This document shows positions 1 through 64,000 of a stretch of 64,000 bases of DNA, in pieces. The stretch is from the sequence record LT960552.1; one strand, written 5' to 3'. The position numbers were made by a program, and so were the translations under genes. Under the pieces are notes generated by a model, which was given only the letters and a program-made list of their open reading frames with translations, had not been told where the DNA came from and made no database searches. Positions within the stretch are counted from its first letter, which is position 1, and every line of letters begins with the position of its first letter.

Positions 1-181
1 TGCAGATATGAAAAAATTATCAGTACTATATCCTGGAATTTTATTCACGGTTAACGTTAGTATTCCTGATTATGAAGTAAATGAACTGCATTACTTCTAT
101 GAAGGCAAAACTCACGAAGCTGTGATCACATTCTCACCATTCGATGAAGAACTTTTGAAATAAATAAAGTACCACAAAAGA

Positions 182-210
182 TGAAACAGTATATTTTTTT
201 GTGGTATAAT
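182..210 (+). promoter_or_regulatory. TGAAAC-N17-TATAAT promoter (RNA-gene class), upstream of tRNA-Arg
   Basis: TGAAAC 182-187, TGG-TATAAT ending 210; same spacing in 8 copies. Confidence 0.8.
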
Positions 211-219
211 ATTAGTATT

Positions 220-293
220 CTCCTGTTAGCTCAATTGGATAGAGCAACAAACTTCTAATTTGTAGGTTACTGGTTCGAATCCAGTATGGGAGA
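220..293 (+). tRNA. tRNA-Arg(TCT)
   Basis: Acceptor CTCCTGT/ATGGGAG, anticodon arm ACAAA-CTTCTAA-TTTGT, T-loop TTCGAAT; CCA not encoded. Confidence 0.93.
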
Positions 294-331
294 CAAACAA
301 TATAGCCTAAGCATATGCTTAGGTTTTTTTA

Positions 332-736
332 TTGGTAAAATATATGAAAGAATTAACATATCCAGAAGAAATTTTTAAAGCACTTGAAGATATACATACA
401 AAGTTCATTATACCTAATGGTAAAGTTGATAGATTTGTATCTTGGTATGATTTGGACCGTGATTTAACCGATTATGGATTTGAAATATATCCATATAAAA
501 ATGATGAATCACCAGATCAAATATGTTTGTATGGAAGTATAGGTACTACATATATAACAAATCACACTCTTATTTTTTTTATACATGGTGGCGGAATTCC
601 TCCTTCATATATTGATGATTATATAAATCTTACCGAAGAACAACATTTTCAACTTGGAACAACTACCTTCCTTGCTGGAGTTTTTGAATTTAATGATTTT
701 AAGAAAATACACGAATACTTTAAGAAGATTACATAA
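332..736 (+). CDS. hypothetical protein, EEQHFQ-motif family
   Basis: ORF track; C-terminal TEEQHFQL motif. Confidence 0.7.
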   Translation: MVKYMKELTYPEEIFKALEDIHTKFIIPNGKVDRFVSWYDLDRDLTDYGFEIYPYKNDESPDQICLYGSIGTTYITNHTLIFFIHGGGIPPSYIDDYINLTEEQHFQLGTTTFLAGVFEFNDFKKIHEYFKKIT

Positions 737-1212
737 TGGAAAGAATATTAGTTTTTAATTATGAATATGAAACTCATGTTGAATACCCAGGTGGTCCTGG
801 TTGTCTTGGAAAAATTGAATGGAACGAAATTAGTGAAACGATATTTGAAATATTCGAATTACAAACTGATGGTACATATAGATTAATAACTCAATTTGAC
901 CAAACAGCATATACATTTGATGAAATATGTAACTATCAATACGATTTATATTTGTTAGTACTAACAAATGAGGCATATCATTTTAATAATATTCATGAAG
1001 AAAGAGTTGATCTGTTTGAAGAATTGTGTAAGAATGAACTTAACACTTTAAACAACCGAATGTGGATTGAGTACTGGATACAGTACCATCATACTAGATG
1101 GATAAATGATTATGAAGAAAAACAAGCCAGAAAAGCCGCTGAAGAAGCCGAAAGCCAATCCATTACCGTGGCTTCAACAATGGTTGAAAACGCCTCAGAT
1201 GCCTGTCAGTGA
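736..1212 (+). CDS. hypothetical protein
   Basis: ORF track, coupled to previous stop. Confidence 0.7.
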   Translation: MERILVFNYEYETHVEYPGGPGCLGKIEWNEISETIFEIFELQTDGTYRLITQFDQTAYTFDEICNYQYDLYLLVLTNEAYHFNNIHEERVDLFEELCKNELNTLNNRMWIEYWIQYHHTRWINDYEEKQARKAAEEAESQSITVASTMVENASDACQ

Positions 1213-1372
1213 GCTTCCTGAAGTTAATAAAAATAAAGGGGTTGACAATGAATCCAAACAGTAGTATAGTACATAAATCAACAAGACTTAGTGATGAAAC
1301 AAAATCTCGGCTGAAAGAAATGTTAAATCCATTAAGTAATGTGGTATTTGTCAACTTCAATAGGAAGTGATT

Positions 1373-1567
1373 ATGTCTCATTTTACAAATATTGTTAAAT
1401 TAGATGTTCAGAATGGTTATTGGTACGATGTTTATATGGAAGCAATTAATATTGCTAAAATGCTTGACAAGAACGTTGAATTCTTGTTTAATGGTGTTCA
1501 AATTACATTGAATAAAAATTCAAGTCCTGAATGTTTCGTTAAACAGTATGGAAAAGCGGTAATTTGA
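1373..1567 (+). CDS. hypothetical protein
   Basis: ORF with AGGAAG SD before ATG. Confidence 0.6.
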   Translation: MSHFTNIVKLDVQNGYWYDVYMEAINIAKMLDKNVEFLFNGVQITLNKNSSPECFVKQYGKAVI

Positions 1568-1598
1568 ATTCCAACTGTTTGAAAGTACTAAAAAAACT

Positions 1599-1627
1599 TG
1601 AAACAGTTTCTGAAAGTGTGGTATAAT
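1599..1627 (+). promoter_or_regulatory. TGAAAC-N17-TATAAT promoter upstream of CUA tRNA
   Basis: TGAAAC 1599-1604, TATAAT 1622-1627. Confidence 0.8.
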
Positions 1628-1644
1628 ATACGTATTGAAAGAAT

Positions 1645-1720
1645 GCCTTTGTAGCTCAGTGGTTAGAGCGGGAATCTCTAAAATTCTTTGTCGTCGGTTC
1701 GAGTCCGACCATCGGCACCA
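1645..1720 (+). tRNA. tRNA with CTA anticodon (amber-suppressor type)
   Basis: Anticodon arm GGAAT-CTCTAAA-ATTCT, canonical D and T arms, encoded CCA; two mismatches in acceptor stem. Confidence 0.85.
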
Positions 1721-1757
1721 AAATATAAGTGAGCTTTAGTGGTTCATTGGAAACAAT

Positions 1758-1847
1758 GCGGGTATGAGGATGGCGTACCTCAAACAGACAAAATACGTTC
1801 TGTTGCTGAAAGATGCTAAGATGGTTCAATTCCATCTACCCGCCGCA
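1758..1847 (+). ncRNA. tRNA-like RNA without a canonical anticodon loop
   Basis: Perfect 7-bp acceptor GCGGGTA/TACCCGC, T arm GATGG-TTCAATT-CCATC, stem AACAGA/TCTGTT with 10-nt loop. Confidence 0.6.
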
Positions 1848-1921
1848 CTAAAGGTAGCATCGAAAGATGAGAAAATAACACGAGGCGTCGGAATACGCCT
1901 ACACTTATAATCGTACAATGG

Positions 1922-1989
1922 GGCATATAGCCGATAACACCCTTTGGCTTCCAACGCGGTGTAGGGTGCGGAATATCCCCGCCATGCCA
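1922..1989 (+). pseudogene. possible decayed tRNA
   Basis: GGCAT/ATGCC ends, GCGG/CCGC arm with aberrant loop, CTTCCAA loop without a good stem. Confidence 0.3.
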
Positions 1990-2032
1990 ACTTTAATGTT
2001 GCGTAAGCTAATGCGTCGTAATGGGAGTTAAG

Positions 2033-2182
2033 ATGAAACCTGATTATATTGAATGTTTAGCAAGTGGTGCTGGACATAATTATCAAAAGCAGTCTATACC
2101 ATCAGAGTATATCTGTGGTACTGAAGGTTTAGAACCAACTAAAGTAGTACAATGTCAGTACTGCGGTGAAGAAAAGAAATAA
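2033..2182 (+). CDS. small Cys-containing protein (49 aa), not in ORF track
   Basis: GGAG SD, MKPDYIEC...QCQYCGEEKK. Confidence 0.55.
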   Translation: MKPDYIECLASGAGHNYQKQSIPSEYICGTEGLEPTKVVQCQYCGEEKK

Positions 2183-2188
2183 TTAAAC

Positions 2189-2266
2189 GGCCCTTTACAC
2201 ACTCGCGTGAATGTGCTCTCCTCATAAGAGATGATAAGCTGGGTTAGACTCCCAGAAGGGCCACCA
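2189..2266 (+). tRNA. tRNA(CAT), Ile2-like acceptor, atypical D and T loops
   Basis: GGCCCTT/AAGGGCC-A-CCA, loop CTCATAA, T-loop TTAGACT. Confidence 0.75.
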
Positions 2267-2284
2267 TATTTTAAATGTATTTAA

Positions 2285-2686
2285 ATGAAAATTGAATTAG
2301 AATATCCATATAATCAAGATTGGAAAAGTGGATACCTTGTGGTAAATCCAGAAGGAAGAAAAACCGTAATACTATTCAATAGTGATAAAAATAGATCTTC
2401 AACTGCATATGCAAGATATTTGCTTGCAGTAAAAGAAGGTCGATATTTAACTGAAAATGAACAAGCGGATCACAAAGATACCGATAAAACAAATGATTCT
2501 ATTGATAATCTTCAAATTCTAAGTATTGAAGAACACAAAGAAAAAACTATTTTTGAATTTTCTGGTAAAACATATATTGACTTTATATGTGAAACATGTA
2601 ATAATCCTTTTAAGCGTGAAATTAGGCAAGTAAAGACCTATACAAAATATTGTAGTAGAGAATGCTCATACAAACGAACCAAATAA
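2285..2686 (+). CDS. HNH endonuclease with C-terminal Zn finger
   Basis: DHKDTDKTNDSIDNL HNH motif; CETC...YCSREC. Confidence 0.85.
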   Translation: MKIELEYPYNQDWKSGYLVVNPEGRKTVILFNSDKNRSSTAYARYLLAVKEGRYLTENEQADHKDTDKTNDSIDNLQILSIEEHKEKTIFEFSGKTYIDFICETCNNPFKREIRQVKTYTKYCSRECSYKRTK

Positions 2687-2701
2687 TCGGAGTACTGAAA
2701 C

Positions 2702-3022
2702 ATGAACCAGAACTACATGATGCCGTATCAAGGCAAAACCATCGCTGAAGAATCAATCGAATTGGCACAAACTTTCGTTGATCACTTCAAAGATAAGTTT
2801 GATTTCACTCCGCACATCAATGCGATTGCTGAAGATATTGAAAACTACGTGTTCAGCGGCAATTGGGATCATACCATTGAAGTTGAAGTTGACGGTGTTC
2901 CGTGGATTCGTGTTATTCAAGAAGATGAATACGACCAGCATATGGACGAAGACGACGAAGAAACACCATCTAATGATGATGTTGATTATGTCGGCGGCTA
3001 TTACGTCATGCTGGTGAATTAA
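2702..3022 (+). CDS. acidic hypothetical protein
   Basis: ORF track. Confidence 0.7.
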   Translation: MNQNYMMPYQGKTIAEESIELAQTFVDHFKDKFDFTPHINAIAEDIENYVFSGNWDHTIEVEVDGVPWIRVIQEDEYDQHMDEDDEETPSNDDVDYVGGYYVMLVN

Positions 3023-3024
3023 GA

Positions 3025-3186
3025 TACACGCTACTTGATCGTAGCTAGGGGAATTGTTATCCTCGAATGTAGCCAGTTAATCGCGGTAAAATAAACTCTA
3101 ATGTAAGAGTACTTACATCTTGACGTGGCAAGAATGGGATGGGGCTGGAGAGGAAACTCTGTGAAGGTCACGACCCCCAACCATTA
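3025..3186 (+). ncRNA. structured intergenic region, candidate small ncRNA
   Basis: Hairpins GCTAC/GTAGC, ATGTAAG/CTTACAT, AGAG-GAAA-CTCT, TGGGG/CCCCA. Confidence 0.35.
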
Positions 3187-3358
3187 ACTATTAATTGAGG
3201 TTATATGAATTACTTAAAACATAAGTTACATTTAATATTATTTTCAATATTAGTACTATCAGTATTGGGTATTATTACCAATTCTATTGCAGAAGGTATA
3301 GATCGTATAATTTCTCAAGAAATGGTAGATAATACTTATAAAATTAACAGGTGATAAA

Positions 3359-3604
3359 ATGACACTTGAAGAAATACAAAAAAAGCTTGACAATTCTTTT
3401 CAAAATGGTTATTATATTCGTCGCCCTCACTTTAATGCGGTTGATAATAATTTCGGAAATGTCAATGCTAAAATTGAATGTTATATTTCTCGTACAGGAA
3501 ATGTGTATGACATCCGTTATGAAAATAACAAGATTACATCAGTTGTTAGTACGGTTTTCACATTAATTGAAAAACAAACTGATGATTGGGAGATTGTAAT
3601 ATGA
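3359..3604 (+). CDS. hypothetical protein
   Basis: ORF track. Confidence 0.65.
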   Translation: MTLEEIQKKLDNSFQNGYYIRRPHFNAVDNNFGNVNAKIECYISRTGNVYDIRYENNKITSVVSTVFTLIEKQTDDWEIVI

Positions 3605-3791
3605 TATTAACCCTAATTTTTTTGTGGAGTCTATTAAACGGTATTTCATGTTGGACTATGGCTATTATGGCTATATTAACATCAGAATATCAAATATTTT
3701 GCAATAAGGCTGGGAATGGATTTTTATATACACTAATATGTATTGATTCATATCTACGAATTTTTTCTAATACCCATACAGGACTGTGGTA

Positions 3792-4226
3792 ATGAAAACA
3801 TTAACTACTTCAGATTTTAAAATTCAAGAACTTTCTAAAATGTGTATAGATTCACATCTATTTCATTCATATACATGGACAATGTTTCAATGTTTCAATG
3901 ATGTAATTGATGATGATGAAATAGCAAAAAATTCTGAAATAATCATTTTACAAGATGATTTTGGAAAAAATATTGGTGCTATATTTCATAACGATGAAAA
4001 TCATTATTTTGGTACTAATATTCAAGTATTTGTGTTAGAATCAAAACGTGGTAATGGTTATGGAAAATTTTTGTACAAAGAAATGAATAAATTTCTTATT
4101 AAACAAAAATTTGATGGGACATTGTATGCAGGATCAGGGATCGTTGGATCAATGGATTTTTGGGATAAAATGTCAAAATTACATGAAAGTACTGAATGCT
4201 TAGAACTACATGCTGAGTACTTTTAA
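3792..4226 (+). CDS. GNAT-family acetyltransferase
   Basis: Motif A VFVLESKRGNGYGKFLY. Confidence 0.75.
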   Translation: MKTLTTSDFKIQELSKMCIDSHLFHSYTWTMFQCFNDVIDDDEIAKNSEIIILQDDFGKNIGAIFHNDENHYFGTNIQVFVLESKRGNGYGKFLYKEMNKFLIKQKFDGTLYAGSGIVGSMDFWDKMSKLHESTECLELHAEYF

Positions 4227-4237
4227 TATATAATATT

Positions 4238-4322
4238 GCGTTTGTGGTGAAATTGGTAACCACAGGGGACTTAAAATCCCCCGCCCGTATAGGGCTTGTC
4301 GGTTCGAGTCCGACCAGACGCA
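4238..4322 (+). tRNA. tRNA-Leu(TAA)
   Basis: GGGGA-CTTAAAA-TCCCC, long variable arm, T-loop TTCGAGT. Confidence 0.95.
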
Positions 4323-4454
4323 CAAAAATTTTCAAGGCGATATGAGCTATCCACATAATATAATTAATGTATATGGTACTGAATAACCGTATTAAAAACT
4401 GCATAGTAATAATATTAAAGTTACGTATTATCGAAATGATGAAAAGGAACAATT

Positions 4455-4757
4455 ATGAAAAAGATCTTTGTAGTACCAAATGGTGAAAGTAATTTTGGTG
4501 TTAGTATGGTAGCACTTACCGAAGATGGTGATTGTATCGCTGGTCATCTAAGTAGTAATACTACATGGGGCCGCCATGACATGGGCATTGGTTCTGATTG
4601 GAAGCACGATCTTTATGATAAAGAATATGGTGCTGGTGAATGGGAACTGTTGTATGCTGATGATATCGTTATGAATTCACCTGAATTTTTACTCGCAGTT
4701 CAGCGTAATCATGAAAAAGCAGAACTCGCAGAAACTGAAGATGAAGAAACTGAGTAA
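4455..4757 (+). CDS. hypothetical protein
   Basis: ORF with AAGGA SD. Confidence 0.7.
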   Translation: MKKIFVVPNGESNFGVSMVALTEDGDCIAGHLSSNTTWGRHDMGIGSDWKHDLYDKEYGAGEWELLYADDIVMNSPEFLLAVQRNHEKAELAETEDEETE

Positions 4758-4814
4758 GTGTTCTGTTAACGGAATCTAATCTTTTATGTAATCAATAAAT
4801 TATAAAGGTAAAAT

Positions 4815-5048
4815 ATGAAAATTATCGAAGATGCAGTACTTGCAAAAATGAACCTACAGCGTTTGAAAACTCATCGTACTTCAGTACTGGCTAGCATCAA
4901 CAAAGAGTTTTTTGATTATACTAAAGATGACGACCAAATTCGTTTTCCGGTAAATCATGATACTCAAGAATATTTCGATGCAATTGAGTATCGTAATAAG
5001 GTTAATAAACATTACAATGCTGCTCGTACAGCAGTTAAGGTGAAATAA
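4815..5048 (+). CDS. hypothetical protein
   Basis: ORF track. Confidence 0.65.
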   Translation: MKIIEDAVLAKMNLQRLKTHRTSVLASINKEFFDYTKDDDQIRFPVNHDTQEYFDAIEYRNKVNKHYNAARTAVKVK

Positions 5049-5266
5049 TGTGGATTATATGTGATTCATTTGATAAAATACCAGTAGGTACTTGGCTTGG
5101 AACTGCATTAGAAACAGATCAAGATAACAATAAAGTACTGGTAAAGATTGAAGTGATCACAGCATCTACATTTACTTTATGTGTTGTCGATGGTGCTAAC
5201 GCATCTGACCGTGATTACTTGAAGCTTCTTGCATATTGCGAACCTCCTAAATTATTCGGAGAATAA
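5048..5266 (+). CDS. hypothetical protein
   Basis: ORF track, coupled. Confidence 0.65.
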   Translation: MWIICDSFDKIPVGTWLGTALETDQDNNKVLVKIEVITASTFTLCVVDGANASDRDYLKLLAYCEPPKLFGE

Positions 5267-5267
5267 T

Positions 5268-5732
5268 ATGATTGGTAGTACTGTAATATTTGAATATCAT
5301 GAAATGTGTTATCCTTACCATATTGCATGTTTTCATACCCATAAACAACTGACCAATGAAGAACTTGAAGCAGAGATGTGTAAAGTACTTGGTTGGGATG
5401 AAATGGATGATTGGCACCGCCATTCTTTAACTTTTATTGATCATAACCGTCTACGGGGATTATCAATTTTGGGTGAAGAAATTGATCCTGATGTTCATCG
5501 TGTGTTGAAACGATTCTTTCCTGAATCGTTAAAAGGTATAGCTGATGATGAATCATTCGGTAATTTTAGTTATCAGTACTATGATGCTAAAGCTAATGAA
5601 GTAGTTTGGATGAATTTGTATCAAGATGAACTAACTGAACGTTTACGTGAATTACAAAAAGCATCTGCTGCTGCATTTCAAGAACGCCGTGCACGTGAAA
5701 AAGAGGATATGAGAAATGTCAATAAAAGTTGA
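5268..5732 (+). CDS. hypothetical protein
   Basis: ATG after GGAG SD. Confidence 0.65.
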   Translation: MIGSTVIFEYHEMCYPYHIACFHTHKQLTNEELEAEMCKVLGWDEMDDWHRHSLTFIDHNRLRGLSILGEEIDPDVHRVLKRFFPESLKGIADDESFGNFSYQYYDAKANEVVWMNLYQDELTERLRELQKASAAAFQERRAREKEDMRNVNKS

Positions 5733-5912
5733 TCCAGAAACACAAAAAGCTGTAGATCCTGAGAGTATTGGTAAAGATTCATGGAAACGCTTTTTGTTAG
5801 CAGTACTTATAGTTTCTGCTGCAATCATCACTTATAAGATTTTGTAAAAAGTACTTGACATATAGAAAATTTTATAGTACTATATGTCGAGTTGAATTAA
5901 TTCATAGGTATT

Positions 5913-6143
5913 TTGATGAAAATTTTATTTTGTTGGTTAATTGGTGCAATGTCTGTTATTTTAGGTATGATGTTTACGGCTTGGAGAACGGCAACATTGC
6001 CACAAGGTAATTTGTATTTTTTATCTCCAGATGACCGGTTGTTAGTTAGTTTATGGACTGGTGGATTGTACTGTATGTGGTTTATAATTGTATCATTTTG
6101 TTTATGGTTAGTTTTTAAAGGTATTGATTATGCATATGAATAA
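5913..6143 (+). CDS. small membrane protein
   Basis: Two hydrophobic segments; sigma70-like promoter TTGACA-N17-TACTAT upstream. Confidence 0.6.
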   Translation: MMKILFCWLIGAMSVILGMMFTAWRTATLPQGNLYFLSPDDRLLVSLWTGGLYCMWFIIVSFCLWLVFKGIDYAYE

Positions 6144-6543
6144 AGTTCTTAATACTTGGATCGAAAATGTAAAAACTTATCCACCATCTGAAATCTTTTT
6201 TGAAAAGTACGGAAAAGATGCCAAAGCAGAAGAACGATTAAAAGTAATTTGCGAAGAGATGTATCGCTTTGTATTTCCAGAAGGAAAACCTAATTTATTG
6301 AGTAATCTTGGTTCTTCATATCGTGATTTTGAAGTTGCTTATATCATGGGTTTTGATGGTATGAAGCCTGAATATATTACCAAAGTTAAAGACCAATTTT
6401 TGATTGATGTTAAAGAAACAATCAAAGCGATGGATGATATGTGTAAAAAGGATCAAATCTTACAGCAATATTATACGCAATGGAAACTGAAATTTTCAGA
6501 TATTAATTCAATTGTTTATGATATGACTAAGGACTATGTATGA
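6136..6543 (+). CDS. hypothetical protein
   Basis: ORF track. Confidence 0.65.
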   Translation: MNKVLNTWIENVKTYPPSEIFFEKYGKDAKAEERLKVICEEMYRFVFPEGKPNLLSNLGSSYRDFEVAYIMGFDGMKPEYITKVKDQFLIDVKETIKAMDDMCKKDQILQQYYTQWKLKFSDINSIVYDMTKDYV

Positions 6544-6722
6544 AAATTTTCACCTTAGAGATGTCATATTATGGTTGCGTAGTGGTAATAGATGAAACAA
6601 TTGAATCAGCATGGATTCGTATTAAAAATGAACATCCAGTTGCTGTAAATTATAAAATATCTGATGTTAAAGAAAATGATATTGGAATTGATTTTATTTT
6701 CTCAAATTTTGGAGATTTATAA
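6540..6722 (+). CDS. hypothetical protein
   Basis: ORF track, coupled. Confidence 0.6.
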   Translation: MKIFTLEMSYYGCVVVIDETIESAWIRIKNEHPVAVNYKISDVKENDIGIDFIFSNFGDL

Positions 6723-7036
6723 TGAAAAAGTTTAATTATACAACTAAAAATATTTTAGTATCACCGATAATTGAATTAGTTGATCGTGCGATAGATTATG
6801 ATTATAATAATATCAGTTATTGGAATGAAGTTCGTGAAAGAATTGTCGATAATATACTAGAGGGTGTTTCATTAATTTGGGTGGAATATTTAACATTTGT
6901 ATTGACAATTGAAATATTAGATCCAGAATTAAATTATTCAGATAAACTTGATAAAGCTATTGACGATTTAGCTGGATACTGTTATGATTACGAATGTAAT
7001 ATTCGTATCGGTGGTGAAATAGTAAAGAGTGATTAA
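6722..7036 (+). CDS. hypothetical protein
   Basis: ORF track, coupled. Confidence 0.65.
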   Translation: MKKFNYTTKNILVSPIIELVDRAIDYDYNNISYWNEVRERIVDNILEGVSLIWVEYLTFVLTIEILDPELNYSDKLDKAIDDLAGYCYDYECNIRIGGEIVKSD

Positions 7037-7042
7037 AAATAC

Positions 7043-7156
7043 GCAGTGATCGTCTAGAGGCTTAGGACACGAAAAGCGATTCTTGATTAAGAATCTTACG
7101 GCATCCACAACTTTCATTCAACGAACGTAACGCAGGTTCGAATCCTGCTCACTGCA
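7043..7156 (+). ncRNA. CAGCA-module element 1: Glu-type tRNA body with anticodon arm replaced by module
   Basis: GCAGTGA/TCACTGC acceptor, D arm GTCTAGAGGCTTAGGAC, T arm GCAGG-TTCGAAT-CCTGC; insert GATTCTT..AAGAATC-TTACGGCAT. Confidence 0.8.
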
Positions 7157-7177
7157 CAAAAATTAAAAAGGTATTAT

Positions 7178-7552
7178 ATGAAACTTGAATATACTCCAGT
7201 ACCACATAAAATCGGTCCATTATTTGAAATTACGGTTGCACATGAACATGGTGATAGTGATAAATTAAACTACCATACATTGAAACTTGAAACTGCATCT
7301 GAAGATGAATTATTGACAGTACTAAAATATATAAATGAAACTTCAGACCAGATTAACGAAAAACGCTGGTATGATAAAAAACTTCCATTGAATTTTAGTT
7401 ATGACCATGATGTTCAATACGCTGAGGGTAAAACCTTGTATTTTGCATTACAACCAGATTCTATCTATAGTGAACCATATGCGGCGATTTCAATAAAAGA
7501 AGTTCGTTTTATTGATGCAAATGGTGTTGAATCAATAGTTCAAGGTTGGTAA
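7178..7552 (+). CDS. hypothetical protein, paralog of 9893..10498 (EHGD motif)
   Basis: HEHGDSD vs YEHGDAD N-terminal motif. Confidence 0.65.
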   Translation: MKLEYTPVPHKIGPLFEITVAHEHGDSDKLNYHTLKLETASEDELLTVLKYINETSDQINEKRWYDKKLPLNFSYDHDVQYAEGKTLYFALQPDSIYSEPYAAISIKEVRFIDANGVESIVQGW

Positions 7553-7553
7553 T

Positions 7554-7856
7554 ATGAAAAGTATTTTGATTTTTGAATATGCAGCAACTGGTGAAGGTTG
7601 TCGTACTGTAATTCGTTTTCATAATCAAAGCCGTATTACAGATGAAGCAGCGATTGAAACATTAAAAACAGAATTTGATCCGTATTTTCATGTAGGTTTT
7701 GAATTACATGATATCAGTACTGTAAAAGATAATGAATCAGTTATGCGAACTTTGAAAGAACATGTACCAATTTTATACAATTATGTTATGTTGCCGCCTG
7801 ATAGTTATCATCCGGTAATTCATGTAAAATATGAAGGTTATGTAAACTATTCATAA
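7554..7856 (+). CDS. hypothetical protein
   Basis: ORF track. Confidence 0.65.
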   Translation: MKSILIFEYAATGEGCRTVIRFHNQSRITDEAAIETLKTEFDPYFHVGFELHDISTVKDNESVMRTLKEHVPILYNYVMLPPDSYHPVIHVKYEGYVNYS

Positions 7857-7865
7857 AAGTAATTT

Positions 7866-7991
7866 GTGGGGTTAGCTCAGTTTGGTAGAGCAGCGAAAGA
7901 AACCAAAATGGAATCTTGAAAAGGATTCTAACAGCATTATATCTTCTACTGTAAATTCGCGGGTCGGTGTGTTCAAATCCACCACCCCACA
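7866..7991 (+). ncRNA. CAGCA-module element 2: tRNA interrupted by 51-nt module insert (GTA loop retained)
   Basis: GTGGGGT/ACCCCAC acceptor; GCGAA-[insert 7898-7948]-CTGTAAA-TTCGC; insert has GAATC..GATTC stem then TAACAGCAT. Confidence 0.85.
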
Positions 7992-8146
7992 CAAAATTGG
8001 TAAAAAAGCTCTGCGGTGGGACATTATATTCATCCACATGTTATTAGTTATTTTAAACAATCTGGTGAATATTTCAATGAATTGGATAAAACCGAACCAA
8101 GTAAATCAGATGTTAGTGGTGAACCAACAATAACTGGAAAATAAAA

Positions 8147-8509
8147 ATGAAAGTATATATTGATGACATTCGCGATCCAAAAAAGTACTTGACACCAGAA
8201 CAGGCCGATGGTATTGTATGGATTAAAGAAGCATGGAATGCACGTAACTTTTTAGTTGAACATGAATCCGTGATTGAAGTACTTCATCTTGATAATTACC
8301 TTGATGATGAATTCATTACCGGAACAGATATATTCTTTATGGTTGCAGGTGAAACCATATGGGGTGATCGGTCAGAATGGGCTAATCTTAAAACAATTTA
8401 TTTGCATTCATCAGATACTGATGTAATTGAAAAGTTGATGAAATATAAAGATGAGCTTCAAACAGCAGGGGTTGAATTAATTGACAACCACCAAGAAAGG
8501 AACTACTAA
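8147..8509 (+). CDS. cyclic-phosphate-processing receiver (cREC)-like domain protein
   Basis: KVYIDDIR..W..LHLDNYL..GTDI pattern of this receiver-fold family (recalled, not searched). Confidence 0.7.
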   Translation: MKVYIDDIRDPKKYLTPEQADGIVWIKEAWNARNFLVEHESVIEVLHLDNYLDDEFITGTDIFFMVAGETIWGDRSEWANLKTIYLHSSDTDVIEKLMKYKDELQTAGVELIDNHQERNY

Positions 8510-8869
8510 ATGAAAGTTTACGTAGATGATATTCGTAATCCAGCTAACCATCTCAGTACTGAACAGGCTGAAGGTATTATTTGGATTAAAGAGTGGTGGG
8601 AAGCACGTAACTTCATTTTGAAGAATGGATTAGATATTGAAGTATTGCACTTTGATAATTTTTTAGGTGATCCAAATCGTCGAACTGGTGGTGATATTCT
8701 AAGTTCAGTAATGTATCGTTTAAAACGTGGTAAATTTCCTAATTTGAAACAAATTTATTTACATAGTTCAGATAAAGAAGTAATTGATAAATTATATGAT
8801 TCATTTATTGAACATTGTAATGAATATGGAATTGAGTTAATAAAAAATTCACGTCCAAATCGTAGTTAA
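8510..8869 (+). CDS. cREC-like domain protein, tandem paralog
   Basis: KVYVDDIR..W..LHFDNFLG..GGDI; obvious paralog of upstream ORF. Confidence 0.7.
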   Translation: MKVYVDDIRNPANHLSTEQAEGIIWIKEWWEARNFILKNGLDIEVLHFDNFLGDPNRRTGGDILSSVMYRLKRGKFPNLKQIYLHSSDKEVIDKLYDSFIEHCNEYGIELIKNSRPNRS

Positions 8870-8875
8870 ACAAAT

Positions 8876-8996
8876 GGCGAGTTAGCTCAGTGGTAGAGCA
8901 CGTAGAAACCAAGGATTCTAGTACTAGATTCCCGCAGCAACAATAACTCATACTATGATAAAGTCGTGGTCGGGGGTTCAAATCCCTCACTCGCCG
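8876..8996 (+). ncRNA. CAGCA-module element 3: tRNA body with anticodon arm replaced by module
   Basis: GGCGAGT/ACTCGCC acceptor, canonical D and T arms; insert GGATTCTAG..CTAGATTCC-CGCAGCAA. Confidence 0.85.
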
Positions 8997-9061
8997 CAAA
9001 TAAATATCATTTTTCGAACCAACTGTGATAAATAAAAATAAATCATAGAGGGTTCGAAAAA

Positions 9062-9694
9062 ATGAAACAATGTTTAAATTGTAATAATGAAATTGATGAT
9101 AAGAAAAAGTTTTGCAATAGTTCGTGTGCTGCAAAGTACAATAATTCTCACAGGATATTATCGGAAGAAACAAAATCTAAAATTTCTAAATCTTTAAAAG
9201 GTCGAGAAGTTAAATTTATTGAAACTGAAAATGTTAAGTCTGGAAGACTTCGAGCGGGTGCTAAACGGAGAGAGGCAGCATTGGAACAATTGATGAAACG
9301 TGATTTTAATGATTTAAGTTTGGTAAGAAAAAAGAAACGTGTTAGAATAGAGCAAGAAAATAAATGTTTCAGGTGTGGATTGAATGAATGGATGAATGAA
9401 CCATTAATATTAGAAGTTGATCATATAGATGGTGATAATACTAATAATATAAGAGAAAATTTACGTGCATTATGTCCAAATTGTCACTCACAAACTGACA
9501 CATGGAGAGGTACGAATTCACGAAAAGTAAAAATTTCTGATGATGATTTAGTATCTATATTAAAAGAATCTAAATCCATACGAGATGCAATTTTAAAGGC
9601 TGGTATGTCAATTACCAGTCATAGTTATAAAAGAATAAACTTATTAATTGAGAAATATCATATTAATTTTTTACTAAGGGTAAAGGAGGTATAA
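9062..9694 (+). CDS. HNH homing endonuclease
   Basis: LEVDHIDGDNTNN..NLRALCPNCH; N-terminal CxxC/FCxxxC and NUMOD3-like HILSEETKSKIS. Confidence 0.9.
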   Translation: MKQCLNCNNEIDDKKKFCNSSCAAKYNNSHRILSEETKSKISKSLKGREVKFIETENVKSGRLRAGAKRREAALEQLMKRDFNDLSLVRKKKRVRIEQENKCFRCGLNEWMNEPLILEVDHIDGDNTNNIRENLRALCPNCHSQTDTWRGTNSRKVKISDDDLVSILKESKSIRDAILKAGMSITSHSYKRINLLIEKYHINFLLRVKEV

Positions 9695-9696
9695 TT

Positions 9697-9903
9697 ATGT
9701 TCCTTGATGAAATTAAACACGTTCCGTTTCCTAGTTATAAATCATTAGAAAAGGCACGTACTGAATCATCTAAATCAATTAATCCAACAACATATGATCG
9801 TTATAAAAAATATCATTATCCAGTAGGTACTGAATTTCGTTTAGCAAAAGCTATTGATTCTTTAATTGTTAAAATTAAAAAGGTAATTAAATATGTCAGT
9901 TAA
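9697..9903 (+). CDS. hypothetical protein
   Basis: GGAGG SD. Confidence 0.65.
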   Translation: MFLDEIKHVPFPSYKSLEKARTESSKSINPTTYDRYKKYHYPVGTEFRLAKAIDSLIVKIKKVIKYVS

Positions 9904-10498
9904 ATTTACTCCAGTAGTAACGTCGTTAACAAATACACTTGTTGTTGAATTAGAATACGAACATGGTGATGCAGATGCAACTACATATGACTATGCATCA
10001 ATCTCAGTACTTCCTGAACAGAAACAAACTATTGGGGGATTGCTTTCAATTATTGAGCATGGTTTAGAATGCCAGAATGCCGAACGATATGATGACACTA
10101 TTGATCCATTTTTTGTTGATGAAACAGTAACCTATGACAATGACCAAGGTATTCCATTAGTTGGAGTTGAAATTCGTTTTGGTTTTGATTATAATGCTCC
10201 GAAAGAGAAAGGAACTGTAATTGAAGTTGATAATGACCAGCAATATATTATTGTTCGTTCAGCAACGGGTGAAGTACACCAATTAGAATTTGATGAACTT
10301 GAAGATTGTATTACTTCATCGATTGGTATTATGGTAATGGATGGTAGTGAAATCAGCTTTACATATAATGGTATTAGTGTTAACATTGGTAGTGTTGGTG
10401 ATTGCACAGTTGACCAGCAATATAATGCATCAGGTGGTATTAACGCAGTTTATTACTATGATGAAAATGGTATTAAATACATTGTAACTGATTATTAA
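9893..10498 (+). CDS. hypothetical protein (EHGD motif)
   Basis: ORF track. Confidence 0.7.
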   Translation: MSVKFTPVVTSLTNTLVVELEYEHGDADATTYDYASISVLPEQKQTIGGLLSIIEHGLECQNAERYDDTIDPFFVDETVTYDNDQGIPLVGVEIRFGFDYNAPKEKGTVIEVDNDQQYIIVRSATGEVHQLEFDELEDCITSSIGIMVMDGSEISFTYNGISVNIGSVGDCTVDQQYNASGGINAVYYYDENGIKYIVTDY

Positions 10499-10704
10499 AA
10501 TTTGCGGGAACGCTTGACAAACTGCCAAACACCCCGTTAACATAGGGGGTTGTTTATGAAGTACTTTTATGAAGTATTAATTGTATTAGTAATTTTGGTT
10601 GGTCTTATTGCTTTCTGGTTAAAAAGTTTATTAATTTCAATACTAGGAATATTAATATTCTTAGTTGGATGTTTAATTGAATACGTTGTTAATAGGATAA
10701 AAAC

Positions 10705-11064
10705 ATGAAACATTTTCTTGAAGTATTATTTGTTGCTATTGCAGTAGTTGCTATGATGTTAGGTTATACAGTAATTTCAATTTGGTCAGCAATGTTTGCT
10801 ATTATCTTTTGGGCTGCTCCTAATTCATCAGTTAAAAAAACTCCCGAAGATTATCTTAATGAATCTCGTAAATTAAACGTATCAGGAGCAGAGGTTGAGT
10901 TTGAATTTTTATCGGATAAAGGTAAAACTTTTACAGTTAAATTAGAACCTCATTTGTATATTAATGATGATATGCTTATGGATAGTTTGGTAGAATATAT
11001 CGTTAAACACACTGGAATTCAAACCAGTTCTGAACGTTTAAATATCATTTCTATAAAAAAATAA
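10705..11064 (+). CDS. membrane-anchored hypothetical protein
   Basis: N-terminal hydrophobic segment. Confidence 0.65.
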   Translation: MKHFLEVLFVAIAVVAMMLGYTVISIWSAMFAIIFWAAPNSSVKKTPEDYLNESRKLNVSGAEVEFEFLSDKGKTFTVKLEPHLYINDDMLMDSLVEYIVKHTGIQTSSERLNIISIKK

Positions 11065-11070
11065 TTATTA

Positions 11071-11094
11071 AAAACCCTTTTTTAAGGGTTTTTT
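11071..11094 (+). terminator. intrinsic terminator
   Basis: AAAACCCTT-TTTT-AAGGGTTTT followed by T run. Confidence 0.6.
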
Positions 11095-11098
11095 AATT

Positions 11099-11184
11099 GG
11101 GGATATGGTGTAATGGTAGACGCAGGGGATTCAAAATCCCCCGCCCTTAGTGGCGTGTCAGTTCGAGTCTGACTATCCCCACCA
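11099..11184 (+). tRNA. tRNA-Leu(CAA)
   Basis: GGGGA-TTCAAAA-TCCCC, long variable arm, encoded CCA. Confidence 0.95.
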
Positions 11185-11304
11185 AATATTTTAATTAAAC
11201 TCATTTTTGTACTTGACATAAATCAAGAAATGTCTTACAATGTGTATATGTTCAGTAATGAACTAAACCGTTGTTAAACTATAAATTACCTTTTGGGTGA
11301 AAAA

Positions 11305-12918
11305 ATGAAAAAAACTTTATTAGCGTTATCTATTGTAGTAGCATCAATGACTGCATTTAACGCAACCGCAGCAGTCTCTTTAAAATCATCAGGCGACCAA
11401 TTTGGTCCGGCTATGTCTGATTTACTGAATTCAAATGAAAACGGTAACTGGAATCAGCAACGATTCATGAACACGTTCAATAATCGCTTTAATGGTACTG
11501 AAGCAGAAGCATTAGCATTGTTTAATGCTGTAAAAGGTGGTAATGTTCCAACATCACTTGATAGCTTTAATAGTACTTTACCATCTTCAGGTGGCACTGT
11601 CACTAAAGGTGATAAGGGCGACAAAGGTGACAAAGGCGAAAATGGTGCAGATGGTGCAGATGGTGCAGATGGTGCAGATGGTACAAAAGTATCATTAACT
11701 CCAGATGGTACTATTACATTGGATGATGGTAAAGGTGGAACCGTTCAACAAGATTTGGCTACACAAGCTGAATTAAATCAAGAACGTTATAAACTTGAAC
11801 AAAAAGATAAAGAACACGATGTTACTCTTACTGATCATGAAACTCGTTTAGATACAGTCGAAAATATGACGAATGGTTTAAATGTCGTTGTAGGGACTAA
11901 TAAACAAGATATCGAAGAATTAAAAGACGGTAAAGCAGACAAAAAAGATCTGGATAAAGAAGTTGCAGATCGTGATGCTGGTGATAAAGTACTAGATTCT
12001 AAAATTGATAATGTAGTATCAAATCAATCAAGTACTGATGCTGCACAAAATGCCGCCATTGATAGTAAAGTAGATAAAACTACACAAGCAGCGAAAGATT
12101 CAGCTCAAGATACTGCTATTGGTAATAAAGTTGACAAAAGTCAATATAATACTGATAAAGTAATTCAGGGTATTCATGATGCTGCACAAGACAATGCAAT
12201 TATCGGACTGGCAGTAACAAAAGCAGACAAAAAAGATCTGGATAAAGAAGTAGCTGACCGTAAAACCGCAGATAATAAATTGCAATCAAATATTGACAAT
12301 GAAGCAAATGTGCGTAATAATGCAGATGTTGCATTGAAAAACAATATTGATAAAAATAAAGCTGACCAACTTGGTGTTGATACTGCACAAAATGCCGTTA
12401 TTGATACTAAAGCAAGTAAGCAAGATTTAAACACTGAAGTTGATGAACGTAAAGTAGCTGATAAAAAGTTGCAGAAAAACATTGACAATGAAGCAAATGT
12501 ACGTAATAATGCAGACCAAGTTCTTAGTTCTCGCATTGATACAAATAGTACTACTTTAGTACAACACGACCAACGTATTACAAGTAACACACAACGTGTT
12601 GGTGTAGTTGAAAATCGTGTAACTAATTTAGAACAAAGTACTAATCGTCGGTTTACAGAATTAAAAAGTACTGTAGATGATAACCGTAAAGTTGCAAGTG
12701 CTGGTATTGCTGGTGCAGGTGCAATGGCAAATATTCCACAAGTATCGCAAAATAGTACTTTCTCTGTCGGTGCTGGTATTGGTGGTTATGATAGTGAGCA
12801 AGCAGTTGCTGTAGGATTCTCTGCTCGTATTAACAACAACATTGTAACTAAGGTTGCTGTAAGTACAAATACACAATCCGAGTTGTTATGGGGTGCTGGT
12901 GTAGGCGTAGAATGGTAA
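11305..12918 (+). CDS. YadA-like trimeric autotransporter adhesin with collagen-like repeat
   Basis: Signal peptide, (GDK)3/(GAD)4 Gly-X-Y repeat, coiled-coil stalk repeats, C-terminal anchor AGIAGAGAMANIPQ..GAGVGVEW. Confidence 0.9.
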   Translation: MKKTLLALSIVVASMTAFNATAAVSLKSSGDQFGPAMSDLLNSNENGNWNQQRFMNTFNNRFNGTEAEALALFNAVKGGNVPTSLDSFNSTLPSSGGTVTKGDKGDKGDKGENGADGADGADGADGTKVSLTPDGTITLDDGKGGTVQQDLATQAELNQERYKLEQKDKEHDVTLTDHETRLDTVENMTNGLNVVVGTNKQDIEELKDGKADKKDLDKEVADRDAGDKVLDSKIDNVVSNQSSTDAAQNAAIDSKVDKTTQAAKDSAQDTAIGNKVDKSQYNTDKVIQGIHDAAQDNAIIGLAVTKADKKDLDKEVADRKTADNKLQSNIDNEANVRNNADVALKNNIDKNKADQLGVDTAQNAVIDTKASKQDLNTEVDERKVADKKLQKNIDNEANVRNNADQVLSSRIDTNSTTLVQHDQRITSNTQRVGVVENRVTNLEQSTNRRFTELKSTVDDNRKVASAGIAGAGAMANIPQVSQNSTFSVGAGIGGYDSEQAVAVGFSARINNNIVTKVAVSTNTQSELLWGAGVGVEW

Positions 12919-12983
12919 TTGGTTGAATACGTTAGGGGTACACTGTACCCCTAAAATTTTAAGTTAGATAGCAGGAGAATTCA

Positions 12984-13493
12984 ATGTATACAGAAGAATA
13001 TTGTGAAAACAATTTGATAAACATTGGAAAAGGTGCTTCCCGAACAGTTTTTGCAATAAATCTTGATTATGTAGTTAAAGTTGCACATAATAAATTTGGT
13101 ATAGACCAAAATATTCAAGAGATAAAATTGTTTCAAAAATATGGAAAGATATTACCTCTTTGTAAAATAGATCTTTACCATAGTAATGAAAACTATATAA
13201 TAATGGAACGTATTAATACTTTTAATGTAGAGTATAATGCATTTGATATCACCCAAATAGATATGATATCACATTTGGTTTGTGTTGAACAAATTGATAA
13301 TGATTATATTAGCACATTACCTCCAGTACTGGCAGAATTTGCAAATAATTTACTCAGTAATGAATTAAGTAATGACGAAATTAGAAATGTATTGTATGAT
13401 GTTGTACATTATAATGTTGGTATAAAAGATGGTAAGATATTAATTCTTGATTATGGATTTACTGAAGAATTAGATTCTGAATATTGGGAATAA
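12984..13493 (+). CDS. minimal protein-kinase-like protein
   Basis: IGKGASRTVF Gly loop, VVKV lysine, DVVHYN catalytic loop, LDYG. Confidence 0.7.
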   Translation: MYTEEYCENNLINIGKGASRTVFAINLDYVVKVAHNKFGIDQNIQEIKLFQKYGKILPLCKIDLYHSNENYIIMERINTFNVEYNAFDITQIDMISHLVCVEQIDNDYISTLPPVLAEFANNLLSNELSNDEIRNVLYDVVHYNVGIKDGKILILDYGFTEELDSEYWE

Positions 13494-13615
13494 AAAATAG
13501 CTTGACATGATGATTTGAATTTGATATAATGTATATCACATCGACGGATGATAAACGTAACTCTGGTACTTATGATTAAGTACTTTTTTGAAAATAAAAT
13601 ATAAGGGCTTTATAA

Positions 13616-13840
13616 ATGGCTAAGAACACAATTACTGATATTGGCGAAGTTGAACGTACTGTGAATTATATCAAGTTCCAGATCTCTCAAGCTGACGAGC
13701 AGCTTGCACCATTCGCTAACAGCGATAAGCCAAAGATTTGCTATGCACATCTGTTGGAGTGGAAAAAGCAGTTGCAATCTGAACTGTATGAAATCCGTCA
13801 GGCTCAGCAGAAAGCACGTCATAACAATCCACACAAGTAA
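13616..13840 (+). CDS. hypothetical protein
   Basis: ORF downstream of TTGACA-N17-TATAAT (13502-13530). Confidence 0.7.
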   Translation: MAKNTITDIGEVERTVNYIKFQISQADEQLAPFANSDKPKICYAHLLEWKKQLQSELYEIRQAQQKARHNNPHK

Positions 13841-13900
13841 TAAGCCATGCCGCCAGCATTGTTGGCGGCGTCTTTTAAGTGATAACAAGAGTATATTATA

Positions 13901-14143
13901 ATGAAAAGTGCAACAGCGTTAAAAAATATGAATCAGCGTATTCAAACATTACGTTCTCAACTGGATTTAGCTTGGTCAGATTGGAGTAAGTTAAATAGTA
14001 TTGAGACTAAAACCAAAGATGAATCAAAAGATCTATCTAAAATTTCAGGTTTTATTAGTAAATTAAATTATGAAATTCGCGGTTTGGAATTGTCTTTTAA
14101 TGAATTGAAAAAACAAGTCATTGATGAAATCATTTTGTCTTAA
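13901..14143 (+). CDS. coiled-coil hypothetical protein
   Basis: ORF track. Confidence 0.6.
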   Translation: MKSATALKNMNQRIQTLRSQLDLAWSDWSKLNSIETKTKDESKDLSKISGFISKLNYEIRGLELSFNELKKQVIDEIILS

Positions 14144-14149
14144 TAAAAA

Positions 14150-14620
14150 ATGGGGTTAGTTATGGGTGTGATAGTTATTTACTGTATATTAGGTTCCCTT
14201 GGTTTATTCACATTGTATATGTTTGTAGTAACATCTGCAATGGGGACAGAACGACTTAAAACTTCTCAGTACTTTATGTCTTCATTGAGTTATTGTGAAG
14301 AAGCAACAACTAAAATTAATTTGTTGATTGATAAGTATGAAGCAGGGCTTATTAAAGCAAAATTAAAAAATAATGTAATTGAATTTACTGAAATGGAAAA
14401 AAATATTCCAGCAGGTGAAATCTGGATAGCAAATAAATATTTTTCATATGGTCAGTTACATCGTTATGGTGCGAATGGAAATATCTCTTGGCAATGTAAT
14501 AAACCAAGTTTAAAAACTTTTAAACGAATTATTAAACTTGAAAAACAGCTAAACGTTGCTCATCAAGAACCAGTACCGAAAAGTGCAAAATCAACAGATG
14601 AGCCTGTAATTTTGGACTAA
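14150..14620 (+). CDS. membrane-anchored hypothetical protein
   Basis: N-terminal TM segment. Confidence 0.65.
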   Translation: MGLVMGVIVIYCILGSLGLFTLYMFVVTSAMGTERLKTSQYFMSSLSYCEEATTKINLLIDKYEAGLIKAKLKNNVIEFTEMEKNIPAGEIWIANKYFSYGQLHRYGANGNISWQCNKPSLKTFKRIIKLEKQLNVAHQEPVPKSAKSTDEPVILD

Positions 14621-14724
14621 GGGCGTAATTGCCCTATTTTAATTAAGAGATTTAAAATATACATTTGAGAACTTCATGGTATGGGAAAAGTAGTGAATTT
14701 CTTTCAAATGTTATCGTAAATATT

Positions 14725-14753
14725 TGAAACAACTAAAAAAATTGTGGTATAAT
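14725..14753 (+). promoter_or_regulatory. TGAAAC-N17-TATAAT promoter upstream of module element 4
   Basis: TGAAAC 14725-14730, TATAAT 14748-14753. Confidence 0.8.
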
Positions 14754-14760
14754 ATAGTAC

Positions 14761-14886
14761 ATAAGGCAACGGAATCTTACAGCAAAAATACTAATTTTGA
14801 TGAAAACGAAACGACGAGGTTCGAATCCTCACCCACGAATTGCCTTATTATTAGTGGGAGCATGGTGCTGGATAAACAAAGATTCC
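14761..14886 (+). ncRNA. CAGCA-module element 4: minimal permuted tRNA-like cargo
   Basis: GGAATCT-TACAGCAA ... GAGG-TTCGAAT-CCTC, CCCAC/GTGGG closed acceptor, short D-like hairpin ... AGATTCC. Confidence 0.8.
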
Positions 14887-14907
14887 AAAATTTAAGTTAG
14901 AAAAATA

Positions 14908-14936
14908 TGAAACAAATCAAAAATTTGTGGTATAAT
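14908..14936 (+). promoter_or_regulatory. TGAAAC-N17-TATAAT promoter
   Basis: TGAAAC 14908-14913, TATAAT 14931-14936. Confidence 0.8.
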
Positions 14937-14945
14937 ATAAGAAGT

Positions 14946-15056
14946 AAAGCGGGATGGTGATTGATGAAAGCTGTTATTTGATTCTAGACAATCATAATAA
15001 GCGAGTAATAGAACAGGGTTCTTAATATCACATGGGTTCAAATCCCTGTCGCTGCA
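14946..15056 (+). pseudogene. degenerate class II (Ser-like) tRNA-like RNA with elongated anticodon arm
   Basis: T-loop TTCAAAT, weak acceptor AGCG/CGCT, long stem TTATTTGATT/AATCATAATAA with 6-nt loop CTAGAC. Confidence 0.5.
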
Positions 15057-15057
15057 C

Positions 15058-15188
15058 AAAAGCAACAAATGAAATCTTACAGCAAACACAACATTTTTTC
15101 CTTGCATAGAAAAACGGTGGGGTTCGATTCCCCAACATCCAAGTTGCTTTTTAGGATGTGTCTGGACGACCGTATGACACAGATTTCA
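15058..15188 (+). ncRNA. CAGCA-module element 5: minimal permuted tRNA-like cargo with TGC loop hairpin
   Basis: TGAAATCT-TACAGCAA ... TGGGG-TTCGATT-CCCCA, ACATCC/GGATGT closed acceptor ... AGATTTCA. Confidence 0.8.
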
Positions 15189-15193
15189 GTACT

Positions 15194-15268
15194 GTTCCGT
15201 TAGACAAATTGGTATAGTCACCACACTTTCAATGTGGATTTCTGAGGGTTCAAGTCCCTCACGGAACG
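15194..15268 (+). tRNA. tRNA-Glu(TTC)
   Basis: CCACA-CTTTCAA-TGTGG; GTTCCGT/ACGGAAC. Confidence 0.93.
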
Positions 15269-15272
15269 CTAA

Positions 15273-15387
15273 AGGATTCGTACAGCAACAATAAACTCTT
15301 AAAATTCAATTGGTGAAAACAACCTTGCAGTTCGATTCTGCTTCCACAATGCGTGGATCTGGTGGTGGATAGAAAAAACCGAATCCT
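15273..15387 (+). ncRNA. CAGCA-module element 6: minimal permuted tRNA-like cargo
   Basis: AGGATTCG-TACAGCAA ... GCAG-TTCGATT-CTGC, TCCAC/GTGGA ... CGAATCCT. Confidence 0.8.
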
Positions 15388-15416
15388 GATTTTAATTAAG
15401 AAGTACTAAAGAATTT

Positions 15417-15578
15417 GATACACACGGATTTATACAGCAAACATAATCCTAAAATAAAACATACGATAATGTTATTAACTCGGAATTCGTTCCTTTCGTT
15501 AGTACTTGGCAACTTGGGTACTTAAATAAGTTGTATCACCTCATGTGTATCGGATTAGTGGTGATTATAAATAAATCC
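15417..15578 (+). ncRNA. CAGCA-module element 7: multi-hairpin cargo
   Basis: GGATTTAT-ACAGCAA ... ATAAATCC; internal hairpins CAACTT/AAGTTG and ATCACC/GGTGAT. Confidence 0.7.
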
Positions 15579-15614
15579 AGTAAATCAAAAGTACCTTTAT
15601 CGGTACTTTTTTAT

Positions 15615-15707
15615 GGAAGATTGGCAGAGTTTGGTTTATTGCACAGGTCTTGAGTACCTGCGGGGGTTAATAGCCCTCCGTGAGTTCGAATCTCACATCT
15701 TCCTCCA
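15615..15707 (+). tRNA. tRNA-Ser(TGA), loop CTTGAGT
   Basis: CAGGT-CTTGAGT-ACCTG, long variable arm, encoded CCA. Confidence 0.9.
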
Positions 15708-15726
15708 AATTTTATGTAGTACAATG

Positions 15727-15800
15727 GGGTACGTAGCTCAGTCTGGTAGAGCAGCCATGCGAAAACGGTGTGTCGGTGGTTCGAATCCACTCGCTCCCCA
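15727..15800 (+). pseudogene. degenerate tRNA (Phe-like, loop GCGAAAA, poorly paired anticodon stem)
   Basis: Canonical D and T arms; mismatched acceptor and anticodon stems. Confidence 0.55.
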
Positions 15801-15804
15801 CTAA

Positions 15805-15861
15805 GGAATCTAGCAGCAACCATAACCCAATCAAACTTTTAATTTGACAATTATGGATTCC
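15805..15861 (+). ncRNA. CAGCA-module element 8: isolated Lys(TTT) anticodon stem-loop cargo
   Basis: GGAATC-TAGCAGCAA-CCATAA..TCAAA-CTTTTAA-TTTGA..TTATGG-ATTCC. Confidence 0.85.
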
Positions 15862-15884
15862 AGTTATTTTAAGTTGAGAATAGC

Positions 15885-16289
15885 ATGACGGATAACGAAA
15901 AACTTGAAAATATATTAATTGAAGCATTGACAATAATTAATACTTCAACATATAATTTTGAATCGTCCAAAGACGATTCAAAATCTAGATTTGTCTTATG
16001 CGGTAAAAGAGCACAACTTAAGTTGTACTTTTCTGCCAAATATGGTGAATTAAGTATAGAATTTATTCATCACTTGATTGGAGATACCCTATCATTTCAG
16101 ATTAATTATTATGATGATTCGGACGAAGATGATGATTACCATAATTTATATGGTGAAATACGTATTCCAAGAACTGAAGAACAATACTTTCAGTACTACA
16201 CAATTCAAGATCATGTTTTCTCTTTAGAGTTTTATAAATTATTAGAAAACATAATGAACGAATTATTGGTAAAGTGGCAGAGCGGCTGA
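15885..16289 (+). CDS. hypothetical protein, EEQHFQ-motif family
   Basis: TEEQYFQ motif; 3' end overlaps tRNA-Ser. Confidence 0.7.
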   Translation: MTDNEKLENILIEALTIINTSTYNFESSKDDSKSRFVLCGKRAQLKLYFSAKYGELSIEFIHHLIGDTLSFQINYYDDSDEDDDYHNLYGEIRIPRTEEQYFQYYTIQDHVFSLEFYKLLENIMNELLVKWQSG

Positions 16290-16358
16290 ATGCAACCGCT
16301 TGGAAAGCGGTCAGGTTAGGTGATACTAGCCTCGTAGGTTCAAATCCTATCTTTACCG
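16268..16358 (+). tRNA. tRNA-Ser(GGA)
   Basis: ACCGC-TTGGAAA-GCGGT, long variable arm, G73. Confidence 0.93.
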
Positions 16359-16408
16359 CAAAAGTAATAACCTCCTTATTAAAGAATACATACCCATAGG
16401 AGAATATT

Positions 16409-16765
16409 ATGTACGAGAAAGATGATGGTCCATTAACAGATGAACAATTGTGTATTATTCGTGAAATGAATAGTCATTTAGAACAATCTAATTTAAGTAT
16501 AGACTTGGATTGGTTAAATAGTGAAAAACAAGGAAATGCAATGTATTACGACTACTATTACAAAATTGATGGTGAACTTCGTCGTCATACCAGTAATCAA
16601 GAGTTAACTGATGCGGAAATCAATAATATTTTTGGTGCAAGCAAACATGTGGTAATGCTTACTCCAATTGTTTTTGAACGTGAGATTAGTACGGAAGATA
16701 AGTCTGGTAATAAAATTAAAAGTACTGAAAAAGTACACGTAGGATTTTTAGGTTACGTGGAATAA
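16409..16765 (+). CDS. hypothetical protein
   Basis: GGGAG SD. Confidence 0.65.
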   Translation: MYEKDDGPLTDEQLCIIREMNSHLEQSNLSIDLDWLNSEKQGNAMYYDYYYKIDGELRRHTSNQELTDAEINNIFGASKHVVMLTPIVFEREISTEDKSGNKIKSTEKVHVGFLGYVE

Positions 16766-16810
16766 TATAATTTATTGGATTCGAAAGAATCCTTTTTAAG
16801 TGAGATGATT

Positions 16811-17035
16811 ATGGATAATCAACATAAAAAGATTAAAGGGTATCGTGACCTTTCTCAAAAAGAAATCGATGCAATGAATGAAATTAAACAACTAGCAGCT
16901 ACTGTTGAAGAGTTAATTGAAAAACTTGAAGGAACTGACTCTATTGATAAACGCTGGCTTGCTATTGCAAAAACAGATTTACAAAAAGGGTTCATGTCAG
17001 CAGTGCGAAGCGTGGCTAAACCAGATTCCTTTTGA
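16811..17035 (+). CDS. acb2: anti-CBASS cyclic-oligonucleotide sponge Acb2
   Basis: [17 protein letters not shown]-terminus and [23 protein letters not shown]-terminus match the Acb2 family. Confidence 0.9.
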
Positions 17036-17043
17036 GGAAAATA

Positions 17044-17424
17044 ATGCATACAATTGATAACCATGCTGATATAATTGATGATGTTATAACTGAAATACTT
17101 GAAATTTATACGTGTAAAGTTGAAGTTTATAATTATGGTAATTTGTTTTCACAGCACGGCTATAGTACTAAACATAATATAAATTATCATATAAATGCAA
17201 AGTACTATAATAATAATTCAAAAAATGGTAGACGAGCTAATAGTCTTGTGATAGAATTTAAATTCACTAACAGAGTTCCTAAAGGACTAAAAGATTATTA
17301 TAGATTATCAATACCTGAAATACAAAGTATTACAGAAGAACGACATTTTCAATTAATGTTAGTTACTGATGATATGTACTTGGATTATGAAGTTATAAAT
17401 AAATTACGTACACATATTATGTAA
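17044..17424 (+). CDS. hypothetical protein, EEQHFQ-motif family
   Basis: TEERHFQL motif. Confidence 0.7.
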   Translation: MHTIDNHADIIDDVITEILEIYTCKVEVYNYGNLFSQHGYSTKHNINYHINAKYYNNNSKNGRRANSLVIEFKFTNRVPKGLKDYYRLSIPEIQSITEERHFQLMLVTDDMYLDYEVINKLRTHIM

Positions 17425-17433
17425 AAAAGTTTT

Positions 17434-17487
17434 TAGAATCTAACAGCAATCAAAACTCATTGGATATATGAAAAAAAATAGATTCTA
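17434..17487 (+). ncRNA. CAGCA-module element 9: small hairpin cargo with GAT-centred 7-nt loop
   Basis: TAGAATCTA-ACAGCAA..TCAT-TGGATAT-ATGA..TAGATTCTA; 5 nt upstream of tRNA-Ile(GAT). Confidence 0.75.
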
Positions 17488-17492
17488 GTATT

Positions 17493-17564
17493 TGGGAATT
17501 ATCTCAGCGGTAGAGAGCACAACTGATAATTGTGAGGTCACTGGTTCAAATCCAGTATTCCCAA
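17493..17564 (+). tRNA. tRNA-Ile(GAT)
   Basis: CACAA-CTGATAA-TTGTG; TGGGAAT/ATTCCCA. Confidence 0.92.
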
Positions 17565-17663
17565 CTAAGTAGTTCAGTACTGAAATATGTACAGTGAAAT
17601 TATTCAACACTATAGGTAGAACTTTGAATGAATCAGTAAGCCTATAAGTAACTATATTAAATT

Positions 17664-17794
17664 TGGAATTCAACAGCAATCTTCACTTACTAAAAACAGC
17701 TACCTCACGGTTTGTAGGTTCGAGTCCTACCTTGTACTTTCGAGTACATGTGGTGAAATCGGTAAACACGGCTGTCCAAAAGAAATGAATTCCA
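17664..17794 (+). ncRNA. CAGCA-module element 10: circularly permuted Leu-type tRNA
   Basis: TGGAATTCA-ACAGCAA, 3' half (ACAGC, variable arm, GTAGG-TTCGAGT-CCTAC, TGTACT), TTCG, 5' half (AGTACA, TGGTGAAATCGGTAAACAC, GCTGT), TGAATTCCA. Confidence 0.9.
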
Positions 17795-17847
17795 GTATTA
17801 ATTAAGACATAAATATTCTTATACATTATTTTTGTAGGAATATAGAT

Positions 17848-18447
17848 ATGGAAATGAAAAAGTTGATGGAAGAGATATCTTCCATAATGGAAGGACAATT
17901 ACCAGGATATTATTATCACGGTAGCTCTAGACCAATATCAAATTTCAGTGATGAGTTTGTGGGTAGAGGTAATGATGAATATGGTCCAGGTATATATTTT
18001 AGTTCTGCACCAAATACTTCAATAGGTTATGCAAAAGATGGTGGTTCTAATGGAATGGTATATCAATGCGAACTGAATTTAAGAAAAGAACTATCTAAAA
18101 AAACTAAAATTAATAAAGCAGTACTATTTAAATTAATACAAAATACACCTGATGAAGATGCTTATACTAACTGGAATGAAAATAAAAATGTTGCTTATAG
18201 AACAGCATTACAGGGTTACATCGATGAAGGAAATATGTACGATGCATTAATGGGTGTTTGGTACGATTGGTATCGGGAGTATCCTGTTCAATTCGTAAGA
18301 TCATTAGTACAATTAGGATATGACGGATACATATATACTTTTGGAAGCGGTGAACGTTTTATAATAGTATATAATCCAGCAAGTATTAAAGTTATAAACA
18401 CTTTCAATCCAGAAGAAGCTAAGCAGAAACTACTTGGAAGTGATTAA
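17848..18447 (+). CDS. ADP-ribosyltransferase-like protein
   Basis: YYHGS and YGPGIYFSS motifs typical of H-Y-type ART folds; inference. Confidence 0.6.
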   Translation: MEMKKLMEEISSIMEGQLPGYYYHGSSRPISNFSDEFVGRGNDEYGPGIYFSSAPNTSIGYAKDGGSNGMVYQCELNLRKELSKKTKINKAVLFKLIQNTPDEDAYTNWNENKNVAYRTALQGYIDEGNMYDALMGVWYDWYREYPVQFVRSLVQLGYDGYIYTFGSGERFIIVYNPASIKVINTFNPEEAKQKLLGSD

Positions 18448-18453
18448 AAAATT

Positions 18454-18573
18454 TGGAATTCAACAGCAAATCATTCAAAACACGTAGCATGTCGTAGGTT
18501 CAAGTCCTACCAGTACTTAATTGTACTGTAGCTCAGTCGGGAGAGCAGCCACCTTAAAAAGAAATGAATTCCA
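18454..18573 (+). ncRNA. CAGCA-module element 11: circularly permuted Val-type tRNA
   Basis: TGGAATTCA-ACAGCAA, 3' half (ACAC-GTAGC, GTAGG-TTCAAGT-CCTAC, CAGTAC), TTAATT, 5' half (GTACTG, TAGCTCAGTCGGGAGAGC, GCCAC-CTT), TGAATTCCA. Confidence 0.9.
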
Positions 18574-18730
18574 GTATTAATTACAAAGAGAACCAATAAT
18601 GTACACTAATATTTTTGATATATTAAAAGATTTAACAGTGTTTGGAAAAGTAACATATCCAGTAAAATAAAATAATTAGGTTATTTCGAAGTTCTAAAAC
18701 AACGAAACATTTACTAACGTAAAAAGAATT

Positions 18731-18789
18731 TGGAATCTATCAGCAACCATAACCCAATCAAACATTTAATTTGACAATTATGGATTCCA
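18731..18789 (+). ncRNA. CAGCA-module element 12: Lys-type anticodon stem-loop cargo with variant loop CATTTAA
   Basis: Near-identical copy of element 8; loop differs at position 33. Confidence 0.85.
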
Positions 18790-18811
18790 GCCTATTTTTT
18801 GGAGTACAAAA

Positions 18812-19078
18812 ATGTATTATGCTCGGTTAGAACATCCTGATAATGGATATGAAATTGAAAGAATACATCTTAAAACCTTAGATTGTGAAAAGTACTATCC
18901 AGTATATTCAATTAATATTGGAAGTTGGAGTACCAGTGTATATCTTAGAGATGATGAGTATGAATATAATAGTGTAAACTTTGAGTTCTACATCAAAAAT
19001 GGAGATGAATATATTCTCGAAGATATTTTCTCAGACCCTGATTTAAATCCGTACTTGATAGAAGACGATGAAGAATAA
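18812..19078 (+). CDS. hypothetical protein
   Basis: GGAG SD. Confidence 0.65.
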   Translation: MYYARLEHPDNGYEIERIHLKTLDCEKYYPVYSINIGSWSTSVYLRDDEYEYNSVNFEFYIKNGDEYILEDIFSDPDLNPYLIEDDEE

Positions 19079-19092
19079 ATATCACAAATAAA

Positions 19093-19121
19093 TGAAACGA
19101 TTAAAAAATTTGTGGTATAAT
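19093..19121 (+). promoter_or_regulatory. TGAAAC-N17-TATAAT promoter upstream of tRNA-Asn
   Basis: TGAAAC 19093-19098, TATAAT 19116-19121. Confidence 0.8.
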
Positions 19122-19144
19122 ATAAGTAAGAAAAACAACAAGAT

Positions 19145-19217
19145 GGTTACGTAGCTCAGTGGTTAGAGCGTTCGCCTGTTAAGCGAGTGGTCGCTGGTTC
19201 AAATCCAGCCGTGATCG
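19145..19217 (+). tRNA. tRNA-Asn(GTT)
   Basis: TTCGC-CTGTTAA-GCGAG, G73. Confidence 0.93.
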
Positions 19218-19265
19218 CAAATTGATGTTTGGTATGGTTTAAAAATATAATAACCAAACATTATA

Positions 19266-19308
19266 AAGAATCTTTCAGCATTAACACGGTGAAAATATAT
19301 AGATTCTT
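19266..19308 (+). ncRNA. CAGCA-module element 13: minimal module
   Basis: AAGAATCT-TTCAGCAT..GTGAAAA..AGATTCTT. Confidence 0.65.
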
Positions 19309-19312
19309 GATT

Positions 19313-19389
19313 AGGAGATTAGCATAGATGGCCTAATGCACCGGTCTTTGAAATCGGTATCGGTGGTTCGAATCCACCATCTCCTGCCA
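19313..19389 (+). tRNA. tRNA-Gln(TTG)
   Basis: CCGGT-CTTTGAA-ATCGG; AGGAGAT/ATCTCCT-G-CCA. Confidence 0.92.
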
Positions 19390-19408
19390 ATTTAAGTAGA
19401 ATAATAGT

Positions 19409-19831
19409 ATGAAGTTATGTAAGAGATGTAATCAGAATAAGCCATTAGAAGCTTTTTCAAAAAATAAATCCAAAAAAGACGGATTACAAGTGAGTTGTAA
19501 GGAATGTTTTAAAACAATAAACAACAATTCATATAAAAATGAATCTGGTGAACGTCGAAGAAAAGTTGGCGAGACTCGTGATAGAATTAAAGCTATTAAT
19601 AGATCGATTATATCAGAACATCGATCAGTAAATCCATGTCACTTTTGTGGAGAAACCGAACATTGTTGTTTAGACTTTCATCACTTAGACCCTACTGTCA
19701 AAGATAAAGAAATATCTGTGTTGGTACATTATAGTACTGCTAGATTGGTAAAGGAAATAGCTAAATGTATAGTTATTTGCTCAAATTGTCACCGGAAACA
19801 CCATGCTGGTATTGAAGGTTACGAATTATAA
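19409..19831 (+). CDS. HNH endonuclease
   Basis: CKRC..CKEC N-terminus; CHFC..LDFHHLDP..KCIVICSNCHRKHH. Confidence 0.85.
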   Translation: MKLCKRCNQNKPLEAFSKNKSKKDGLQVSCKECFKTINNNSYKNESGERRRKVGETRDRIKAINRSIISEHRSVNPCHFCGETEHCCLDFHHLDPTVKDKEISVLVHYSTARLVKEIAKCIVICSNCHRKHHAGIEGYEL

Positions 19832-19839
19832 AGTTTTCA

Positions 19840-19966
19840 TTTCCTTGGTGAAAACAAGCTGGCATGATTCCCCCTGCTTGTAAAATTATCGAACGGGAAC
19901 CGCGTAGCACCGGTACAGGTCAGATTGTAAAGATCAAGTATGTACAGTACTGAGAGCGGCAGTACA
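19840..19966 (+). ncRNA. structured intergenic region, candidate ncRNA
   Basis: CTTG-GTGAAAA-CAAG, TTCCC/GGGAA, GTACTG/CAGTAC hairpins. Confidence 0.4.
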
Positions 19967-19972
19967 AAAAAT

Positions 19973-20054
19973 GCGGGATTAGCTCAGTGGTAGAGCACTT
20001 GCCTTCCAAGCAAGAGGCGAATAGGTTCCATCGGTTCGAATCCGATATTCCGCT
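19973..20054 (+). tRNA. tRNA-Gly(TCC) with enlarged variable region
   Basis: CTTGC-CTTCCAA-GCAAG, U73, 15-nt variable region. Confidence 0.85.
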
Positions 20055-20173
20055 CAAATTAAACAAACAATAAGGTAAATCCTATGATGCTATAGAAAAA
20101 CAGTACTGGTCCTCCTGATAACTTTAATTCAGAACAAAACACTAAATTAAATATTATCCAAAAGGAACATACT

Positions 20174-20500
20174 ATGTTAAACAAAGAAAAATATATTACT
20201 GTAAAAAATACTTGGAAATTAGAAAAAGAGCATAACATTTTCGACCATGTGGTTTATAATGTTATTCGTGGCCTACCATCAGATAATGGGTTTGCACCAA
20301 TTACTGATAAAGGAAAACTTCAAGCAAATAATAACGACCCGTATAATATGTACAACTATGCAGTTCTTGAATTGCATTATGAGTTGAATGAAAAACGATA
20401 CAATTATGAAAAAACAGTACAACATTATTCTAAACTATTTGGCATTGAATTTACACCTGAACTTATCGAAGTAGTACTTACTTTGATTAAAGTTAAATAA
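20174..20500 (+). CDS. hypothetical protein
   Basis: AAGGA SD. Confidence 0.7.
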   Translation: MLNKEKYITVKNTWKLEKEHNIFDHVVYNVIRGLPSDNGFAPITDKGKLQANNNDPYNMYNYAVLELHYELNEKRYNYEKTVQHYSKLFGIEFTPELIEVVLTLIKVK

Positions 20501-20508
20501 CAGAATTA

Positions 20509-20572
20509 AAGAATCCAACAGCACCCATAAATGAAATCAACTGTTAATTGAAAAATTCAAAAATGGATTCTT
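20509..20572 (+). ncRNA. CAGCA-module element 14: isolated Asn(GTT) anticodon stem-loop cargo
   Basis: AAGAATCC-AACAGCAC..TGAA..TCAA-CTGTTAA-TTGA..TTCA..GGATTCTT. Confidence 0.85.
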
Positions 20573-20646
20573 GTTTTTATTTGGAAGTCTCATGAAAGAT
20601 AATTTTTATGAAGATTTAAGATTTAGATATATTGAAGTACATGAAT

Positions 20647-20676
20647 TTGACGTTATAGCACTGAACGTGCTATAAT
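20647..20676 (+). promoter_or_regulatory. sigma70-like promoter with internal 9-bp inverted repeat
   Basis: TTGACG-N17-TATAAT; TTATAGCAC-N5-GTGCTATAA. Confidence 0.7.
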
Positions 20677-20680
20677 AGCT

Positions 20681-20754
20681 GGAGCCGTAGTTCAGTTGGT
20701 TAGAACGCTTGCCTGTCACGCAAGAGGCCGTGGGTTCAAGTCCCATCGGTTCCG
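20681..20754 (+). tRNA. tRNA-Asp(GTC)
   Basis: CTTGC-CTGTCAC-GCAAG, G73. Confidence 0.95.
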
Positions 20755-20771
20755 CAAAAATAAGGAAAATT

Positions 20772-21035
20772 ATGAACAAGAAAGCAAAAACACGTATTTT
20801 TAATACTGTTATAGAAACGTCACCAGACCATTGTAAATACAATTTTTGGTATCATAATATGCTTAGAAAAACAATTTTACTTATGTCTAAGGGTAAGTAT
20901 CGTAAAACTGAAAAAGAAATTATACAAATACTTACTCGAAATCATGGTAAAAAACGATATAATCCTACACCAGAAGAACATGATGAAATGGTTCGTTTAG
21001 AACAAAGTGTTGGTCTAATGTGTGGTGTTAAATAA
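20772..21035 (+). CDS. hypothetical basic protein
   Basis: AAGGA SD before ATG. Confidence 0.65.
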   Translation: MNKKAKTRIFNTVIETSPDHCKYNFWYHNMLRKTILLMSKGKYRKTEKEIIQILTRNHGKKRYNPTPEEHDEMVRLEQSVGLMCGVK

Positions 21036-21038
21036 ATT

Positions 21039-21390
21039 GGTAATAAAGAGTGTAAGGGTTAGTACTTAGTATCATATTCCCCCTCTACCTTCTTCCCCCA
21101 TTATTTGGGTTCTAGTCGTAGACACAATGTAGTACTTTATTACCCGCGAATTAATATTTTATTGTGGGGTGGTAAGAGTAAGATACCGATTCAAACAAGG
21201 GTCAGAAAGATCCACTTAACCCGTTTTGAAACAATAAAATATCCCGAAAGGGTGACGATGTGAATAGTGCATATCCTTGTAGTATGGGACAGTACTACAT
21301 TTTTATAAATAAATTGGAATAGAGCATGAGACTGCCCTCACTATTCGACGCTTTAAGTAGCTTTCTAGAGAGTACTTTCGGGTACTCACC
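21039..21390 (+). ncRNA. large structured non-coding region (one or two RNAs), unknown family
   Basis: 10-bp, 12-bp and 8-bp long-range stems, GAAA and TTCG tetraloop hairpins, no ORF. Confidence 0.7.
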
Positions 21391-21407
21391 CAAATAAAAT
21401 AAAACAT

Positions 21408-21480
21408 GTTCTTATAGCTCAATTGGATAGAGTTGCCGCCTACGAAGCGGTCGATATAGGTTCAAATCCTTTTAGGAACA
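21408..21480 (+). tRNA. tRNA-Arg(ACG)
   Basis: GCCGC-CTACGAA-GCGGT. Confidence 0.9.
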
Positions 21481-21500
21481 CAAAATTAAGGTAATTAAAG

Positions 21501-21731
21501 ATGAAATCACTAGTAGCTATGGTAAAAGACAAAAAAGTCTATTTTAGCCATTATCAAAACAATGAACTATGGTACAGTACTGAATGCGGATTTATGTTTC
21601 CGGTTCCGGTATCTGATACTGGTAATGCAGAATTTAAAAATGAAGATAAAGCTACGTTCTTTATGCGTTGGATTCGGAAACATCTTGAAATGATTGCTGA
21701 TGAAAGTCAATCACAATCAGTTAATGGATGA
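21501..21731 (+). CDS. hypothetical protein
   Basis: ORF track. Confidence 0.7.
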   Translation: MKSLVAMVKDKKVYFSHYQNNELWYSTECGFMFPVPVSDTGNAEFKNEDKATFFMRWIRKHLEMIADESQSQSVNG

Positions 21732-22029
21732 TTTGAAAATTATACATGATGTATTAAATGTGTACTACACCACTGGTGAAGATGCTCTACATTATGGCAA
21801 CGTATATTATGAGTACTGGATGCGACAATGCACCTTTATGGGAACTGGCTTTAACTTTACGGATGAATACATTCAGTTTGGTGAAACACGTTCCGATATA
21901 GATAAAGTACTTGATGAAGAATCACATTTTCAATTAAGTACTGTGTATAATTTCTACGACCTAACGTTCGAAGATATTACAGCACTTAAAGAAATCTATA
22001 TATTCAAACGCGGGGAACCTACACCATAG
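21724..22029 (+). CDS. hypothetical protein, EEQHFQ-motif family
   Basis: DEESHFQL motif; TAG stop inside a terminator hairpin. Confidence 0.65.
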   Translation: MDDLKIIHDVLNVYYTTGEDALHYGNVYYEYWMRQCTFMGTGFNFTDEYIQFGETRSDIDKVLDEESHFQLSTVYNFYDLTFEDITALKEIYIFKRGEPTP

Positions 22030-22058
22030 GTTCCCTTTTTTATATCTGGAGTTTATGA

Positions 22059-22418
22059 ATGGAAGATATTAATTCGACTATAGTAAAAAATACAAAGATA
22101 GTTAGAACATTTGAACAAATATCTTTTGACGATATTAAAACATACTTACCACATCTTAATGTAGTTAGTGGTACTAAAGAGTCAATGACAGGAAGTACAA
22201 AATTGTTTAGTATTTTCTTTTCAGATAGTGAATCTGTATTAGTCTCACGTGATGTTATCATGTATATATTTGATAAAACTTTTGTTAAATTTAATACTAA
22301 TATTACTGAAGAACAAATGTTCCAAGATAGTACAAGAGTTAATTATGGTAATCTTGCACCAGAAACTTTACCGTACTTGAGAGAGTTAATACAACTACTT
22401 GACCATTTATGGAAATAA
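22059..22418 (+). CDS. hypothetical protein, EEQHFQ-motif family
   Basis: TEEQMFQ motif. Confidence 0.65.
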   Translation: MEDINSTIVKNTKIVRTFEQISFDDIKTYLPHLNVVSGTKESMTGSTKLFSIFFSDSESVLVSRDVIMYIFDKTFVKFNTNITEEQMFQDSTRVNYGNLAPETLPYLRELIQLLDHLWK

Positions 22419-22421
22419 ATT

Positions 22422-22847
22422 ATGAATGTATTTGAAACGTGTTTTTTATATGCAAGTAAGGGTGATTCAAATAAAACTATTAGAAGTACAAATGACGATA
22501 AAATTCTTTTCTCTTATAAAATACTAACTGAGTTTGATTCTGTAATAGAGCAAAATGTATGTATATTCATGATTGTAGTATATGTTGAAGATGATACTTT
22601 TATTTTTTCATTTGGTATATCTGAAGACTATCCTGATATTGGTATTTCAATTATGAAAGTACAAGGTAATATATCATTGCATTCCAGTGATGTATGCAAC
22701 GTAGAAGATTTGGAAGCACGTTTATTCCAAATAGAAACTATTGTAGATGTACATGATTTAGATACTACGATGATAGATAAAATGTATAAGCTTCGTGAAA
22801 TATATTTGAAGAAAAAAGATGAAACGGTGCTGAATAATCTGGTATAA
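22422..22847 (+). CDS. hypothetical protein, divergent EEQHFQ-motif family
   Basis: EARLFQIETI. Confidence 0.6.
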   Translation: MNVFETCFLYASKGDSNKTIRSTNDDKILFSYKILTEFDSVIEQNVCIFMIVVYVEDDTFIFSFGISEDYPDIGISIMKVQGNISLHSSDVCNVEDLEARLFQIETIVDVHDLDTTMIDKMYKLREIYLKKKDETVLNNLV

Positions 22848-22848
22848 T
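22820..22848 (+). promoter_or_regulatory. TGAAAC-N17-TATAAT promoter upstream of tRNA-Pro
   Basis: TGAAAC 22820-22825, TATAAT 22843-22848. Confidence 0.8.
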
Positions 22849-22860
22849 ATCAGTACCTTA

Positions 22861-22934
22861 CAGGGTGTAGGCAAATTGGTTTGTCACCTGCTTTGGGAGT
22901 AGGATTAATGCTGGTTCGAGTCCAGTCACCCTGA
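22861..22934 (+). tRNA. tRNA-Pro(TGG)
   Basis: CCTGC-TTTGGGA-GTAGG; CAGGGTG/CACCCTG. Confidence 0.93.
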
Positions 22935-22943
22935 CAAATATTA

Positions 22944-23018
22944 CGGAGTGTGGGCTAATTGGCTAAGCCGCCTGTTTTGGGAACAGGAAAATTGTAGGTT
23001 CGAGTCCTACCATTCCGA
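22944..23018 (+). tRNA. tRNA-Pro(TGG), second copy
   Basis: CCTGT-TTTGGGA-ACAGG; CGGAGTG/CATTCCG. Confidence 0.93.
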
Positions 23019-23024
23019 CAAATT

Positions 23025-23098
23025 GCTTGTTTAACTCAGTTGGTTAGAGTGCCATCTTTACACGGTGGAAGTCATTAGTTCAAATCTAATAACAAGCA
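23025..23098 (+). tRNA. tRNA-Val(TAC)
   Basis: CCATC-TTTACAC-GGTGG; GCTTGTT/AACAAGC. Confidence 0.93.
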
Positions 23099-23154
23099 CA
23101 AACTGAACTATTAAACTAAATATATTAAATTATAATAGTTTAGGAGTTCAGAAA

Positions 23155-23826
23155 ATGGAATGTTTAAATTGCGGTCATGAAACAAAAAATGTTAAGTTTT
23201 GTAGCAGATCATGTTCAGTGACGTTTAGTAATAAAAATAGAAAATTAAGTCAAGAAACCAAATCCAAAATATCTAAGAAGATGCAAAACAAAGTAAATCC
23301 TGAAGACATTAAACAATGTCATACTGATGGGCTTACTGTTCCAGAAATAGTTGATAAATTGGGTTGTACTAAAACAACAGTGTATAAATGGTTAGAATTT
23401 TATGGTCTTGAAAAACGTCCAGTAAAGTACAAGAATTCCGAAACTGGATATTATTGTAAATGTGGTGAAACTAATCCTGATAATTTTTATGGTAAAAAAC
23501 GAACAGTATGTTCAAAATGTCATAATAAATCAGTCGTTGAAGCTGGTAAAGATAAGCGTGAACATGCCCTATCAATACTAGGAAATAAATGTATTAATTG
23601 TGATTATAATGAATTTTCATGTTCATTAGATATACATCACTCCGACTCTAGCATCAAAGATACTAATTTTTCTTCTATGCGTGGTTGGAGTATTGAACGT
23701 ATAGAAAAAGAAATTAAATCATGTGTTTTATTATGTAGAAATTGTCATTCAGCATATCATTCTGGATTATTGAATATAGATGATAAAATACAAAAAGATA
23801 TTGAGAAAAGAAATGAAACGCAATAG
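23155..23826 (+). CDS. HNH endonuclease with Zn finger and HTH
   Basis: CLNC..FCSRSC, HTH-like TVPEIVDKLGCTKTTVYKWL, LDIHH..CVLLCRNCH. Confidence 0.85.
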   Translation: MECLNCGHETKNVKFCSRSCSVTFSNKNRKLSQETKSKISKKMQNKVNPEDIKQCHTDGLTVPEIVDKLGCTKTTVYKWLEFYGLEKRPVKYKNSETGYYCKCGETNPDNFYGKKRTVCSKCHNKSVVEAGKDKREHALSILGNKCINCDYNEFSCSLDIHHSDSSIKDTNFSSMRGWSIERIEKEIKSCVLLCRNCHSAYHSGLLNIDDKIQKDIEKRNETQ

Positions 23827-24130
23827 ACAAATGATATTAAGTACTGATTCAGTAACTTACGTTAAAGTTACTAAAATCAAAAATAAGTACCATGCACGAC
23901 TATTCGTTAATTGTATCTTATCTGATGAAATGGCATGTTCCTTACGTTCAGATATTGGTTGGATTTGTCGAGAAATGATGCGTTGGTGTGATAAGTTAGG
24001 TGCAGGTAATGCACATACTACATCAGCTAGACGCCGACATAATGAAGACTGTTCTCCACGTGGTAAAGTACTTTATTATAATGAGATTAAAAATAACATT
24101 GAAAAACACAAGGTTAATAAAAATGTTTAA
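23813..24130 (+). CDS. hypothetical protein
   Basis: ORF track. Confidence 0.65.
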   Translation: MKRNRQMILSTDSVTYVKVTKIKNKYHARLFVNCILSDEMACSLRSDIGWICREMMRWCDKLGAGNAHTTSARRRHNEDCSPRGKVLYYNEIKNNIEKHKVNKNV

Positions 24131-24503
24131 AGAGAGTGTTCTAGAAATAGTTCTTAATGATATTATTTCTGAAGTAAAATTGAAAGACTCAATGAAGCAT
24201 GATTATGAAATGCAATATGCCCGTCTAATCACTGAACTAACTACAATGATAGACCCTAATACGGGAATGGAACCTTGTATCACCATTAATGAAAAAATCT
24301 TTGGTGATACACGTGGTAGTGGTTTTAGAATGACTTCATCTAAGATTTATACTTGGAAAGGAATTGCTGACACTTCATCAATAACTGTACATTTCAATAA
24401 AGGTTATAAACAAGAACTTTTAGATTTTGGATATACCGAAGAAGAAGTTATGTACTTAGAGAAGATATTAGAAGTACTTAAAGAACATGAAAGTGAGTTT
24501 TAA
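24123..24503 (+). CDS. hypothetical protein
   Basis: AAGG SD before ATG. Confidence 0.65.
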   Translation: MFKESVLEIVLNDIISEVKLKDSMKHDYEMQYARLITELTTMIDPNTGMEPCITINEKIFGDTRGSGFRMTSSKIYTWKGIADTSSITVHFNKGYKQELLDFGYTEEEVMYLEKILEVLKEHESEF

Positions 24504-24689
24504 ATGCTAACTGACATAGAATTAGATTATCTTCAACGTATGGTTGATGTTGAATTTGATTTTGACTCATGTGGATTGGTAATATGTTTATGTATAATTA
24601 TGGAAATACTGAAAAAGAAGCAAAACATGTTGATGATAGTACTGAAAATTGCTTCATTCCGTACAGAAAAATAGATACTTAAAATCAGT

Positions 24690-24767
24690 GGTGGCTATGA
24701 GCGTAATTGGTTAACGTTCCTTCCTGTGAAGAAGATGATGTGGAATCGTACTCCACTAGCCACACCA
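24690..24767 (+). tRNA. tRNA-His(GTG), atypical T-loop and A73
   Basis: G-1 then GTGGCTA/TAGCCAC, loop CTGTGAA, T-loop ATCGTAC, encoded CCA. Confidence 0.8.
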
Positions 24768-24785
24768 AACAATAGGAGTACTATC

Positions 24786-25052
24786 ATGTGCGTAGAAAAA
24801 ATCCTCAGTAAGATGAGACAAAATAAGAGAGATTGGTCAATGCCGAAATTGCTGACAGTAGCAAACAAACTTAATATACCATATTCGAATTATAAATCAA
24901 GTCATTACATATTCAAGTATGATGGTATAACTGAAAACCTGAGTATCCCCGAAAACAAAAAAGATATTCATCCAGACTATATCACAAAATTCCTTAGATT
25001 TGTTGATAGAGTTCAGGAATTACAAATAGCAAAAGGGTCTGTAGCTCAGTAG
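24786..25052 (+). CDS. HicA-family (dsRBD-fold) mRNA interferase-like protein, no antitoxin nearby
   Basis: ~88 aa, KSSHYIFKY..LSIPENKKDIHPDYITKFL resembles HicA GSH..VP.H.K.l pattern; AGGAG SD. Confidence 0.65.
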   Translation: MCVEKILSKMRQNKRDWSMPKLLTVANKLNIPYSNYKSSHYIFKYDGITENLSIPENKKDIHPDYITKFLRFVDRVQELQIAKGSVAQ

Positions 25053-25112
25053 GTTTAGAGCGTTGGTTTGAAACACCAAAGGTCGAGGGTTCGATTCCCT
25101 CTGGACCCACCA
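25034..25112 (+). tRNA. tRNA-Phe(GAA)
   Basis: TTGGT-TTGAAAC-ACCAA; encoded CCA. Confidence 0.92.
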
Positions 25113-25182
25113 TAAATTTTTTGACAGCAATCGTTTCATGTGATAGAATGTTTACACAATTTATTCAATAGGAATATATTTC

Positions 25183-25617
25183 ATGGCATTACAAATTAAA
25201 GCAACAATTGAGTTTATCAAATCTAATTTAATTGATAATACCCGTACAGTAGAAAGTGTATCAATTACTGGAACTAGTAAAAAAGAATTACAATATGAAA
25301 TTTCAAATATTATTGATTCATGGACTAGTACTGAATTTGATGATTTAGGTAAAATGACATATCAATGTTATCTAAAAACTGTAAATTATTATGATATTAA
25401 TATTGCACCAGTTATTGACAGTAATTTAAGCATGATGACAAGTACTGAAATTCTTAATTACATTTCAACTCATGTTATAAATATTTCAAAAGATGAACGG
25501 TTGTGGGTCAATTCTGAAGGTAATATTCTTGATATTACACATCGCGTCAAAATTGAAAATAAATTTTATGATGGTATGACATTAGCTGATGCTATTGTTA
25601 CTCATATTAATAGTTGA
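25183..25617 (+). CDS. hypothetical protein
   Basis: Downstream of TTGACA-N17-TAGAAT. Confidence 0.7.
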   Translation: MALQIKATIEFIKSNLIDNTRTVESVSITGTSKKELQYEISNIIDSWTSTEFDDLGKMTYQCYLKTVNYYDINIAPVIDSNLSMMTSTEILNYISTHVINISKDERLWVNSEGNILDITHRVKIENKFYDGMTLADAIVTHINS

Positions 25618-25618
25618 T

Positions 25619-25789
25619 ATGAATTTCTTACGAAGACTATTTTGTGGGCATTATATAAGTATGGAAGTATGTAAAATACATTATCATGCTTCCAGTACTG
25701 AATTGGTTTATACTAAAATATGTAAAAAATGTGGTAAAAATCTTGGTGTAACCAAAGTAAAAAACATTGACAACAACAGAAGTGAGTGA
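25619..25789 (+). CDS. small Cys/His-rich phage protein
   Basis: RRLFCGH..CKKCGK pattern. Confidence 0.6.
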   Translation: MNFLRRLFCGHYISMEVCKIHYHASSTELVYTKICKKCGKNLGVTKVKNIDNNRSE

Positions 25790-26075
25790 TATAATGTCAA
25801 TCAATAAATCATTAAGAGACTTTATTCTCTCATCTGGAAATCTCAACGATGGATTTATACAACGTGGTAAAATTCATGGTAAAAATGTTAGAAGTATTTT
25901 AGATGAAGCGGCTAAATCAGGAAGTACTCATTTAAGTGGTTCAAAAGAAGAAAGATTATCTCAGTTAAGAAAACTTCGAAATGATGATCTTAACAACAAC
26001 GGAAATAGCAGATAAACTTTTAAAAATGTTCGAAGATCTTGGTGAAAACAAGATATAAAACAATGGCAATTAGAA

Positions 26076-26150
26076 GGGGTGTTAGCTCAGTAGGTTTAGA
26101 GCAGTTGACTTTTAATCAATTGGTCGTGGGTTCGATTCCCGCACACCTCA
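26076..26150 (+). tRNA. tRNA-Lys(TTT)
   Basis: GTTGA-CTTTTAA-TCAAT. Confidence 0.94.
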
Positions 26151-26202
26151 CAAATATAACAATATAATTGAATGTGGTATTAATTATAAAGGATAATTTA
26201 TT

Positions 26203-26739
26203 ATGTTCAGTACTGAAATGATCTCCACCAGTATAAGTTTCTCTTCACTCGTTGGTATAAGTGGTGAATTTCCACGTGGTCGTGGTAATTATATTAGCAC
26301 ACGTAATGATAGTACTGGTGAAAACTTTTCTATTATTAATCTAAGTTATGAAGATTTGGAAGATGCAAAAAAATTAGGTATCATTGGTGATACTATGCAA
26401 GCTGAAGTATATGGTGAAGGTACTGATAAAGTTGCTTTCATTATTGATGAACGTTTCCCTACAATTTGTCTTACACCAGAATGGTGGTACGGTAGCCGTC
26501 ATCAATACAAAATACAAATACTTCGTCGTAAGTATGGCGTTCCTGATGGAGTATGTTTATGTGAATTTGTTCCTTCACGGAACTCAGCAATTCATATAAA
26601 CCATTATGGATATTCACAAATACCAGGTTTTATTGTTAAAGATGGTACTTGTACTGAATGTGGTAATTCTTCTCGGTCAGTAGATATTGATCGTCGTCCT
26701 TCACTAGTAGGAAAAATTGTTACAGTAAAAGGTGCATAA
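26203..26739 (+). CDS. hypothetical protein
   Basis: ORF track. Confidence 0.7.
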   Translation: MFSTEMISTSISFSSLVGISGEFPRGRGNYISTRNDSTGENFSIINLSYEDLEDAKKLGIIGDTMQAEVYGEGTDKVAFIIDERFPTICLTPEWWYGSRHQYKIQILRRKYGVPDGVCLCEFVPSRNSAIHINHYGYSQIPGFIVKDGTCTECGNSSRSVDIDRRPSLVGKIVTVKGA

Positions 26740-26866
26740 TGAAACCAGAACAATGGGTTATTGATGATATGCGACGAATGCGTTCTATAAAAGAACGTAC
26801 TGAAATAGAACAATCATATTTGGAATTACTTCAATGGTACTGTTCAGTACTTAATGGAAAAGATAA

Positions 26867-27172
26867 ATGAATATAACATTATTAATAGTATCGGGTATGT
26901 TAATGTTAGCAGCTATATTTGTCTATCTAGCAAATAAAGAAATCGCAGCTAAATTATATGAAAACACATATCGTAAGAGTGAAGGGTTAGATACAAAAAG
27001 TCCATATTGTGTAATTAGAGAGAAAAAAAGTCAATACTCAGACGATTATGTGTATTATATCGGAAAAGGAACACAGAAAGTTGATAATAGAAGATTTTTT
27101 AAACTGTCTGAATTAATGCCATACCTTAATGAACTTGAAAAGATAAAAGGTCATGAGTTAACTAAATTTTAA
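26867..27172 (+). CDS. membrane-anchored protein, paralog 1 of 3
   Basis: N-terminal TM, IAAKLY..KSPY motif. Confidence 0.7.
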   Translation: MNITLLIVSGMLMLAAIFVYLANKEIAAKLYENTYRKSEGLDTKSPYCVIREKKSQYSDDYVYYIGKGTQKVDNRRFFKLSELMPYLNELEKIKGHELTKF

Positions 27173-27182
27173 TGAGGTCAAT

Positions 27183-27497
27183 ATGTCACTAACATCATTA
27201 GTACTGTTAATGTTTGTAACTGCATGTATTACATTAATAGCCAATAAATTGATAGCAGCAAACATATACAAAAAAACTGTGTTTGATATTCAAGGTCAAA
27301 AAAGTCCTTATGGAATATCAATTGAACAAGGTAAATCCAAATGGGGATATTGTATTACTAAGAATGGCAAAGTTCAATTTTCAATGAATGGTAGTGCACC
27401 TGTTTATCACACACTGGAAGACGTACTTAAAGCTATTAATATTCTTGAAAAGTTAGAAGGTTATATACTAACTACGATTAGTGTTGAACAGGAATAA
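27183..27497 (+). CDS. membrane-anchored protein, paralog 2 of 3
   Basis: IAANIYK..KSPYG..WGYCITKNGK. Confidence 0.7.
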   Translation: MSLTSLVLLMFVTACITLIANKLIAANIYKKTVFDIQGQKSPYGISIEQGKSKWGYCITKNGKVQFSMNGSAPVYHTLEDVLKAINILEKLEGYILTTISVEQE

Positions 27498-27499
27498 TT

Positions 27500-27811
27500 A
27501 TGAGTATTTTAATCATTTGTAGTACTATTATGTTTATTTCATCATTAATTGCTTTGATGGTAAATCGATCAATTGCAGCTAGCATTTATAAAAGAACGAT
27601 AGATGATATTAATCAATCTGAACTAAAGCCAAGTCCATATGGTGTTTCTCGTGAACCTCGTGGTGATGGATCATGGGGATATTGTATTACTAAGAATGGT
27701 AAAATACAATTCACCAGTGATAAAGCTCAAATATTTTCTAATATTAATTCAATAATTCGTGAAATTAATACATTAGAAAAAATAGAAGGATTTAAATTAA
27801 CTCGTGTTTAA
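27500..27811 (+). CDS. membrane-anchored protein, paralog 3 of 3
   Basis: IAASIYK..SPYG..WGYCITKNGK. Confidence 0.7.
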   Translation: MSILIICSTIMFISSLIALMVNRSIAASIYKRTIDDINQSELKPSPYGVSREPRGDGSWGYCITKNGKIQFTSDKAQIFSNINSIIREINTLEKIEGFKLTRV

Positions 27812-27958
27812 ATTAAAATGCCCATTATGTGGTTGTACTGGTATTCATGCATGTTTAGGTGACACAAAAAACATAAAAAGAGTTGACATGCAATCAATAA
27901 GCAAGTACGATACCTTAGATGAAGCGATTGAACATATTCGACGTGAGGAATCAAAATC

Positions 27959-28174
27959 ATGCAAGAAGAAAAAGAAACGGTAGCTGTAGTTGAATATTTC
28001 GAATCATGCTATGGAGTTGAAGAAAAACGAATATTTAAAGTCTTTAAAAGTACTGCATCATTTGAGCACTACTGTTATCAAAATAAAATTGATATTCGCA
28101 AAACTACATACGGAACATATTATAGTGATTCAACATATACCTATAATGTGAAAGTTATAGAGTTAAACCCGTAG
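27959..28174 (+). CDS. hypothetical protein
   Basis: GAGG SD. Confidence 0.6.
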   Translation: MQEEKETVAVVEYFESCYGVEEKRIFKVFKSTASFEHYCYQNKIDIRKTTYGTYYSDSTYTYNVKVIELNP

Positions 28175-28229
28175 TTATAAAAATAATTGACAGTACTGAT
28201 AGTTTGTAGTACTATCATAATTAAAAATT

Positions 28230-28311
28230 GGCATCATCGCATAGCGGCAATTGCAAAAGACTGTAAATCTTTCGCCTTCGGGCTTCGTTGGTTCGAGTCC
28301 AACCGGTGCCA
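28230..28311 (+). tRNA. tRNA-Tyr(GTA)
   Basis: AAAGA-CTGTAAA-TCTTT, long variable arm. Confidence 0.93.
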
Positions 28312-28334
28312 CCCAATTAAAAAAAAGAGATTAT

Positions 28335-28604
28335 ATGTATAATGAAGAAAATTATAAAAAATTAATAAATTCAAAAATTAATGAAGGACTAATTGAACTT
28401 CAATTACAAATTTCACGACATAAAAACGAAGGTTTTTTATGTTTGCCATTTAATTTTGTCATTGCTAATGATGTACAATTGGTATTTGGTTCAATTATAT
28501 CAATACTTCGTGATGAAGGTTATACTGTAGATATTACTTCACGTGAAGACGTGGTTTATATGAGTAGTAATACTGTAAAGTATACTGCAATTATCACATG
28601 GTAA
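28335..28604 (+). CDS. hypothetical protein
   Basis: ATG after tRNA-Tyr. Confidence 0.65.
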   Translation: MYNEENYKKLINSKINEGLIELQLQISRHKNEGFLCLPFNFVIANDVQLVFGSIISILRDEGYTVDITSREDVVYMSSNTVKYTAIITW

Positions 28605-28641
28605 TATTGTAATCTCTCACTTAATTAAAACTGGAGTCCTA

Positions 28642-28842
28642 ATGGTTCATGTGATAAAATACACCGAATCCGAACGTGGATGGGGTGGTGAAGTTTGGTA
28701 TCGTGAATTCAGTACTGAGCAAGAAGCTAAAGGGGAAGTATTTAACACGAATAAAGATTTACCAAAAGCTGTACCTGATTGGTATATTGCGGCTGAATAT
28801 ATTGGTGAAATGGAAAAATCACCAGAAGGTTATAAATTTTAA
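28642..28842 (+). CDS. hypothetical protein
   Basis: GGAG SD. Confidence 0.65.
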   Translation: MVHVIKYTESERGWGGEVWYREFSTEQEAKGEVFNTNKDLPKAVPDWYIAAEYIGEMEKSPEGYKF

Positions 28843-28998
28843 TAACTATATACAGGTTATGTTGTCATGCCTGTTTTTAATTAAGGTATTCATATATGTT
28901 AACTAAACTTTGGAATTTTTTCATATCATTGTTAGGTAAATTCTGGAATAGTTTAAAAGAAGAACCTGCAAATAATGTATTAGGTACTGATATATCTG

Positions 28999-29562
28999 AT
29001 GAAAGTGAAAGTACTGAAGCCACACCAGAGGAAAATGTACAGGACGATGAGCAACATACTAACTAGTGTTTCTAATTCATTTGAATTTGCAGTTGTTGTA
29101 ATAAACCAGTTGTCAAGATTATTTGAAACTACAATTGAACCTTATAAATTTGAAGTTTGTAATAATGGATTGTTGAAAATTTTAAATGATAAGAATGATA
29201 TAGTATTATCAATAACTTCAGATGAAATAACAATAAAAGATATAATTAAAAATGCACATGATGAAGTATTGTATACTGCTATTATTGAAAATAAAAAAGT
29301 TGTTTATGCTACAGTAATAAATGAATATCAAAAAAATAGTCATGATTTATCAGATCAATTCATTGAAGGTTTATTAATACCAGAAATTGATATGATGAAA
29401 AATATTGATAATGAAATAACATTTAAATACTTTAGTACTGAAGATGTATGGTTTCAACAAATGACTATTCATGATAATGTTTTACCATTTGAAACTGCAC
29501 AAGACCTTATAAAAATTAAAAAAATATTCATTGAAGAATTAAAAAATAAATGGAATTTGTAA
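28999..29562 (+). CDS. hypothetical protein, EEQHFQ-motif family
   Basis: TEDVWFQQMT motif. Confidence 0.65.
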   Translation: MKVKVLKPHQRKMYRTMSNILTSVSNSFEFAVVVINQLSRLFETTIEPYKFEVCNNGLLKILNDKNDIVLSITSDEITIKDIIKNAHDEVLYTAIIENKKVVYATVINEYQKNSHDLSDQFIEGLLIPEIDMMKNIDNEITFKYFSTEDVWFQQMTIHDNVLPFETAQDLIKIKKIFIEELKNKWNL

Positions 29563-30188
29563 ACATGAATGCGTTACAAAATAGAAAAAATATCGTACTA
29601 AACTTTTATAATAGTTTATCATTATTTGAAATAGATGAATTTGATGAATTAAAAATAGTCTTAAAAAAAGATGATGAATTGAAAATTGTCTTGAAAATGG
29701 ATGGTAGAATTGAGTTTTATAAAAAACTTGTAGGTGTATATAACATTGTCAGAAGTGGCATCAATGAACAGTGGAATACAAAAGATAGCGAAACTTCTCA
29801 TCAGATAGAAATGATGGGTTTAGTAATGGTGCTTGATGGTAATAATAAGTTTTCTATGATATCAGCAGGTAATGAAGAATGGGCAAAAGTAGTTAAAAAA
29901 ACAAGAAGTGTATCACATGGCATTACCTTTGATCCAAAGTATCAATTATTTACTGAAACATATTATGATATTGACACAGCACTAAACTTTACTTATAATA
30001 AATTACCATCATCTGAAGAAGAACATTTTCAATCAATGACTAATAATGATTTAGTACTTGATTTTGAAGAATGTATTAATATTGAAAAAATGAGTAAGAT
30101 CATTAGATCTATTGGTGAAGTTGTGGTAGTATCACCACAATTGAAAATTAATTTAATTTTTAAAGAAAATTTACGCAACGGTGCCTGA
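29550..30188 (+). CDS. hypothetical protein, EEQHFQ-motif family
   Basis: SEEEHFQSMT motif; 3' end overlaps tRNA-Cys. Confidence 0.65.
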   Translation: MEFVNMNALQNRKNIVLNFYNSLSLFEIDEFDELKIVLKKDDELKIVLKMDGRIEFYKKLVGVYNIVRSGINEQWNTKDSETSHQIEMMGLVMVLDGNNKFSMISAGNEEWAKVVKKTRSVSHGITFDPKYQLFTETYYDIDTALNFTYNKLPSSEEEHFQSMTNNDLVLDFEECINIEKMSKIIRSIGEVVVVSPQLKINLIFKENLRNGA

Positions 30189-30252
30189 GCTGGCCTAAAG
30201 GTACGGATTGCAAATCCGATATTCGGGGGTTCAAATCCCTCCCGTTGCTCCA
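30175..30252 (+). tRNA. tRNA-Cys(GCA)
   Basis: CGGA-TTGCAAA-TCCG, U73-CCA. Confidence 0.92.
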
Positions 30253-30267
30253 TAAAAAGGGCGGTAT

Positions 30268-30630
30268 ATGCATCACTTTGAATCACTTGATGAAATTGCA
30301 AGTTTCTATTATAATAATTACTATCATTTTTTAAGATACGATGATAATTCTATTAGATATGATGGAATTACCTATAAAATGGAATATGCAAATATTGCAC
30401 CTGTTCCAGTACTTAAATTTTCATACATTGATGATGATAACGAAGAACAAATATTGTTATGTATTGTTGATTTTGGATTAATTGTCAATTCTGAAAATAG
30501 TGTTGATAACCATCCTGATATTTTTGAGTACGTAGATATTATCAAAGAAGAATTATTTGGTTTAAATCTATTTGATATAGCTAGATTTAATTACATATTT
30601 GAAAAATATAAAAAAGACAAGGGCTGTTAA
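30268..30630 (+). CDS. hypothetical protein
   Basis: ORF track. Confidence 0.65.
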   Translation: MHHFESLDEIASFYYNNYYHFLRYDDNSIRYDGITYKMEYANIAPVPVLKFSYIDDDNEEQILLCIVDFGLIVNSENSVDNHPDIFEYVDIIKEELFGLNLFDIARFNYIFEKYKKDKGC

Positions 30631-30697
30631 CTCAGTTGGTTAGAGTAGCCGACTCTTAATCGGTTTGTCCAGGGTTCAACTCCCTGACAGCCCACCA
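30621..30697 (+). tRNA. tRNA-Lys(CTT)
   Basis: GCCGA-CTCTTAA-TCGGT, encoded CCA. Confidence 0.94.
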
Positions 30698-30764
30698 AAT
30701 TTTACTTGACATTTGGGAAATTATGTGCAATAATATTTGCACATTTTAAGTTAGAGGACATTAT

Positions 30765-30959
30765 ATGACTGAAGAACGTTTGAGCGAGATTGCAAAACAG
30801 CTTGAAGCATTAGAAGCAGAAATTAAAAATTCTGTATTCGACAATGTACCTGACTGTTCAGCAAAACATGAATTAGTTCAACATGTTAAAGAATCAGAAT
30901 GTTGGGCAAGATGTTTATTATCTTATGTTAAATTTCATAACAAAAGAGCATCATCATGA
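30765..30959 (+). CDS. hypothetical protein
   Basis: GAGG SD. Confidence 0.6.
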   Translation: MTEERLSEIAKQLEALEAEIKNSVFDNVPDCSAKHELVQHVKESECWARCLLSYVKFHNKRASS

Positions 30960-30971
30960 TTAGTACTCAAA

Positions 30972-31043
30972 GGTCAGTTAGTTCAATTGGTAGAACGCTT
31001 CACTCATGATGAAGCAGTCGCTGATCAAGCCCAGTACTGACCA
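30972..31043 (+). tRNA. tRNA(CAT) with degenerate T arm and loop CTCATGA
   Basis: CTTCA-CTCATGA-TGAAG; GGTCAGT/ACTGACC. Confidence 0.7.
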
Positions 31044-31072
31044 CTAATAAATTTAATTATTGAGGTTATAAA

Positions 31073-31261
31073 ATGTATATATTAATCGCTACACTGTTTA
31101 TGTTGTTATGTTGGGTAGTGGGTGTCTTTATCTTTATCAACCTCGGAATATCGCAACAAGGTAGTACTAAAGTAAAACTAAAACATCATATACTGTTTAT
31201 TTTAACTTTAGCAGTACTGTTCATCGGTCTTCCTTTTATGGGTTTTTATCTAATAGTATAA
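31073..31261 (+). CDS. small membrane protein
   Basis: Two hydrophobic segments, GAGG SD. Confidence 0.6.
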   Translation: MYILIATLFMLLCWVVGVFIFINLGISQQGSTKVKLKHHILFILTLAVLFIGLPFMGFYLIV

Positions 31262-31267
31262 AAAAGT

Positions 31268-31296
31268 TGAAACAGCAGAAAAAAATGTGGTATAAT
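31268..31296 (+). promoter_or_regulatory. TGAAAC-N17-TATAAT promoter upstream of tRNA-Met
   Basis: TGAAAC 31268-31273, TATAAT 31291-31296. Confidence 0.8.
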
Positions 31297-31311
31297 ATAC
31301 ACATAAACAAT

Positions 31312-31386
31312 TGCGGAGTAGAGCAGTGGTAGCTTGCAAGGCTCATAACCTTGAGGTCGTGTTTGGTTCGAATCCCACCTCCGCAT
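31312..31386 (+). tRNA. tRNA-Met(CAT), initiator-like
   Basis: TGCGGAG/CTCCGCA, D arm GAGC..GCTT, CAAGG-CTCATAA-CCTTG. Confidence 0.85.
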
Positions 31387-31409
31387 CAAAGTAGTAAAAT
31401 ATATAATTT

Positions 31410-31485
31410 GGGGAATGGGTCTGCTTGGGGTGGACGCCGCACTTGCACTGCGGAGATCAGATCGGTTCAAATCCGATACTCTCCA
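31410..31485 (+). tRNA. tRNA-Ala(TGC)
   Basis: CCGCA-CTTGCAC-TGCGG; G3:U70 pair present. Confidence 0.88.
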
Positions 31486-31608
31486 CGAATTAATGAAAGG
31501 TATCTGGATATCGATCCATACAGTAAGTGTTCCTCAATAGGAAACACCTTTCAAATTATATAGTAAAAAGTAACTAAGAGTCCTTAACAACCTAATGAGG
31601 TATTATCC

Positions 31609-32307
31609 ATGCAAGTACAATTCCAAACTGTTCTATTCAATTCTGAAGATTTTCGTTTCGCTGTAGTACTAGATGAAACCTTAGTACTGGTAACTGCTAA
31701 AGGTGAAATTGAACTTGAATTTGATTCAAGCGATGAAGCACTAGAAGGTCAGCGTGAGCTAGGTCGCCTACTTGATGCTGCTGGTGCAAAAGATAAAAAT
31801 GCTACATCTATTGTCAAAGACGTTGTGAATACTGTAAGTGAGCTGTTCAGCAATCTTGGTACTGTTAAATCCAAAGTATATGGTAAAGTTCAAGAAACTT
31901 CAGAAACAGTAAATTCTAACTTAGAAGATATTCTTCGTAAACTTGATTCAGCAATTAAAGCTGAAGAAACAAAACAACCTACTACTCAAGCACGAAATAC
32001 AAGTACTGCTGACGCAGAGGATGTTTTTGGTCGTAATCGCCAGTCTTCTTCACGCAATGTAGCAGACGCTAATAGCGTAATTAGTACTTTGTCTGATGCT
32101 GAATTGGAAACTGTTATTAATTCTAAAGTAGAACATCTACTTCTTACTAATACGCAAGTTCAGGGTTTAGTTGCACAACTTCGTCGTTTTCATAATGAAG
32201 ATGAAGTACAAGAAGTAATTTCATCACACAAAGAAATGGTATTCAACGTTTCTCGTGCTAATGATAATCTAACTGTAAATGAAGTAATTACACAACTTCT
32301 ACGTTAA
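31609..32307 (+). CDS. hypothetical protein
   Basis: GAGG SD, long ORF. Confidence 0.75.
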   Translation: MQVQFQTVLFNSEDFRFAVVLDETLVLVTAKGEIELEFDSSDEALEGQRELGRLLDAAGAKDKNATSIVKDVVNTVSELFSNLGTVKSKVYGKVQETSETVNSNLEDILRKLDSAIKAEETKQPTTQARNTSTADAEDVFGRNRQSSSRNVADANSVISTLSDAELETVINSKVEHLLLTNTQVQGLVAQLRRFHNEDEVQEVISSHKEMVFNVSRANDNLTVNEVITQLLR

Positions 32308-32315
32308 TATCAAAT

Positions 32316-32339
32316 AAAGGCAGCCAATGGCTGCCTTTT
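32316..32339 (+). terminator. intrinsic terminator
   Basis: AAAGGCAGCC-AAT-GGCTGCCTTTT. Confidence 0.8.
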
Positions 32340-32354
32340 GTCATTTGAGAGTAT

Positions 32355-32894
32355 ATGAAAATAACAGAACAATATAGAACTATTGGTGTTCAAAACTTTT
32401 ATTCAAATCCTAGTATCCAACAATCATACCTTAACCCACATAGTACTTACATAATTGAATGCCTGAATGATTCATTTTATCAGTACTTTACTGAAAATAC
32501 GTCAGTACTAGATTTGGCATCAGGAAATGGAATCATCAGCCATGCTTTAAAATCTTATGGTGTACATAATATTGAAGGTTCCGATAAGTATATGTATGAA
32601 AGGTATACTGAAGAAACTGGATTTTTATGCTATCCATACTCATTCGAAGATATAGCAGATTTTAATTGTATTTTTGAAAAAGAATATGATGTTATTATTT
32701 GTAGCTATGCTTTTGATTTAGTTCCTGAATCTTATAAAAATAAATTACTATATGCATTAAGTACCTATACAGATACCCTGATATTGATCAGGCCAAATTC
32801 ACATGAATTGTCATCTGATATATGGAAGGTAGTTCATAAAAACAAGATAGAAAAAACAAGATCAATAATTTATCAAAAAGAAAGGCACTCATAA
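32355..32894 (+). CDS. class I SAM-dependent methyltransferase
   Basis: VLDLASGNG motif I; YDVIICSYAF. Confidence 0.8.
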   Translation: MKITEQYRTIGVQNFYSNPSIQQSYLNPHSTYIIECLNDSFYQYFTENTSVLDLASGNGIISHALKSYGVHNIEGSDKYMYERYTEETGFLCYPYSFEDIADFNCIFEKEYDVIICSYAFDLVPESYKNKLLYALSTYTDTLILIRPNSHELSSDIWKVVHKNKIEKTRSIIYQKERHS

Positions 32895-32906
32895 GAGTGC
32901 CTTTTT
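32881..32906. terminator. bidirectional terminator between convergent genes
   Basis: AAAGGCACTC-ATAA-GAGTGCCTTT. Confidence 0.8.
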
Positions 32907-34039
32907 TATTGTATACCAGCGATAACAACTTTACCAGTAAAATTATCATTACTTAATAACGTAATATTATCTAAATTATCTATTTGAACTGTAATTGATA
33001 CTAATTCCGAACCATCGTAAACTGATACTGATACATATTGTTTATTATGAGTACTAAATGGTATTACCATTTGATACATAGAATCTACCAAATTCCACGA
33101 CAATGAAGTACTATATACAGTAGTTTGGTCAGTTGGTCCAATTATTACAATATCCATATCTTGAGCTGAATTTTGTTTAATTGTAAGGTTACCAGTACTA
33201 TCAACATTCACTTCAGGATTATAAATTACACCATTAGCATCTTGAATTTGTAATAATAGTTCAGAACCACGTTGATGAGAACTTTCAGTTAATGTATAAC
33301 TAAATGTGCCATCACCATTATCAGTAAATTGTGCGGCTGCAACTGGAATATTTGAAACAAAATCACTATCAGTTCCTGCTGGTAATACATCAAATGGTAT
33401 AGTAGCAGTATTATAATGAGGGGATGTTATTTCAATACTTCCTGTCCCTACATTTTCGAATACTACATTTTCAAAAATGAACACACGATTAACTACATTA
33501 GTTGTATATATTAATCCTTCTGGTGTAGTAAGTTTAACTATCATACCATCTTCATTTAAAATCCCACTAATAACTGATACTGAACCAGTTACTGTAGTAC
33601 TATCAACTGTAACGGTATTAACAATTATAGTTCCTAAATCTGGAATTGGTATATTGCATTCAGGTGTATACATATCAAATAAGTATGTTCCGTTACTTAG
33701 AACCATTTTATTTGATAAGAACCTTATAACAAATCCATATTCAGACATACTATCATTATACCCTCGCACAAAAAACGAATTCACTGGAATAACATTCAGT
33801 AATTCATCATCGGTAAGATCATAATCTAGTACTTTATTACTTGTATTATAACCAGTCAATTGTATTTTTTGATATACCACTTCAGAAATGGGGTCAATTA
33901 AGTCAAACATGTTTATAGACCTTTGCTTATATATTCTCATATTTTTAAGCTTAGTTCCATTTTTTAGCAATGCTGCATTAACAATAAACCCACAAACTCC
34001 ATATGGATAATCATTTATACCAGCAATAGGTTTAGCCAT
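32906..34039 (-). CDS. beta-rich, probable virion structural protein (minus strand; ORF track labels it +)
   Basis: CAT at 34037-34039 and TTA at 32906-32908 show that MAKPIAG.. reads on the minus strand; GGAGG SD upstream on minus strand. Confidence 0.7.
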   Translation of the reverse strand: MAKPIAGINDYPYGVCGFIVNAALLKNGTKLKNMRIYKQRSINMFDLIDPISEVVYQKIQLTGYNTSNKVLDYDLTDDELLNVIPVNSFFVRGYNDSMSEYGFVIRFLSNKMVLSNGTYLFDMYTPECNIPIPDLGTIIVNTVTVDSTTVTGSVSVISGILNEDGMIVKLTTPEGLIYTTNVVNRVFIFENVVFENVGTGSIEITSPHYNTATIPFDVLPAGTDSDFVSNIPVAAAQFTDNGDGTFSYTLTESSHQRGSELLLQIQDANGVIYNPEVNVDSTGNLTIKQNSAQDMDIVIIGPTDQTTVYSTSLSWNLVDSMYQMVIPFSTHNKQYVSVSVYDGSELVSITVQIDNLDNITLLSNDNFTGKVVIAGIQ

Positions 34040-34215
34040 ATAATACCCTCCTAGTTATTGTACTGTATTTATTTTAAGTACTTTAATTTTCCTTGACATT
34101 TGTCATCAATTTTTGTATAATAGATTTTGAAATGAGAAACCTCCCAATGAAAATTTGAGGGGTTGACAATACATTCATTTGATGTATAATGAATGAAAAT
34201 TAATTGAGGTGATGT

Positions 34216-34794
34216 ATGACACGTTTAATTATCCGTGAAGAAAAAATGAAAATCAGGCTGCATCAAGATGAGGCTGAAGCATTTATGGCTAAAGCCGCAG
34301 CAAAAGCCGAAAAGTACACCAAACTTGCACCGGATGGTAAATCCCCATATGGCTTCAATCATGCACATTCACACTTAGTAGGTATGGCGGCTGAACATGC
34401 CTCATGGATATTGTTTACTGAAATAGAAGAAATGCTTAATATCGATTTAAATATTGATCCAGCATTTCATGATGAACGCCGTGAAGGTGAATGTGATATA
34501 TATGTTGGTGGTAAACGAATTGAAGTAAAAGGTATCAAGTACGGTTCATGGTTACGATTCGGTCCATGTATTAGTGCTCGACAACTACCAAAGATAAAGA
34601 AAAAAGCAGACATTGTATTATGGGCTTTATACAACGAACGTTGCCAAGAATTTACATTTGAAGGATACAATTTAGTATCAGAAATTGATTCAATCCCAAC
34701 TATAATGACTGGTGCTGAAGGTCGTGATAAGATAGAAAACTATCCAGTACTAAGTATCATTAAACCACTACAGGATCTTAAATTTAATGATTAA
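34216..34794 (+). CDS. PD-(D/E)xK restriction-endonuclease-fold protein
   Basis: G..AE..A, CDIYVGGKRIEVKG; two tandem TTGACA/TATAAT promoters upstream. Confidence 0.65.
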   Translation: MTRLIIREEKMKIRLHQDEAEAFMAKAAAKAEKYTKLAPDGKSPYGFNHAHSHLVGMAAEHASWILFTEIEEMLNIDLNIDPAFHDERREGECDIYVGGKRIEVKGIKYGSWLRFGPCISARQLPKIKKKADIVLWALYNERCQEFTFEGYNLVSEIDSIPTIMTGAEGRDKIENYPVLSIIKPLQDLKFND

Positions 34795-34981
34795 AATTAC
34801 AGTAATTAATAAAATTAGTTCAAGTCGAATTAATTATTATTTTAATGAACTACCACGTAAAGACGAGTGGGTATCACTTGATGGTGATTTGTATTCAGTA
34901 CATCAAGTTATTCACTTACCACCTTCAGAATTGGATAATACTGATACTGGTTCTATTGAAATTATTGTTATTCCAGAATAA
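34787..34981 (+). CDS. hypothetical protein
   Basis: ORF track. Confidence 0.6.
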   Translation: MIKITVINKISSSRINYYFNELPRKDEWVSLDGDLYSVHQVIHLPPSELDNTDTGSIEIIVIPE

Positions 34982-34992
34982 GGTGATTTATA

Positions 34993-35298
34993 ATGAAATT
35001 TATTGGTATTATTTTTCTTGGATTAGTTTGTTACATTTTATATGTACAAGATTCTAATGCATCATCACCATCTTATCACAATGCGTATTGTTCTGGATAT
35101 GCATCTAAGATGGCATCTGTTTATCGTTTACAGTACTATCATAAAATGCAAAAGTACTTTGATAATTTAATTGACACAACAGGTAAACCTGAATTTATGT
35201 CTGAATATTATCAATCAGGTGAAGAATCAGTAAAACTTAATGTAGCAGTTTCTCAAAATTTAAATTCAATTTGCGAGAAACAATTTAAAAGGAAATGA
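34993..35298 (+). CDS. hypothetical protein with signal or anchor peptide
   Basis: N-terminal hydrophobic segment. Confidence 0.65.
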   Translation: MKFIGIIFLGLVCYILYVQDSNASSPSYHNAYCSGYASKMASVYRLQYYHKMQKYFDNLIDTTGKPEFMSEYYQSGEESVKLNVAVSQNLNSICEKQFKRK

Positions 35299-35768
35299 TG
35301 ATGTGGCAAATAGTAACCTTTTTTATATTATTTCAAATAATTTTTTCAATGGCTAATAGTTCAATTTTATTACGTTCAATATATGCATTGATATTAGCAA
35401 ACCATTATGGATGGAAATCATTTTTTAAATTTTATGCAGAATCATATTTAATACATGGTCATGCTATTAATAACCATGAACCTTTTCTACCAGAAATTAA
35501 TTCTAAGTTAGAAAGAATTTTATCTGAAGCATTAGCAGGAAAATCTTTTAGTGACATTAAAACAAATTACTATGATAACGATATATATCTCTACCTACAT
35601 AATAATGTAGAAGGTAATAATATAAAATTTTATTATAAATTAGGTAAAATTAACAATCAAGAATATATTCTTACACCTAGTGTATTTTTTATAGCGGATA
35701 AATTAATTAAAAAAATAGAAGAAGAAGAAGAAGCAAAAAAGTTAAAAGAAAAGAAATCTGCAATTTAA
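35295..35768 (+). CDS. membrane-anchored hypothetical protein
   Basis: ORF track. Confidence 0.6.
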   Translation: MMMWQIVTFFILFQIIFSMANSSILLRSIYALILANHYGWKSFFKFYAESYLIHGHAINNHEPFLPEINSKLERILSEALAGKSFSDIKTNYYDNDIYLYLHNNVEGNNIKFYYKLGKINNQEYILTPSVFFIADKLIKKIEEEEEAKKLKEKKSAI

Positions 35769-35830
35769 TATTGACTTTAAAAATTTAGATAGTATAATAA
35801 TTAATATCAACAAATGTGAGGGTTACACTT

Positions 35831-36331
35831 ATGTCAGCAATACTAGCAACCAATATGACCAACAACATGTCAAATCGTGCAGGTTACCTCACTTTCAATC
35901 AAATTATGGATGAAAACTTGATGTACTATACATTTAAAGATTGTATTAAGTACCACCAAGATGGATTTCATAGCTGGATTTGTTATTGGGAAGGTTCACC
36001 AATAGCAGTGAAATGTATTGTTAAAGCGTCAGTACTATCTAATGGCTTTACCAAGATTGCAATTCTATCTAAGGAACTTACCACTATTGATGAGATCGGT
36101 TTGTACCCTTCCAAGAAGTCATGGTGTTTAGGTTATATACTAGATGGAACAACTAAATTCATGACCAACAATGGTGTACAACGTTTTGTTACCACTACAA
36201 TGGTGAATGGATTTCCAGTTGAAACAACCAAAAATGAAATGAAATCATCTGATAATAAAGTACTTTCTGATGCAGAAGTTCAACACTTAAAAGCTGTTAT
36301 TGCAAGCAATTGGGGCTGTACTTTGAAATAA
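35831..36331 (+). CDS. hypothetical protein
   Basis: GAGGG SD; promoter upstream. Confidence 0.65.
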   Translation: MSAILATNMTNNMSNRAGYLTFNQIMDENLMYYTFKDCIKYHQDGFHSWICYWEGSPIAVKCIVKASVLSNGFTKIAILSKELTTIDEIGLYPSKKSWCLGYILDGTTKFMTNNGVQRFVTTTMVNGFPVETTKNEMKSSDNKVLSDAEVQHLKAVIASNWGCTLK

Positions 36332-36370
36332 TATCAATGGGGAGAAATCCCCATATTTTAGGATAATAAA

Positions 36371-36805
36371 ATGAAAAGATCTAACATCAATATCACAATA
36401 TTAATTATAGTAATGGTTGAAATATTTTTAAGTTTAATTAAAGTTAACGATACATACCATTTTGTTAATTATTCAGTAACTAACAAATATATTATGTTAT
36501 TATCAGGTACTTATGTTTTGTTTAATATAATTTCTTCATTTATGTTTTTTAATATTTCAAATGATAAAAAAACGATGCTTCATGTATATGGATATAATAA
36601 GTTCAGCCGATTATACACTTATCATTTTTTAATTTTTTCATTTGTAATGTTTCATTTAGAAAGTTGGGAATTCTGTTTAATGGGTATAAGTTTATTCTTG
36701 ATGTGGAATTATGAACGCAACAAACATAGTGAATACATTAATAAACATAACATCGAAGTACTTAAAGAAGAAGCTAAACATAAACCAGTAGTTACTTTAG
36801 ATTAA
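36371..36805 (+). CDS. membrane protein
   Basis: Multiple hydrophobic segments. Confidence 0.65.
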   Translation: MKRSNINITILIIVMVEIFLSLIKVNDTYHFVNYSVTNKYIMLLSGTYVLFNIISSFMFFNISNDKKTMLHVYGYNKFSRLYTYHFLIFSFVMFHLESWEFCLMGISLFLMWNYERNKHSEYINKHNIEVLKEEAKHKPVVTLD

Positions 36806-36814
36806 GGATATATT

Positions 36815-37243
36815 ATGTTTTCAAATGTAATATCAAAAACATTAGCTTTTTTGTACATAATATTCACTATTACATTGTATGGTCTGCTGGCTAATGTACA
36901 TGGATTACCAACCTTTTTAGCACCACAATGGTTTAAGCTAAGCAACACTTTGTTAGTATCAATTTCATCAATATCAAGTTTTAGTATTATATCAATTTTA
37001 ATGATTCTTTTTGGAATTGATAAACAATCAACCGAAATAAAAGTACAATTATATAATATCATAGGTGATAATGTTTATAGTAAAGGATGGTATATATTAA
37101 TGTTCATATATACTATCATATGTTTTCAGTACGCTTTGTATTGGTATGCATTTGCTTATTTTATGATAGCATTAGGTATATTGTCATTTTATATTTTACA
37201 TAAAAATATCATAAAAAATGCAATGATCACTACATTAAAATAA
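36815..37243 (+). CDS. membrane protein
   Basis: Four hydrophobic segments. Confidence 0.65.
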   Translation: MFSNVISKTLAFLYIIFTITLYGLLANVHGLPTFLAPQWFKLSNTLLVSISSISSFSIISILMILFGIDKQSTEIKVQLYNIIGDNVYSKGWYILMFIYTIICFQYALYWYAFAYFMIALGILSFYILHKNIIKNAMITTLK

Positions 37244-37310
37244 AAAATTGACACGTGTTAAACGGTATGATATAGTACTAGTATAAATTCAATTACAAAT
37301 GGATAATTAA

Positions 37311-37556
37311 ATGGAAATTTCAAAATTAGTTTCTATTATTAAAGAAAAAGAATTAGAGATTCAGGAACAGCGTAATACAATTAAACAACTATATGAGGAT
37401 AACATGGCACGTTTTTCTGTGTCTAAAAATATTATCACTCCAGAAATTAATGAAAATTATAAAAAAATTGATAGTACTTTTAGTGCTAAAGCTAAACTTG
37501 AAGCAGGTGTTCGTAGTTTACAAAAACAAATTCTTTGTAATTTATTGGAGGAATAA
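37311..37556 (+). CDS. coiled-coil hypothetical protein
   Basis: ORF track. Confidence 0.65.
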   Translation: MEISKLVSIIKEKELEIQEQRNTIKQLYEDNMARFSVSKNIITPEINENYKKIDSTFSAKAKLEAGVRSLQKQILCNLLEE

Positions 37557-37558
37557 TC

Positions 37559-38182
37559 ATGCCAAGGTATAGTGCAGCAAAAACAGAAGTAGCCCGTAAG
37601 TTAAGTACTAGTAAGTATCGTTACTCTAGTATCTTTCCTACTGCATTATCACAACTAGACCATATCTTTTTTGTGATTGGCAATGGAATGAGTTTTGAAC
37701 AAAAAGAAGGTGTATATTTCCAAAATTATTGTATTGAAATGGCAAAAAGTGAGAGAAATATCAAGATTGAACGTTGTCATGAACAAATGAGAAAATTGCG
37801 TGATATAGTTGGGGATGCTGGTTCACGCTTTGATAACATATATCTAGAAGAAATTAAAGAACTTGAACAAGATTATGTTCAAATGCCAGTCAGTTATTAT
37901 TTTGATGCAGATGCTATGGCGGCTGAGCAAATTTCTTATAATGAAACTGCACAGTACAAACTTACTCCATACCCTGTTTGTGAGTACTCAATTATTACGC
38001 ATGTTAACCATAAAAGCAATAAAACTACTTTAGCATTAGCAATTGCTTGTACTAAAGGCTGGTTGAAAGTTGTTCAGCATGAACTTAATGTAGAACAAAA
38101 CGAAGAACAGAAAACAATAATTGAGAAATGGATTGTTTTCTTTAATGAAACTATTGAACGTTTGGAGAATAAAAATGCTTAA
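37559..38182 (+). CDS. hypothetical protein
   Basis: GGAGG SD. Confidence 0.7.
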   Translation: MPRYSAAKTEVARKLSTSKYRYSSIFPTALSQLDHIFFVIGNGMSFEQKEGVYFQNYCIEMAKSERNIKIERCHEQMRKLRDIVGDAGSRFDNIYLEEIKELEQDYVQMPVSYYFDADAMAAEQISYNETAQYKLTPYPVCEYSIITHVNHKSNKTTLALAIACTKGWLKVVQHELNVEQNEEQKTIIEKWIVFFNETIERLENKNA

Positions 38183-38297
38183 ACCATTAATCCTGTTAAT
38201 CGTAGTACTGGCAATCGGTGTTGGTATCGGTTATAATGTTGGACAAAAAGCTCCATCTGCTGGTGATTGCTTAAACTCACTAATTGGGAAATAACAA

Positions 38298-38777
38298 ATG
38301 AAAATCAGTACTAATTCGTGGCATTACAAAATGAATGAGTATGTATATGATATGTTGAATAAAAATATATCAAACTCATTATGTGGTTATTTTTGGCAAA
38401 CAGTGTTTGCTCCTATCATAACATTAACAATTGTTCTTTTAGGGTTAGTTGTTATTTCCATACTAAGTTGGGGAGCATTTTATCTTGTAGGTGCACTATT
38501 CTCCAATTTTTTAGTTTGGATCAACGTTTTACCAGAATCGTTCCAGTTACTAAAAAAAGTATTCAACTGGCGGTTCATTCCAATGTCAATACTTTTTGAT
38601 GTATTAGTAGTTGGTGTATTTTATAGTAAGCACAAATATTCTTCTTATAAAGAACGTAAAATTGAAGAAGCTAAAGAAAAAGGTATACAGATTGATTCTA
38701 AACCATTATTGGTGGTTGAGTATATCAAAGCTAAGAAACGTAAAATTTGTCCATTGATTGAATTTACTAAAGATTAA
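38298..38777 (+). CDS. membrane protein
   Basis: ISTNSWHY..SLCGYFW then TM segments. Confidence 0.7.
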   Translation: MKISTNSWHYKMNEYVYDMLNKNISNSLCGYFWQTVFAPIITLTIVLLGLVVISILSWGAFYLVGALFSNFLVWINVLPESFQLLKKVFNWRFIPMSILFDVLVVGVFYSKHKYSSYKERKIEEAKEKGIQIDSKPLLVVEYIKAKKRKICPLIEFTKD

Positions 38778-38843
38778 TATCAAAATTATAGTACTAGAAA
38801 TTAGTCTAGTACTTTTTAAGTTAATATAAAACAGGGGGTCATT

Positions 38844-39185
38844 ATGGCTCTATATAAAAAAGGTGATGAAGTTTGTTTTTTATATGAAAATAAAATTCTA
38901 ACTGGTATCATTAAAACCACTGGTAAATTGTATGGAATAACCATACCATCCGGTGAAGTACTATACGCTAGCTTAAAATATATAGCAGCCATCGATGCTA
39001 AATTTAGTATCGTTGAATCAGATCCGATTTTTTCAAATCATAAAAATCTAAGAATTGATTTTACTACATATCTATCAAGAAATAAAACATGGGAAAATTG
39101 GGTTAATAAAGAATCTTGGATACAAGAAGCATTTGATCCAATTAATTTATGTCTTAAAGTTACAATATATGGATTGGAGATTTAA
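38844..39185 (+). CDS. hypothetical protein
   Basis: ORF track. Confidence 0.65.
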   Translation: MALYKKGDEVCFLYENKILTGIIKTTGKLYGITIPSGEVLYASLKYIAAIDAKFSIVESDPIFSNHKNLRIDFTTYLSRNKTWENWVNKESWIQEAFDPINLCLKVTIYGLEI

Positions 39186-39186
39186 C

Positions 39187-39735
39187 ATGTTTAAAAAAGG
39201 TGATTGGGTTGAATTAGTAGATGTTGAAGGTTTTAAAAACTCACATAATCAAAACAAAGAACTAATTGAAGCTATGAAAGGATTTCCAATTCAATTAACT
39301 AATTTTACTATAAATGGTGATGTTGACCAACTTAAAACACATGATGGTAACACTTCTCTTATTGGTATATATGAAAGAGAATTGATTAGGTATTTTAAAT
39401 TAATAAAGTCACATAGTGAATTTGGTTCGTTTAAATTAATTATTACTTATATCGAAAATGGTAAAACCATTGAAGAAGAAGGGGTTAATTATATCCAACT
39501 TAGTAATGAACAGGTATCGTATACGTTTAATCGAAAAAAACTTGGATTCATTACATACAAAGGTGAAATTACCTTAAAAATTGACGATCTTAAACAAATT
39601 ACTATAAGTACACCACAATATGAACGAGTGTTTCATATTGAAAATGGTAAAGTTATTCGTGAACATATAATGTATGATAATGAACGTACATTTAGTTCAT
39701 TTTCTTTACAAGGCAACAACGGTAAAATGAACTAA
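39187..39735 (+). CDS. hypothetical protein
   Basis: GGAG SD. Confidence 0.65.
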   Translation: MFKKGDWVELVDVEGFKNSHNQNKELIEAMKGFPIQLTNFTINGDVDQLKTHDGNTSLIGIYERELIRYFKLIKSHSEFGSFKLIITYIENGKTIEEEGVNYIQLSNEQVSYTFNRKKLGFITYKGEITLKIDDLKQITISTPQYERVFHIENGKVIREHIMYDNERTFSSFSLQGNNGKMN

Positions 39736-39747
39736 AAGGTTTATAAT

Positions 39748-40017
39748 ATGGTATTCATAAAAGTACAGAATACATTTGAACATAAGTTTATAAAAATTGA
39801 TAAATGGAATACTCCAGTACTTACAATTAGTATTGATAGTGCATATAAATTTGAATCATTAAATTCTGCTATTGAATTCATTAGTAAATTTAATTTAGTA
39901 AAAACATCATATGTTCATCAAATATATGATTGTAGTACTGATAAATTACTTGCAACTTGTACATTAGTCCGAGATAATACCGGTAAATTTATCGTTGGTG
40001 TTCAATTACAAAAATAA
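39748..40017 (+). CDS. hypothetical protein
   Basis: ORF track. Confidence 0.6.
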   Translation: MVFIKVQNTFEHKFIKIDKWNTPVLTISIDSAYKFESLNSAIEFISKFNLVKTSYVHQIYDCSTDKLLATCTLVRDNTGKFIVGVQLQK

Positions 40018-40234
40018 AAAAAATCACTTGACATGTTTGGTCTAAGCTGGCATAATTAAGTCTCTAAAGAAGAACATTTCGATTAACTAAAATGAGGATT
40101 GAACGAAAATGTAACAGTTCAACTATAACTTTAATAAATCAAGAAATATCAAACTAGTTCATGTCATGTTGCAGTACTGGAAGCATAATTTTGGCGTATC
40201 ATCACATTATATAAGACAAAAAATCTTGTATAAT

Positions 40235-40565
40235 GGGGTCACGAGGGGATTATCAGCAGAACTTTGTATGAATTGAAATTCGACCACTTACAACAGGTGG
40301 ATTAAGCTTCAAGATAGCTTTCCCTAAAAATGATAGGGTTCCAGTAAAAAAATCTAGGCTGGAGAGAATTTCAAACAAATATTTGTGGTACAACGTAGGT
40401 ATCACACTCCTTTCGAGGATGGCTTGAGAAGCGATATTTGTAGAACAATCCAAACATTGTTCATAATATACTTGCACTACTACGAAGTTTAATATTATAA
40501 TCAGTTTGGTGATAAATGATGTTAAGCGAATAATCAACAGGTGGCTGAAATATCAGCCACCAACT
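40235..40565 (+). ncRNA. structured non-coding RNA (~330 nt), unknown family
   Basis: Long-range pairs, multi-hairpin junction, terminal 9-bp hairpin GGTGGCTGA/TCAGCCACC. Confidence 0.65.
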
Positions 40566-40592
40566 TTAAAATTTTAATTTAGAGTAATTTTT

Positions 40593-40973
40593 ATGAATGA
40601 TGAACGATCAGATAAACTTTTTTTGATAGCTTTATTAATTATGGTTTTATCAATGATAGCATTTGCAGGTTACGGAATTTGGACAACTAAAGTTGAACTG
40701 GCTTCCAGAACAAATACTTACCATAGAACTGCAATTGTTGTTGACGTTTACAATCATTTGAGTTATAGTGAACGTCATGGGAAACGGTCAGAGCAGTTTA
40801 CTCCCATCAAGATAAAAGAAGGTAGTGAGTATACAGAATTTGCATTTGAAGGTAAGCCCACAGTCGGAAATCTACTATTTAAAGATTGCTGGACTGATGC
40901 AAAAGGGTTATCATGGTGTAAATCAGAATGGTCATACACATTTGAGTATCAAAATTTAAGTGAGGATAATTAA
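40593..40973 (+). CDS. membrane-anchored hypothetical protein
   Basis: N-terminal TM. Confidence 0.65.
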   Translation: MNDERSDKLFLIALLIMVLSMIAFAGYGIWTTKVELASRTNTYHRTAIVVDVYNHLSYSERHGKRSEQFTPIKIKEGSEYTEFAFEGKPTVGNLLFKDCWTDAKGLSWCKSEWSYTFEYQNLSEDN

Positions 40974-41140
40974 TATGAAAGAATATATTGTTGAATACTT
41001 TATGCCAAAAAGTTCAGTCCCAATGGCAACACGCACATTTGCACATTCAGAAGCCAATGCACGTGCAGCAGCAAAGAAAGAAAAAGGGAATGACATTATT
41101 ATTCGCAGTACTCGCTTAGTATAATAAGCGTTAAAAATTT

Positions 41141-41165
41141 AAAAGCCAGTTCATTCTGGCTTTTT
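41141..41165 (+). terminator. intrinsic terminator
   Basis: AAAAGCCAG-TTCATT-CTGGCTTTTT. Confidence 0.75.
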
Positions 41166-41209
41166 CTATTGGAAAAAATCAATTGTTGCATTTTTGTACG
41201 GAGATAAAT

Positions 41210-42202
41210 GTGAGCATTAAAAAACTAAACTTAGATGAAATTCAGGATGAGATTCTAGACGAGTGCTTTGAAAATGATGATAAAACACTTGACTCATTAG
41301 TAATCGATGAAGATGATTTCGATAATGAAAGTACTGAAGAAGTTATCGATAATGGTTTAACAATGGATAAAATTAAATCTAAAGTTAAATCAGATCAATA
41401 CGTCAGTAATGAAGATTTAGTTCGTAAAGTTCAAAACAATATTGATGTTGAACGTTCTAAAGAACTTCTTATCATGTTTAATAGTGGTTTGGTTTACAAT
41501 GAAGCAAAAAACTGTACTTGTAACATTCCATTTCAAGATAAAGTTCAATACGGTTTCGAAGGTCTAATCAAAGCCATTCATGGTTTTAATACTAATTTTA
41601 AAACACTTTTTAGTACTTATGCTACAACTGCAATCCGTCAGCATATGTATCGTAATGGAAATAACGATGTGCGTATGGTCGCATTACCTGAGCATCTTTC
41701 TATGTTCAATATCCGCATCCAAGGCTTCATAGAGAGGTCAATGAATGATGCTGGTGGCTACCCTACTCATGAGCAAATCGCCGCTGGTACTGGCATTGAC
41801 ATACGTTCAGTTAAGCGTATAATGAACTACAACAGCAACACATTCAGCATTGATACCCCTATGGTACGTGGTGGTGATGAGGGGTCACAGCAGACTCTTA
41901 AAGATATGATTGCAGGGGATAGTGCGGATTACTTTGTTGATGAACGTTGTGTCAGTAAAGATTTTCTAAGTACTATGGATGAAATATTGAATGAACTACT
42001 TGAACATGAGCGAGTACTTATCGGCTTAGTTCATGGATTAGATGGATATCGTACACATACTTTCGATGAAATTATTAGTACGGGATACATTGATAGTAAT
42101 GGTTCATATGTTACTTCAAAGGCTACACTATCCCGCCGTTATAACAATATAATGGATAAAGTGCGTCGAATTGTGGAACGTAAAGAAATAAGTTTTGATT
42201 AA
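41210..42202 (+). CDS. RNA polymerase sigma70-family factor
   Basis: Region 2 (QYGFEGLIKAIHGF..FSTYATTAIRQ), region 3 (PTHEQIA), region 4 HTH; GTG start after GGAG. Confidence 0.88.
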   Translation: MSIKKLNLDEIQDEILDECFENDDKTLDSLVIDEDDFDNESTEEVIDNGLTMDKIKSKVKSDQYVSNEDLVRKVQNNIDVERSKELLIMFNSGLVYNEAKNCTCNIPFQDKVQYGFEGLIKAIHGFNTNFKTLFSTYATTAIRQHMYRNGNNDVRMVALPEHLSMFNIRIQGFIERSMNDAGGYPTHEQIAAGTGIDIRSVKRIMNYNSNTFSIDTPMVRGGDEGSQQTLKDMIAGDSADYFVDERCVSKDFLSTMDEILNELLEHERVLIGLVHGLDGYRTHTFDEIISTGYIDSNGSYVTSKATLSRRYNNIMDKVRRIVERKEISFD

Positions 42203-42213
42203 GAGGGAAAATT

Positions 42214-42705
42214 ATGAGCCGTCGTGGTAAAATCAGTACTATTCTAAATTATACAATTGATGAATTAGTTCAAATGATGATGTCAAATGATATTCTTAAA
42301 GAAAACATTCGGTTATATCAAAAGAACTACAACATGAATGAAATTACCAAACGTCATGCTATGGCGGCATATAAAGCTTTCAAAAAATATAAGAAACAAG
42401 TACGAGATGAAGAAAAAATCAAACGTATAAAATTAAACAAAGAACTACGTATAATGAAATACAACGAGGATAATCCATTATCATTTCGTTATCGTACAGT
42501 TGAAGAAATTTATGTTCTTATTCGTGATAACCAATCATGTTTTAATTTAGCATGGAACTATGTATCACCATGTAAAACAAAAACAAAATTGGAACCGTTG
42601 TTAATAGAGCGTACTCGCAAAGCATTAGTACGCTATTATAAAAAGAAAGACCGTAACAATCCAAAACTTAAAAAATTATTGGATCGAGATCCAGCTAACA
42701 TATAA
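42214..42705 (+). CDS. basic hypothetical protein
   Basis: ORF track. Confidence 0.7.
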   Translation: MSRRGKISTILNYTIDELVQMMMSNDILKENIRLYQKNYNMNEITKRHAMAAYKAFKKYKKQVRDEEKIKRIKLNKELRIMKYNEDNPLSFRYRTVEEIYVLIRDNQSCFNLAWNYVSPCKTKTKLEPLLIERTRKALVRYYKKKDRNNPKLKKLLDRDPANI

Positions 42706-42710
42706 TAAAA

Positions 42711-42743
42711 GGGTTGACTTCGGTCAGCCCTTTTTGCTATACT
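42711..42743 (+). promoter_or_regulatory. terminator hairpin overlapping a sigma70-like promoter
   Basis: GGGTTGAC-TTCG-GTCAGCCC-TTTTT with TTGACT in 5' arm and TGc-TATACT downstream. Confidence 0.7.
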
Positions 42744-42773
42744 CCCTGTACTGACAGCAAAGAGGGTAAGACA

Positions 42774-43013
42774 ATGAATAACGACAATGAAATCACCATT
42801 AAGTTGAAAAAATTTGATGGCACTGAATCATCATGTGACACTTTGTACAGTAATTCTTTGTATGATGATTCATTTAAAGTACGAACAATATATGATGATA
42901 TTGTTAATGTTAATTTTGGATGGGAGCAAGGGCGTGGGAATAACTATCGCTTTTATGTCAACGATACGAAATATTATCTACCAGATGAAATTACGCATAT
43001 AGAAGTAAAATAA
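42774..43013 (+). CDS. hypothetical protein
   Basis: GAGGG SD. Confidence 0.6.
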   Translation: MNNDNEITIKLKKFDGTESSCDTLYSNSLYDDSFKVRTIYDDIVNVNFGWEQGRGNNYRFYVNDTKYYLPDEITHIEVK

Positions 43014-43040
43014 AATGTTCTAATTGGGAGTGCTGGAAGC

Positions 43041-43226
43041 ATGAATTCAAATCGCAAGTTCACAATAGCCTTTTGGGGAGGTCAAGCAATAGGTGCAGTA
43101 GGCGTTGCGATGGGCTGTTATTTCATGATGGAGTTCAACAACTTTTGGTACTTCGTCGGGACAGCACTTGCTGGTTTACTGTGTGCTTTTATTTTCATTA
43201 ACTTTATGTACAGGAAGAAAAAATGA
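43041..43226 (+). CDS. small membrane protein
   Basis: Two TM segments. Confidence 0.6.
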   Translation: MNSNRKFTIAFWGGQAIGAVGVAMGCYFMMEFNNFWYFVGTALAGLLCAFIFINFMYRKKK

Positions 43227-43480
43227 CTATCGTTCATGAGTACGCTGTGGTAGACAATACTACTGAACAAGTGATTGGTAAGTACGTTGGTACAAAACCA
43301 TCAAAGATGCAGAACATTCCTTATACTTTGATGAAAACTACCAGTACTGGTAGTACCACACAACAAGGTACTGCATTCTTAACTAAAGCCCAAAAGTTTT
43401 GGAATGTAGTATCTGATCCACTGTATCTGGTATCACCAGAACAAAATCGCACATCATTAAAGTTGGAAGGGTTCATCTAA
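43223..43480 (+). CDS. hypothetical protein
   Basis: Coupled ORF. Confidence 0.65.
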   Translation: MTIVHEYAVVDNTTEQVIGKYVGTKPSKMQNIPYTLMKTTSTGSTTQQGTAFLTKAQKFWNVVSDPLYLVSPEQNRTSLKLEGFI

Positions 43481-43740
43481 TGGCAATTGGATTTGGTTCT
43501 TGTGATAACTTTCAGGAAACAATTCAGGCTACAGTGGATAATGGCATTGACTTTGCTCGTTCACAATTACCTACTGGTGAATCTGAAAAGTTATGTTTAG
43601 ACTGTGGAAATGAAATACCACAAAAACGTAGGGAAGTACTAAAAGGTGTTAAGTACTGTGTGAACTGTCAAAGTACTAAAGATACTAAGATCAGTTCAAT
43701 GTATAATCGTCGTGGATCTAAAGATTCACAATTGAGGTAA
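43480..43740 (+). CDS. TraR/DksA-family C4 zinc-finger protein (YbiI-like)
   Basis: CLDCGNEIPQKRREVLKGVKYCVNCQ. Confidence 0.88.
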   Translation: MAIGFGSCDNFQETIQATVDNGIDFARSQLPTGESEKLCLDCGNEIPQKRREVLKGVKYCVNCQSTKDTKISSMYNRRGSKDSQLR

Positions 43741-43743
43741 TAA

Positions 43744-44016
43744 ATGACACATTTAAATAAAAGCAATCTTGTTGAAAACCATTCAAATATTTTGGAATTT
43801 GAATATAATGGTTGTACTTTCTACCGTAATTCAAAACTTCGTCGTTTCCTGAATGAACTATTTGGTGCTACATTAGTAGCAGTTTACAGTACTAATAAAG
43901 ATTCAGACACAAATCATGGGTTAGATTGGAGTGGTGAGGATATAGTAACTGTAACTGCAAATGGTGTTGTTTCACATCTTGGTAACTCTGAGTGGGCACA
44001 TTTTACTAAACTTTAA
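43744..44016 (+). CDS. hypothetical protein
   Basis: GAGG SD. Confidence 0.65.
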   Translation: MTHLNKSNLVENHSNILEFEYNGCTFYRNSKLRRFLNELFGATLVAVYSTNKDSDTNHGLDWSGEDIVTVTANGVVSHLGNSEWAHFTKL

Positions 44017-44035
44017 TAAATTTATAGGTTCTTAT

Positions 44036-44347
44036 ATGTTAGAAGGTTTCACTAAAGTTGGTTCTGGTCATAGTCATAATAATGTACTACCAAAAGAAAG
44101 TGGTGCATACAATGTGGTAATTATATCACGTGATGGACTTCCTGTTATTCAAGTAATGTACTTTGATAAAAATGCAGCAGATCGTTTTGAACGTGATCGT
44201 CAATGGATATATTTTAAAATTTCAGAGTATGGCTACTTCGACCATCAGCGTACCAATGGAGAATCCATTGATGCGTGGAAGAAAATTGAAGGTATTAATC
44301 TTAAAATTATTCCTGAAAAAATTGAAATTACATTCAACAGTATTTAA
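44036..44347 (+). CDS. hypothetical protein
   Basis: ORF track. Confidence 0.6.
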   Translation: MLEGFTKVGSGHSHNNVLPKESGAYNVVIISRDGLPVIQVMYFDKNAADRFERDRQWIYFKISEYGYFDHQRTNGESIDAWKKIEGINLKIIPEKIEITFNSI

Positions 44348-44364
44348 ATTACTGATGAATAATA

Positions 44365-44393
44365 TGAAACAGATTTAAAAAATCTGGTATAAT
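44365..44393 (+). promoter_or_regulatory. TGAAAC-N17-TATAAT promoter upstream of large ncRNA
   Basis: TGAAAC 44365-44370, TATAAT 44388-44393. Confidence 0.8.
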
Positions 44394-44399
44394 CAATAT

Positions 44400-44970
44400 G
44401 TAAAATTCTGTTTGATAGGGGCTTAATGCCCCTAAAGTTGTTTTTATCCTGATGTTATCGAAAAGTAGATACCAGTTGAGAAGTTCAAACAGTTCGCAGA
44501 GCAAAAGAAACCCGTTAGAAGTACGTGCAGTCAATCAAATGCGACATAAGACACCGAGATCACGGCAATGCGGCTCTATAAAGAAGTATATCTAATCATT
44601 ACTAATACTTCCTCGATAGACATATAAGATGCATCTTACCATATATGATAAGGGAGATTATGCATCGAATTTGTACAATATAGATCCGTCCAGAATTTGA
44701 TGTTATAATCAAGTACTTGGATTGATTGTATAGTCCAAGTATTAAGTGAGCTAAAACCTCGACCGTTGTTAGAACTGAAATAGGAAGAAATAGAACAACC
44801 CGCTTCCGTACTGTAAAGTAATTTTCAATACAATATTGCCGACGACTATCAGCGTCAGACTTTTCATCTCCCTGCGGGGGGATGAAATTGCCTCAACAAA
44901 TCGCGTCAGTATTATTAGGTCAAGTACAATTAAAAATTGATTTTCTTGCAACGAAGTAAAAGAAAATCCT
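44400..44970 (+). ncRNA. large structured non-coding RNA (~570 nt), unknown family
   Basis: No plus-strand ORF of 60 aa or more; at least six 7-9 bp hairpins; own RNA-gene-class promoter. Confidence 0.7.
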
Positions 44971-45032
44971 TGACTTGCTTTAGCAAGGCGAGTACAATAT
45001 ATTTCATTGAAGAAGTTATCTTTTAACAAAAA

Positions 45033-45842
45033 ATGAGGCATTCCAAAATGGGTGATATCTATTTAAAACTACGTCCAGAAGAACTTACTATGGATGTATT
45101 AAAAAACATGGATTTAAGTTCTTTAAATTCGGATGATCGTAGTCTTTTGTGTTCTATAGATGGTGCTCGTACGGTGTTGACCACCCTTGATATGCCCATT
45201 CGGTTACAAAACAAATTGAATGATATATCAAACCTTACATATGATGAATGTGTTGCTATTATAAACAATAGTACACGTGTCAGTGGTGACATTCAGCAAA
45301 AATATCATAATTATAGTATTAATTTATTATCAAAACATTTCAAAAAATTTGATCTATCTAACATCGAACGTCAAGAAAATATTAATCTTGAATTTGTTAA
45401 TAGTCATTGTAATGATATGGATATATCTGCATTCGTCCGAATTCGTATGAAACGTGGTGATGTTATGGATTTTTATGAAAATAAATCTGTTCGTAACAAA
45501 CTATTGCGTATTGGTGGTATTAAATGGAGTGAAACTAAAGATGAAATGCGTAACTCTATATTAAATTTTGCACCTAATACATTGGATAAAATTAATCCAG
45601 TACTGGATGAAATTTTCAATTTAACACTTAATAAAACTGTCTTTGCCAATTATTACGAGGATGGTAAAGGAAGTCATGGTGTTGATGCTATTGTTAATTT
45701 TTATATTAATAACTTTGATCCAGACGTAACTTATTCATGGTCTGAATTTGTGAAAACATCTATTGATAAAAATCGCGATGCATTAATTGATGTTTTTTGG
45801 CGTGATTATATCCAAGATAAAATCATTAATTGCCTAAAATAA
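45033..45842 (+). CDS. hypothetical helical-repeat protein
   Basis: ORF track; similar repeat character to 45900, 46921, 47466 and 53981. Confidence 0.7.
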   Translation: MRHSKMGDIYLKLRPEELTMDVLKNMDLSSLNSDDRSLLCSIDGARTVLTTLDMPIRLQNKLNDISNLTYDECVAIINNSTRVSGDIQQKYHNYSINLLSKHFKKFDLSNIERQENINLEFVNSHCNDMDISAFVRIRMKRGDVMDFYENKSVRNKLLRIGGIKWSETKDEMRNSILNFAPNTLDKINPVLDEIFNLTLNKTVFANYYEDGKGSHGVDAIVNFYINNFDPDVTYSWSEFVKTSIDKNRDALIDVFWRDYIQDKIINCLK

Positions 45843-45899
45843 TTTTCTTTTACATGGCACATAATGTGTGCCATATAACTAACGGTAGGACATAAAACT

Positions 45900-46853
45900 A
45901 TGTTAGCTGCAAAATCAACAAAAACAAGTTTATTAGATTTAAGTATTGATGAAATTCGCCAAATTGCATGGCTTTATATGAATGTTAATTCTTTTCAAAA
46001 AGATATGAATAATACTGATTTTTTACGCCGTGCTTATCTGGCTGATAAAGAATTACTTGTTAAGTTTTTAACAGATGACGATATGATCAGGTGTTTATCG
46101 TTAGGAACTATTAACTTCATACTTGAAATGTTGGAAGATTCGTTATCTGAATTGTTTGATGATGATAAAATTAGTCGTTATATTGTACTTGAACATCAAT
46201 TACCAATTGAATTTTTAGAACGTTATGCTACAATACTTCCATTGTATCATGCAGAGCACCAATTATCTATTACCCCTGAATTTTATTCTAAATATCATTC
46301 GCTTTTTGATGTTGAAGCATTTTGGGGGCATTTTGCATCTAATCATACATCAGACTTTAATACTTGGGCTACATATAATGATGGTGAATTAGTAGATAAA
46401 GTATTTAATAACTCAGTAACACGTTACTTTACAAAAGCTAAACTCATTGAACACAACATTACGGTTCCTAATTTTTATGATAATGTAGTTAATGAACAAC
46501 GTGTTATGGCTGGAGAACCGTGTTCTGATGGTCAACGTTCATATGCAATTTGGTTACGTAAGTATCGTCGTACTTATAATGATCAAACTGGTTATCCAAC
46601 ATGGGGACAACTTCTTGAATTGTTTGAAAAACATCCTCGTATGAATCATGATGGATATATTGATTGGTTGTTCAATCGTGTTGTACGTGACGAGTTTGAT
46701 GAAGATGATGAACATATAACACTTGAAATTGACGTACAGCAGGTTGATGAAGACGAATATGAATATGAATATGGTGAAAAAGAACGTGATGATGAAGATG
46801 AATCATATGAAGATGAAGAAGAATCATGTGAAGATGAAATGTTGCACGATTAA
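45900..46853 (+). CDS. helical-repeat protein, C-S-D-G motif family, acidic tail
   Basis: AGEPCSDG motif. Confidence 0.7.
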   Translation: MLAAKSTKTSLLDLSIDEIRQIAWLYMNVNSFQKDMNNTDFLRRAYLADKELLVKFLTDDDMIRCLSLGTINFILEMLEDSLSELFDDDKISRYIVLEHQLPIEFLERYATILPLYHAEHQLSITPEFYSKYHSLFDVEAFWGHFASNHTSDFNTWATYNDGELVDKVFNNSVTRYFTKAKLIEHNITVPNFYDNVVNEQRVMAGEPCSDGQRSYAIWLRKYRRTYNDQTGYPTWGQLLELFEKHPRMNHDGYIDWLFNRVVRDEFDEDDEHITLEIDVQQVDEDEYEYEYGEKERDDEDESYEDEEESCEDEMLHD

Positions 46854-46920
46854 TAAAAAACATTAATAAATTATGCCGAACAAAGTGTTCGGCATTTTCT
46901 TTATAAAAAGGCCACTACTA

Positions 46921-47469
46921 ATGAGTAAAGTTAATGCAGTACAAAAAGAACATGTTGAAACGTTAGCTAAACTAATTTCAGCAATTGACACTTATGGAAC
47001 TGAAAATGTTACAATAAGATCAGTAGGTGATCTTAATGCCATATTTAATTCAGATAGTACAATTAACGATTTGTATAATATTCTACTACCTAAGTTAAAT
47101 GATTTTAGTGCTAAAGAACTATTTTCTGATATTATCCGTACCAATACTATAATTACACGTCATAAAGATGTACTTGGTATTTCTAAAAATAAACTTCTTG
47201 ATAATTTATTTAATATGATTATTGAACGACGTATTATGATACATAATCTACCAAATAATACTAGTCTTAAACATTTAAATTTACTAGCAGATCATGAGTT
47301 GGTTAATTTATATAATATTGAAAATGTTAAATCTATTGACTTGGAATTTGTTAAAAAATATGGTAATAAAATGGATTTAAAACGTTTAAATCGATGCACA
47401 AATAAACCAGAAGTACTTGAATACAGTTCAGTATTAGGTACTTCTTTGGAAAGCGAAGGTACAAAATGA
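46921..47469 (+). CDS. hypothetical helical-repeat protein
   Basis: ORF track. Confidence 0.65.
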   Translation: MSKVNAVQKEHVETLAKLISAIDTYGTENVTIRSVGDLNAIFNSDSTINDLYNILLPKLNDFSAKELFSDIIRTNTIITRHKDVLGISKNKLLDNLFNMIIERRIMIHNLPNNTSLKHLNLLADHELVNLYNIENVKSIDLEFVKKYGNKMDLKRLNRCTNKPEVLEYSSVLGTSLESEGTK

Positions 47470-48269
47470 TTATTGAAATTGAATCAGTATGTGATGTAGA
47501 AAAAATTATTAAAAATAGCCATAGTTATACTGTTAAAAATGAAGATATTACCAAAGAAGTATTCATTGAATTCTTTGAAAAATGTTCTCCATCTGAATAT
47601 GAACGTCTATATTACCTTAACGTACTAAAGTACTACGATGAAGTACTAGATGATAATATTGCAAAAGTACTTCTATCTGGAAAATATGCACTAAGTTGGC
47701 TACTTAATGAAGCTAAATTATCACCAACTATGATAACATATATTGTTGATAATCTTGAGGTTCCATTAGATACTATTATAGCAAAACAGCCAATAACTTT
47801 CGACCAAATAATTAAACTTTTATCTAATAAAAGTTTTCATCTTAATTCTGGTGACCTTGGTGAAGCAATTGGGTCAACTGGTAATATTGAAATGGCAAAA
47901 CAGTTCATTACAGAATGGGATAATATTTTACCATTAATGAATAAAAGTTTAAGGAATGTAGATTTATCAGAATTTCGTTACCATATGTTTAATAACTTTG
48001 GAGATATTATAATCGATCCGGTAGATGAATTGACATTATTTGGTGTTAATCGTCCATCAATAAGTACTGAAGAATTGCGAACTTATGAACCATGTTCTGA
48101 TGGTTGGAAACGTGTTCTTAAATGGGCACCACGAAATGATACCCAATATTCATGGAATACATTTGTGGCCTTTCATACAATTGCAAATAAAGATGAATTG
48201 CATAATGTACAATCAGACTTAATTTGGTTAGCATCTACTTATCTAGAAACTCACAATCTTATAAAATAA
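47466..48269 (+). CDS. helical-repeat protein, C-S-D-G motif family
   Basis: YEPCSDGW motif. Confidence 0.7.
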   Translation: MIIEIESVCDVEKIIKNSHSYTVKNEDITKEVFIEFFEKCSPSEYERLYYLNVLKYYDEVLDDNIAKVLLSGKYALSWLLNEAKLSPTMITYIVDNLEVPLDTIIAKQPITFDQIIKLLSNKSFHLNSGDLGEAIGSTGNIEMAKQFITEWDNILPLMNKSLRNVDLSEFRYHMFNNFGDIIIDPVDELTLFGVNRPSISTEELRTYEPCSDGWKRVLKWAPRNDTQYSWNTFVAFHTIANKDELHNVQSDLIWLASTYLETHNLIK

Positions 48270-48330
48270 AACTTGACTTTTATTGATCTGTAATGTAATA
48301 TGGACTCTCATAATATAGAAGGGAGTCCAT

Positions 48331-48831
48331 ATGATTAAGTTAGAGCTGAATAATATTGCACCCAATGCATACCGAAATACATGTTGTATGTGTTGTGGAA
48401 TACCACAAATATCAAGGCAGTTTTTTAAAACACATGATGGAAAACTCGTACAAGCTACAGTTGACCACGTTGTACTACGTTCACTTGGTGGTTCATCAGA
48501 GGCTGAAAACCTCGTGATGATGTGTTACGATTGTAATCAGTTACGTGCAAATTTATTTGCAGAATTAAATCAATTTATTGATTGGTATTGGAGTGACGAC
48601 GAGTTGCCTAGGACTAAAAATTTTAGTTACCTCAAAGATAACCCAAAATATAAACATAAGTTCACATTCAATAAAACATATACTAAACATAAATCACCTA
48701 GTAGTGTTGGAATAGTACTTCCAAGTAAAAATTCATCAGTTGCATTAAATGTTATTGAAATGAATGGTGTTAAATATCAAGAATATAAACATCCATTATT
48801 CGGAAATAGTCTTATTAAGATAGAGGATTGA
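48331..48831 (+). CDS. HNH endonuclease-like protein
   Basis: CCMCCG, TVDHVVLRSLGG..NLVMMCYDCN. Confidence 0.8.
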   Translation: MIKLELNNIAPNAYRNTCCMCCGIPQISRQFFKTHDGKLVQATVDHVVLRSLGGSSEAENLVMMCYDCNQLRANLFAELNQFIDWYWSDDELPRTKNFSYLKDNPKYKHKFTFNKTYTKHKSPSSVGIVLPSKNSSVALNVIEMNGVKYQEYKHPLFGNSLIKIED

Positions 48832-49064
48832 ATATGACTACATTGATTGTTATGATAATTATTTTTTTTCCATCGCTATTATGTTTAGTACGATATCCTA
48901 ATGAAATTGTAAAGATAACATTACTTAATTTTGTATTGGGTTTTTTATGGGTTATGCATCCACCATCATACGGTTGGTTAAATGGTTTATTTCATTTAAT
49001 TGCATGGATATGCTGGTTCATGTTGATTGATGTTGATAACAACTTGAAAAAGGTAACTACATGA
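48828..49064 (+). CDS. small membrane protein
   Basis: Hydrophobic; ITLLNFVLG resembles immunity-type membrane proteins (weak). Confidence 0.55.
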   Translation: MNMTTLIVMIIIFFPSLLCLVRYPNEIVKITLLNFVLGFLWVMHPPSYGWLNGLFHLIAWICWFMLIDVDNNLKKVTT

Positions 49065-49381
49065 CATTGTTCGGATTTATAATTAGTAGTACTTTAGTCA
49101 ATAGTTTATTTTTATTTGACTTGTACGTAACTAAGTATACCCAACGTAGCTCATTATGGGGAGCATCACTTTCTCTTTGTATTAAACAAAGTGGATTATG
49201 TGAACTTATACCTTTTTGCACTATGATAGTACTATGGAGTTCTGGATTGTTTATAGGTAACAATACTTCATATGTTCAATTTTTATTCAGTAGTATATTT
49301 TGGATTTGGTTTAGTTTTGAATTCATTTCTACCACAATATTTTATTATGTTTTCAAAATAGATAAAATACCTAAGAGTTAA
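49061..49381 (+). CDS. membrane protein
   Basis: Three hydrophobic segments. Confidence 0.6.
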   Translation: MTLFGFIISSTLVNSLFLFDLYVTKYTQRSSLWGASLSLCIKQSGLCELIPFCTMIVLWSSGLFIGNNTSYVQFLFSSIFWIWFSFEFISTTIFYYVFKIDKIPKS

Positions 49382-49395
49382 TATATAGGAAAAAT

Positions 49396-50529
49396 ATGCA
49401 AACAAAATCAGTAGATGTAAGAATAAGAGAAACCAGAAAATTAAAACCACCAGGATCAATAATGACTGATACAAATTTAACACCCATTCAGCAACAAATT
49501 AAATCACTATTTTCTGATGCTATGGAATATTCTGCAAATCTTCGTATTACCGATATTGTAAATTATAACATGGCATCTAATTTTATTAATACAGTACAAG
49601 ATATAATTTATTATGTATCGAATGATGAGCCTATGGGTAAAAATACTTACAATAAAATTATTGAAATGTTTTGTGATAAACATGAATTTGAAAAAATCAA
49701 TTTCGGTAATTATTGTATAATTTATGATAATGTTAATATTCATGGTGCATTTTCTTATCATGAATATACAGAAAAAACATATGGATTGTACTATATCATT
49801 AACCAATCATATGTAGAAAGTCTTAACGATGTTGCGGATAATCGTCCCGATAAAAATGATACGCCTATAATTTCACGTATTAGTGTGGATAATCGTGGTT
49901 GCCTTGAAATGAATAATATTTTGTTTAATGCACCTAAAATTGACATTCCCTCTAATATTATGTATCCTTGGTTTGAATATACACCAGAAGAATATGCATT
50001 GAAATTCATAGAATCAAATGCTAATATTCTTCTATTGTATGGTGATCCAGGAACAGGTAAAACTACATTCATTAAGAAAATGCTACAAGGTATTGGATTT
50101 ACTGAAGCACGTAAAATTAATGTAGTTGATACCCCTGATGTTATGAATTCACCTGAACTAGTGAATAGAATATATATCTCTAAACATAAAGATATTTTTA
50201 TATTTGAAGATGTTGATAAACATCTATATTCACGTTCAGATGGTAATGAAATCATGGCGGGTTTATTAAATGCTGCTGAAGGTTTAGCATCACCTGATGT
50301 AAAAATTATTATCAGTACTAACATAAAACGTTTATCTGATATTGATAGTGCATTAATCCGTCCAGGTCGTTGTTATAAAACACTTGAATTCCATACACTA
50401 GATCAAGAACAACAAATTGGTATTCGTAATTTCTTAGATCTTGATACCGAAGTATGCAGTGGTAAACAATCTCTTGCTGAAGTTATGAATGAAAAATCAG
50501 CAAAAATTCAAGCATTTGGGTTTAACTAA
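49396..50529 (+). CDS. AAA+ ATPase
   Basis: Walker A GDPGTGKT, Walker B FIFEDVD, SRH ALIRPGR. Confidence 0.9.
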   Translation: MQTKSVDVRIRETRKLKPPGSIMTDTNLTPIQQQIKSLFSDAMEYSANLRITDIVNYNMASNFINTVQDIIYYVSNDEPMGKNTYNKIIEMFCDKHEFEKINFGNYCIIYDNVNIHGAFSYHEYTEKTYGLYYIINQSYVESLNDVADNRPDKNDTPIISRISVDNRGCLEMNNILFNAPKIDIPSNIMYPWFEYTPEEYALKFIESNANILLLYGDPGTGKTTFIKKMLQGIGFTEARKINVVDTPDVMNSPELVNRIYISKHKDIFIFEDVDKHLYSRSDGNEIMAGLLNAAEGLASPDVKIIISTNIKRLSDIDSALIRPGRCYKTLEFHTLDQEQQIGIRNFLDLDTEVCSGKQSLAEVMNEKSAKIQAFGFN

Positions 50530-50575
50530 TAATATAGAGAAGGGTTAATTCCCTTCTCTTTTTAAGGATAAAACA

Positions 50576-50887
50576 ATGGATTTAATATCATCAGTACTTA
50601 TATTTGTTTCATTAATTGGATTAATTTTGTTTATGTATGCTAACCTATCATCATTTATTCAAATATCATTCAATAAAAATTTTGATATAGATAAACATGA
50701 AGATAAATGGCAAATGAAAACATCTCCATTTTATGTAATATTAATCATAGGTTTTATTAATTTGGTTAATTTTTTTGTGCAATCACCAACATTGAAATTT
50801 ATTACTGATGTGGCATTTATCGCAGGAAGTTTAGCATATACAGTAGCACTTTGTGTTAATTTTTATAAAATGTACAAAATTTCTTGA
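50576..50887 (+). CDS. membrane protein
   Basis: Three hydrophobic segments. Confidence 0.6.
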   Translation: MDLISSVLIFVSLIGLILFMYANLSSFIQISFNKNFDIDKHEDKWQMKTSPFYVILIIGFINLVNFFVQSPTLKFITDVAFIAGSLAYTVALCVNFYKMYKIS

Positions 50888-50913
50888 TATTTTTTGATAA
50901 GTAAGGTACAATA

Positions 50914-51138
50914 ATGTTAAGGTATAAAATCACTCTAAAAGGTCTTAAACCTAATGCTGAAGAGTACATAACTGAAATATTGATTGTATGTGCTAGTACT
51001 GAATTTGAAATTGAAGCATTCATAAATGATGCTATATATGAATTGCGAAATCGTAATAAGTACTATCAAATGAAATATATATCTAAGGAATTGTATAATG
51101 GAAATGAAGAGTGTACATGCGGAATTAAACAAGTATAA
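50914..51138 (+). CDS. hypothetical protein
   Basis: ORF track. Confidence 0.6.
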   Translation: MLRYKITLKGLKPNAEEYITEILIVCASTEFEIEAFINDAIYELRNRNKYYQMKYISKELYNGNEECTCGIKQV

Positions 51139-51358
51139 ATCCAATTGGCGTACTCAAGCTGATGTAAATTCTACAATATCCAATTTAGTTAAAAAAATAA
51201 AACATTTAAAAAAACTTCGTGATAAAGAATTAAAAACAGCAAATACATTAGATGAAGTTAAATCTATTAGAACAAATCGTGGCAATGAAATAAAATTTTA
51301 TGATTTTCTATTGTACTCTATAAAACTTGATTACTATGAAATTATTGGGAACTTATGA
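51098..51358 (+). CDS. hypothetical protein
   Basis: ORF track. Confidence 0.55.
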   Translation: MEMKSVHAELNKYKSNWRTQADVNSTISNLVKKIKHLKKLRDKELKTANTLDEVKSIRTNRGNEIKFYDFLLYSIKLDYYEIIGNL

Positions 51359-51554
51359 TATATCAAATGTTGATACATGAACTAAATCAAATTAAAAATG
51401 AAGGTACTGATATTGGTAATTCAATTAAGTACTGTACTGAAAACGCATTTGATTTAGTTCAAAAATACAATGATGGATCAACTGTTAACGAATTGGTACA
51501 AGTATGTTTAGCACATAAATAAACTAAAGGAAATCATACTATAAGGATATTAAA

Positions 51555-51827
51555 ATGATTCATCCAAATATGAATGTTATACAACACTGGCAAGGTGTTA
51601 AAATCTCAGAACTCGGTGATCTTTTAAAATCACAAGGATTCCATTTTGTCAAATCATTTAGTACTGACGAAATGCGAATTTTTGTCAGTGAAGACCATAC
51701 ATTGATGATTATTTTTGAACGAAATGTTGGTAAAGTATATAATACTAAAGATAAGAAAAATACATTACACTCATTTAGTGTAGTTCCTGATGATGGACCT
51801 AAACTAAATCAAGTGAAACGTGCATAA
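51555..51827 (+). CDS. hypothetical protein
   Basis: AAGGA SD. Confidence 0.65.
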   Translation: MIHPNMNVIQHWQGVKISELGDLLKSQGFHFVKSFSTDEMRIFVSEDHTLMIIFERNVGKVYNTKDKKNTLHSFSVVPDDGPKLNQVKRA

Positions 51828-51832
51828 AAAAA

Positions 51833-51864
51833 GGGTTGACTTAGGTCAGCCCTTTTGCTATTAT
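51833..51864 (+). promoter_or_regulatory. terminator hairpin overlapping a sigma70-like promoter
   Basis: GGGTTGAC-TTAG-GTCAGCCC-TTTT; TTGACT-N17-TATTAT. Confidence 0.7.
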
Positions 51865-51913
51865 AACTGTACTGAAACTGATACCAATACCAATTTTAAG
51901 TGAGATTCTTCCC

Positions 51914-52774
51914 ATGATTAATGTTAAAAATGTTAAATTTAAACCTTCATATGTAATGAATTTTGACACTAATGTTAATGGTGTTAAAATGTCAAAAAAT
52001 GTACAAAAAGTTGTTGCAGTTATGAAGCGTGATGGCGTTAAATGTCATTGCTGTGAAAATGAGTCAGTATTTTTTGAAATTATTGATAAAAATCAGATGG
52101 CAGCATTTATTGACAAAAATGGTAAAAAAATTCGTCTTACATTAGACCATGATAAATTGGATTCATTGGGCGGTCAAAATATTATAAAAAATTTTCATGT
52201 ACTATGCGAAGAATGTAATATGATTCGTGGAGATTCCTTTGCAGAGTATGGTGCTTTCAAAGAATGGTATGATGAAAAGAAAAAATCTGGAAAGAAAATC
52301 AATAAATCAAAACACTATAATTATAATAGGATTGATTTTGATCATAATGTAAAATACCACTTTGATACTATTTTGTTTGAAAATGGTATTCCTAATCCAA
52401 TGAAACAAAAAATTATTAATGTATTCAAAACTAAAAATACATTATCAGGAATCTATGCATTGAAAGTAATGAGGAAAGTTGGTAAAGAACATCTTAATAA
52501 ATTCTTATCTGAACTGATTTATAGTACTGTAGCTGAACGTTTGAATATTAAACCTATTACTAATCAAAAAGTATTCAACCTTTTTCCAAAAAATGAGTCG
52601 TTAATATCAACTCAATTTTTTGCTAATTTAAACAGTAATATGAAAAATCAGTTAGCTCAAGTTACTAAAGAATATCAAAATAATTCAGTACAAAAAGAAG
52701 TTATTGAAATACATAATAACAGTACTTCCTTGTGGACACGTCTTTATACTGCATTACGTTCAATAATTTCATAA
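51914..52774 (+). CDS. HNH endonuclease-like protein, paralog of 48331
   Basis: CHCC, TLDHDKLDSLGG..NFHVLCEECN. Confidence 0.75.
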   Translation: MINVKNVKFKPSYVMNFDTNVNGVKMSKNVQKVVAVMKRDGVKCHCCENESVFFEIIDKNQMAAFIDKNGKKIRLTLDHDKLDSLGGQNIIKNFHVLCEECNMIRGDSFAEYGAFKEWYDEKKKSGKKINKSKHYNYNRIDFDHNVKYHFDTILFENGIPNPMKQKIINVFKTKNTLSGIYALKVMRKVGKEHLNKFLSELIYSTVAERLNIKPITNQKVFNLFPKNESLISTQFFANLNSNMKNQLAQVTKEYQNNSVQKEVIEIHNNSTSLWTRLYTALRSIIS

Positions 52775-52837
52775 AAACACTTGACTACCTTCGGGGAGTC
52801 TGTTATACTATCTTCATTAAGTGAGAGGGAGTATAAA

Positions 52838-53620
52838 ATGATTGATCGCCGTGAAGTACTAAAACTACGTATCGCTGAGAATTTTGATGCTATGATGGAT
52901 ACACTTGAGTGTGTCTTGAATCCATTGAATCCTATTAAATCCATGACTATTACTGGAGCGAGTGGTATTGGTAAATCATATAACGTTATTAAACGTTTAA
53001 AAGAAGCTGATGAATCAGGTTTTTGTAATTATCACTACCTTAACAGTAAATGTACTACCCTTGGCCTATACCAAGCACTGTGGAATGCACGTGAAATTGG
53101 TTCAGTACTGTTACTTGATGACGTTGATGTATTCGATACTGAAGATAAGTTGAACTTATTAAAAGCTTCATTGGAAACTGATGAAGAACGTATTATTACA
53201 TATATGAGTACTTCTCGTCATTTAGCTGATAATGATATCCCAACACAATTTGATTTTCGTGGTAAGATTGTATTCATTACTAACAAAGATTTAGTCAAAA
53301 TTTCAGAATCTAATTCAGCACTCTCACCACATGTGGATGCGTTGATGACTCGTGGTGTGTTTATTGATTTGGAAATTCATGATAATGAAAGTATTATGGT
53401 TCATATTGAAAACATCATGAATAGTACTAATATTGTCGCTAAATTTGGTATTAATAGCGAAGGAGCAAAAAGTATACTCAACTTCATGTTGAAGAATTCT
53501 GCTAATCTTCGTAAACCATCTTTACGTATGCCAGTACAATTGGCAGGATTGTTTTTGCAATATCCTGATAAATGGGAAGTACATGCAACTAAAATGTATG
53601 TAAAATCTAAGAAGGTATAA
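52838..53620 (+). CDS. P-loop/AAA-type ATPase
   Basis: GASGIGKS Walker A, LLLDDVD Walker B. Confidence 0.85.
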   Translation: MIDRREVLKLRIAENFDAMMDTLECVLNPLNPIKSMTITGASGIGKSYNVIKRLKEADESGFCNYHYLNSKCTTLGLYQALWNAREIGSVLLLDDVDVFDTEDKLNLLKASLETDEERIITYMSTSRHLADNDIPTQFDFRGKIVFITNKDLVKISESNSALSPHVDALMTRGVFIDLEIHDNESIMVHIENIMNSTNIVAKFGINSEGAKSILNFMLKNSANLRKPSLRMPVQLAGLFLQYPDKWEVHATKMYVKSKKV

Positions 53621-53621
53621 A

Positions 53622-53969
53622 ATGAACGAAATATTTTTAATTGCATCTTATGTAAATGTTTCTATATGGTTAATAGTATTAATAGTTATGTTCATTGGAT
53701 TTTGGACGTATGCAGACTATTATACTAATATGGATAAATTTACAAGTTTATTTATTTTAGTAGCAGGAGCACTTAAATTTATATTTGGAGCTATTATATT
53801 CAGTGCTGCATATAGCATTGATAATGATCTTAAGCATTCAATTGATGTTACTGTATACTTGGTTAGTATTATAAGTTCAGTTATATATGCATTTATTCTT
53901 TTTGTTATAATTATTCTTTTCTTCATACACTCACGCCAATACTTTGGTCGTAAACGTAATAAACTTTAA
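53622..53969 (+). CDS. membrane protein, W-x-F-x-x-D family paralog
   Basis: GFWTYADYY, basic C-tail. Confidence 0.65.
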   Translation: MNEIFLIASYVNVSIWLIVLIVMFIGFWTYADYYTNMDKFTSLFILVAGALKFIFGAIIFSAAYSIDNDLKHSIDVTVYLVSIISSVIYAFILFVIIILFFIHSRQYFGRKRNKL

Positions 53970-53980
53970 AGGTAATATAA

Positions 53981-54760
53981 ATGATTAAATTATTAATGGA
54001 TGTACCATTGTCAGCATTGAGTACTGAACAATTAAAGTTGTTAGATTGGAAATCATTAAATCGTACCGATATTGAATCTGTCGATGATGAATTCATTTCT
54101 GCTAATTTTAATAAATTTAGTACTAATCTTGTAAAACATCTTATTATAAATGGTCGTGTTACTCCAAATGTAATGCAACATGACCAATGGATTGAATTCA
54201 TTAATACACAACATGAAATTAATGTATTTAAATATATCCAATTTCCTTACAGTATTATTAATGAACTTCTTGAAAATAACAAAAGTACTCAGTTTCAACG
54301 AAAAATTATTGACACACAACATTCCGTTCCAATTGAAACGATTATTAATAACATTTCACCATCTTCACTAAATGATATGTTGCTAAGTAATTCAAATCCA
54401 GCGGTAATTGATTATATTCAAACTCCTGAAGGTTCTGAATTATTAAAAAAACGCGGTACTGGAATGATGAATAACTTGAATTTTTTAACGAGTACTGAAG
54501 CAAACAACATGGGATTTGTTATTAAAAATCATACAATCAGTGTTGAAGTACTTCGCCGTGCTGGTGCGTGTAGTGATGGCTGTAACTATGCTCGTCGTAT
54601 CCTTAAAGAACTTAATGTGAGCCATATTAAATGGGATGATGCGATTTTACTTATTCGTAATAGCCCAAAATTACAAAATCGTACATCTATTCGTAACTAT
54701 TTGTCATGGATAATTGAATCACGTTCTCGTGTAGTACGTGCTTCATCTGAATTGTTTTAA
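53981..54760 (+). CDS. helical-repeat protein, C-S-D-G motif family
   Basis: RAGACSDGC motif. Confidence 0.7.
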   Translation: MIKLLMDVPLSALSTEQLKLLDWKSLNRTDIESVDDEFISANFNKFSTNLVKHLIINGRVTPNVMQHDQWIEFINTQHEINVFKYIQFPYSIINELLENNKSTQFQRKIIDTQHSVPIETIINNISPSSLNDMLLSNSNPAVIDYIQTPEGSELLKKRGTGMMNNLNFLTSTEANNMGFVIKNHTISVEVLRRAGACSDGCNYARRILKELNVSHIKWDDAILLIRNSPKLQNRTSIRNYLSWIIESRSRVVRASSELF

Positions 54761-54801
54761 AACTAAACTCTCTTCGGGGAGTTTTTAATAGGTATTAATT
54801 T

Positions 54802-55152
54802 ATGATATTATCTGAAAATATATTTTATATGCTTCTATCTGGATTTACATTTGGAATTACTTTTACAGTACTGTTAGTAATAGGATGGTTCTTCTGTGCA
54901 GACTATTACTATAAAGTATATAATATTCTTGATGAAGTTGGTTTGTTTGTAATTTACTTTATGAGCATATTAGTGTCCATCATTTTTACTGTCTTTTATA
55001 TAGAAGGTGATTATAAGGCAATGACTATGATACTCGTAATGTATAATATTACTATAGCATGTGCATTGTTATTGGTATTCTTTAATTTTATTATACCTCA
55101 TGTCCATAATATGCGAAAACATTTTGCCACTAAACGTGGACGAACATTATGA
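54802..55152 (+). CDS. membrane protein, W-x-F-x-x-D family paralog
   Basis: GWFFCADYY, C-tail KRGR. Confidence 0.65.
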   Translation: MILSENIFYMLLSGFTFGITFTVLLVIGWFFCADYYYKVYNILDEVGLFVIYFMSILVSIIFTVFYIEGDYKAMTMILVMYNITIACALLLVFFNFIIPHVHNMRKHFATKRGRTL

Positions 55153-55502
55153 TTGAGTTAATTACTAATTCATATAAGGTACTCACTGAGTATCCAAATA
55201 TTGTTAGCATCCCATTGTATCTCAGTACTCTATTTGTAGGATTGGTTATTATTGGCTGGTATTTCAGTACTGACTATTATGATGAGATAGAAAATTTCAT
55301 TGAGTGTGATGGTGTCGAATTTATAATCTTTAATGTAATAATACTAGCTACTAACTATATTATAATTTATAATCATGGTCTTTCTAATATTGTTAATATT
55401 ATATTTAATTTTATATTGTTCATAGCAGTAGTACTACCATTAATAATTAGTTGGCTAAATTGTTATCGTTTGTGTATTCGTAATAAACGAGGTAAACTAT
55501 GA
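55149..55502 (+). CDS. membrane protein, W-x-F-x-x-D family paralog
   Basis: GWYFSTDYY, C-tail KRGK. Confidence 0.65.
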   Translation: MIELITNSYKVLTEYPNIVSIPLYLSTLFVGLVIIGWYFSTDYYDEIENFIECDGVEFIIFNVIILATNYIIIYNHGLSNIVNIIFNFILFIAVVLPLIISWLNCYRLCIRNKRGKL

Positions 55503-55846
55503 GTGGTATGCAATGGTTAGAATCTAATCAAATTGTTTTCGGAGTCCCGACTTTTATTTTCATGACATTGTATATGTATATTTTTATAACATGGGTATTT
55601 GCAACCGATTTTTATGATAAGTTTCATGTAAATCATAAAGATGATTTAACAATGTTTAATATCTTGTTTTTCTTTAGTGTAATTAACTTCGTAATAGGAT
55701 TATTTTATTCATGGTTTAACCCAATTTCGTGTATAATAAATGGATTCATTTTTTTAGTTTTATTATTGTTCTTTGTTGATTTTTTGTATAATATTTTAAA
55801 AAAAATCAATAACCATTTTCTCATTAAACGAGGTAAGAAATGTTAA
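55499..55846 (+). CDS. membrane protein, W-x-F-x-x-D family paralog
   Basis: TWVFATDFY, C-tail KRGK. Confidence 0.65.
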   Translation: MSGMQWLESNQIVFGVPTFIFMTLYMYIFITWVFATDFYDKFHVNHKDDLTMFNILFFFSVINFVIGLFYSWFNPISCIINGFIFLVLLLFFVDFLYNILKKINNHFLIKRGKKC

Positions 55847-56175
55847 CATTTATTATTGATGCATATAACACACTTTTCATCGCAGCATTATTTTTCATTT
55901 TATTAGACTGGATGTTCGCATTGGATAAAATTAATCCTGTACTTGATCGTACTATCATGTCTGGTGATGATTACTTAGTTCCAGTTATTGGTTCTGAATT
56001 TATTGCATTGTTTACACTCTTCGTTGCCGTAATTACAAAAATCGAATTCTTCGTGATTGTAAGTTCAGGATTAACTATAATGTCTATGGGTTTGCTAGTG
56101 TTGGGATTGTTTTTTTACAGTATATTTGTTGTGCTGTCTAAAGTTAGGAAATATTTTATTACACGGAAAGTATAA
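55840..56175 (+). CDS. membrane protein, W-x-F-x-x-D family paralog
   Basis: DWMFALD, basic C-tail. Confidence 0.65.
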   Translation: MLTFIIDAYNTLFIAALFFILLDWMFALDKINPVLDRTIMSGDDYLVPVIGSEFIALFTLFVAVITKIEFFVIVSSGLTIMSMGLLVLGLFFYSIFVVLSKVRKYFITRKV

Positions 56176-56242
56176 ATGTACTTGACTTAAAATAAATTGT
56201 ATAGTATAATTTTACCTATCAACTGATAAAGAGGAATTTCCT

Positions 56243-56527
56243 ATGAAAGAAGAAATTATGTTAGAAGTAGCTAAACGTACCCTTAATGAAGTAAAAGAAC
56301 AAGTTCTTTCTACACCATTTATTGTATCCCCATTTGCATTTCTTGGTGTTATCGTTAGTCCATTGTGGGCTACTCTTGTAGTTGCATTAGTGGCGATGGC
56401 TTATATTGCTTATGAAGAATATAAGTACTATATTGATGAGTTGTATACTACTAAGTATGAAGACCCAAATAAAGTAGACCCCATCGAAAAAGAAGTTCAA
56501 AAACAAAAAGATTCTGAACAGAAATAA
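56243..56527 (+). CDS. membrane protein
   Basis: GAGG SD, central hydrophobic hairpin. Confidence 0.65.
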   Translation: MKEEIMLEVAKRTLNEVKEQVLSTPFIVSPFAFLGVIVSPLWATLVVALVAMAYIAYEEYKYYIDELYTTKYEDPNKVDPIEKEVQKQKDSEQK

Positions 56528-56577
56528 TAAAAAATCCCCCTGAATAGGGGATTATTAATTAAGATTAAAGGTGAAAA

Positions 56578-57201
56578 ATGAAACGTACTAAGAATATCAA
56601 TCATACTCGCTTTCGTAAAGTACATTCTTTTTGGAAGTACTCTGCGTTATTTTTAGCTATTGGAAGTACTTTCTTTCTAACAGCGTGTGATGATTTTCAA
56701 GAAGAAAATGTTTCAGTTTATAAAACAATTCAGGATTGTGAGAACAGTGCAAGTACTCAATCAGATAAAGACCGTTGTGCTTTGGATTATCAAAATGCAT
56801 TAGGGCAAGCTGAAAAGGTTGCACCTAAGTACGATTCTAAAGTATCATGTGAAGAAGAATTCGGTACTTCACAATGTACACAAAAAAGTACTAATACAAG
56901 TTCAGGTATTATGTGGTTCCCAATTATGAGCGGCTTTAGTTCTTCTAATGCTAATTATTCTAGTCAACCTTTATATTCCAGTTCCCGTTATTCATCTGCA
57001 ATGCATAATAAATTTGTTGATGCAAATGGAAATTCTTTTGGTGACTATAAAAATTCAGGTAAAGTATCAGTATCTAAATCTTCATTAGAACCAAAACGTA
57101 CAGTAACAAATACTATTACTCGTGCAGGTTTTGGAAGTACTGTAAAAGCAAAGGCTTCTTCAGTCTCGCATTCATCCAGTAGTCGTAGCTTCGGCGGGTA
57201 A
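56578..57201 (+). CDS. DUF1190 (YgiB-like) lipoprotein
   Basis: MKRTKNINH.RFRK N-terminus, LTAC lipobox, C..C..APKY.S...CEEEFG..QC, Ser/Gly tail. Confidence 0.85.
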   Translation: MKRTKNINHTRFRKVHSFWKYSALFLAIGSTFFLTACDDFQEENVSVYKTIQDCENSASTQSDKDRCALDYQNALGQAEKVAPKYDSKVSCEEEFGTSQCTQKSTNTSSGIMWFPIMSGFSSSNANYSSQPLYSSSRYSSAMHNKFVDANGNSFGDYKNSGKVSVSKSSLEPKRTVTNTITRAGFGSTVKAKASSVSHSSSSRSFGG

Positions 57202-57215
57202 CTCCTTAACCAAAA

Positions 57216-57233
57216 AAGCCCCAAATGGGGCTT
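57216..57233. terminator. terminator between convergent genes
   Basis: AAGCCCC-AAAT-GGGGCTT. Confidence 0.7.
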
Positions 57234-57238
57234 CTATG

Positions 57239-58387
57239 TTATACTACTATAATAATTTCTTCAAATATTAATACATTTGAACTGTGTGTAGTACTGTATC
57301 CACCATCAACTGCACCACATGCATATAACTTATTATTATCGGTTAATATATAAGTATTTTGATTACTACCAATAATTAATTTTATTATTGAACTTCCCCA
57401 AACAGGAGTAATTGAACTAAATGTTAACACATTAGTAGTATTTCCCCTACCTAACTGACCACTCACATTATAACCCGTATTCATGTAAATTCCATTATTA
57501 ACTAAATGTGTATTGATTGAATTAAGACCTACGAATAATTTTGAAATTGATGAACCGGCAGTTGTTATTTCAGTTAAAGTTTGATACACTGTTATTGTAC
57601 CACCATTTCCAAATTCACCATATATATTTGAACCACCTAATGTTGTACCTGTTATATATAATTTATTGTCCTTTATTACAAAGGTTGAAGTACCACCACT
57701 ACCAGCATCAAATGTGCTAATATTAGTCATTACCGAAATAAATGTTGTAGTACTTGTTGTGTTTCCGGTTCCTAACTGATATGAACCGTTAATACCACAA
57801 CCCAATAAGTTGTTTGATGAATCCTTTATGAAATTACCTCTAGCCTCTTTTACATCTGAACGAATAAATCTTAAAACATTCACTGAATTAGTATTGGTTC
57901 CATCACCAAAAGACGATATTGTAGTTACATTATTTTTCCCTGAACAATAATATGAACCATCTTTTAGTACTACTTGCATTTTTGCACCGTAATGGAAATA
58001 TATATCAGAAATTTGTGCGTCAGTTGTGATACCTACTGGACTGAATAAATCAGTTCTATTGACAAATGTAGTATTAAAATTTAAAGTGTCTGAACCAGAT
58101 AGTACTCTTGTATCTCCAGCGAACCAAAATTGATTACTAATGTCAATGTATAGTACTACTTGTGTACTTCCAGATGCCCATACGTCTTTAACACTAGAAC
58201 GTATAAAAATAAATTTAGGTACTGGATTAGTATGCCCTAATCCTAATTCACCATTTCTATTTGAACCAGCACCATATAAGTCACCACCAGTGGTTAAGTA
58301 TAATACCGCATTGGCTGAAGTGACAAGTTTCTTTATTCCTGGTATCGGTAATATATTAGTATTGCTTATTATTGGAAAAGGTAACAT
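57239..58387 (-). CDS. RCC1/BLIP-II-like beta-propeller protein (MLPF family)
   Basis: MLPFPII start; repeated LYGAGSN..GELGLG motifs. Confidence 0.8.
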   Translation of the reverse strand: MLPFPIISNTNILPIPGIKKLVTSANAVLYLTTGGDLYGAGSNRNGELGLGHTNPVPKFIFIRSSVKDVWASGSTQVVLYIDISNQFWFAGDTRVLSGSDTLNFNTTFVNRTDLFSPVGITTDAQISDIYFHYGAKMQVVLKDGSYYCSGKNNVTTISSFGDGTNTNSVNVLRFIRSDVKEARGNFIKDSSNNLLGCGINGSYQLGTGNTTSTTTFISVMTNISTFDAGSGGTSTFVIKDNKLYITGTTLGGSNIYGEFGNGGTITVYQTLTEITTAGSSISKLFVGLNSINTHLVNNGIYMNTGYNVSGQLGRGNTTNVLTFSSITPVWGSSIIKLIIGSNQNTYILTDNNKLYACGAVDGGYSTTHSSNVLIFEEIIIVV

Positions 58388-58397
58388 TTTATTCTCC

Positions 58398-59528
58398 TTA
58401 TACTGTTACTAATGTTATTGGTTGGAATGTTAGTACATTGGAACTAGGAGTTACGTTAAATCCACCATTTACCCCACCACACGCAACTAAACTGTTATCT
58501 TCGTATACTATATATGTATTTAAGTTACATGAGAAAATAGTAGCAGTACTAGGTACTGTAATATTCGGTACTAATCCAAATGTATAAACTACTCCTGAAC
58601 TTCCTCGTCCTAACTGACCGTTAGTACCATTACCAGTATTCATATACCCACCAGAATTGTGTACATGAGTTAATACATTACCAACGTTTTGTACTAATTG
58701 TGTTATCCCACTCCCAGCTTGTACTATATTGGTTAATGTACTATAAGTAACAGCAGAAGTACTTCCATCACCAAATTCACCGTATATACCTAATGATGAA
58801 CCCATTATATATAATAATCCATCCTTAACGCAAAATATTGACCTAAGTCCAGACCGGATTAATGATACTCCTGTACTCAATTGCACGTATGTCGTACTCC
58901 CTGAACTCACTACCGATGACCCCAACTGCATATAAGTGTTTGTTCCACATCCATGTAAATTATTATCAAAATCCAATATGTAATTACCATTAACCGATAA
59001 TACATTATTTCTAATAAATCTAAATGCATTGAATGAATCAACGTTAGTACCATCACCAAAAGATGTACTAGTACTTATATTGTTCTTACCCGTGCAATAC
59101 AATCTACCATCATTAAGCAACACACTCATCTTCGCATTAGAATAGAAATCTATATCCTTTATGTCCAATATGGATATGTTCGCAACAGAAAACATTGTGG
59201 TTATATTCACAAAACCATTAGTTGATCCAGCCGATCCAGTGTATATATAGGGATTGCCAGAAAACATTACTTTACCATCAGTGTCCATAACTATTATAGC
59301 TGCACTCGATAAACTAGCATAAATATCCCTTACTCCTGTCCTTATTAATATAAATTGTGGCTTTGCCCCTGTACTACCCAACTCACCTTGTACGTTTGCT
59401 CCCGCTCCGTATAAATTACCTGTAGCAGTTAAATATAATAATGCAGTACTACTAGAAACAAATTTCTTTATGTTCTTTGGATATACAGGTGATGACTTTG
59501 TATTACTTATTATCGGAAATGGTAACAT
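58398..59528 (-). CDS. RCC1/BLIP-II-like beta-propeller protein (MLPF family)
   Basis: Close paralog of adjacent gene. Confidence 0.8.
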   Translation of the reverse strand: MLPFPIISNTKSSPVYPKNIKKFVSSSTALLYLTATGNLYGAGANVQGELGSTGAKPQFILIRTGVRDIYASLSSAAIIVMDTDGKVMFSGNPYIYTGSAGSTNGFVNITTMFSVANISILDIKDIDFYSNAKMSVLLNDGRLYCTGKNNISTSTSFGDGTNVDSFNAFRFIRNNVLSVNGNYILDFDNNLHGCGTNTYMQLGSSVVSSGSTTYVQLSTGVSLIRSGLRSIFCVKDGLLYIMGSSLGIYGEFGDGSTSAVTYSTLTNIVQAGSGITQLVQNVGNVLTHVHNSGGYMNTGNGTNGQLGRGSSGVVYTFGLVPNITVPSTATIFSCNLNTYIVYEDNSLVACGGVNGGFNVTPSSNVLTFQPITLVTV

Positions 59529-59537
59529 AATTCCTCC

Positions 59538-60638
59538 TTATAATGGTAATGTTATTTGTGCGAATTTTCCTGAAGCAGATGTCGTTCCAGGTAATAATCC
59601 CGCTGTACCACCTGTGCCATATACTTTCCCATTCTTAACGTAATATACACAATTGTTAGTACTCACTAATTGACTTATACCTATGTCTGTACCAGTAGCT
59701 GTACTGTCGATATTACACTTAGTATATACAAATACCTGACTTTGGGTTAATCCTATATATGAACCCTGACCTGTACCATATATCCCAGCAGCCGTTCCTA
59801 GTACTGAACCATACGTAACACATGCACTCATTAATGGCTGAACTCCTGCACTCGGTACTACTACTGTACTCAATGCAGTCTTGTTACTCGTACCACCATT
59901 ACCTAATACTCCTAATGCACCATTACCTACAGTGTACCAACCATTACTCTTTAATACATATAATGTTAAATTACCTGCCTGTACACCTATAACACTACTC
60001 CCATTAGTCACTGCTACCCATTGCATCTGATTAGCCGCCGATGTGTTTACTATCTGATAATAATTGTTTACCCCTGTACCATATAATACATTACTGGTAT
60101 CTAAATAATATGAAGTACTTATCCCTAAACTTATCGATAAACAAAGGCTACTCCTTAATACAGGTAATGCATAATTACCACCTACATATCCTACCCATGA
60201 ACCACTCATGTATAATGCATTGTTACTCAGTACAAAACTTAATGTATTACTATTGCACTGCAAATCACGTACTGAATGAGTAGTCCCTGAAATCGTTAAA
60301 TCAAATAATATAGTACTTGTACTAGTGAAACTTGTACCTGAACCTGATAACCATTCAGTCTTCCCACTGTAATATAACTTGTTATCCTGCTGTACTACCA
60401 TCGTGTAACTAAATTGTCCTCCACACCATACATCCTGTACGTTACTCTTTATCTTAAACCAACTGCTTAATGAACCAGTATTACCTAAACCAAACTGACC
60501 ATATGCATTAGTACCTAAACCGTATAAATCTCCATTAGTATATAGTACTACTATGAAATTATACCCAGTACTTATCTTCTTTATTGTCCCTGTAGGTATT
60601 ATATTACCGTACTTTACTATCACCGGAAATGGTAACAT
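59538..60638 (-). CDS. RCC1/BLIP-II-like beta-propeller protein (MLPF family)
   Basis: LYGLGTNAYGQFGLG repeats. Confidence 0.8.
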   Translation of the reverse strand: MLPFPVIVKYGNIIPTGTIKKISTGYNFIVVLYTNGDLYGLGTNAYGQFGLGNTGSLSSWFKIKSNVQDVWCGGQFSYTMVVQQDNKLYYSGKTEWLSGSGTSFTSTSTILFDLTISGTTHSVRDLQCNSNTLSFVLSNNALYMSGSWVGYVGGNYALPVLRSSLCLSISLGISTSYYLDTSNVLYGTGVNNYYQIVNTSAANQMQWVAVTNGSSVIGVQAGNLTLYVLKSNGWYTVGNGALGVLGNGGTSNKTALSTVVVPSAGVQPLMSACVTYGSVLGTAAGIYGTGQGSYIGLTQSQVFVYTKCNIDSTATGTDIGISQLVSTNNCVYYVKNGKVYGTGGTAGLLPGTTSASGKFAQITLPL

Positions 60639-60649
60639 CTCTTCTCTCC

Positions 60650-61816
60650 TTAAAATGGTAATGTTAATTCTATAAATGATGTGCCTAATGTATTAGACGT
60701 TATACCCAATGAAGTACTACCACACCCCAATATTATATTATTCATCCTTCCTATATAACTCGTGTATGTCCCTATCCTTATTATATCTGTACTAGATATT
60801 AATACAGGTACTATCGTATAACTTCCTATTACTGATGTACTTACTCCTAATCCCAATGCACCACCATTGTTATTACCACCACATACATGTAATTTGTCAT
60901 CTATTCCAATGTAACTCGATGTCGGCGGAGATGATATGAATACCATATCTTTACTAGGAGAACTCTTGTATTGAACTGGCAACTGTACCTGTATCATTAA
61001 TCCAGTACTGTTCGTATTCGTGAAACTCGTATTACCATCACCAAATGTACCAGAATCATTAGAACCTAAACAATATCCAGTACCAGATGTATAGGCTATT
61101 ACCTTTGACTCACTTACCCTTACCCCTAATATCGGATCTGTAACTGTACTGAACATACGTGTTAATGATAATATACTCGCATTTAATACCCCTCCCTCTG
61201 TACTACTCTGTAAACAATATGTCGCGTTCCTTCCCGCTCCCCATACAGTTCCATCAGTTAACATCAGTACAGTACTGTTCCCTGTACTCGTTACATCTAA
61301 TACATTACTGCGTATGAATGTTAATGCCTTATAACCTACCGCAACTCCTGTACCTAACTCCCCGTACCTGTTTAATCCTATACCGTATAAATCATTATTG
61401 TTCATCAATACCATCGTGGTGAAACCAAAACTTATCTTCTTTATCTGTGATATGTCTATAGTACTAAAATATGAACTTACATCAGTAAACACCGTTACTT
61501 CATTCGATGTACCACCTAAATTAAATACATCCCTAGCACCACTTATATATACTTTGTTAGTATTCGTTACTATCATTGTACTCGAAGCATTACATGACAT
61601 CAATCGTACATCATTCCTTATGTATGTCAGTACGTTAAATCTGTTTACCTTATTACCTACACCTAATTGTCCACTCGTGTTATATCCACTCGTGTAAAAT
61701 AATCCAGTATTCAATAATACTATAGTCTGAAATAAATTACTGTATCCAGTTTGTATATCCTTGATGAACGCAGGTTCAGGTATATTTGTGTTGCTTATTA
61801 TCGGAAATGGTAACAT
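60650..61816 (-). CDS. RCC1/BLIP-II-like beta-propeller protein (MLPF family)
   Basis: GYNTSGQLGVG, GLNRYGELGTG repeats. Confidence 0.8.
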   Translation of the reverse strand: MLPFPIISNTNIPEPAFIKDIQTGYSNLFQTIVLLNTGLFYTSGYNTSGQLGVGNKVNRFNVLTYIRNDVRLMSCNASSTMIVTNTNKVYISGARDVFNLGGTSNEVTVFTDVSSYFSTIDISQIKKISFGFTTMVLMNNNDLYGIGLNRYGELGTGVAVGYKALTFIRSNVLDVTSTGNSTVLMLTDGTVWGAGRNATYCLQSSTEGGVLNASILSLTRMFSTVTDPILGVRVSESKVIAYTSGTGYCLGSNDSGTFGDGNTSFTNTNSTGLMIQVQLPVQYKSSPSKDMVFISSPPTSSYIGIDDKLHVCGGNNNGGALGLGVSTSVIGSYTIVPVLISSTDIIRIGTYTSYIGRMNNIILGCGSTSLGITSNTLGTSFIELTLPF

Positions 61817-61827
61817 CTCTTCTCTCC

Positions 61828-62976
61828 TTATTCTGGTGTGCTTACTATAATGAAATCATATGTGTTTATTCCTAACCATGTGCTAGTACCACATCCATAT
61901 ACTGTGTTATTGCTTAATATAAATGTACAACCATTTACTACATGGGCTGAACTTATTGAACCTATTTCTGTTCCTAAATTGAATGTACTAAATCCAGTAC
62001 TCCTATCAGTACTACTACCCATCTGATATCCAGCCAGCCCCGCACCATATAAAGAACTGTTGTTATAGTAAAAAGATTTTAATGTCTGTGATACAGTCTG
62101 AACTATACCTGTCGCAAAATCTTGTACTGAACCATTTTGACCACCATTACCTATGGTGAAAACAAATACTGTGTTATTAGGCCATGCAGGAATTCTTCCC
62201 CCAGGATTCGCACTAGTATTGCCACAAAATAATATCCTTGTATCCTGCATCGTACTGTCAGTACTAGCATATAGTAAACTATGTGTAGGATGCTCCTTAG
62301 CTTGTATAGGATATGTATAAGGAGATGGTAATGCTATCTGTGTCCAGCCTTGTTGTATAGTATTCGTATTCGTCCCTAACTTACCATTATTACTGTTCCC
62401 TGTACCATATAACTTATTGTCATTCGTTATAGCAAATGATGCGTTCGTATTATGTTGTACTGACCGTACATTACTTAATGATTGTGTGTATGTAGTCCTA
62501 TAGGTAGAATCAGCTCCTAACCAGTACTGATTGTTAAACCCTATTCCATATAATATACCATTAGTTAATAATATAAATGTTGAATTCGTCCCACAACATA
62601 TCTGCTTTACCGTAGTCTCAGGTGTACTCGTTAATGTATATAACTTATCATACCTAACCCATAACTTTCCTTGTGGACTATCATCATATCCTAATGGCCT
62701 AAAATATCCTGCACATTGATATTCTCCTGTACTTGTCCTTATTATTGTATGTGTAGGACCAACCCATACATCATCTACTCCTGTCTTGACTAATACCCAA
62801 TTCAAACTGTCAGATGCATGATCTATTCCAAATGCCCTCAGTTGATTCGTTCCCCTCATGTATAAATTACCATTACTGTATAATAATGCTATCGTCTGAT
62901 ATGAAGATACTATCTTCTTTATCTGTGACTTTATTATTATATTACCATAATGATTAATAATTGAAAATGGTAACAT
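61828..62976 (-). CDS. RCC1/BLIP-II-like beta-propeller protein (MLPF family)
   Basis: MLPFSII start; LYGTGNSNNGKLG repeats. Confidence 0.8.
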   Translation of the reverse strand: MLPFSIINHYGNIIIKSQIKKIVSSYQTIALLYSNGNLYMRGTNQLRAFGIDHASDSLNWVLVKTGVDDVWVGPTHTIIRTSTGEYQCAGYFRPLGYDDSPQGKLWVRYDKLYTLTSTPETTVKQICCGTNSTFILLTNGILYGIGFNNQYWLGADSTYRTTYTQSLSNVRSVQHNTNASFAITNDNKLYGTGNSNNGKLGTNTNTIQQGWTQIALPSPYTYPIQAKEHPTHSLLYASTDSTMQDTRILFCGNTSANPGGRIPAWPNNTVFVFTIGNGGQNGSVQDFATGIVQTVSQTLKSFYYNNSSLYGAGLAGYQMGSSTDRSTGFSTFNLGTEIGSISSAHVVNGCTFILSNNTVYGCGTSTWLGINTYDFIIVSTPE

Positions 62977-63259
62977 ATGTTTCTCCATACAAATCTAGTA
63001 CTCTATTGTACTTGTAATCATATTTACCCACTTTATACCCCTCTTGTACCTTTTTAATACTATAACATGTACCACAATATACCCCCTAAAACCTCTCCAG
63101 TACTTCATAGCAAGCACGTGTTTGCTTCCTGTAGTATCGCTTCGCGATATCGAAAGGATTCAAACAAGACAAAACTACGTTTCTTAAAAGTTATGTATAT
63201 ATTAACAGTACTATATGTTTGTACATATATATTGAAATATCTAACCTTGGACTATAAAG

Positions 63260-63281
63260 TACTTGATAGTACTATCAAGTA
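63260..63281. repeat. 22-bp perfect palindrome centred on AGTACT
   Basis: TACTTGATAGT-ACTATCAAGTA. Confidence 0.85.
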
Positions 63282-64000
63282 TAATTGAGTACTGTTGAGA
63301 ATAGTTCAGTACTATTGTAAACTGTTCAGTACTACCCCCTGCCGCTATATCTTCTCCTGAAGTCGAATAGTACTTCGCACTTTTTGCTACATAACCTTTT
63401 TTCCAAAATGTTAACATGAGGTTCAGGAAAATCTCGAAGGTGCGTGAAATCAAATACGAATCCTATAAAATTTGGAGCACCCTCTAGACTTTTTTCCAGT
63501 ACTCAAAAGTTCAAAAAACATTTAAGGATTCTTTAAAATTAATTTAAAAGTATATAGTACTGTTCATTTATACAGTACTAAAAATAATTAAAGAAAAATG
63601 AATAAAAGTACAAAAAAGGGTTGACGAGATAAGCTGGTGATGATAAGATGTATCCAAGATGAAGAACACAGTTAGACACCTCTCTCGTTGAAGCTGAAGA
63701 AATCATCTAGTACTAGTAAATTGCCGAACATGTTGCCGCATGTTATTACTGGTACGAAATGGGAAACAATCTTTCCCCACCTCTCTTTCTCGCTATTGTT
63801 CAGGAAAGATTTAGTACTGAACGTATGGAAGTAATATTGATAAAATTAGGATAGTACTTTATAATAAGTTCTCATAAAGCACACGCTGGAGAGTATATTA
63901 TAAAGTACTATCCTTTTTATATTGAAGGATTGTTAAGTACTATACTTAGATTTATATTGTGGGTTCTTTGAATTTTGATTGTACTATCCCTATCTGCTAT

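What the first reader, a model, noticed from the sequence alone, without database searches (positions are those of the whole stretch)
14761..15578. Covarying leader-to-loop pairing (pseudoknot) in three neighbouring module RNAs
Seen in sequence: the 8-9 nt just 5' of the module is complementary to an internal hairpin loop, with a different sequence each time. ATAAGGCAA (14761) pairs with TTGCCTTAT in the acceptor-closing loop, AAAAGCAAC (15058) with GTTGCTTTT in the equivalent loop, and GATACACA (15417) with TGTGTATC (15544). Three independent sequences keeping the same pairing argues for selection. Inference: a pseudoknot that locks the 5' end onto the sealed acceptor end, or a switch controlling processing.
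Basis: partly seen in the sequence, partly recalled or inferred. Interest (0 to 1): 0.7.

Follow-up and report, generated by a model that had tools for sequence, protein, structure and literature searches.

The report
5'-end-to-loop pseudoknot in phage Y-like RNAs
Three small tRNA-shaped RNAs of a giant Yersinia phage tie their first 8-13 bases to a distant hairpin loop, and related phages keep this knot by changing both sides together, so it is a real, selected and apparently undescribed feature.

Summary
The window is Yersinia jumbo phage fHe-Yen9-03. In three "module" RNAs of its tRNA array, the bases just 5' of the handle stem are complementary to the apical loop of a sealed hairpin. M1 has 9 bp, M2 has 9 bp, and M4 has 8 bp as reported, extendable to 13 bp with two G·U pairs.

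In each module this is the most stable helix, and the two strands are otherwise unpaired. Orthologs in at least nine related phages and contigs keep the pairing through compensatory changes:
- M1: three different Watson-Crick pairs at one position.
- M2: a U:A/A:U swap.
- M4: four double changes, and a wholly different helix in GAP32.

The leader strand starts at the RNA's 5' end. For M1, and for M2 in Mimasviruses, that is a predicted transcription start. For M2 here it is a processing site, fixed within a nucleotide by an RNA-library contig.

The carriers have YrlA topology but carry an ACAGCAA handle, and they miss the Rfam YrlA threshold. The phage encodes a Ro60-fold protein (DUF2828) about 200 kb away.

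My best reading is a structural clamp that buries the 5' end and locks cargo to handle. That function is inferred, not shown.

This scan had already noted the module family, here and in other phages.

The parts
14724..14753 (+). Promoter P1 of M1: TTGAAA, 18-nt spacer, extended -10 TGGTATAAT. The predicted start is about A14761.
   Evidence: 11 of 12 matches, with TG. The record also annotates a -10 signal here. Conserved in 6 orthologs with constant spacing to the leader.
14761..14769 (+). M1 pseudoknot 5' strand, ATAAGGCAA; the first bases of the transcript.
14771..14886 (+). M1 module. In order: handle stem GGAATCTT/AAGATTCC, ACAGCAA motif (14779-14785), variable region, T arm (14816-14830), sealed acceptor-like hairpin (14832-14858), D-like hairpin (14859-14869).
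14840..14848 (+). M1 pseudoknot 3' strand, TTGCCTTAT, in the 17-nt apical loop.
   Evidence: Eight pairs are invariant; the ninth is AU in 3, GC in 2, UA in 1 and unpaired in 1 ortholog.
15058..15066 (+). M2 pseudoknot 5' strand, AAAAGCAAC. It starts right after the 3' end (C15057) of the upstream U RNA.
15071..15187 (+). M2 module. In order: handle stem GAAATCT/AGATTTC, ACAGCAA (15079-15085), T arm (15119-15133), sealed hairpin ACATCC/GGATGT (15135-15159), D-like region.
15143..15151 (+). M2 pseudoknot 3' strand, GTTGCTTTT, in the 13-nt apical loop.
15412..15424 (+). M4 pseudoknot 5' strand, AATTTGATACACA.
15426..15578 (+). M4 module. Handle stem GGATTTAT/ATAAATCC, ACAGCAA (15434-15440), conserved cargo that is not tRNA-like, and sealed hairpin ATCACC/GGTGAT (15535-15565).
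15544..15556 (+). M4 pseudoknot 3' strand, TGTGTATCGGATT, in the hairpin loop.
   Evidence: In a related metagenomic contig G15553>A turns a U.G pair into U-A.
14949..15057 (+). Upstream U RNA. It is not part of the pseudoknot, but it sets M2's 5' end. It lies between promoter P2 (14907-14936) and M2's leader in Eneladusviruses only.

Best explanation
M1, M2 and M4 are small non-coding RNAs of a phage family built like bacterial YrlA Y RNAs. A short stem joins the 5' and 3' parts and is followed by a conserved ACAGCAA motif (the 'handle'). The handle carries a cargo. In M1 and M2 the cargo is a circularly permuted tRNA body: T arm, loop-sealed acceptor stem, D-like arm.

These three RNAs have an extra 8-13 nt 5' extension that starts at the very first base of the RNA. 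It pairs with the apical loop of the sealed hairpin and forms a pseudoknot.

Shown:
- the complementarity;
- its maintenance by compensatory change;
- its compatibility with the rest of the fold.

Supported but not shown: its position at the RNA's 5' end, which rests on a promoter-consensus prediction for M1 and on one metagenomic contig for M2.

Inferred: the helix is an architectural clamp.
- It leaves no unpaired 5' bases. In E. coli-type hosts this protects against RppH and against 5'-end-dependent RNase E attack (established knowledge).
- It sits only 1-4 nt from the weak 7-8 bp handle stem and may prolong it by stacking.
- It occupies a long loop that would otherwise be open.
- It fixes the cargo hairpin against the handle.

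The result would be a closed, rigid and long-lived RNA. This RNA probably serves as the partner of the phage's Ro60-fold protein (DUF2828/DUF7788).
For: - Positions and complementarity.
- Above chance. Only the three flagged modules of the nine in the window show it, and the trailer control is negative.
- Covariation in M1: the ninth pair is AU in 3, GC in 2 and UA in 1 ortholog. The other 8 pairs are invariant while the flanking loop bases vary.
- Covariation in M2: a U:A/A:U swap, and a helix that shifts and extends in L145.
- Covariation in M4: GAUACAC/GUGUAUC becomes UUAGCAC/GUGCUAA in CBB and UGACGGA/UUCGUCA in GAP32. A G.U becomes A-U in a metagenomic relative.
- M1 against M2 (paralogs): one swapped pair, plus one G:C pair deleted on both strands.
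- Energy: the pseudoknot duplexes are -8.8 to -13.5 kcal/mol; the handle stems are -5.2 to -8.5. Forcing the pseudoknot strands unpaired costs the nested fold 0.1-0.7 kcal/mol in M1 and M2.
- 5' terminus: the extended -10 box is 7 nt before M1's strand in all orthologs. Mimasvirus M2 has the same promoter and nearly the same spacing. A 141-nt RNA-library contig puts the upstream U RNA's templated 3' end at or within one base of C15057, so M2 starts within one base of A15058. In Ea47, BF and L145 the strand also starts right after GCAC.
- Ro60-like partner: DUF2828 is present in all 5 related phages tested. The model has pLDDT 90.3, and the top 13 PDB matches are all Ro60.
Against: - There is no experimental probing, and no end mapping of M1, M2 or M4.
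- None of the four modules M1-M4 was seen in the one RNA library that shows the neighbouring U RNA. tRNA-Glu is also missing there, so absence says little.
- Other modules with equally weak handle stems (M3, M6, M7) have no pseudoknot. Protection or handle extension is therefore not a general need of the family.
- Among about 20 family members from unrelated phage contigs that have loops of 9-25 nt, leader-loop pairing is not enriched. The feature is clade-specific.
- A transcript starting directly at the handle stem would also have a paired 5' end, so burying the end alone does not explain the extra helix.
- No upstream promoter or mapped end shows that M4's strand is 5'-terminal.
- 3D feasibility is only argued from linker lengths; nothing was modelled (one search was not folded).
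- The Ro60-like gene lies about 200 kb from the RNAs. Binding is untested.
Confidence: 0.6

Rival explanations
1. Folding or processing switch. The leader-loop helix forms first during transcription, because both strands are made before the 3' halves of the hairpin stem and the handle stem. It then either guides folding or alternates with another structure, controlling cleavage by RNase P, RNase E or RNase Z, or controlling release of neighbouring RNAs.
For: - The order of synthesis allows the helix to form first (sequence order).
- For M4, a nested fold that includes the 13-bp helix replaces the handle and hairpin stems.
- M2's leader abuts the processing site of the upstream U RNA.
- Established knowledge: M. 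smegmatis YrlA is cut by RNase P in its sealed acceptor stem (PMC4201824).
Against: - No conserved alternative partner exists for either strand.
- The pseudoknot strands do not overlap any other helix, so nothing forces mutual exclusion.
- The acceptor-like stems are 5-6 bp. Chen et al. regard such stems as poor RNase P substrates.
Confidence: 0.15
2. Intermolecular pairing. The leader of one molecule pairs with the loop of a second copy of the same RNA, giving a head-to-tail dimer or a chain, rather than pairing within one molecule.
For: - Each leader matches only its own module's loop. That fits homodimers as well as intramolecular pairing.
- If the body is a rigid L shape, the two sites could be far apart.
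Against: - Intramolecular pairing is favoured by local concentration.
- The handle is joined to the tRNA-like core by 9-nt and 37-nt linkers, so distance is not a barrier.
- In M4 the hairpin lies only 5 nt from the handle stem.
- I could obtain no direct evidence either way.
Confidence: 0.08
3. No function. The match is chance, or a by-product of paralogy and promoter conservation, or a DNA-level inverted repeat.
For: - M1 and M2 are paralogs.
- M1's leader lies next to a highly conserved promoter.
- The helices are short and AT-rich.
Against: - Compensatory double changes occur in all three modules across several lineages.
- GAP32's M4 has a wholly replaced helix.
- The G.U pairs would be A/C mismatches on the other strand or in DNA.
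- Shuffle tests and the six negative modules argue against chance.
Confidence: 0.04

Closest known systems
YrlA, the bacterial and mycobacteriophage Y-RNA-like tRNA mimics (Chen et al. 2014, PMC4201824; Wang et al. 2018, bioRxiv 10.1101/312249; Rfam RF02553)
   Same: - The order of elements is the same: 5' strand of a terminal stem, variable arm, T arm, loop-sealed acceptor stem, D arm, 3' strand.
- A conserved motif sits on the 5' strand of the terminal stem.
- A Ro60-fold protein is encoded in the genome.
- The core of module M7 matches RF02553 at E = 7e-6.
   Different: - The handle motif is ACAGCAA, not GNCGAAN0-1G.
- The Rfam score is below threshold for M7 and absent for M1 and M2.
- The protein is DUF2828/DUF7788, not Pfam TROVE, and lies about 200 kb away rather than within 4 kb.
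- Neither YrlA paper contains the word 'pseudoknot' or describes a pairing of the 5' end with the acceptor loop.
tRNA-like structure of turnip yellow mosaic virus (acceptor-arm pseudoknot) and tmRNA
   Same: These are tRNA mimics in which a pseudoknot helps to build the region around the acceptor end.
   Different: - There the pseudoknot forms the acceptor stem itself and leaves a free CCA end for aminoacylation.
- Here the acceptor stem is an ordinary hairpin, its loop is captured by the RNA's 5' end, and there is no free acceptor end.
- This comparison rests on established knowledge and was not tested here.
Circularly permuted tRNA genes of red algae and archaea
   Same: The T arm and 3' acceptor half precede the 5' acceptor half and the D arm. 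The acceptor end is initially sealed by a loop.
   Different: - Those are processed through a bulge-helix-bulge motif and a circular intermediate into working tRNAs with an anticodon loop.
- These modules have no anticodon arm. They have a conserved non-tRNA handle and acceptor stems of only 5-6 bp.
5'-terminal stem-loops that stabilise bacterial RNAs (for example the ompA 5' hairpin)
   Same: A fully paired 5' terminus, known to block 5'-end-dependent decay.
   Different: Here the partner of the 5' end is a distant hairpin loop (a pseudoknot), not a local hairpin. The stabilising effect is inferred, not tested.

Membership tests
YrlA (Rfam RF02553) | Score at or above the Rfam gathering threshold (69 bits) | tested here: not met
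   M1, M2 and M4 give no hit even at E <= 10. The core of M7 scores 36.2 bits at E = 7e-6, over model positions 24-84 only.
YrlA | Element order: terminal stem, V, T arm, sealed acceptor stem, D arm, terminal stem | tested here: met
   Nested folds of M1, M2, M3 and M7. Pair counts for M1 and M2. M4 does not meet it, because its cargo is different.
YrlA | GNCGAAN0-1G motif on the 5' strand of the Ro60-binding stem | tested here: not met
   All modules carry ACAGCAA (or NCAGCAA) at that place.
YrlA | Encoded within about 4 kb of a TROVE/Ro60 gene, on the same strand | tested here: not met
   No TROVE match in 3 phage genomes. The Ro60-fold DUF2828 gene is at about 102-104 kb of the record (same strand) and the RNAs are at about 303 kb.
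Y RNA in the functional sense (partner of a Ro60-type protein) | A Ro60-fold protein is present and binds the terminal stem | tested here: inconclusive
   - Presence and fold are shown. DUF2828+DUF7788 is found in 5 of 5 relatives.
- The model has pLDDT 90.3, and the top 13 PDB hits are Ro60 at E = 2e-10 to 4e-7 and TM 0.46-0.59.
- The model is of the Erwinia phage ortholog, which is 92% identical.
- Binding was not testable: the complex job was not folded.
RNA pseudoknot (hairpin loop paired with a distal single strand) | Crossing helices that can coexist, with covariation support | tested here: met
   The strands cross both the handle stem and the hairpin stem. They are free in the nested fold. 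Compensatory changes occur in all three modules.
Circularly permuted tRNA gene | Yields a tRNA with an anticodon arm after processing | tested here: not met
   No anticodon stem-loop can be formed from the ends. The handle with ACAGCAA takes its place.

The most novel reading that the evidence does not exclude
The pseudoknot turns these tRNA mimics into topologically closed, end-less particles. The captured 5' terminus and the extended acceptor-side helix would imitate a specific tRNA-processing intermediate, such as a precursor with paired leader and trailer. The RNA, alone or on the phage Ro60-like ring, would then act as a decoy or gate for a host enzyme or defence nuclease that reads tRNA ends. 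That would be a new way for a phage to shield its own tRNA supply.
Probability: 0.12. Interest if true: 0.8.

Novelty: new variant of a known kind. Interest (0 to 1): 0.6.

Why it matters
Y RNAs and their bacterial YrlA relatives are described as a protein-binding stem plus a cargo module. The YrlA papers I read describe no tertiary link between the two.

A covarying helix that ties the RNA's first bases to the far end of the cargo has three consequences:
- It gives a clean, mutable handle for compensatory mutants, to ask what shape these phage tRNA mimics need.
- It suggests that some members are built for unusual stability or rigidity.
- It adds a structural constraint for modelling the RNP formed with the widespread but unstudied DUF2828 Ro60-like proteins. 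At least 5,760 homologs were found in the protein search.

It also marks exactly where three unannotated RNA genes of a sequenced phage begin.

Tried and rejected
- Rfam at the gathering threshold and at E <= 10 names nothing for M1, M2 or M4.
- Pfam TROVE is absent from the phage genomes. I first read this as 'no Ro60'. I revised that after a lead from the scan's notes to DUF2828, which I then tested.
- Sequence and profile searches of DUF2828 against PDB sequences find no Ro60. Only the fold comparison does.
I used the 92%-identical Erwinia phage ortholog returned by the protein search instead.
- Complex prediction for protein plus M1 RNA was counted but not folded. It is no evidence either way.
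- I looked for the pseudoknot across the wider family. There were 124 distinct modules from IMG/VR contigs and the related phage loci, of which 38 had loops of 9-25 nt. Outside the Eneladusvirus/Mimasvirus clade there are only weak candidates (L110, L066, L070, L027) and no enrichment.
- I looked for trans targets of the pseudoknot strands in the window and found no extra copies beyond chance.
- T4 stable RNAs rnaC and rnaD have a different architecture.
- No RNA-seq of an infection exists in the indexed runs. The metagenomic RNA libraries show only the U RNA.
- ViennaRNA cannot fold pseudoknots. I only summed the nested energy and the duplex energy, without a pseudoknot penalty.
- MAFFT misaligned M2's leader and M4's loop, so some pair counts understate the pairing. 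I used anchor-based comparison instead.

Full report
**What the window is.** The flagged stretch is 100% identical to Yersinia phage fHe-Yen9-03, a 352.6-kb jumbo phage of the genus Eneladusvirus. It is 93% identical to Serratia phage BF and the Erwinia pEa_SNUABM phages. It is about 70% identical to the Mimasviruses CBB, GAP32 and XbC2 and to Erwinia phage Kaldavass. The region is a tRNA array with 23-27 tRNA calls in the window. In the public records only the tRNAs and a few short ORFs are annotated there.

**The carriers.** Nine elements between 14.7 and 18.8 kb share a 'handle'. It is a 6-8 bp stem such as GGAATCNN/NNGATTCC, whose 5' strand is followed directly by ACAGCAA, with one variant each of GCAGCAA and TCAGCAA.
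- Three elements are short hairpins.
- Five carry a permuted tRNA body in this order: handle 5' strand, variable region, T arm with GGTTCGAWTCC, a 5-6 bp acceptor-like stem sealed by a loop, a D-like arm, handle 3' strand (M1, M2, M3, M6, M7).
- M4 has the same handle but a different conserved cargo. It holds an ACUCGGA...UCCCUUCG helix, a GCAACUWG hairpin and a sealed 6-bp hairpin.
- An exact-pattern scan of IMG/VR shows that the handle-plus-permuted-tRNA design is common in phage contigs.

**The observation.**
- Shuffling the loop, or shuffling the leader, rarely gives as good a match (p = 0.001 to 0.025).
- The 3' trailer and the six other modules of the window show nothing.
- The three duplexes are the most stable helices of their RNAs, at -8.8 to -13.5 kcal/mol, against -5.2 to -8.5 for the handle stems.
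- Forbidding the two strands to pair costs the nested fold only 0.1-0.7 kcal/mol in M1 and M2 and 3.5 in M4. The strands are otherwise largely free, and the long-range helix can coexist with the handle, T arm and hairpin. That is a pseudoknot.

**Covariation in M1.** I compared seven orthologs. Eight pairs never vary, although the unpaired loop bases beside them do. The ninth pair is A:U in three, G:C in two, U:A in one (IMG/VR contig L134) and a U/U mismatch in GAP32.

**Covariation in M2.** The Eneladus helix AAAAGCAAC/GUUGCUUUU becomes UAGCAACA/UGUUGCUA in Mimasviruses. This is one U:A/A:U swap and a one-step shift. It becomes GAAGCAAUAU/AUGUUGCUUU in contig L145.

**Covariation in M4.**
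- GAUACAC/GUGUAUC becomes UUAGCAC/GUGCUAA in CBB, with four pairs changed on both sides.
- It becomes UUAGCAC/GUGCUAG in Kaldavass and XbC2.
- In GAP32 the sequence is unrelated, UGACGGA/UUCGUCA.
- A related metagenomic contig changes a U.G of the extended part to U-A.

The G.U pairs fit RNA of the + strand only. M1 and M2 are themselves paralogs: their helices differ by one swapped pair and by one G:C pair lost from both strands.

**Position at the 5' end.**
- M1 lies behind a strong sigma-70-type promoter (TTGAAA, 18 nt, TGGTATAAT), which the record also annotates. The paired strand begins 7 nt after the -10 box in every ortholog, at the expected start.
- In the four Mimasvirus-type genomes M2 has the same promoter, and its strand begins 8 nt after the box.
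- In Eneladusviruses a 109-nt element, which I call U (14949-15057), sits between that promoter and M2's leader.
- One wastewater RNA library (X17) contains a 141-nt contig that matches only U, without mismatch, at depth about 99. The rest of the stretch has depth 0, so this is not phage DNA.
- That contig closes on itself through one untemplated C, and the junction reads ...GCUGC-A-C+C+A|GCGGG. This is a CCA tail.
- It places U's templated 3' end at or within one base of C15057. The downstream RNA therefore begins within one base of A15058, the first base of M2's pseudoknot strand.
- In Ea47, BF and L145 the strand also begins right after GCAC.
- For M4 I have no evidence on the 5' end. It follows M3 after an AU-rich spacer.

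**Is it a Y RNA?** The element order is that of YrlA (PMC4201824; bioRxiv 10.1101/312249).
- Several defining features fail. The Rfam model does not reach threshold. The GNCGAA motif is replaced by ACAGCAA. No Pfam TROVE protein is encoded.
- A lead from earlier notes of this scan pointed to DUF2828, and I tested it.
- All five related phages encode a protein of 503-513 aa with DUF2828 plus a vWA-like DUF7788 domain.
- Its nearest named neighbours in a language-model search are TROVE plus vWA_Ro60 clusters.
- A confident model of the 92%-identical Erwinia phage ortholog (pLDDT 90.3, pTM 0.89) matches only Ro60 structures in its top 13 PDB hits. These are frog and human Ro60, D. radiodurans Rsr and Thermus phage phiLo Ro60, at E = 2e-10 to 4e-7, over the whole length.
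- The gene lies about 200 kb from the RNAs.
- Three of four other module-bearing IMG/VR genomes have a DUF2828 match. Two are above the Pfam cut-off, and none has TROVE. I ran no negative control for this.
- These RNAs therefore work like Y RNAs on present evidence, but I do not file them as YrlA members.

**Mechanism.** The pairing and its selection are shown. The 5'-terminal position is supported by prediction and by one contig. The function is inferred. I favour an architectural clamp, for four reasons.
- The RNA has no unpaired 5' bases, a state known to block RppH and the 5' sensor of RNase E.
- The helix lies 1 nt from the handle stem in most orthologs (4 nt in Eneladus M2), so it may stack on it and lengthen a weak stem.
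- It fills a 13-19 nt loop.
- It pins the cargo hairpin to the handle.

Linker lengths of 0-3 nt and 2-5 nt around the loop strand allow a helix lying across the end of the hairpin stem, but not a classical coaxial H-type stack. The long linkers (9 and 37 nt) between handle and tRNA core remove the distance objection. None of this geometry was modelled.

Points against a purely protective role:
- M3, M6 and M7 do without the helix.
- The wider family shows no enrichment.
- A transcript starting at the handle stem would be protected anyway.

Rivals are a folding or processing switch, for which I found no conserved alternative pairing, intermolecular pairing, which I could not test, and chance, which covariation excludes.

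**Novelty.** My literature searches found no description of the ACAGCAA handle family, of DUF2828 as a Ro60-like protein, or of a pseudoknot between the 5' end and the acceptor loop in Y-like RNAs. Other agents of this scan have noted the module family, on this window and on other phages.

Noticed in passing
window 14949-15057: Unannotated 'U' RNA between promoter P2 (14907-14936) and M2.
- It has a T-loop-like GGGTTCAAATCCC but is called by neither ARAGORN nor Rfam.
- In wastewater RNA library X17 it forms a 141-nt contig at depth about 99 that closes on itself: 111 nt plus k-1.
- The closure runs through an untemplated C, and the junction reads as a CCA tail joined to G14949.
- U is therefore an abundant, CCA-tailed stable RNA.
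- It is either circular in vivo or was ligated head to tail during library preparation; I could not tell which.
- U is present in Eneladusviruses and in contigs L141 and L145, and absent at this place in Mimasviruses.
   Followed up: partly
window 15426-15578 (M4): M4 has the ACAGCAA handle, but its cargo is not tRNA-like. The cargo is conserved and covarying: an ACUCGGA...UCCCUUCG helix with an inner GGA/UCC hairpin, and a GCAACUWG...UWAGUUGU hairpin. What it imitates is unknown.
   Followed up: partly
record LT960552.1, about 102.2-103.7 kb (locus L008 1090-2616): A 508-aa DUF2828+DUF7788 protein. Its close ortholog models confidently as a Ro60-type ring plus vWA domain. The family is very large, with at least 5,760 hits at E <= 1e-10, and I found no publication linking it to Ro60.
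   Followed up: yes
window, 3' of each module (e.g. 14887-14900, 15387-15400, 17794-17806, 18573-18585): A conserved AU-rich motif follows the handle's 3' strand in most modules and in orthologs: AG/TG, then WTTTAATTWAG or TATTAATTA. It may be a processing site that sets the 3' ends.
   Followed up: no
window 15586-15612: The hairpin GTACC...GGTAC followed by TTTTTT, between M4 and tRNA-Ser (15615), looks like a weak intrinsic terminator. The consensus scan did not list it.
   Followed up: no
window 14779-14785 with 14866-14869: In M1 the AGCA of the ACAGCAA motif could also pair with UGCU of the D-like hairpin. This alternative is not shared by the other modules.
   Followed up: no
L004 5346, L006 5317 (orthologs of M6): The sealed acceptor loop of the M6 orthologs in Kaldavass and GAP32 contains the palindrome TCAGTACTGA. 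It could lengthen the hairpin or allow loop-loop dimers.
   Followed up: no
window 1645-1720: tRNA with anticodon CUA (an amber suppressor, called 'Pyl' by ARAGORN) in the same array.
   Followed up: no
L110 8840 (IMG/VR contig of 401 kb): This is the best candidate for the same kind of pseudoknot outside the clade. The leader TAAATACA abuts the handle stem and matches TGTGTTTA in a 10-nt sealed acceptor loop. It is not significant on its own (p = 0.04), and no DUF2828 match was found in that genome.
   Followed up: partly

Follow-up and report, generated by a model that had tools for sequence, protein, structure and literature searches.

Handle-bearing small RNA modules, some with anticodon-like hairpins, form an undescribed family in the tRNA array of a Yersinia jumbo phage

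The tRNA array of Yersinia phage fHe-Yen9-03 (Eneladusvirus), a jumbo phage, carries an undescribed family of small RNA modules built on one shared handle. The window analysed here, a stretch of 64,000 nucleotides from this phage (LT960552.1), holds 14 copies, all in the same orientation and on the tRNA strand (Table 1). What is new is that one handle is both inserted in three otherwise canonical tRNA genes and wrapped around YrlA-like tRNA bodies, that anticodons are swapped between close relatives, and that Acb2/Tad1-like and ADP-ribosyltransferase genes are neighbours. Rfam contains no family matching the modules, and the literature yielded no matching paper. In our best, though tentative, reading of the sequences, E8, E12 and E14 (and E9 less clearly) may be small non-decoding tRNA mimics or decoys. 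A first-pass annotation had picked out the same four elements as displaying anticodon stem-loops and had proposed them as anticodon-nuclease decoys or competitive inhibitors. All four are present where it placed them, on the plus strand, and are members of one family; E8, E12 and E14 have hairpins with anticodon-stem-loop geometry, and its interpretation overall is partly supported.

Table 1. Positions and anatomy of the 14 handle-bearing modules in the window.
Module	Position	Strand	Description	Basis
E1	7043..7157	+	tRNA gene, 41-nt handle insert (7072-7112) between nt 28 and 29	
E2	7866..7992	+	tRNA-Tyr(GUA)-type gene, 51-nt handle insert (7898-7948) between nt 31 and 32	
E3	8876..8997	+	tRNA gene, 49-nt handle insert (8903-8951) between nt 28 and 29	
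E4	14771-14886	+	handle-wrapped tRNA-like body	
E5	15071-15189	+	handle-wrapped tRNA-like body	
E6	15273-15387	+	handle-wrapped tRNA-like body	
E7	15426-15578	+	handle-wrapped tRNA-like body	
E8	15803..15863	+	handle and Lys(UUU)-type anticodon-like hairpin	sequence, fold, alignment
E9	17433..17488	+	handle and 4-bp hairpin TCAT/ATGA, loop TGGATAT 17461-67	
E10	17663..17795	+	handle around permuted tRNA-like body (T arm, UUCG-closed acceptor, D arm) without anticodon loop	
E11	18453..18574	+	handle around YrlA-like tRNA body	Rfam match, covariation
E12	18730..18790	+	E8 near-duplicate; stem 18758-62/18770-74, loop CATTTAA 18763-69	
E13	19265..19309	+	near-empty handle (43 nt), 3 nt upstream of tRNA-Gln; z = -3.1	
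E14	20509..20573	+	handle and Asn(GUU)-type hairpin	sequence, comparison

Results

The shared handle

The handle consists of a helix, P1, of 7-9 bp (core GAAUC/GAUUC), a bulge in its 5′ strand, NNN-CAGCAA, and an A-rich 3′ linker that contains GAAA. With up to one mismatch allowed, the 5′ motif GRWWTYNNNCAGCA matches 22 times against 4.5 ± 2.2 expected, and none of 100 shuffles gave as many. True modules account for 13 of the 22 matches and a CGGCA variant brings their number to 14, each with the complementary 3′ strand. Across 62 distinct handles P1 and CAGCAA are the invariant parts, and the two outer pairs of P1, which were free of constraint from the handle search, covary (GC 43, AU 18, GU 1; and AU 21, UA 21, GC 4). 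In free modules the 3′ strand of P1 is followed by an AGUA motif. The loop that closes the inserted form contains AGUA as well, and the two forms are circular permutations of a single fold. Payloads are highly diverse, and the modules adjoin tRNAs or stand 20-30 nt upstream of ORF starts. A search of 596 Gb of bacterial and archaeal genomes for one common module form turned up just one match, which looked like chance, while all convincing copies in IMG/VR lie within tRNA clusters and on the tRNA strand; the modules are phage-specific and confined to phage tRNA arrays. Fold energies of the modules alone give modest support only, and the E14 hairpin lies outside its minimum-energy fold, so the case for the modules rests on comparative evidence.

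Modules that display a hairpin

E8 folds into P1 (GGAATC 15805-10/GATTCC 15856-61) with the bulge TAG-CAGCAA (15811-19), P2 (CCATAA/TTATGG) and a hairpin of TCAAA (15831-35), loop CTTTTAA (15836-42) and TTTGA (15843-47). In line with the first-pass annotation of this loop and that of E14, it is identical at 7/7 positions to the corresponding anticodon loop of the phage, here that of tRNA-Lys(UUU) (GTTGA-CTTTTAA-TCAAT), while the stems differ. The minimum-energy fold of E8 and E12 comprises P1 and the 5-bp/7-nt hairpin (z = -1.2 and -1.7, respectively), and Serratia phage BF has an identical copy of E8. We aligned ten Lys-type sequences from Eneladus-, Mimas- and other Rak2-like contigs and from an unrelated phage lineage of roughly 128 kb (L011/L108). 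Every member has a hairpin of 5 bp and 7 nt that is 100% paired, with compensatory changes in four of its five pairs and an invariant A-U closing pair. L011/L108 combine CGAGA-CTTTTAA-TCTTG with another P1 (GGAATGC/GCATTCC), so an unrelated lineage repeats the Lys display on a handle that has diverged. Loop conservation across related phages extends to U33-UUU-A37 in 8/10 members and to the Asn block described below, but the Lys loop is not fixed: CTTTTAC also occurs, as do CCTAACC (CBB) and CTTATCT (L161), both without the standard anticodon-loop signature.

E12 is, as previously noticed, nearly identical to E8, from which it differs at two positions only (G>T in the bulge, and the loop CATTTAA). 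It is a very recent duplicate found only in fHe-Yen9-03, and its proposed role as a cleavage-resistant version is not supported, resting as it does on one of the two substitutions in such a duplicate. Elsewhere the E12 slot holds an Asn type (BF) or an E9 type and an Asn type (fHe-Yen9-04).

The E14 hairpin (TCAA 20537-40, loop CTGTTAA 20541-47, TTGA 20548-51) matches the anticodon loop of the phage's tRNA-Asn(GUU) (TTCGC-CTGTTAA-GCGAG) at all seven positions, again on a different stem. The 18-nt block that holds it, TCAACTGTTAATTGAAAA, is the same in eight phages from two or more genera, in contrast to its variable flanks. The hairpin has only 4 A-U-rich pairs; an alternative hairpin, TTGAA/TTCAA, takes the place of TCAA/TTGA in the minimum-energy fold, and this rival pairing is also conserved. 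In GAP32 an Asn-type module lies 62 nt upstream of tRNA-Asn.

A gap of 4 nt separates the end of E9 from the start of tRNA-Ile(GAU) at 17493, and the stem covaries among 16 E9-type sequences (TCAT/ATGA versus TTCT/AGAA). The hairpin is real and does adjoin that tRNA, but the label 'Ile-like' is weak: the loops are 7-9 nt long (TGGATAT, CGGATAT, TCGATTAT, TTGGATAAT, CGGCTTAT, TCGCTTAAT) and U33 is present in none. Relatives have the E9-type module next to tRNA-Gln or ORFs. The relatives of the near-empty E13 (L006, L161, L003, L004 and L177) have in common ...AATAATATAT ahead of the P1 3′ strand.

An upstream sequence scan found no promoter belonging to E8, E12 or E14 themselves, and their existence as separate RNAs is for that reason only assumed. 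ATG codons lie 20-25 nt beyond the ends of all three.

Handles around and within tRNAs

In E4-E7, E10 and E11 the handle encloses a tRNA body that is without an anticodon loop, and the hairpin modules complement these members, as had been proposed. E4 has an extended -10 promoter directly upstream, and E10 has orthologues in BF, CBB and GAP32. Positions 18487-18549 of E11 match the Rfam YrlA model RF02553 (model positions 24-84 of 114) with 36.2 bits and E = 6.9e-5 in a search space of 14 kb, a score under the gathering score of 69; between this phage and CBB the pairs of its anticodon stem covary (GCCAC/GTAGC versus GCAGC/GCTGC).

Removal in silico of the 41-51 nt insert from E1-E3 leaves clean cloverleaves (Glu or UCA, Tyr, Lys or Ile). 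The canonical cloverleaf of E1 has the anticodon UCA here and UUC (Glu) in BF and CBB, and E3 has GAU here and UUU (Lys) in BF, CBB and GAP32. GenBank annotates E1 as tRNA-Pseudo. The split anticodon stem of E3 covaries (ACA/TGT, AGC/GCT, ACT/AGT), and CCA is encoded in E3 of BF and CBB. Within these tRNAs the handle is loop-closed, and the linkers that join it to the exons differ in length (6-12 nt and 9-12 nt). At 15727-15799 lies a tRNA-like gene whose CBB orthologue has the insert, which is absent in fHe-Yen9-03. The window also holds uninterrupted Glu, Tyr, Lys and Ile tRNA genes. The handle is an intron-like insert in complete tRNA genes, a feature that the first-pass annotation had missed, and this opens the way to rival readings.

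Discussion

In the mimic reading, the RNAs would probably be cut from long tRNA/ORF transcripts of the virulent jumbo phage. The handle would close the RNA ends and display a hairpin of 4-5 bp and 7 nt that resembles an anticodon stem-loop (Lys UUU, Asn GUU) in form and loop sequence, and CAGCAA is perhaps a protein-binding or processing tag. Such an RNA, being without a tRNA body, would be barred from translation and could rival the tRNAs of host or phage in binding proteins that recognise anticodon loops. The first candidate partners are defence anticodon nucleases (PARIS AriB-like, PrrC/RloC-like or colicin-E5-like). Among the sister modules, E1-E3 would be whole tRNAs made unusable by the anticodon-arm insert on the same handle, and in E4-E7, E10 and E11 the handle would present a tRNA body with a closed acceptor.

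PARIS AriB reportedly cleaves tRNA-Lys(UUU) and tRNA-Asn(GUU) and needs U36-A-A-U39 beside its 40↓41 cut site, and competition by overexpressed viral tRNAs was raised by the authors of that work themselves (PMC12409363). E8, E12 and E14 keep UAAU, and E8 and E14 have UU or UG where the cleaved C↓A or C↓C stands; judged from these letters, positions 40/41 of all three are predicted to be non-cleavable by AriB. The tRNA-Lys/Thr/Asn with which phage T5 counters PARIS (PMC11464382, PMC12409363) resemble E8 and E14 in belonging to a phage tRNA array, in including Lys UUU and Asn GUU and in being altered at the nuclease cut site or close to it, with competition proposed as a possible extra effect. 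They differ in that they are full tRNAs which decode and take over from those that were cleaved, whereas E8, E12 and E14 are bodiless and cannot decode. The phage's own tRNA-Lys(UUU) keeps an AriB-cleavable UAAUC↓A, which leaves a PARIS-specific story incomplete. The E9-type loops, which are not anticodon-like, count against the decoy reading, as do the Lys-type loops CCTAACC and CTTATCT and the weak E14 hairpin, and a pure decoy model does not require the intron-like behaviour of the handle in real tRNA genes. RNA-based anti-CRISPRs embody the same concept, as solitary repeat mimics in which a phage small RNA imitates a host RNA and occupies a defence protein, but they mimic CRISPR repeats, not tRNA, and have no structural relation to the modules.

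The core function may instead sit in the handle, the most conserved part and one that also occurs near-empty (E13 and its relatives), with the anticodon-like loops as leftovers of tRNA ancestry. The modules would then be processing or stability punctuation of the polycistronic tRNA/ORF array, whether as folded spacers that direct RNase cleavage, as protection for neighbouring tRNA or mRNA ends, or as tags for one protein. This we hold to be rather unlikely, although it accommodates the invariance of P1 and CAGCAA across the 62 handles, the very diverse payloads, the placement of AGUA in both forms, and the siting of modules without their own promoters beside tRNAs or shortly before ORF starts. 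Filler should drift, yet the Asn block is invariant and the Lys hairpin keeps exactly 5 bp and 7 nt through compensatory changes; moreover, a handle that is loop-closed within E1-E3 can be neither an end-protecting clamp nor inter-gene punctuation. We consider it unlikely that the handle is a protein-dependent intron or permutation signal of a fragmented-tRNA system, in which an unknown nuclease cuts, phage RNA ligases seal, E1-E3 mature to working tRNAs and the free modules derive from the system by excision, permutation or degeneration. The textbook cloverleaves, the encoded CCA, the covarying split anticodon stem and the insert polymorphism between CBB and fHe-Yen9-03 are all in keeping with such a system, and Rak2-like phages encode a T4-type Rnl1 and a second RNA ligase (PMC5259590). 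The 'enigmatic' tRNA introns of Lak megaphages (PMC6784885) are likewise unexplained inserts in huge-phage tRNAs that are conserved between genomes, but they are larger (e.g. 93 nt), are predicted at the canonical 37/38 and, in the listed sequences, are without CAGCAA. The circular permutation of free and inserted forms recalls tRNA genes in archaea and red algae that are split, permuted or interrupted by introns; there, one junction structure serves internal inserts or permuted-gene termini, and inserts occur, as in E1-E3, at non-canonical anticodon-arm positions. Unlike those genes, the handle inserts showed no bulge-helix-bulge on inspection, we know of no splicing endonuclease in these hosts or phages, and the permuted members are without an anticodon loop. 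The variable linkers provide no fixed ruler, uninterrupted genes of the same tRNA types are present, and the conserved E8, E12 and E14 are given no role; nor can hairpin-only modules be the missing piece of the body modules, since these have their own anticodon stem and no loop to restore.

It seems improbable that the handle binds a Ro60/Rsr-like or other ring or RNA-binding protein, with the tRNA part tethering it to tRNA-handling enzymes or an exonuclease as in YrlA (RF02553; Chen et al. 2014, PMC4201824). The plan is the same, with ends paired as a stem and a motif that is conserved and either single-stranded or bulged; E11 has an inner domain that matches the tRNA-like domain of YrlA, with its arms in the same order of T arm, closed acceptor-like stem-loop and D arm, phage examples of YrlA exist, and some jumbo phages encode TROVE proteins (PMC7824862). 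Against this, the GAAUC helix and CAGCAA are unrelated to the proposed Rsr-binding motif, GNCGAAN0-1G (PMC4201824), which is absent from the modules; the stem part of the YrlA model is unmatched in E11, whose score is below gathering; and no rsr/TROVE gene was found among the window ORFs scanned or is mentioned for CBB (PMC5259590). The modules also occur in many copies per genome, some as an anticodon-like hairpin without a tRNA-like body and some inserted in real tRNA genes. Very improbable, finally, are cis-acting leaders that control downstream small ORFs, or functionless, decaying remnants of tRNA genes: the ATG codons beyond E8, E12 and E14 and the quick turnover of slots between close relatives would suit them, but in relatives modules of one type stand before unrelated ORFs or tRNAs (as does the Asn type of GAP32), and conservation across genera together with covariation speaks against decay.

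T4 rnaC and rnaD (species 1 and 2 RNAs) offer a parallel, as both are small and stable, have no known function and are transcribed together with the tRNAs of a phage cluster; by inspection they have no P1/CAGCAA handle and no sequence similarity to the modules. The genes among the modules include one for a protein with an Acb2/Tad1 domain (E = 8e-20) and one for a protein of ART-PolyVal type (E = 1.6e-11), a neighbourhood that fits a counter-defence region. At one and the same place L057 displays Asp CTGTCAC and L092 Glu CTTTCAC, and this fast anticodon turnover, seen also in the E12 slot, E3 and E1, fits an arms race.

Results

The tRNA array of Yersinia phage fHe-Yen9-03 (Eneladusvirus; a Rak2-like jumbo myovirus of 352,596 bp) occupies the first 32 kb of the window and contains 23 tRNAs called by ARAGORN and 27 called by Rfam, all on the + strand with small ORFs between them (the window covers the final 64 kb of the genome, and its positions are those of record LT960552.1 minus 288,596). 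Comparative sequence evidence firmly establishes that this array harbours an RNA family, new and specific to phages, whose members join parts of tRNA to a common handle. The 5′ motif of the handle, GRWWTYNNNCAGCA, has 22 matches in the window where 4.5 are expected, a count reached in none of 100 shuffles, and 14 copies (E1-E14), all on the tRNA strand, are true modules. In every copy, 7-9 bp form the helix P1, whose core is GAAUC/GAUUC. In the bulge of its 5′ strand, CAGCA(A) comes after three variable bases, an arrangement that is invariant in 62/62 distinct handles, the 3′ linker before the second P1 strand is A-rich, often with GAAA, and AGUA very often follows the 3′ strand of the helix. 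P1 covaries among members (GGAAUC/GAUUCC, AGAAUC/GAUUCU, GGAUUC/GAAUCC, GGAUUU/AAAUCC, GGAAUUC/GAAUUCC and GGAAUGC/GCAUUCC). Its inner five pairs were imposed by the search and the next two outward were free: the first of these is 100% paired (43 GC, 18 AU, 1 GU) and the second 74% (21 AU, 21 UA, 4 GC), counts that overstate the number of independent events because many members are orthologues. Structural claims about the modules are comparative or in silico throughout. A K-turn was rejected as a reading of the bulge, since the required G-A pairs are absent. The Hfq distal-face motif, itself a speculation, was also set aside: AAC-AGC-AAN fits the A-R-N triplets, but the conserved C positions exceed what that motif needs.

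None of the modules is annotated as such in the GenBank record, where three over-long genes appear as tRNA-Pseudo or tRNA-Undet. Two Rfam scans, one of the whole window at gathering thresholds and a cmscan of 6900-21000 against Rfam 15 with E up to 5, matched only tRNAs and part of YrlA. We found no description of the handle module in the literature on decoys, permuted tRNAs, phage tRNA introns and tRNA-like RNAs. The same modules occur in the same order in the jumbo phages BF (Serratia), CBB (Pectobacterium) and GAP32 (Cronobacter), and modules are present in several IMG/VR contigs of 330-400 kb. They also occur in contigs of about 30 to 390 kb that are not Rak2-like (L011/L108, L052, L114, L021, L082/L156, L132, L153, L173, L176 and L098), where again all copies belong to tRNA clusters and have the orientation of the tRNAs. 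By a rough estimate, the 18-base gapped pattern used on IMG/VR is expected to match by chance about as often as it was observed to match, and only matches in tRNA clusters showing further features of the family were kept. A search of 596 Gb of bacterial and archaeal genomes with one common form of the module, GGAATCTAACAGCAAN{20,50}GATTCC, gave a single match, which has no tRNA nearby and is most likely due to chance.

Modules and neighbouring features of the tRNA array, in window coordinates
Feature	Position	Strand	Description
E1	7043-7157	+	Insert between nt 28 and 29 (anticodon stem); joined sequence tRNA(UCA)
E2	7866-7992	+	Insert between nt 31 and 32; joined sequence tRNA-Tyr(GUA) in this phage
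E3	8876-8997	+	Insert between nt 28 and 29 (anticodon stem); joined sequence tRNA-Ile(GAU)
E8	15803-15863	+	GGAATC-TAG-CAGCAA-CCATAA-CCCAA-TCAAA-CTTTTAA-TTTGA-CAA-TTATG-GATTCC-AG
E9	17433-17488	+	TCAT-TGGATAT-ATGA; 3′ end 4 nt before tRNA-Ile(GAU)
E12	18730-18790	+	Two differences from E8: bulge TAG to TAT, loop CTTTTAA to CATTTAA
E14	20509-20573	+	TCAA-CTGTTAA-TTGA
HNH/NUMOD homing-endonuclease ORF	9062-9691	+	Adjoins E3
HNH/NUMOD homing-endonuclease ORF	19409-19828	+	Adjoins E13/tRNA-Gln
74-aa ORF	16811-17032	+	Acb2/Tad1 hairpin domain PF24729, E = 8e-20; inside tRNA/module array
199-aa ORF	17848-18444	+	ART-PolyVal ADP-ribosyltransferase PF18760, E = 1.6e-11; exactly between E10 and E11
Extended -10 promoter-like sites	~14724-14753, ~14907-14936, ~19092-19121, ~20647-20676		TG before TATAAT -10

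In the first of three architectures (E1-E3), the handle is closed by a short loop and inserted in a real tRNA gene. The inserts are 41, 51 and 49 nt long, and all eight joined sequences obtained by removing them in silico were called as tRNAs by ARAGORN. Joined E1 is of the opal-suppressor type in this phage and tRNA-Glu(UUC) in BF and CBB, while joined E3 is tRNA-Lys(UUU) in BF, CBB and GAP32, the BF and CBB cloverleaves drawn by ARAGORN ending in CCA. The stem that the insert divides covaries (ACA/TGT, AGC/GCT, ACT/AGT). Group I tRNA introns have a ribozyme core of at least some 200 nt and are inserted in the anticodon loop; inserts of only 41-51 nt at 28|29 or 31|32, without an Rfam intron match, are not of this kind. 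A bulge-helix-bulge has two 3-nt bulges with a 4-bp helix between them at the exon/intron junctions, and no such pairing was seen by eye at the junctions of E1-E3 and their orthologues (ACG|TAGAAACC, ...CTCAT|ACA and so on). The tRNA introns of Lak megaphages were rejected as the same element, as the listed sequences do not contain CAGCAA.

The second architecture (E4-E7, E10 and E11) is an open P1 around a permuted tRNA-like body, made up of T arm, loop-closed acceptor and D arm with no anticodon loop. It is a circular permutation of the insert-in-tRNA arrangement. We rejected the idea of a tri-split tRNA, in which the hairpin modules would supply the missing arm, because the bodies keep their own anticodon stem of 4-5 bp (GCCAC/GTAGC in E11, GCAGC/GCTGC in CBB). 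The body plan resembles the tRNA-like domain of YrlA (T arm, closed acceptor, D arm), which is absent from E8, E9, E12 and E14. The best match to the YrlA family (RF02553), in E11, scores 36.2 bits against a gathering score of 69 and covers only model positions 24-84, and the hairpin-only elements have no RF02553 match. YrlA is encoded beside the gene for Ro60/Rsr (TROVE), on the same strand; a Pfam scan of 20 ORFs of the window gave no TROVE match, and no such gene is mentioned for CBB. The proposed Rsr-binding site in the 5′ stem of YrlA is GNCGAAN0-1G (PMC4201824). All 62 handles have the form GRAAUC-NNN-CAGCAA, and the motif GNCGAA is found in none. T4 rnaC and rnaD, which have no handle and no similarity, were rejected as relatives, as were the bacterial tRNA mimics skipping-rope, DUF2693-FD and salivarius-1, nothing like which appeared in the Rfam scan of 6900-21000, assuming that they are Rfam members.

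In the third architecture the handle encloses a hairpin or next to nothing: E8, E9, E12, E13 and E14 hold only P1, sometimes a helix adjoining it (P2), and one hairpin. As canonical tRNAs, these five receive no ARAGORN call and no match to the Rfam tRNA model. The first-pass annotation had singled out E8, E9, E12 and E14 as elements that present only an anticodon stem-loop, and its positions and sequences proved exact. E8 and E14 share their loops, on different stems, with the tRNA-Lys(UUU) and tRNA-Asn(GUU), respectively, that the phage itself encodes, and E12 is indeed a near-duplicate of E8, with an A33 loop and two differences in all. The features of an anticodon stem-loop (5 bp, 7-nt loop, Y32/U33/R37) are found in E8 (5 bp, CUUUUAA) and E14 (4 bp, CUGUUAA); position 33 is A in E12 and G in E9. 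Folding energies are unimpressive (z = -1.2 for E8 and -1.7 for E12, with P1 and the 5-bp/7-nt hairpin as minimum-energy fold), and the Asn-type hairpin is not in the minimum-energy fold of E14. What supports these elements is therefore their comparison with other phages.

Among relatives, the Asn-type sequence and the dimensions of the Lys-type hairpin are conserved, and the Lys-type loop sequence is not fixed. The Lys-type alignment has ten distinct members: E8, E12, those of GAP32 and CBB, four from further jumbo contigs, and L011 and L108, an unrelated pair. All ten have a 5-bp stem, 100% paired, and a 7-nt loop, with compensatory change at four of the five pairs and an invariant loop-closing A-U pair; P2 covaries too (CCATAA/TTATGG, CCACA/TGTGG, TTATTTT/AAAATAA). 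The loop is CTTTTAA in E8, L011 and L108 (the BF copy equals E8), CTTTTAC in GAP32, L089, L144 and L177, CATTTAA in E12, CCTAACC in CBB and CTTATCT in L161. In the Asn type the block TCAACTGTTAATTGAAAA is invariant in eight phages while the columns beside it vary, which argues for a sequence-specific constraint; it offers no covariation, and the alternative pairing TTGA/TCAA is equally conserved. The description of E9 as Ile-like is unsupported: across 16 members the loops are 7-9 nt long (TGGATAT, CGGATAT, TCGATTAT, TTGGATAAT, CGGCTTAT, TCGCTTAAT) and never have U33, and elsewhere the module precedes tRNA-Gln or ORFs. The 4-bp stem of this type does covary (TCAT/ATGA versus TTCT/AGAA), and some versions resemble a T-loop (UUCGAUU). 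A P2 in E9-type modules, consistent by inspection in about 9/13, was judged unconvincing.

Several tRNA-like genes with unusual loops were also seen. The one directly upstream of E8 (15727-15799; Rfam tRNA 36 bits, no ARAGORN call) has an 'anticodon' loop of about 10 nt, ATGCGAAAAC, and its CBB orthologue (L003 13149-13267), likewise with a 10-nt loop, is interrupted by a handle at 28|29. In other phage lineages, genes in L114 (2467-2536), L021 (1127-1198(-)), L156 (3879-3949(-)) and L082 (1837-1907(-)), labelled 'tRNA-??? (tt)' by ARAGORN, have an aberrant Lys-like loop, ATTTTA(C); that of L021 is itself wrapped by a handle.

Even nearly identical genomes differ in the type of module found in a given slot. 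That of E12 is filled by an Asn-type module in BF and by E9-type and Asn-type modules in fHe-Yen9-04, and BF has E9-type modules in the slots of E13 and E14. Anticodons also flip within one tRNA body (Lys/Ile in E3, Glu/UCA in E1, Asp/Glu in L057 versus L092).

The ORF with the Acb2/Tad1 domain likely encodes a cyclic-nucleotide sponge (anti-CBASS/anti-Thoeris). The ART-PolyVal ORF is flanked by tRNA-body modules of the GGAATTC type, and an ORF of its length is present at the same place in BF, CBB and GAP32, as compared by length and position; in fHe-Yen9-04 the gap between E10 and E11 is about 270 nt, and the gene seems to be missing. The only proteins shared by the window and unrelated module-bearing contigs are HNH/NUMOD homing endonucleases, with homologues common to L132, L173 and L176. 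Counter-defence and selfish genes are thus interspersed in the array, a setting that fits an anti-defence role for the module RNAs but is no proof of it.

Strong extended -10 promoters stand before E4, before a tRNA-like piece preceding E5, before tRNA-Asn and before tRNA-Asp. The first three sites share AAAAATT(T)GTGGTATAATATA and the four together head sub-clusters of the array; promoter-like sites as such are not enriched (37 versus 31 +/- 6). No convincing dedicated promoter or terminator was found for E8, E12 or E14, which are probably cut from longer transcripts. The tRNA-like piece (14940-15058) has a T arm, GGGTTCAAATCCC, and an acceptor-like 3′ end, and contains GATTCTAG, but the handle 5′ half that would match is missing. 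At 16777-16792 (+), GGATTC-GAAA-GAATCC and a T run behind it make up a terminator-like hairpin that is kept in BF; it has the stem sequence of P1 in E6, and the GAAA of the handle linker forms its loop.

Discussion

Cleavage of tRNA is a common bacterial strategy against phages, used by PrrC, RloC, PARIS, retron-linked nucleases and the collateral activity of Cas13, and the phage answers known so far are repair (Pnkp with Rnl1) and replacement tRNAs. The best-supported mechanism for E8, E9, E12 and E14, which we put forward tentatively, is non-decoding tRNA mimicry, in which proteins that recognise anticodon loops would meet an anticodon-like hairpin displayed by a stable small RNA. Loop identity, the UAAU of AriB substrates, conservation and counter-defence neighbours are indirect pointers to an anticodon-nuclease decoy. 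Known targets of such nucleases are tRNA-Lys (PrrC, PARIS), tRNA-Asn (PARIS, colicin E5), and tRNA-Tyr and tRNA-Asp (colicin E5), with which the anticodons displayed here (Lys UUU, Asn GUU, Glu UUC, Asp GUC, Tyr GUA, Ile GAU) overlap. Substrates of AriB, the PARIS nuclease that cuts at 40|41, all share U36-A-A-U39, and the resistant tRNA-Lys of T5 deviates at positions 39 and 41; that study raises competition by overexpressed viral tRNAs as a possible additional effect (PMC12409363). UAAU is kept in E8, E12 and E14, but positions 40/41 are UU or UG; L011/L108 read UAAUC|U, GAP32-type loops (CTTTTAC) break the motif, and the phage's own tRNA-Lys retains a cleavable UAAUC|A. The likeness of E8, E12 and E14 to AriB substrates is suggestive only.

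The main rival to mimicry places the function in the conserved handle, acting in processing, in stability or as a protein tag, with loops that merely reflect tRNA ancestry. We consider this somewhat unlikely: the Asn-type hairpin is invariant, the Lys-type hairpin is strictly 5 bp and 7 nt, and the handle is internal in E1-E3. Those same interrupted genes make it attractive to see the modules as introns or fragmented tRNAs, but no nuclease or junction motif accompanies them and the hairpin-only and loop-less body modules are left unaccounted for, which makes this explanation decidedly improbable. A ribonucleoprotein like that of Y RNA would share the body plan and yet fails on the Rsr motif, on the score and, so far, on the neighbouring genes, and we give it very little credence.

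It is also conceivable, if rather doubtful, that the handle is the tag recognised by a dedicated phage or host protein that acts on tRNA parts. In a fragmentation-rejoining system, it would serve as a novel protein-dependent signal for introns and permutation, E1-E3 would be spliced, and anticodon arms could be swapped either in RNA or in DNA. In a decoy platform, one handle-binding factor would carry swappable baits (anticodon hairpin, tRNA body or whole tRNA) and capture various tRNA-targeting defence enzymes. Either form, if true, would amount to an RNA-protein system new to phage-host conflict.

If mimicry or competition is correct, it would be a third phage answer to tRNA cleavage besides repair and replacement, and the family would account for part of what is left unannotated, as 'tRNA-Pseudo', 'tRNA-Undet' or intergenic sequence, where Rak2-like and other large phages carry tRNA arrays. 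Irrespective of function, several over-long phage 'pseudo-tRNAs' are, as joined in silico, canonical tRNA genes interrupted at 28|29 or 31|32 by one and the same element of 41-51 nt, which bears on the annotation of tRNA genes. That this element also occurs free and circularly permuted raises the question of whether bacterial viruses splice or rearrange tRNAs.

Other elements of the array

Two tRNA genes deserve mention, one at 30972-31043 (+) that Rfam detects (54.5 bits) and ARAGORN misses, and one at 1645-1720, a tRNA(CUA) of the amber-suppressor type. Two conserved non-coding blocks without an Rfam match, at 19832-19972 upstream of an 83-nt tRNA-Gly and at 21036-21405 upstream of tRNA-Arg, may be further structured RNAs; the former is also present in BF (L002 ~16068-16214) and CBB (L003 ~18548-18681).

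What the first reader, a model, noticed from the sequence alone, without database searches (positions are those of the whole stretch)
17664..18573. Two circularly permuted tRNA genes broken in the anticodon loop and sealed at the acceptor end
Seen in sequence: element 10 (17664-17794) reads 3' half then 5' half of a Leu-type tRNA with the acceptor stem capped by TTCG. Element 11 (18454-18573) does the same for a Val-type tRNA (D loop GGGAGAGC) capped by TTAATT. Joining the end of the 5' half (GCCAC-CTT, 18555) to the start of the 3' half (ACAC-GTAGC, 18480) would rebuild a canonical Val loop CU-UAC-AC. For element 10 the analogous join gives CC-UAA-AA, matching its Leu body. Established: permuted tRNA genes processed through circular intermediates are known in some algae and archaea, and anticodon nucleases cut around positions 33-35. 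Inference: these are either non-chargeable mimics or precursors matured by ligation at the anticodon followed by opening of the acceptor loop.
Basis: partly seen in the sequence, partly recalled or inferred. Interest (0 to 1): 0.88.

Follow-up and report, generated by a model that had tools for sequence, protein, structure and literature searches.

The report
Phage Y-RNA-like tRNA mimics
The two "permuted tRNAs" are real, but they are best read as tRNA-shaped non-coding RNAs from a large, unannotated phage RNA family that is genetically tied to a phage homologue of the Ro60 RNA-binding protein, not as precursors of working tRNAs.

Summary
The window is Yersinia jumbo phage fHe-Yen9-03. Both elements exist as described: 3' half, capped acceptor hairpin, then 5' half. 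All helices are kept by compensatory changes in four other phage genera.

The claimed rebuilt anticodon loops fail. The Val join exists only in this phage, at chance level. The Leu join has no U33.

Each element is closed by a terminal stem (P1) whose 5' strand is followed by an unpaired CAGCAA at a fixed 9-nt register. This frame recurs at least 11 times in the window's tRNA cluster, around tRNA-like, hairpin or other inserts. In inverted order it also sits inside the anticodon stem of three otherwise normal tRNA genes.

The frame is linked to a gene:
- In 75 of 82 unrelated viral contigs, frames lie on the gene strand, and about a third of the elements end within 150 nt upstream of a DUF2828/DUF7788-vWA gene.
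- An AlphaFold model of that protein matches Ro60 over its full length.
- This phage encodes the protein beside an RNA ligase, about 200 kb away.
- Rfam's YrlA model matches element 11's tRNA-like core below threshold.

Verdict: these are divergent Y-RNA/YrlA-like tRNA mimics of a phage Ro60-like RNP, probably used in counter-defence. Protein binding is inferred, not shown. A protein-dependent intron or circular-RNA reading is not excluded.

The parts
17665..17793 (+). Element 10. A P-type frame RNA with a class-II (Leu-like) permuted tRNA-like insert. Order: P1 5' strand 17665-17672, CAGCAA bulge 17673-17679, linker, 3' half, TTCG-capped acceptor hairpin 17731-17750, 5' half, A-rich linker, P1 3' strand 17786-17793. 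Tail AGUAUU 17794-17799.
   Evidence: Covariation in 5 genera.
18455..18572 (+). Element 11. A P-type frame RNA with a class-I permuted tRNA-like insert. P1 18455-18462 / 18565-18572, bulge 18463-18469, T arm 18494-18510, capped acceptor 18511-18528, D arm 18531-18546. The anticodon stem carries a conserved C.A mismatch.
   Evidence: (YrlA 36.2 bits).
14771..14886 (+). P-type frame RNA with a T arm, a capped acceptor-like hairpin and a small D-like arm. It lies about 10 nt downstream of an extended -10 promoter.
15071..15187 (+). P-type frame RNA with a tRNA-like insert. It ends 6 nt before tRNA-Glu.
15274..15386 (+). P-type frame RNA with a T arm and a capped hairpin.
   Evidence: Hit by model R1, which was built only from Ro-adjacent elements of unrelated phages: 24.8 bits, E 0.011.
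15426..15578 (+). P-type frame enclosing a 130-nt conserved insert of unknown fold.
15805..15861 (+). Short P-type frame RNA.
   Evidence: 34.1 bits, E 1.4e-4.
17435..17486 (+). Short P-type frame RNA. It ends 6 nt before tRNA-Ile.
   Evidence: 34.4 bits, E 1.2e-4.
18732..18788 (+). Short P-type frame RNA.
   Evidence: 18.3 bits.
19267..19307 (+). Short P-type frame RNA. It ends 5 nt before tRNA-Gln.
   Evidence: 27.4 bits, E 0.003.
20510..20571 (+). Short P-type frame RNA.
   Evidence: 44.9 bits, E 8e-7.
7043..7156 (+). H-type. A Glu-like tRNA gene with the frame, in inverted order, inserted after nt 28. Excision gives CGUUC-AUUCAAC-GAACG, anticodon UCA.
7866..7992 (+). H-type. A tRNA-like gene with the frame inserted at 31/32. 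Excision gives GCGAA-CUGUAAA-UUCGC, anticodon GUA. The T arm is atypical.
8876..8996 (+). H-type. A tRNA gene with the frame inserted after nt 28. Excision gives CGACU-AUGAUAA-AGUCG, anticodon GAU.

Best explanation
Elements 10 and 11 are stable non-coding RNAs of the Y-RNA type, built from two modules.

(a) A frame. The RNA's two ends pair into stem P1, and the 5' strand is followed by an unpaired (A)CAGCAA at a fixed 9-nt register. A G lies 2 nt after the 3' strand. I infer that this frame is the docking site for the phage's Ro60-like protein. That protein is g179 of fHe-Yen9-03, a DUF2828/DUF7788-vWA protein encoded next to an Rnl2-family RNA ligase.

(b) A closed, circularly permuted tRNA mimic. 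It has a T arm, a D arm and a sealed acceptor stem. Its anticodon stem leads into the frame. This is the layout of YrlA.

The RNAs are co-transcribed with the tRNA cluster. They would be released by the tRNA-processing cuts that flank them. The RNP probably uses the tRNA-shaped module to engage a tRNA-recognising partner, such as a ligase, an exonuclease or a host tRNA-directed nuclease, as part of counter-defence or RNA repair.

Shown here: the structure, its conservation, family membership and the gene linkage.
Inferred: protein binding, stability of the RNA and its role.
For: - The structure is real and conserved.
- Rfam YrlA matches the core of element 11 across model positions 24-84.
- The frame recurs on one strand only. 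At CAGCAH sites, a complement lies downstream in 63/182 cases, against 23/182 upstream and 12/165 on the minus strand.
- The frame occurs in Eneladusvirus, Mimasvirus, Felixounavirus wV8, Enterococcus Schiekvirus and Lak-A1, with different P1 sequences but the same register.
- In Enterococcus phage EFDG1, three frame RNAs sit immediately upstream of gp143.
- In 82 IMG/VR loci centred on homologues of that protein, 75 carry frames on the gene strand: 193 elements against 28 on the other strand. Sixty-three end 0-150 nt upstream of the gene. P1 pairs 1-7 covary.
- A covariance model built only from those unrelated loci finds the window's frames, with E values down to 8e-7.
- The protein model (pLDDT 88, pTM 0.88) matches Ro60 1yvr (E 1.3e-7, TM 0.61) and Thermus phage Ro60 9l5y over its full length.
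- The same gene, next to an RNA ligase (PF09414), is in this phage's genome at record coordinates 100482-103718.
- A sub-threshold, full-length YrlA hit lies next to the homologue in Mycobacterium phage Snenia.
- Bas63 gp130, a Ro60-like protein upstream of tRNAs, counters the Ppl defence system. Its authors guessed that some of the 'tRNAs' are Y RNAs (PMC11482910).
Against: - No binding data exist. The link between frame and protein is by genomic association only.
- In this phage the RNAs lie about 200 kb from the Ro-like gene, and no TROVE or Ro-like ORF is in the window.
- The published Rsr-binding motif GNCGAAN0-1G (PMC4201824) is absent.
- The YrlA score is half of Rfam's gathering score.
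- Model R1 does not reach elements 10 and 11 themselves, because their inserts are long.
- The frame also interrupts real tRNA genes, which fits an intron at least as well as a docking site.
Confidence: 0.62

Rival explanations
1. The frame is a protein-dependent mini-intron or processing module. The Ro-like protein, with a nuclease, marks the frame. The frame is cut out, and the Rnl2-type ligase seals the ends. H-type genes then yield working tRNAs. P-type elements, including elements 10 and 11, yield circular RNAs or are by-products or regulators of the same machinery.
For: - In 9 of 12 H-type genes, removing one contiguous 41-51 nt segment restores a perfect 5-bp anticodon stem plus a U33/R37 loop. 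The shuffle probability is about 0.003-0.004 each. The resulting anticodons fit the tRNA bodies: Lys UUU, Glu UUC.
- The same holds in unrelated contigs: Asn GUU, Thr UGU, with the junction ACG|UAR.
- The exon ends abut as a nick inside a duplex, which from general knowledge is the preferred substrate of Rnl2-type ligases.
- An Rnl2-family ligase flanks the Ro-like gene here and in 8 of 82 loci.
- An intron-less orthologue exists: window 15727-15799 against CBB L003:17754-17872.
- H-type genes lie 122-1548 nt upstream of the Ro-like gene in 45 of 82 loci, and none lie on the other strand.
Against: - No nuclease has been identified.
- Rfam reports no ribozyme family up to E 10.
- For elements 10 and 11 the exon ends are the open end of a complete stem. 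No loop is conserved, so ligation would not give a tRNA-like anticodon arm.
- The distance from each splice site to P1 varies from 6 to 12 nt, so there is no ruler.
Confidence: 0.22
2. The elements are permuted pre-tRNAs that are ligated at the anticodon, opened at the acceptor cap, and charged as Leu and Val tRNAs.
For: - The half order is permuted, and the same frame flanks splice-like junctions in real tRNA genes.
- One Enterococcus-phage P-type element (L053:4189-4306) can give a perfect arm ACGGC-CUAUGGA-GCCGU. It also has a 7-bp acceptor plus a 5-nt spacer. The shuffle probability is 0.026.
Against: - The Val loop is not conserved, even in the 91%-identical BF copy.
- The Leu join lacks U33.
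- The caps are tetraloops with no discriminator or spacer.
- The mismatch in the anticodon stem is conserved.
- The phage already has tRNA-Leu(UAA) and tRNA-Val(UAC).
- There is no BHB motif.
Confidence: 0.04
3. The frames are cis-acting punctuation, stability or insulator elements of the polycistronic tRNA-mRNA transcripts, read by host RNases. Their proximity to the Ro-like gene only reflects that this gene sits in or next to tRNA clusters.
For: - Elements abut tRNAs within 3-7 nt and precede ORFs.
- No neighbouring protein is shared between distant phages.
Against: - Sixty-three elements end within 150 nt upstream of the Ro-like gene.
- The frame is present in Lak-A1 at that position, with no tRNA within 6 kb.
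- CAGCAA is invariant across hosts as different as Enterococcus, Prevotella and enterobacteria.
Confidence: 0.1
4. The frames are DNA-level repeats, such as recombination or homing-endonuclease sites that shuffle tRNA cassettes.
For: HNH and NUMOD3 endonuclease genes are interspersed in the cluster.
Against: - P1 covaries while its sequence changes completely between lineages.
- The orientation is strictly strand-specific.
Confidence: 0.02

Closest known systems
YrlA (Y RNA-like A, Rfam RF02553) of bacteria and some phages, partner of Rsr/Ro60 (Chen et al. 2014, PMC4201824)
   Same: - A terminal stem formed by the RNA's own ends.
- A permuted tRNA-like domain with T arm, D arm and sealed acceptor stem, and no CCA end.
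- An irregular 'anticodon' stem.
- Family-level linkage to a Ro60 homologue gene.
- A partial covariance-model match.
   Different: - The score is 36 bits against a gathering score of 69 bits.
- The GNCGAA motif is replaced by an unpaired CAGCAA after the stem.
- The partner protein belongs to the DUF2828/DUF7788 family, not Pfam TROVE.
- There are 11 or more copies scattered through a tRNA cluster far from the protein gene.
- The same module also occurs inside real tRNA genes.
Thermus phage phiLo Ro60 with Yrl1/Yrl2 (PMC12135203)
   Same: A phage Ro60 homologue with phage-encoded stem-bulge-stem RNAs directly upstream of its gene. The protein is a structural match (9l5y).
   Different: The phiLo RNAs carry CGAA bulges. 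No tRNA-like module is reported in the passages read.
Bas63 (Felixounavirus) gp130, a Ro60-like counter to the Ppl defence system (PMC11482910)
   Same: It belongs to the same genus as wV8 gp047, a homologue found here, and it lies directly upstream of the tRNA cluster. Its authors suspected that some of the 'tRNAs' are Y RNAs.
   Different: No RNA was identified there. The frame family found here in wV8 is a concrete candidate.
Circularly permuted tRNA genes of Cyanidioschyzon merolae and some archaea
   Same: The 3' half precedes the 5' half, and leader and trailer pair.
   Different: Those have a BHB motif, a canonical anticodon loop after joining, and an acceptor spacer that can be processed. 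None of these is met here.
'Enigmatic' tRNA introns of Lak megaphages (Devoto et al. 2019, PMC6784885)
   Same: Short, highly conserved, non-group-I insertions in phage tRNA genes. Lak-A1 carries a frame element about 140 nt upstream of a weak Ro-like homologue.
   Different: I did not examine the Lak intron sequences, so whether they are the same is untested.

Membership tests
YrlA / bacterial Y RNA | tRNA-like domain with T and D arms and a closed acceptor-like stem, in permuted order | tested here: met
YrlA / bacterial Y RNA | Reaches the Rfam RF02553 gathering score (69 bits) | tested here: not met
   Element 11 scores 36.2 bits, on model positions 24-84 only. Element 10 has no hit.
YrlA / bacterial Y RNA | GNCGAAN0-1G motif near the 5' end (putative Rsr contact) | tested here: not met
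   The motif here is ACAGCAA, unpaired, after P1. The motif definition comes from PMC4201824.
YrlA / bacterial Y RNA | Encoded next to a Ro60 orthologue | tested here: inconclusive
   Not met in this window. There is no such ORF of 200 aa or more, and the gene lies about 200 kb away. Met for the family as a whole: 75 of 82 loci, plus EFDG1, wV8 and Lak-A1.
YrlA / bacterial Y RNA | Physically bound by the Ro60 homologue | not testable with these tools
   This needs RIP, EMSA or a structure.
Ro60/TROVE proteins (partner) | HEAT-repeat ring plus vWA fold | tested here: met
   AF2 pLDDT 88. Foldseek 1yvr E 1.3e-7, TM 0.61. 9l5y TM 0.50-0.54.
Ro60/TROVE proteins (partner) | Sequence match to Pfam TROVE or to solved Ro60 chains | tested here: not met
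   Pfam gives DUF2828, DUF7788 and VWA_2. Searching the PDB with the sequence or a profile finds nothing.
Circularly permuted tRNA genes | 3' half upstream of 5' half in one transcript | tested here: met
Circularly permuted tRNA genes | Joining the halves restores a canonical, conserved anticodon stem-loop | tested here: not met
Circularly permuted tRNA genes | Bulge-helix-bulge motif at the leader/trailer junction | tested here: not met
   By inspection: an 8-bp P1 with a 7-nt one-sided bulge and no 3-4-3 motif.
Circularly permuted tRNA genes | Intervening sequence at the acceptor end that can be processed (discriminator, spacer) | tested here: not met
   The caps are TTCG, TTAATT, ATCG and CTAG with 0-1 spare nt.
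Known self-cleaving ribozymes / group I introns | Match to an Rfam model | tested here: not met
   No such family up to E 10 across 14600-20700.
Two-piece (permuted) tmRNA | tRNA-like domain plus a tag reading frame | tested here: not met
   ARAGORN and Rfam call no tmRNA in the window.

The most novel reading that the evidence does not exclude
The P1/CAGCAA frame is a new, protein-dependent tRNA intron system of bacteriophages.
- A Ro60-like protein recognises the frame.
- An unidentified nuclease removes the frame from the 5' strand of the anticodon stem.
- An Rnl2-family ligase seals the resulting nick in the duplex, which would give Rnl2 a natural substrate.
- Permuted copies such as elements 10 and 11 are turned into circular tRNA-shaped RNAs.
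- The 'enigmatic' Lak megaphage tRNA introns are the same system.
Probability: 0.2. Interest if true: 0.95.

Novelty: new variant of a known kind. Interest (0 to 1): 0.74.

Why it matters
**What is already known.** Y RNAs and their Ro60 partners are known in animals, bacteria and a few phages. What they do in phages is barely known.

**What this finding adds.**
- It identifies a concrete, easily searchable RNA signature: a terminal stem followed by CAGCAA at a fixed register. The signature marks the likely RNA partners of a very widespread phage Ro60-like protein.
- That protein occurs in 712 isolate genomes and in at least 506 relatives in IMG/VR. It spans Felixounavirus, Herelleviridae, KVP40-like phages, jumbo phages and mycobacteriophages.
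- One member of the protein family was recently shown to counter an anti-phage defence system.

**What it may explain.**
- Annotators keep calling odd, over-long or 'intron-containing' tRNAs with inconsistent anticodons in these phages. Insertion of the frame into real tRNA genes would account for this.
- The same module is grafted into the anticodon stem of genuine tRNAs. This opens a directly testable question: are they tRNA-Y-RNA chimeras, or a new class of bacterial-virus tRNA introns?

Tried and rejected
- **Hammerhead, hairpin, twister or HDV-like ribozyme.** I checked the core motifs by eye. Rfam at E up to 10 finds none.
- **T4 species 1 and 2 RNAs (rnaC, rnaD).** I fetched them. rnaC has a T arm, but neither has the frame, so they are not the same family by inspection.
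- **Shared neighbouring protein genes between distant phages.** Local blastp of ORFs found none.
- **Cellular genomes.** An exact scan for the commonest short element in 185,579 species found nothing. The pattern was narrow, so this is weak negative evidence.
- **Exact 14-mer scan of IMG/VR.** Most hits were chance, but the scan yielded the first non-jumbo members.
- **Sequence or profile search of the Ro-like protein against the PDB.** Nothing was found. Only the fold comparison shows the relationship.
- **Pairing between the two linkers, or a pseudoknot between CAGCAA and the acceptor cap loop.** This is seen only in the subgroup represented by element 15071-15187, not generally.
- **Supplementary tables of two papers.** They are not held.
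- **Model R1.** It cannot span the 110-nt inserts of elements 10 and 11. Their membership rests on the identical frame sequence and register, and on sibling elements.
Full report
**Source and setting.** The window is 100% identical to Yersinia phage fHe-Yen9-03 (LT960552.1, 352.6 kb, Eneladusvirus). Window position equals record position minus 288,596. It covers the phage's tRNA cluster. ARAGORN tRNAs and Rfam. G+C is about 32%. The two elements are not annotated in any of the records examined.

**The observation.**
- Each reads: 3' strand of an anticodon-type stem, variable region, T arm, acceptor hairpin closed by a short loop, D arm, 5' strand of the anticodon-type stem.
- Element 10 has a class-II variable arm and is modestly closest to the phage's tRNA-Leu(UAA).
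- Element 11 is a generic class-I body, not specifically Val.
- Orthologues exist in Serratia phage BF, Cronobacter phage GAP32, Xanthomonas phage XbC2 and Pectobacterium phage CBB.
- In alignments of 8 and 5 sequences, 94.4% and 92.5% of cells pair, against 21-43% when partners are slid. Thirteen and 8 pairs change on both sides.
- A C.A (or A.C) mismatch in the middle of the anticodon-type stem is kept in 5 of 8 sequences.
- Rfam's YrlA model matches 18487-18549 at 36.2 bits, E 3e-5, over model positions 24-84. These positions are the T arm, capped stem and D arm.

**What fails in the observation.** There is no broken anticodon loop. I enumerated every way of joining the sequence after nt 26 to the sequence before the variable region.
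- With the stems fixed, about 27% of linker shuffles give some U33/R37 loop.
- BF, which is 91% identical, gives only UAA. GAP32, XbC2 and CBB give other triplets.
- For element 10 no canonical loop exists, because the proposed join has C33.
- The acceptor caps in relatives are UUCG, AUCG or CUAG, with no room for a discriminator.

**The frame.** Both elements are enclosed by GGAATTCA...TGAATTCC. ACAGCAA follows the 5' strand directly, and AGUAUU follows the 3' strand.
- The same arrangement recurs at 14771, 15071, 15274, 15426, 15805, 17435, 18732, 19267 and 20510.
- The first P1 base is always 9 nt before CAGCAA.
- The P1 sequence varies (AGAATC, GGAATC, GGAATT, GAAATC, GGATTC, GGATTT), always with its complement downstream.
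- The arrangement is strand- and direction-specific: 63/182 downstream, against 23/182 upstream and 12/165 on the minus strand.
- Inserts range from a 4-bp hairpin to tRNA-like bodies and a 130-nt unknown domain.
- Several elements end 5-7 nt before a tRNA, or start 2-4 nt after one. Ordinary tRNA processing would therefore release them.
- Strong extended -10 promoters drive the + strand. No terminators separate the units.

**The same frame inside real tRNA genes.** Three genes in the window (7043, 7866, 8876), and their orthologues or paralogues in CBB, GAP32 and XbC2, carry the frame in inverted order. The order is: P1 3' strand, then the 'tail' as a hairpin loop, then P1 5' strand, CAGCAA, and a pyrimidine-rich linker. 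The frame sits between the D arm and the T arm.
- Other annotators called these genes intron-containing tRNAs with mutually inconsistent anticodons.
- Removing one contiguous 41-51 nt segment, after nt 28, 29 or 31, restores a perfect 5-bp anticodon stem and a U33/R37 loop in 9 of 12 genes. One more gene needs one mismatch. The shuffle probability is 0.002-0.004 each.
- The resulting anticodons suit the tRNA bodies. CUUUUAA sits in Lys-like bodies and AUUUCAC in Glu-like bodies.
- In the window the Glu-like gene reads AUUCAAC, anticodon UCA.
- The same pattern holds in unrelated contigs: CUGUUAA (Asn), CUUGUAA (Thr), with the junction ACG|UAR.
- The P-type elements are therefore circular permutations of this arrangement at the P1 loop.

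**Distribution.** An exact 14-mer scan of IMG/VR and scripted checks found frame elements in tRNA clusters of contigs unrelated to the jumbo phages. One of these contigs is an Enterococcus Schiekvirus. Felixounavirus wV8 has four elements with P1 = GACC.../...GGTC.

**The protein link.**
- In EFDG1, three frame RNAs, two of them tRNA-like, lie directly upstream of gp143. This protein has 510 aa and matches Pfam DUF2828 + DUF7788 + VWA_2 and PHROG 850 'RNA-binding protein'.
- tblastn finds this protein in 712 phage records. These include Eneladusvirus, Felixounavirus, Listeria A511, KVP40-like Vibrio phages, Campylobacter and Aeromonas phages, and mycobacteriophages, where it is annotated 'Ro-like RNA binding protein'.
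- In Eneladusvirus the gene sits two genes from an RNA ligase (PF09414 plus an OB domain). The same cluster is in fHe-Yen9-03 at record coordinates 100482-103718.
- In wV8 it immediately precedes the tRNA cluster.
- A profile search returned 82 IMG/VR loci, out of at least 506 relatives.
  - Seventy-five have frames on the gene strand: 193 elements, against 28 on the other strand.
  - Sixty-three end 0-150 nt upstream of the start codon.
  - The consensus is 5'-AGRNRCNNA-CAGCAA...GNYNYCU-YG-3', with P1 covarying.
  - Seventeen of 72 distinct upstream elements carry a T-loop motif.
- H-type tRNAs lie 122-1548 nt upstream in 45 of 82 loci, and none lie on the other strand. A homologous ligase follows the gene in 8 loci.
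- Rfam has no family for these RNAs.
- A covariance model built only from these unrelated loci finds the window's short frames (44.9, 34.4, 34.1 and 27.4 bits) and the tRNA-like element at 15271-15390.
- Lak-A1 has a frame about 140 nt upstream of its weak homologue.

**Is the protein Ro60-like?** Sequence searches against the PDB fail. An AlphaFold model from 24 homologues (pLDDT 88, pTM 0.88) has an all-helical N-terminal part and a vWA domain. Its four best PDB matches, all full-length, are Ro60 structures: 1yvr (E 1.3e-7, TM 0.61/0.60), 9nep, 9nfa and the Thermus phage protein 9l5y. In Mycobacterium phage Snenia a full-length, sub-threshold YrlA hit (39.3 bits) lies just downstream of the homologue. 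Its 5' end reads CACAGGAA where the model has cggCgaA. This suggests a continuum between CGAA-type and CAGCAA-type RNAs.

**Interpretation.**
- By architecture, by the partial model match and by family-level linkage to a Ro60 homologue, elements 10 and 11 are Y-RNA-like tRNA mimics.
- They fail formal membership of Rfam YrlA on score and on the binding motif. I therefore file them as a new variant, not a member.
- Binding of the frame to the protein is inferred.
- A counter-defence role is suggested by three observations:
  - Bas63 gp130 counters the Ppl system (PMC11482910).
  - The ligase sits next to the Ro-like gene.
  - The window's own context includes an Acb2/Tad1-type gene and an ART-PolyVal ADP-ribosyltransferase gene, which lies exactly between the two elements.
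- The main open alternative is that the frame is excised. That would make H-type genes spliced tRNAs and P-type elements sources of circular RNA. The geometry, a nick in a duplex next to an Rnl2-family ligase, makes this attractive. But no nuclease is known, and elements 10 and 11 do not rebuild a loop.

**Literature.** I found no report of permuted tRNAs in phages, none of DUF2828 in phages, and none of this intron type. The 'enigmatic' tRNA introns of Lak phages (PMC6784885) may be related.

Noticed in passing
window 7043-7156: A Glu-like tRNA gene whose anticodon after excision is UCA (opal-reading). Its orthologues in CBB and GAP32 read UUC. Together with the amber-reading tRNA(CUA) at 1645-1720, this hints at stop-codon suppression by this phage.
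   Followed up: partly
window 15727-15799 vs L003:17754-17872: An odd tRNA-like gene with a 10-nt 'anticodon' loop. Its CBB orthologue carries the frame insertion after nt 28, so the insertion is polymorphic in presence or absence between genera.
   Followed up: partly
window 17848-18447: The ORF g454, which lies between the two elements, is an ART-PolyVal ADP-ribosyltransferase (PF18760, E 1.6e-11). The gene and flanking frame RNAs are also present in CBB and GAP32.
   Followed up: partly
window 16811-17035: g452 matches the Acb2/Tad1 hairpin domain (PF24729, E 8e-20). This domain marks anti-CBASS/anti-Thoeris sponge proteins, and the gene lies inside the tRNA cluster.
   Followed up: no
window 15426-15578: A frame element with a 130-nt insert of unknown fold, conserved in BF, CBB, GAP32 and XbC2.
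   Followed up: no
window 21040-21400 and 19840-19970: Non-coding stretches upstream of tRNA-Arg and tRNA-Gly, locally G+C-rich and apparently structured. They have no ORF and no Rfam hit at gathering score.
   Followed up: no
window 19973-20055: tRNA-Gly(UCC) is 82-83 nt long, with about 9 extra nt in the variable/T region.
   Followed up: no
L123:8940-9000, 9130-9190, 9315-9372: In EFDG1 each of the three frame RNAs is preceded by a repeated unit of about 50 nt (GGTTTTG...TAGTTCC..CCT..AGG..GGAAC ATAA) that can form a nested hairpin. It could be a promoter or a further RNA module.
   Followed up: no
L126:1970-2320, L129:774-1126, L142:3958-4346: Phage-encoded tmRNA genes lie a few kb upstream of the Ro-like gene in several contigs.
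   Followed up: no
window 57239-62988 (- strand): Five tandem ORFs of about 380 aa lie here. The two that were scanned are RCC1-repeat proteins.
   Followed up: no
L122:1409-1672 (T4 rnaC, rnaD): T4 species 1 RNA has a clear T arm. Species 2 contains ACAGCAGAAAC. Neither shows the P1/CAGCAA frame by eye.
   Followed up: partly
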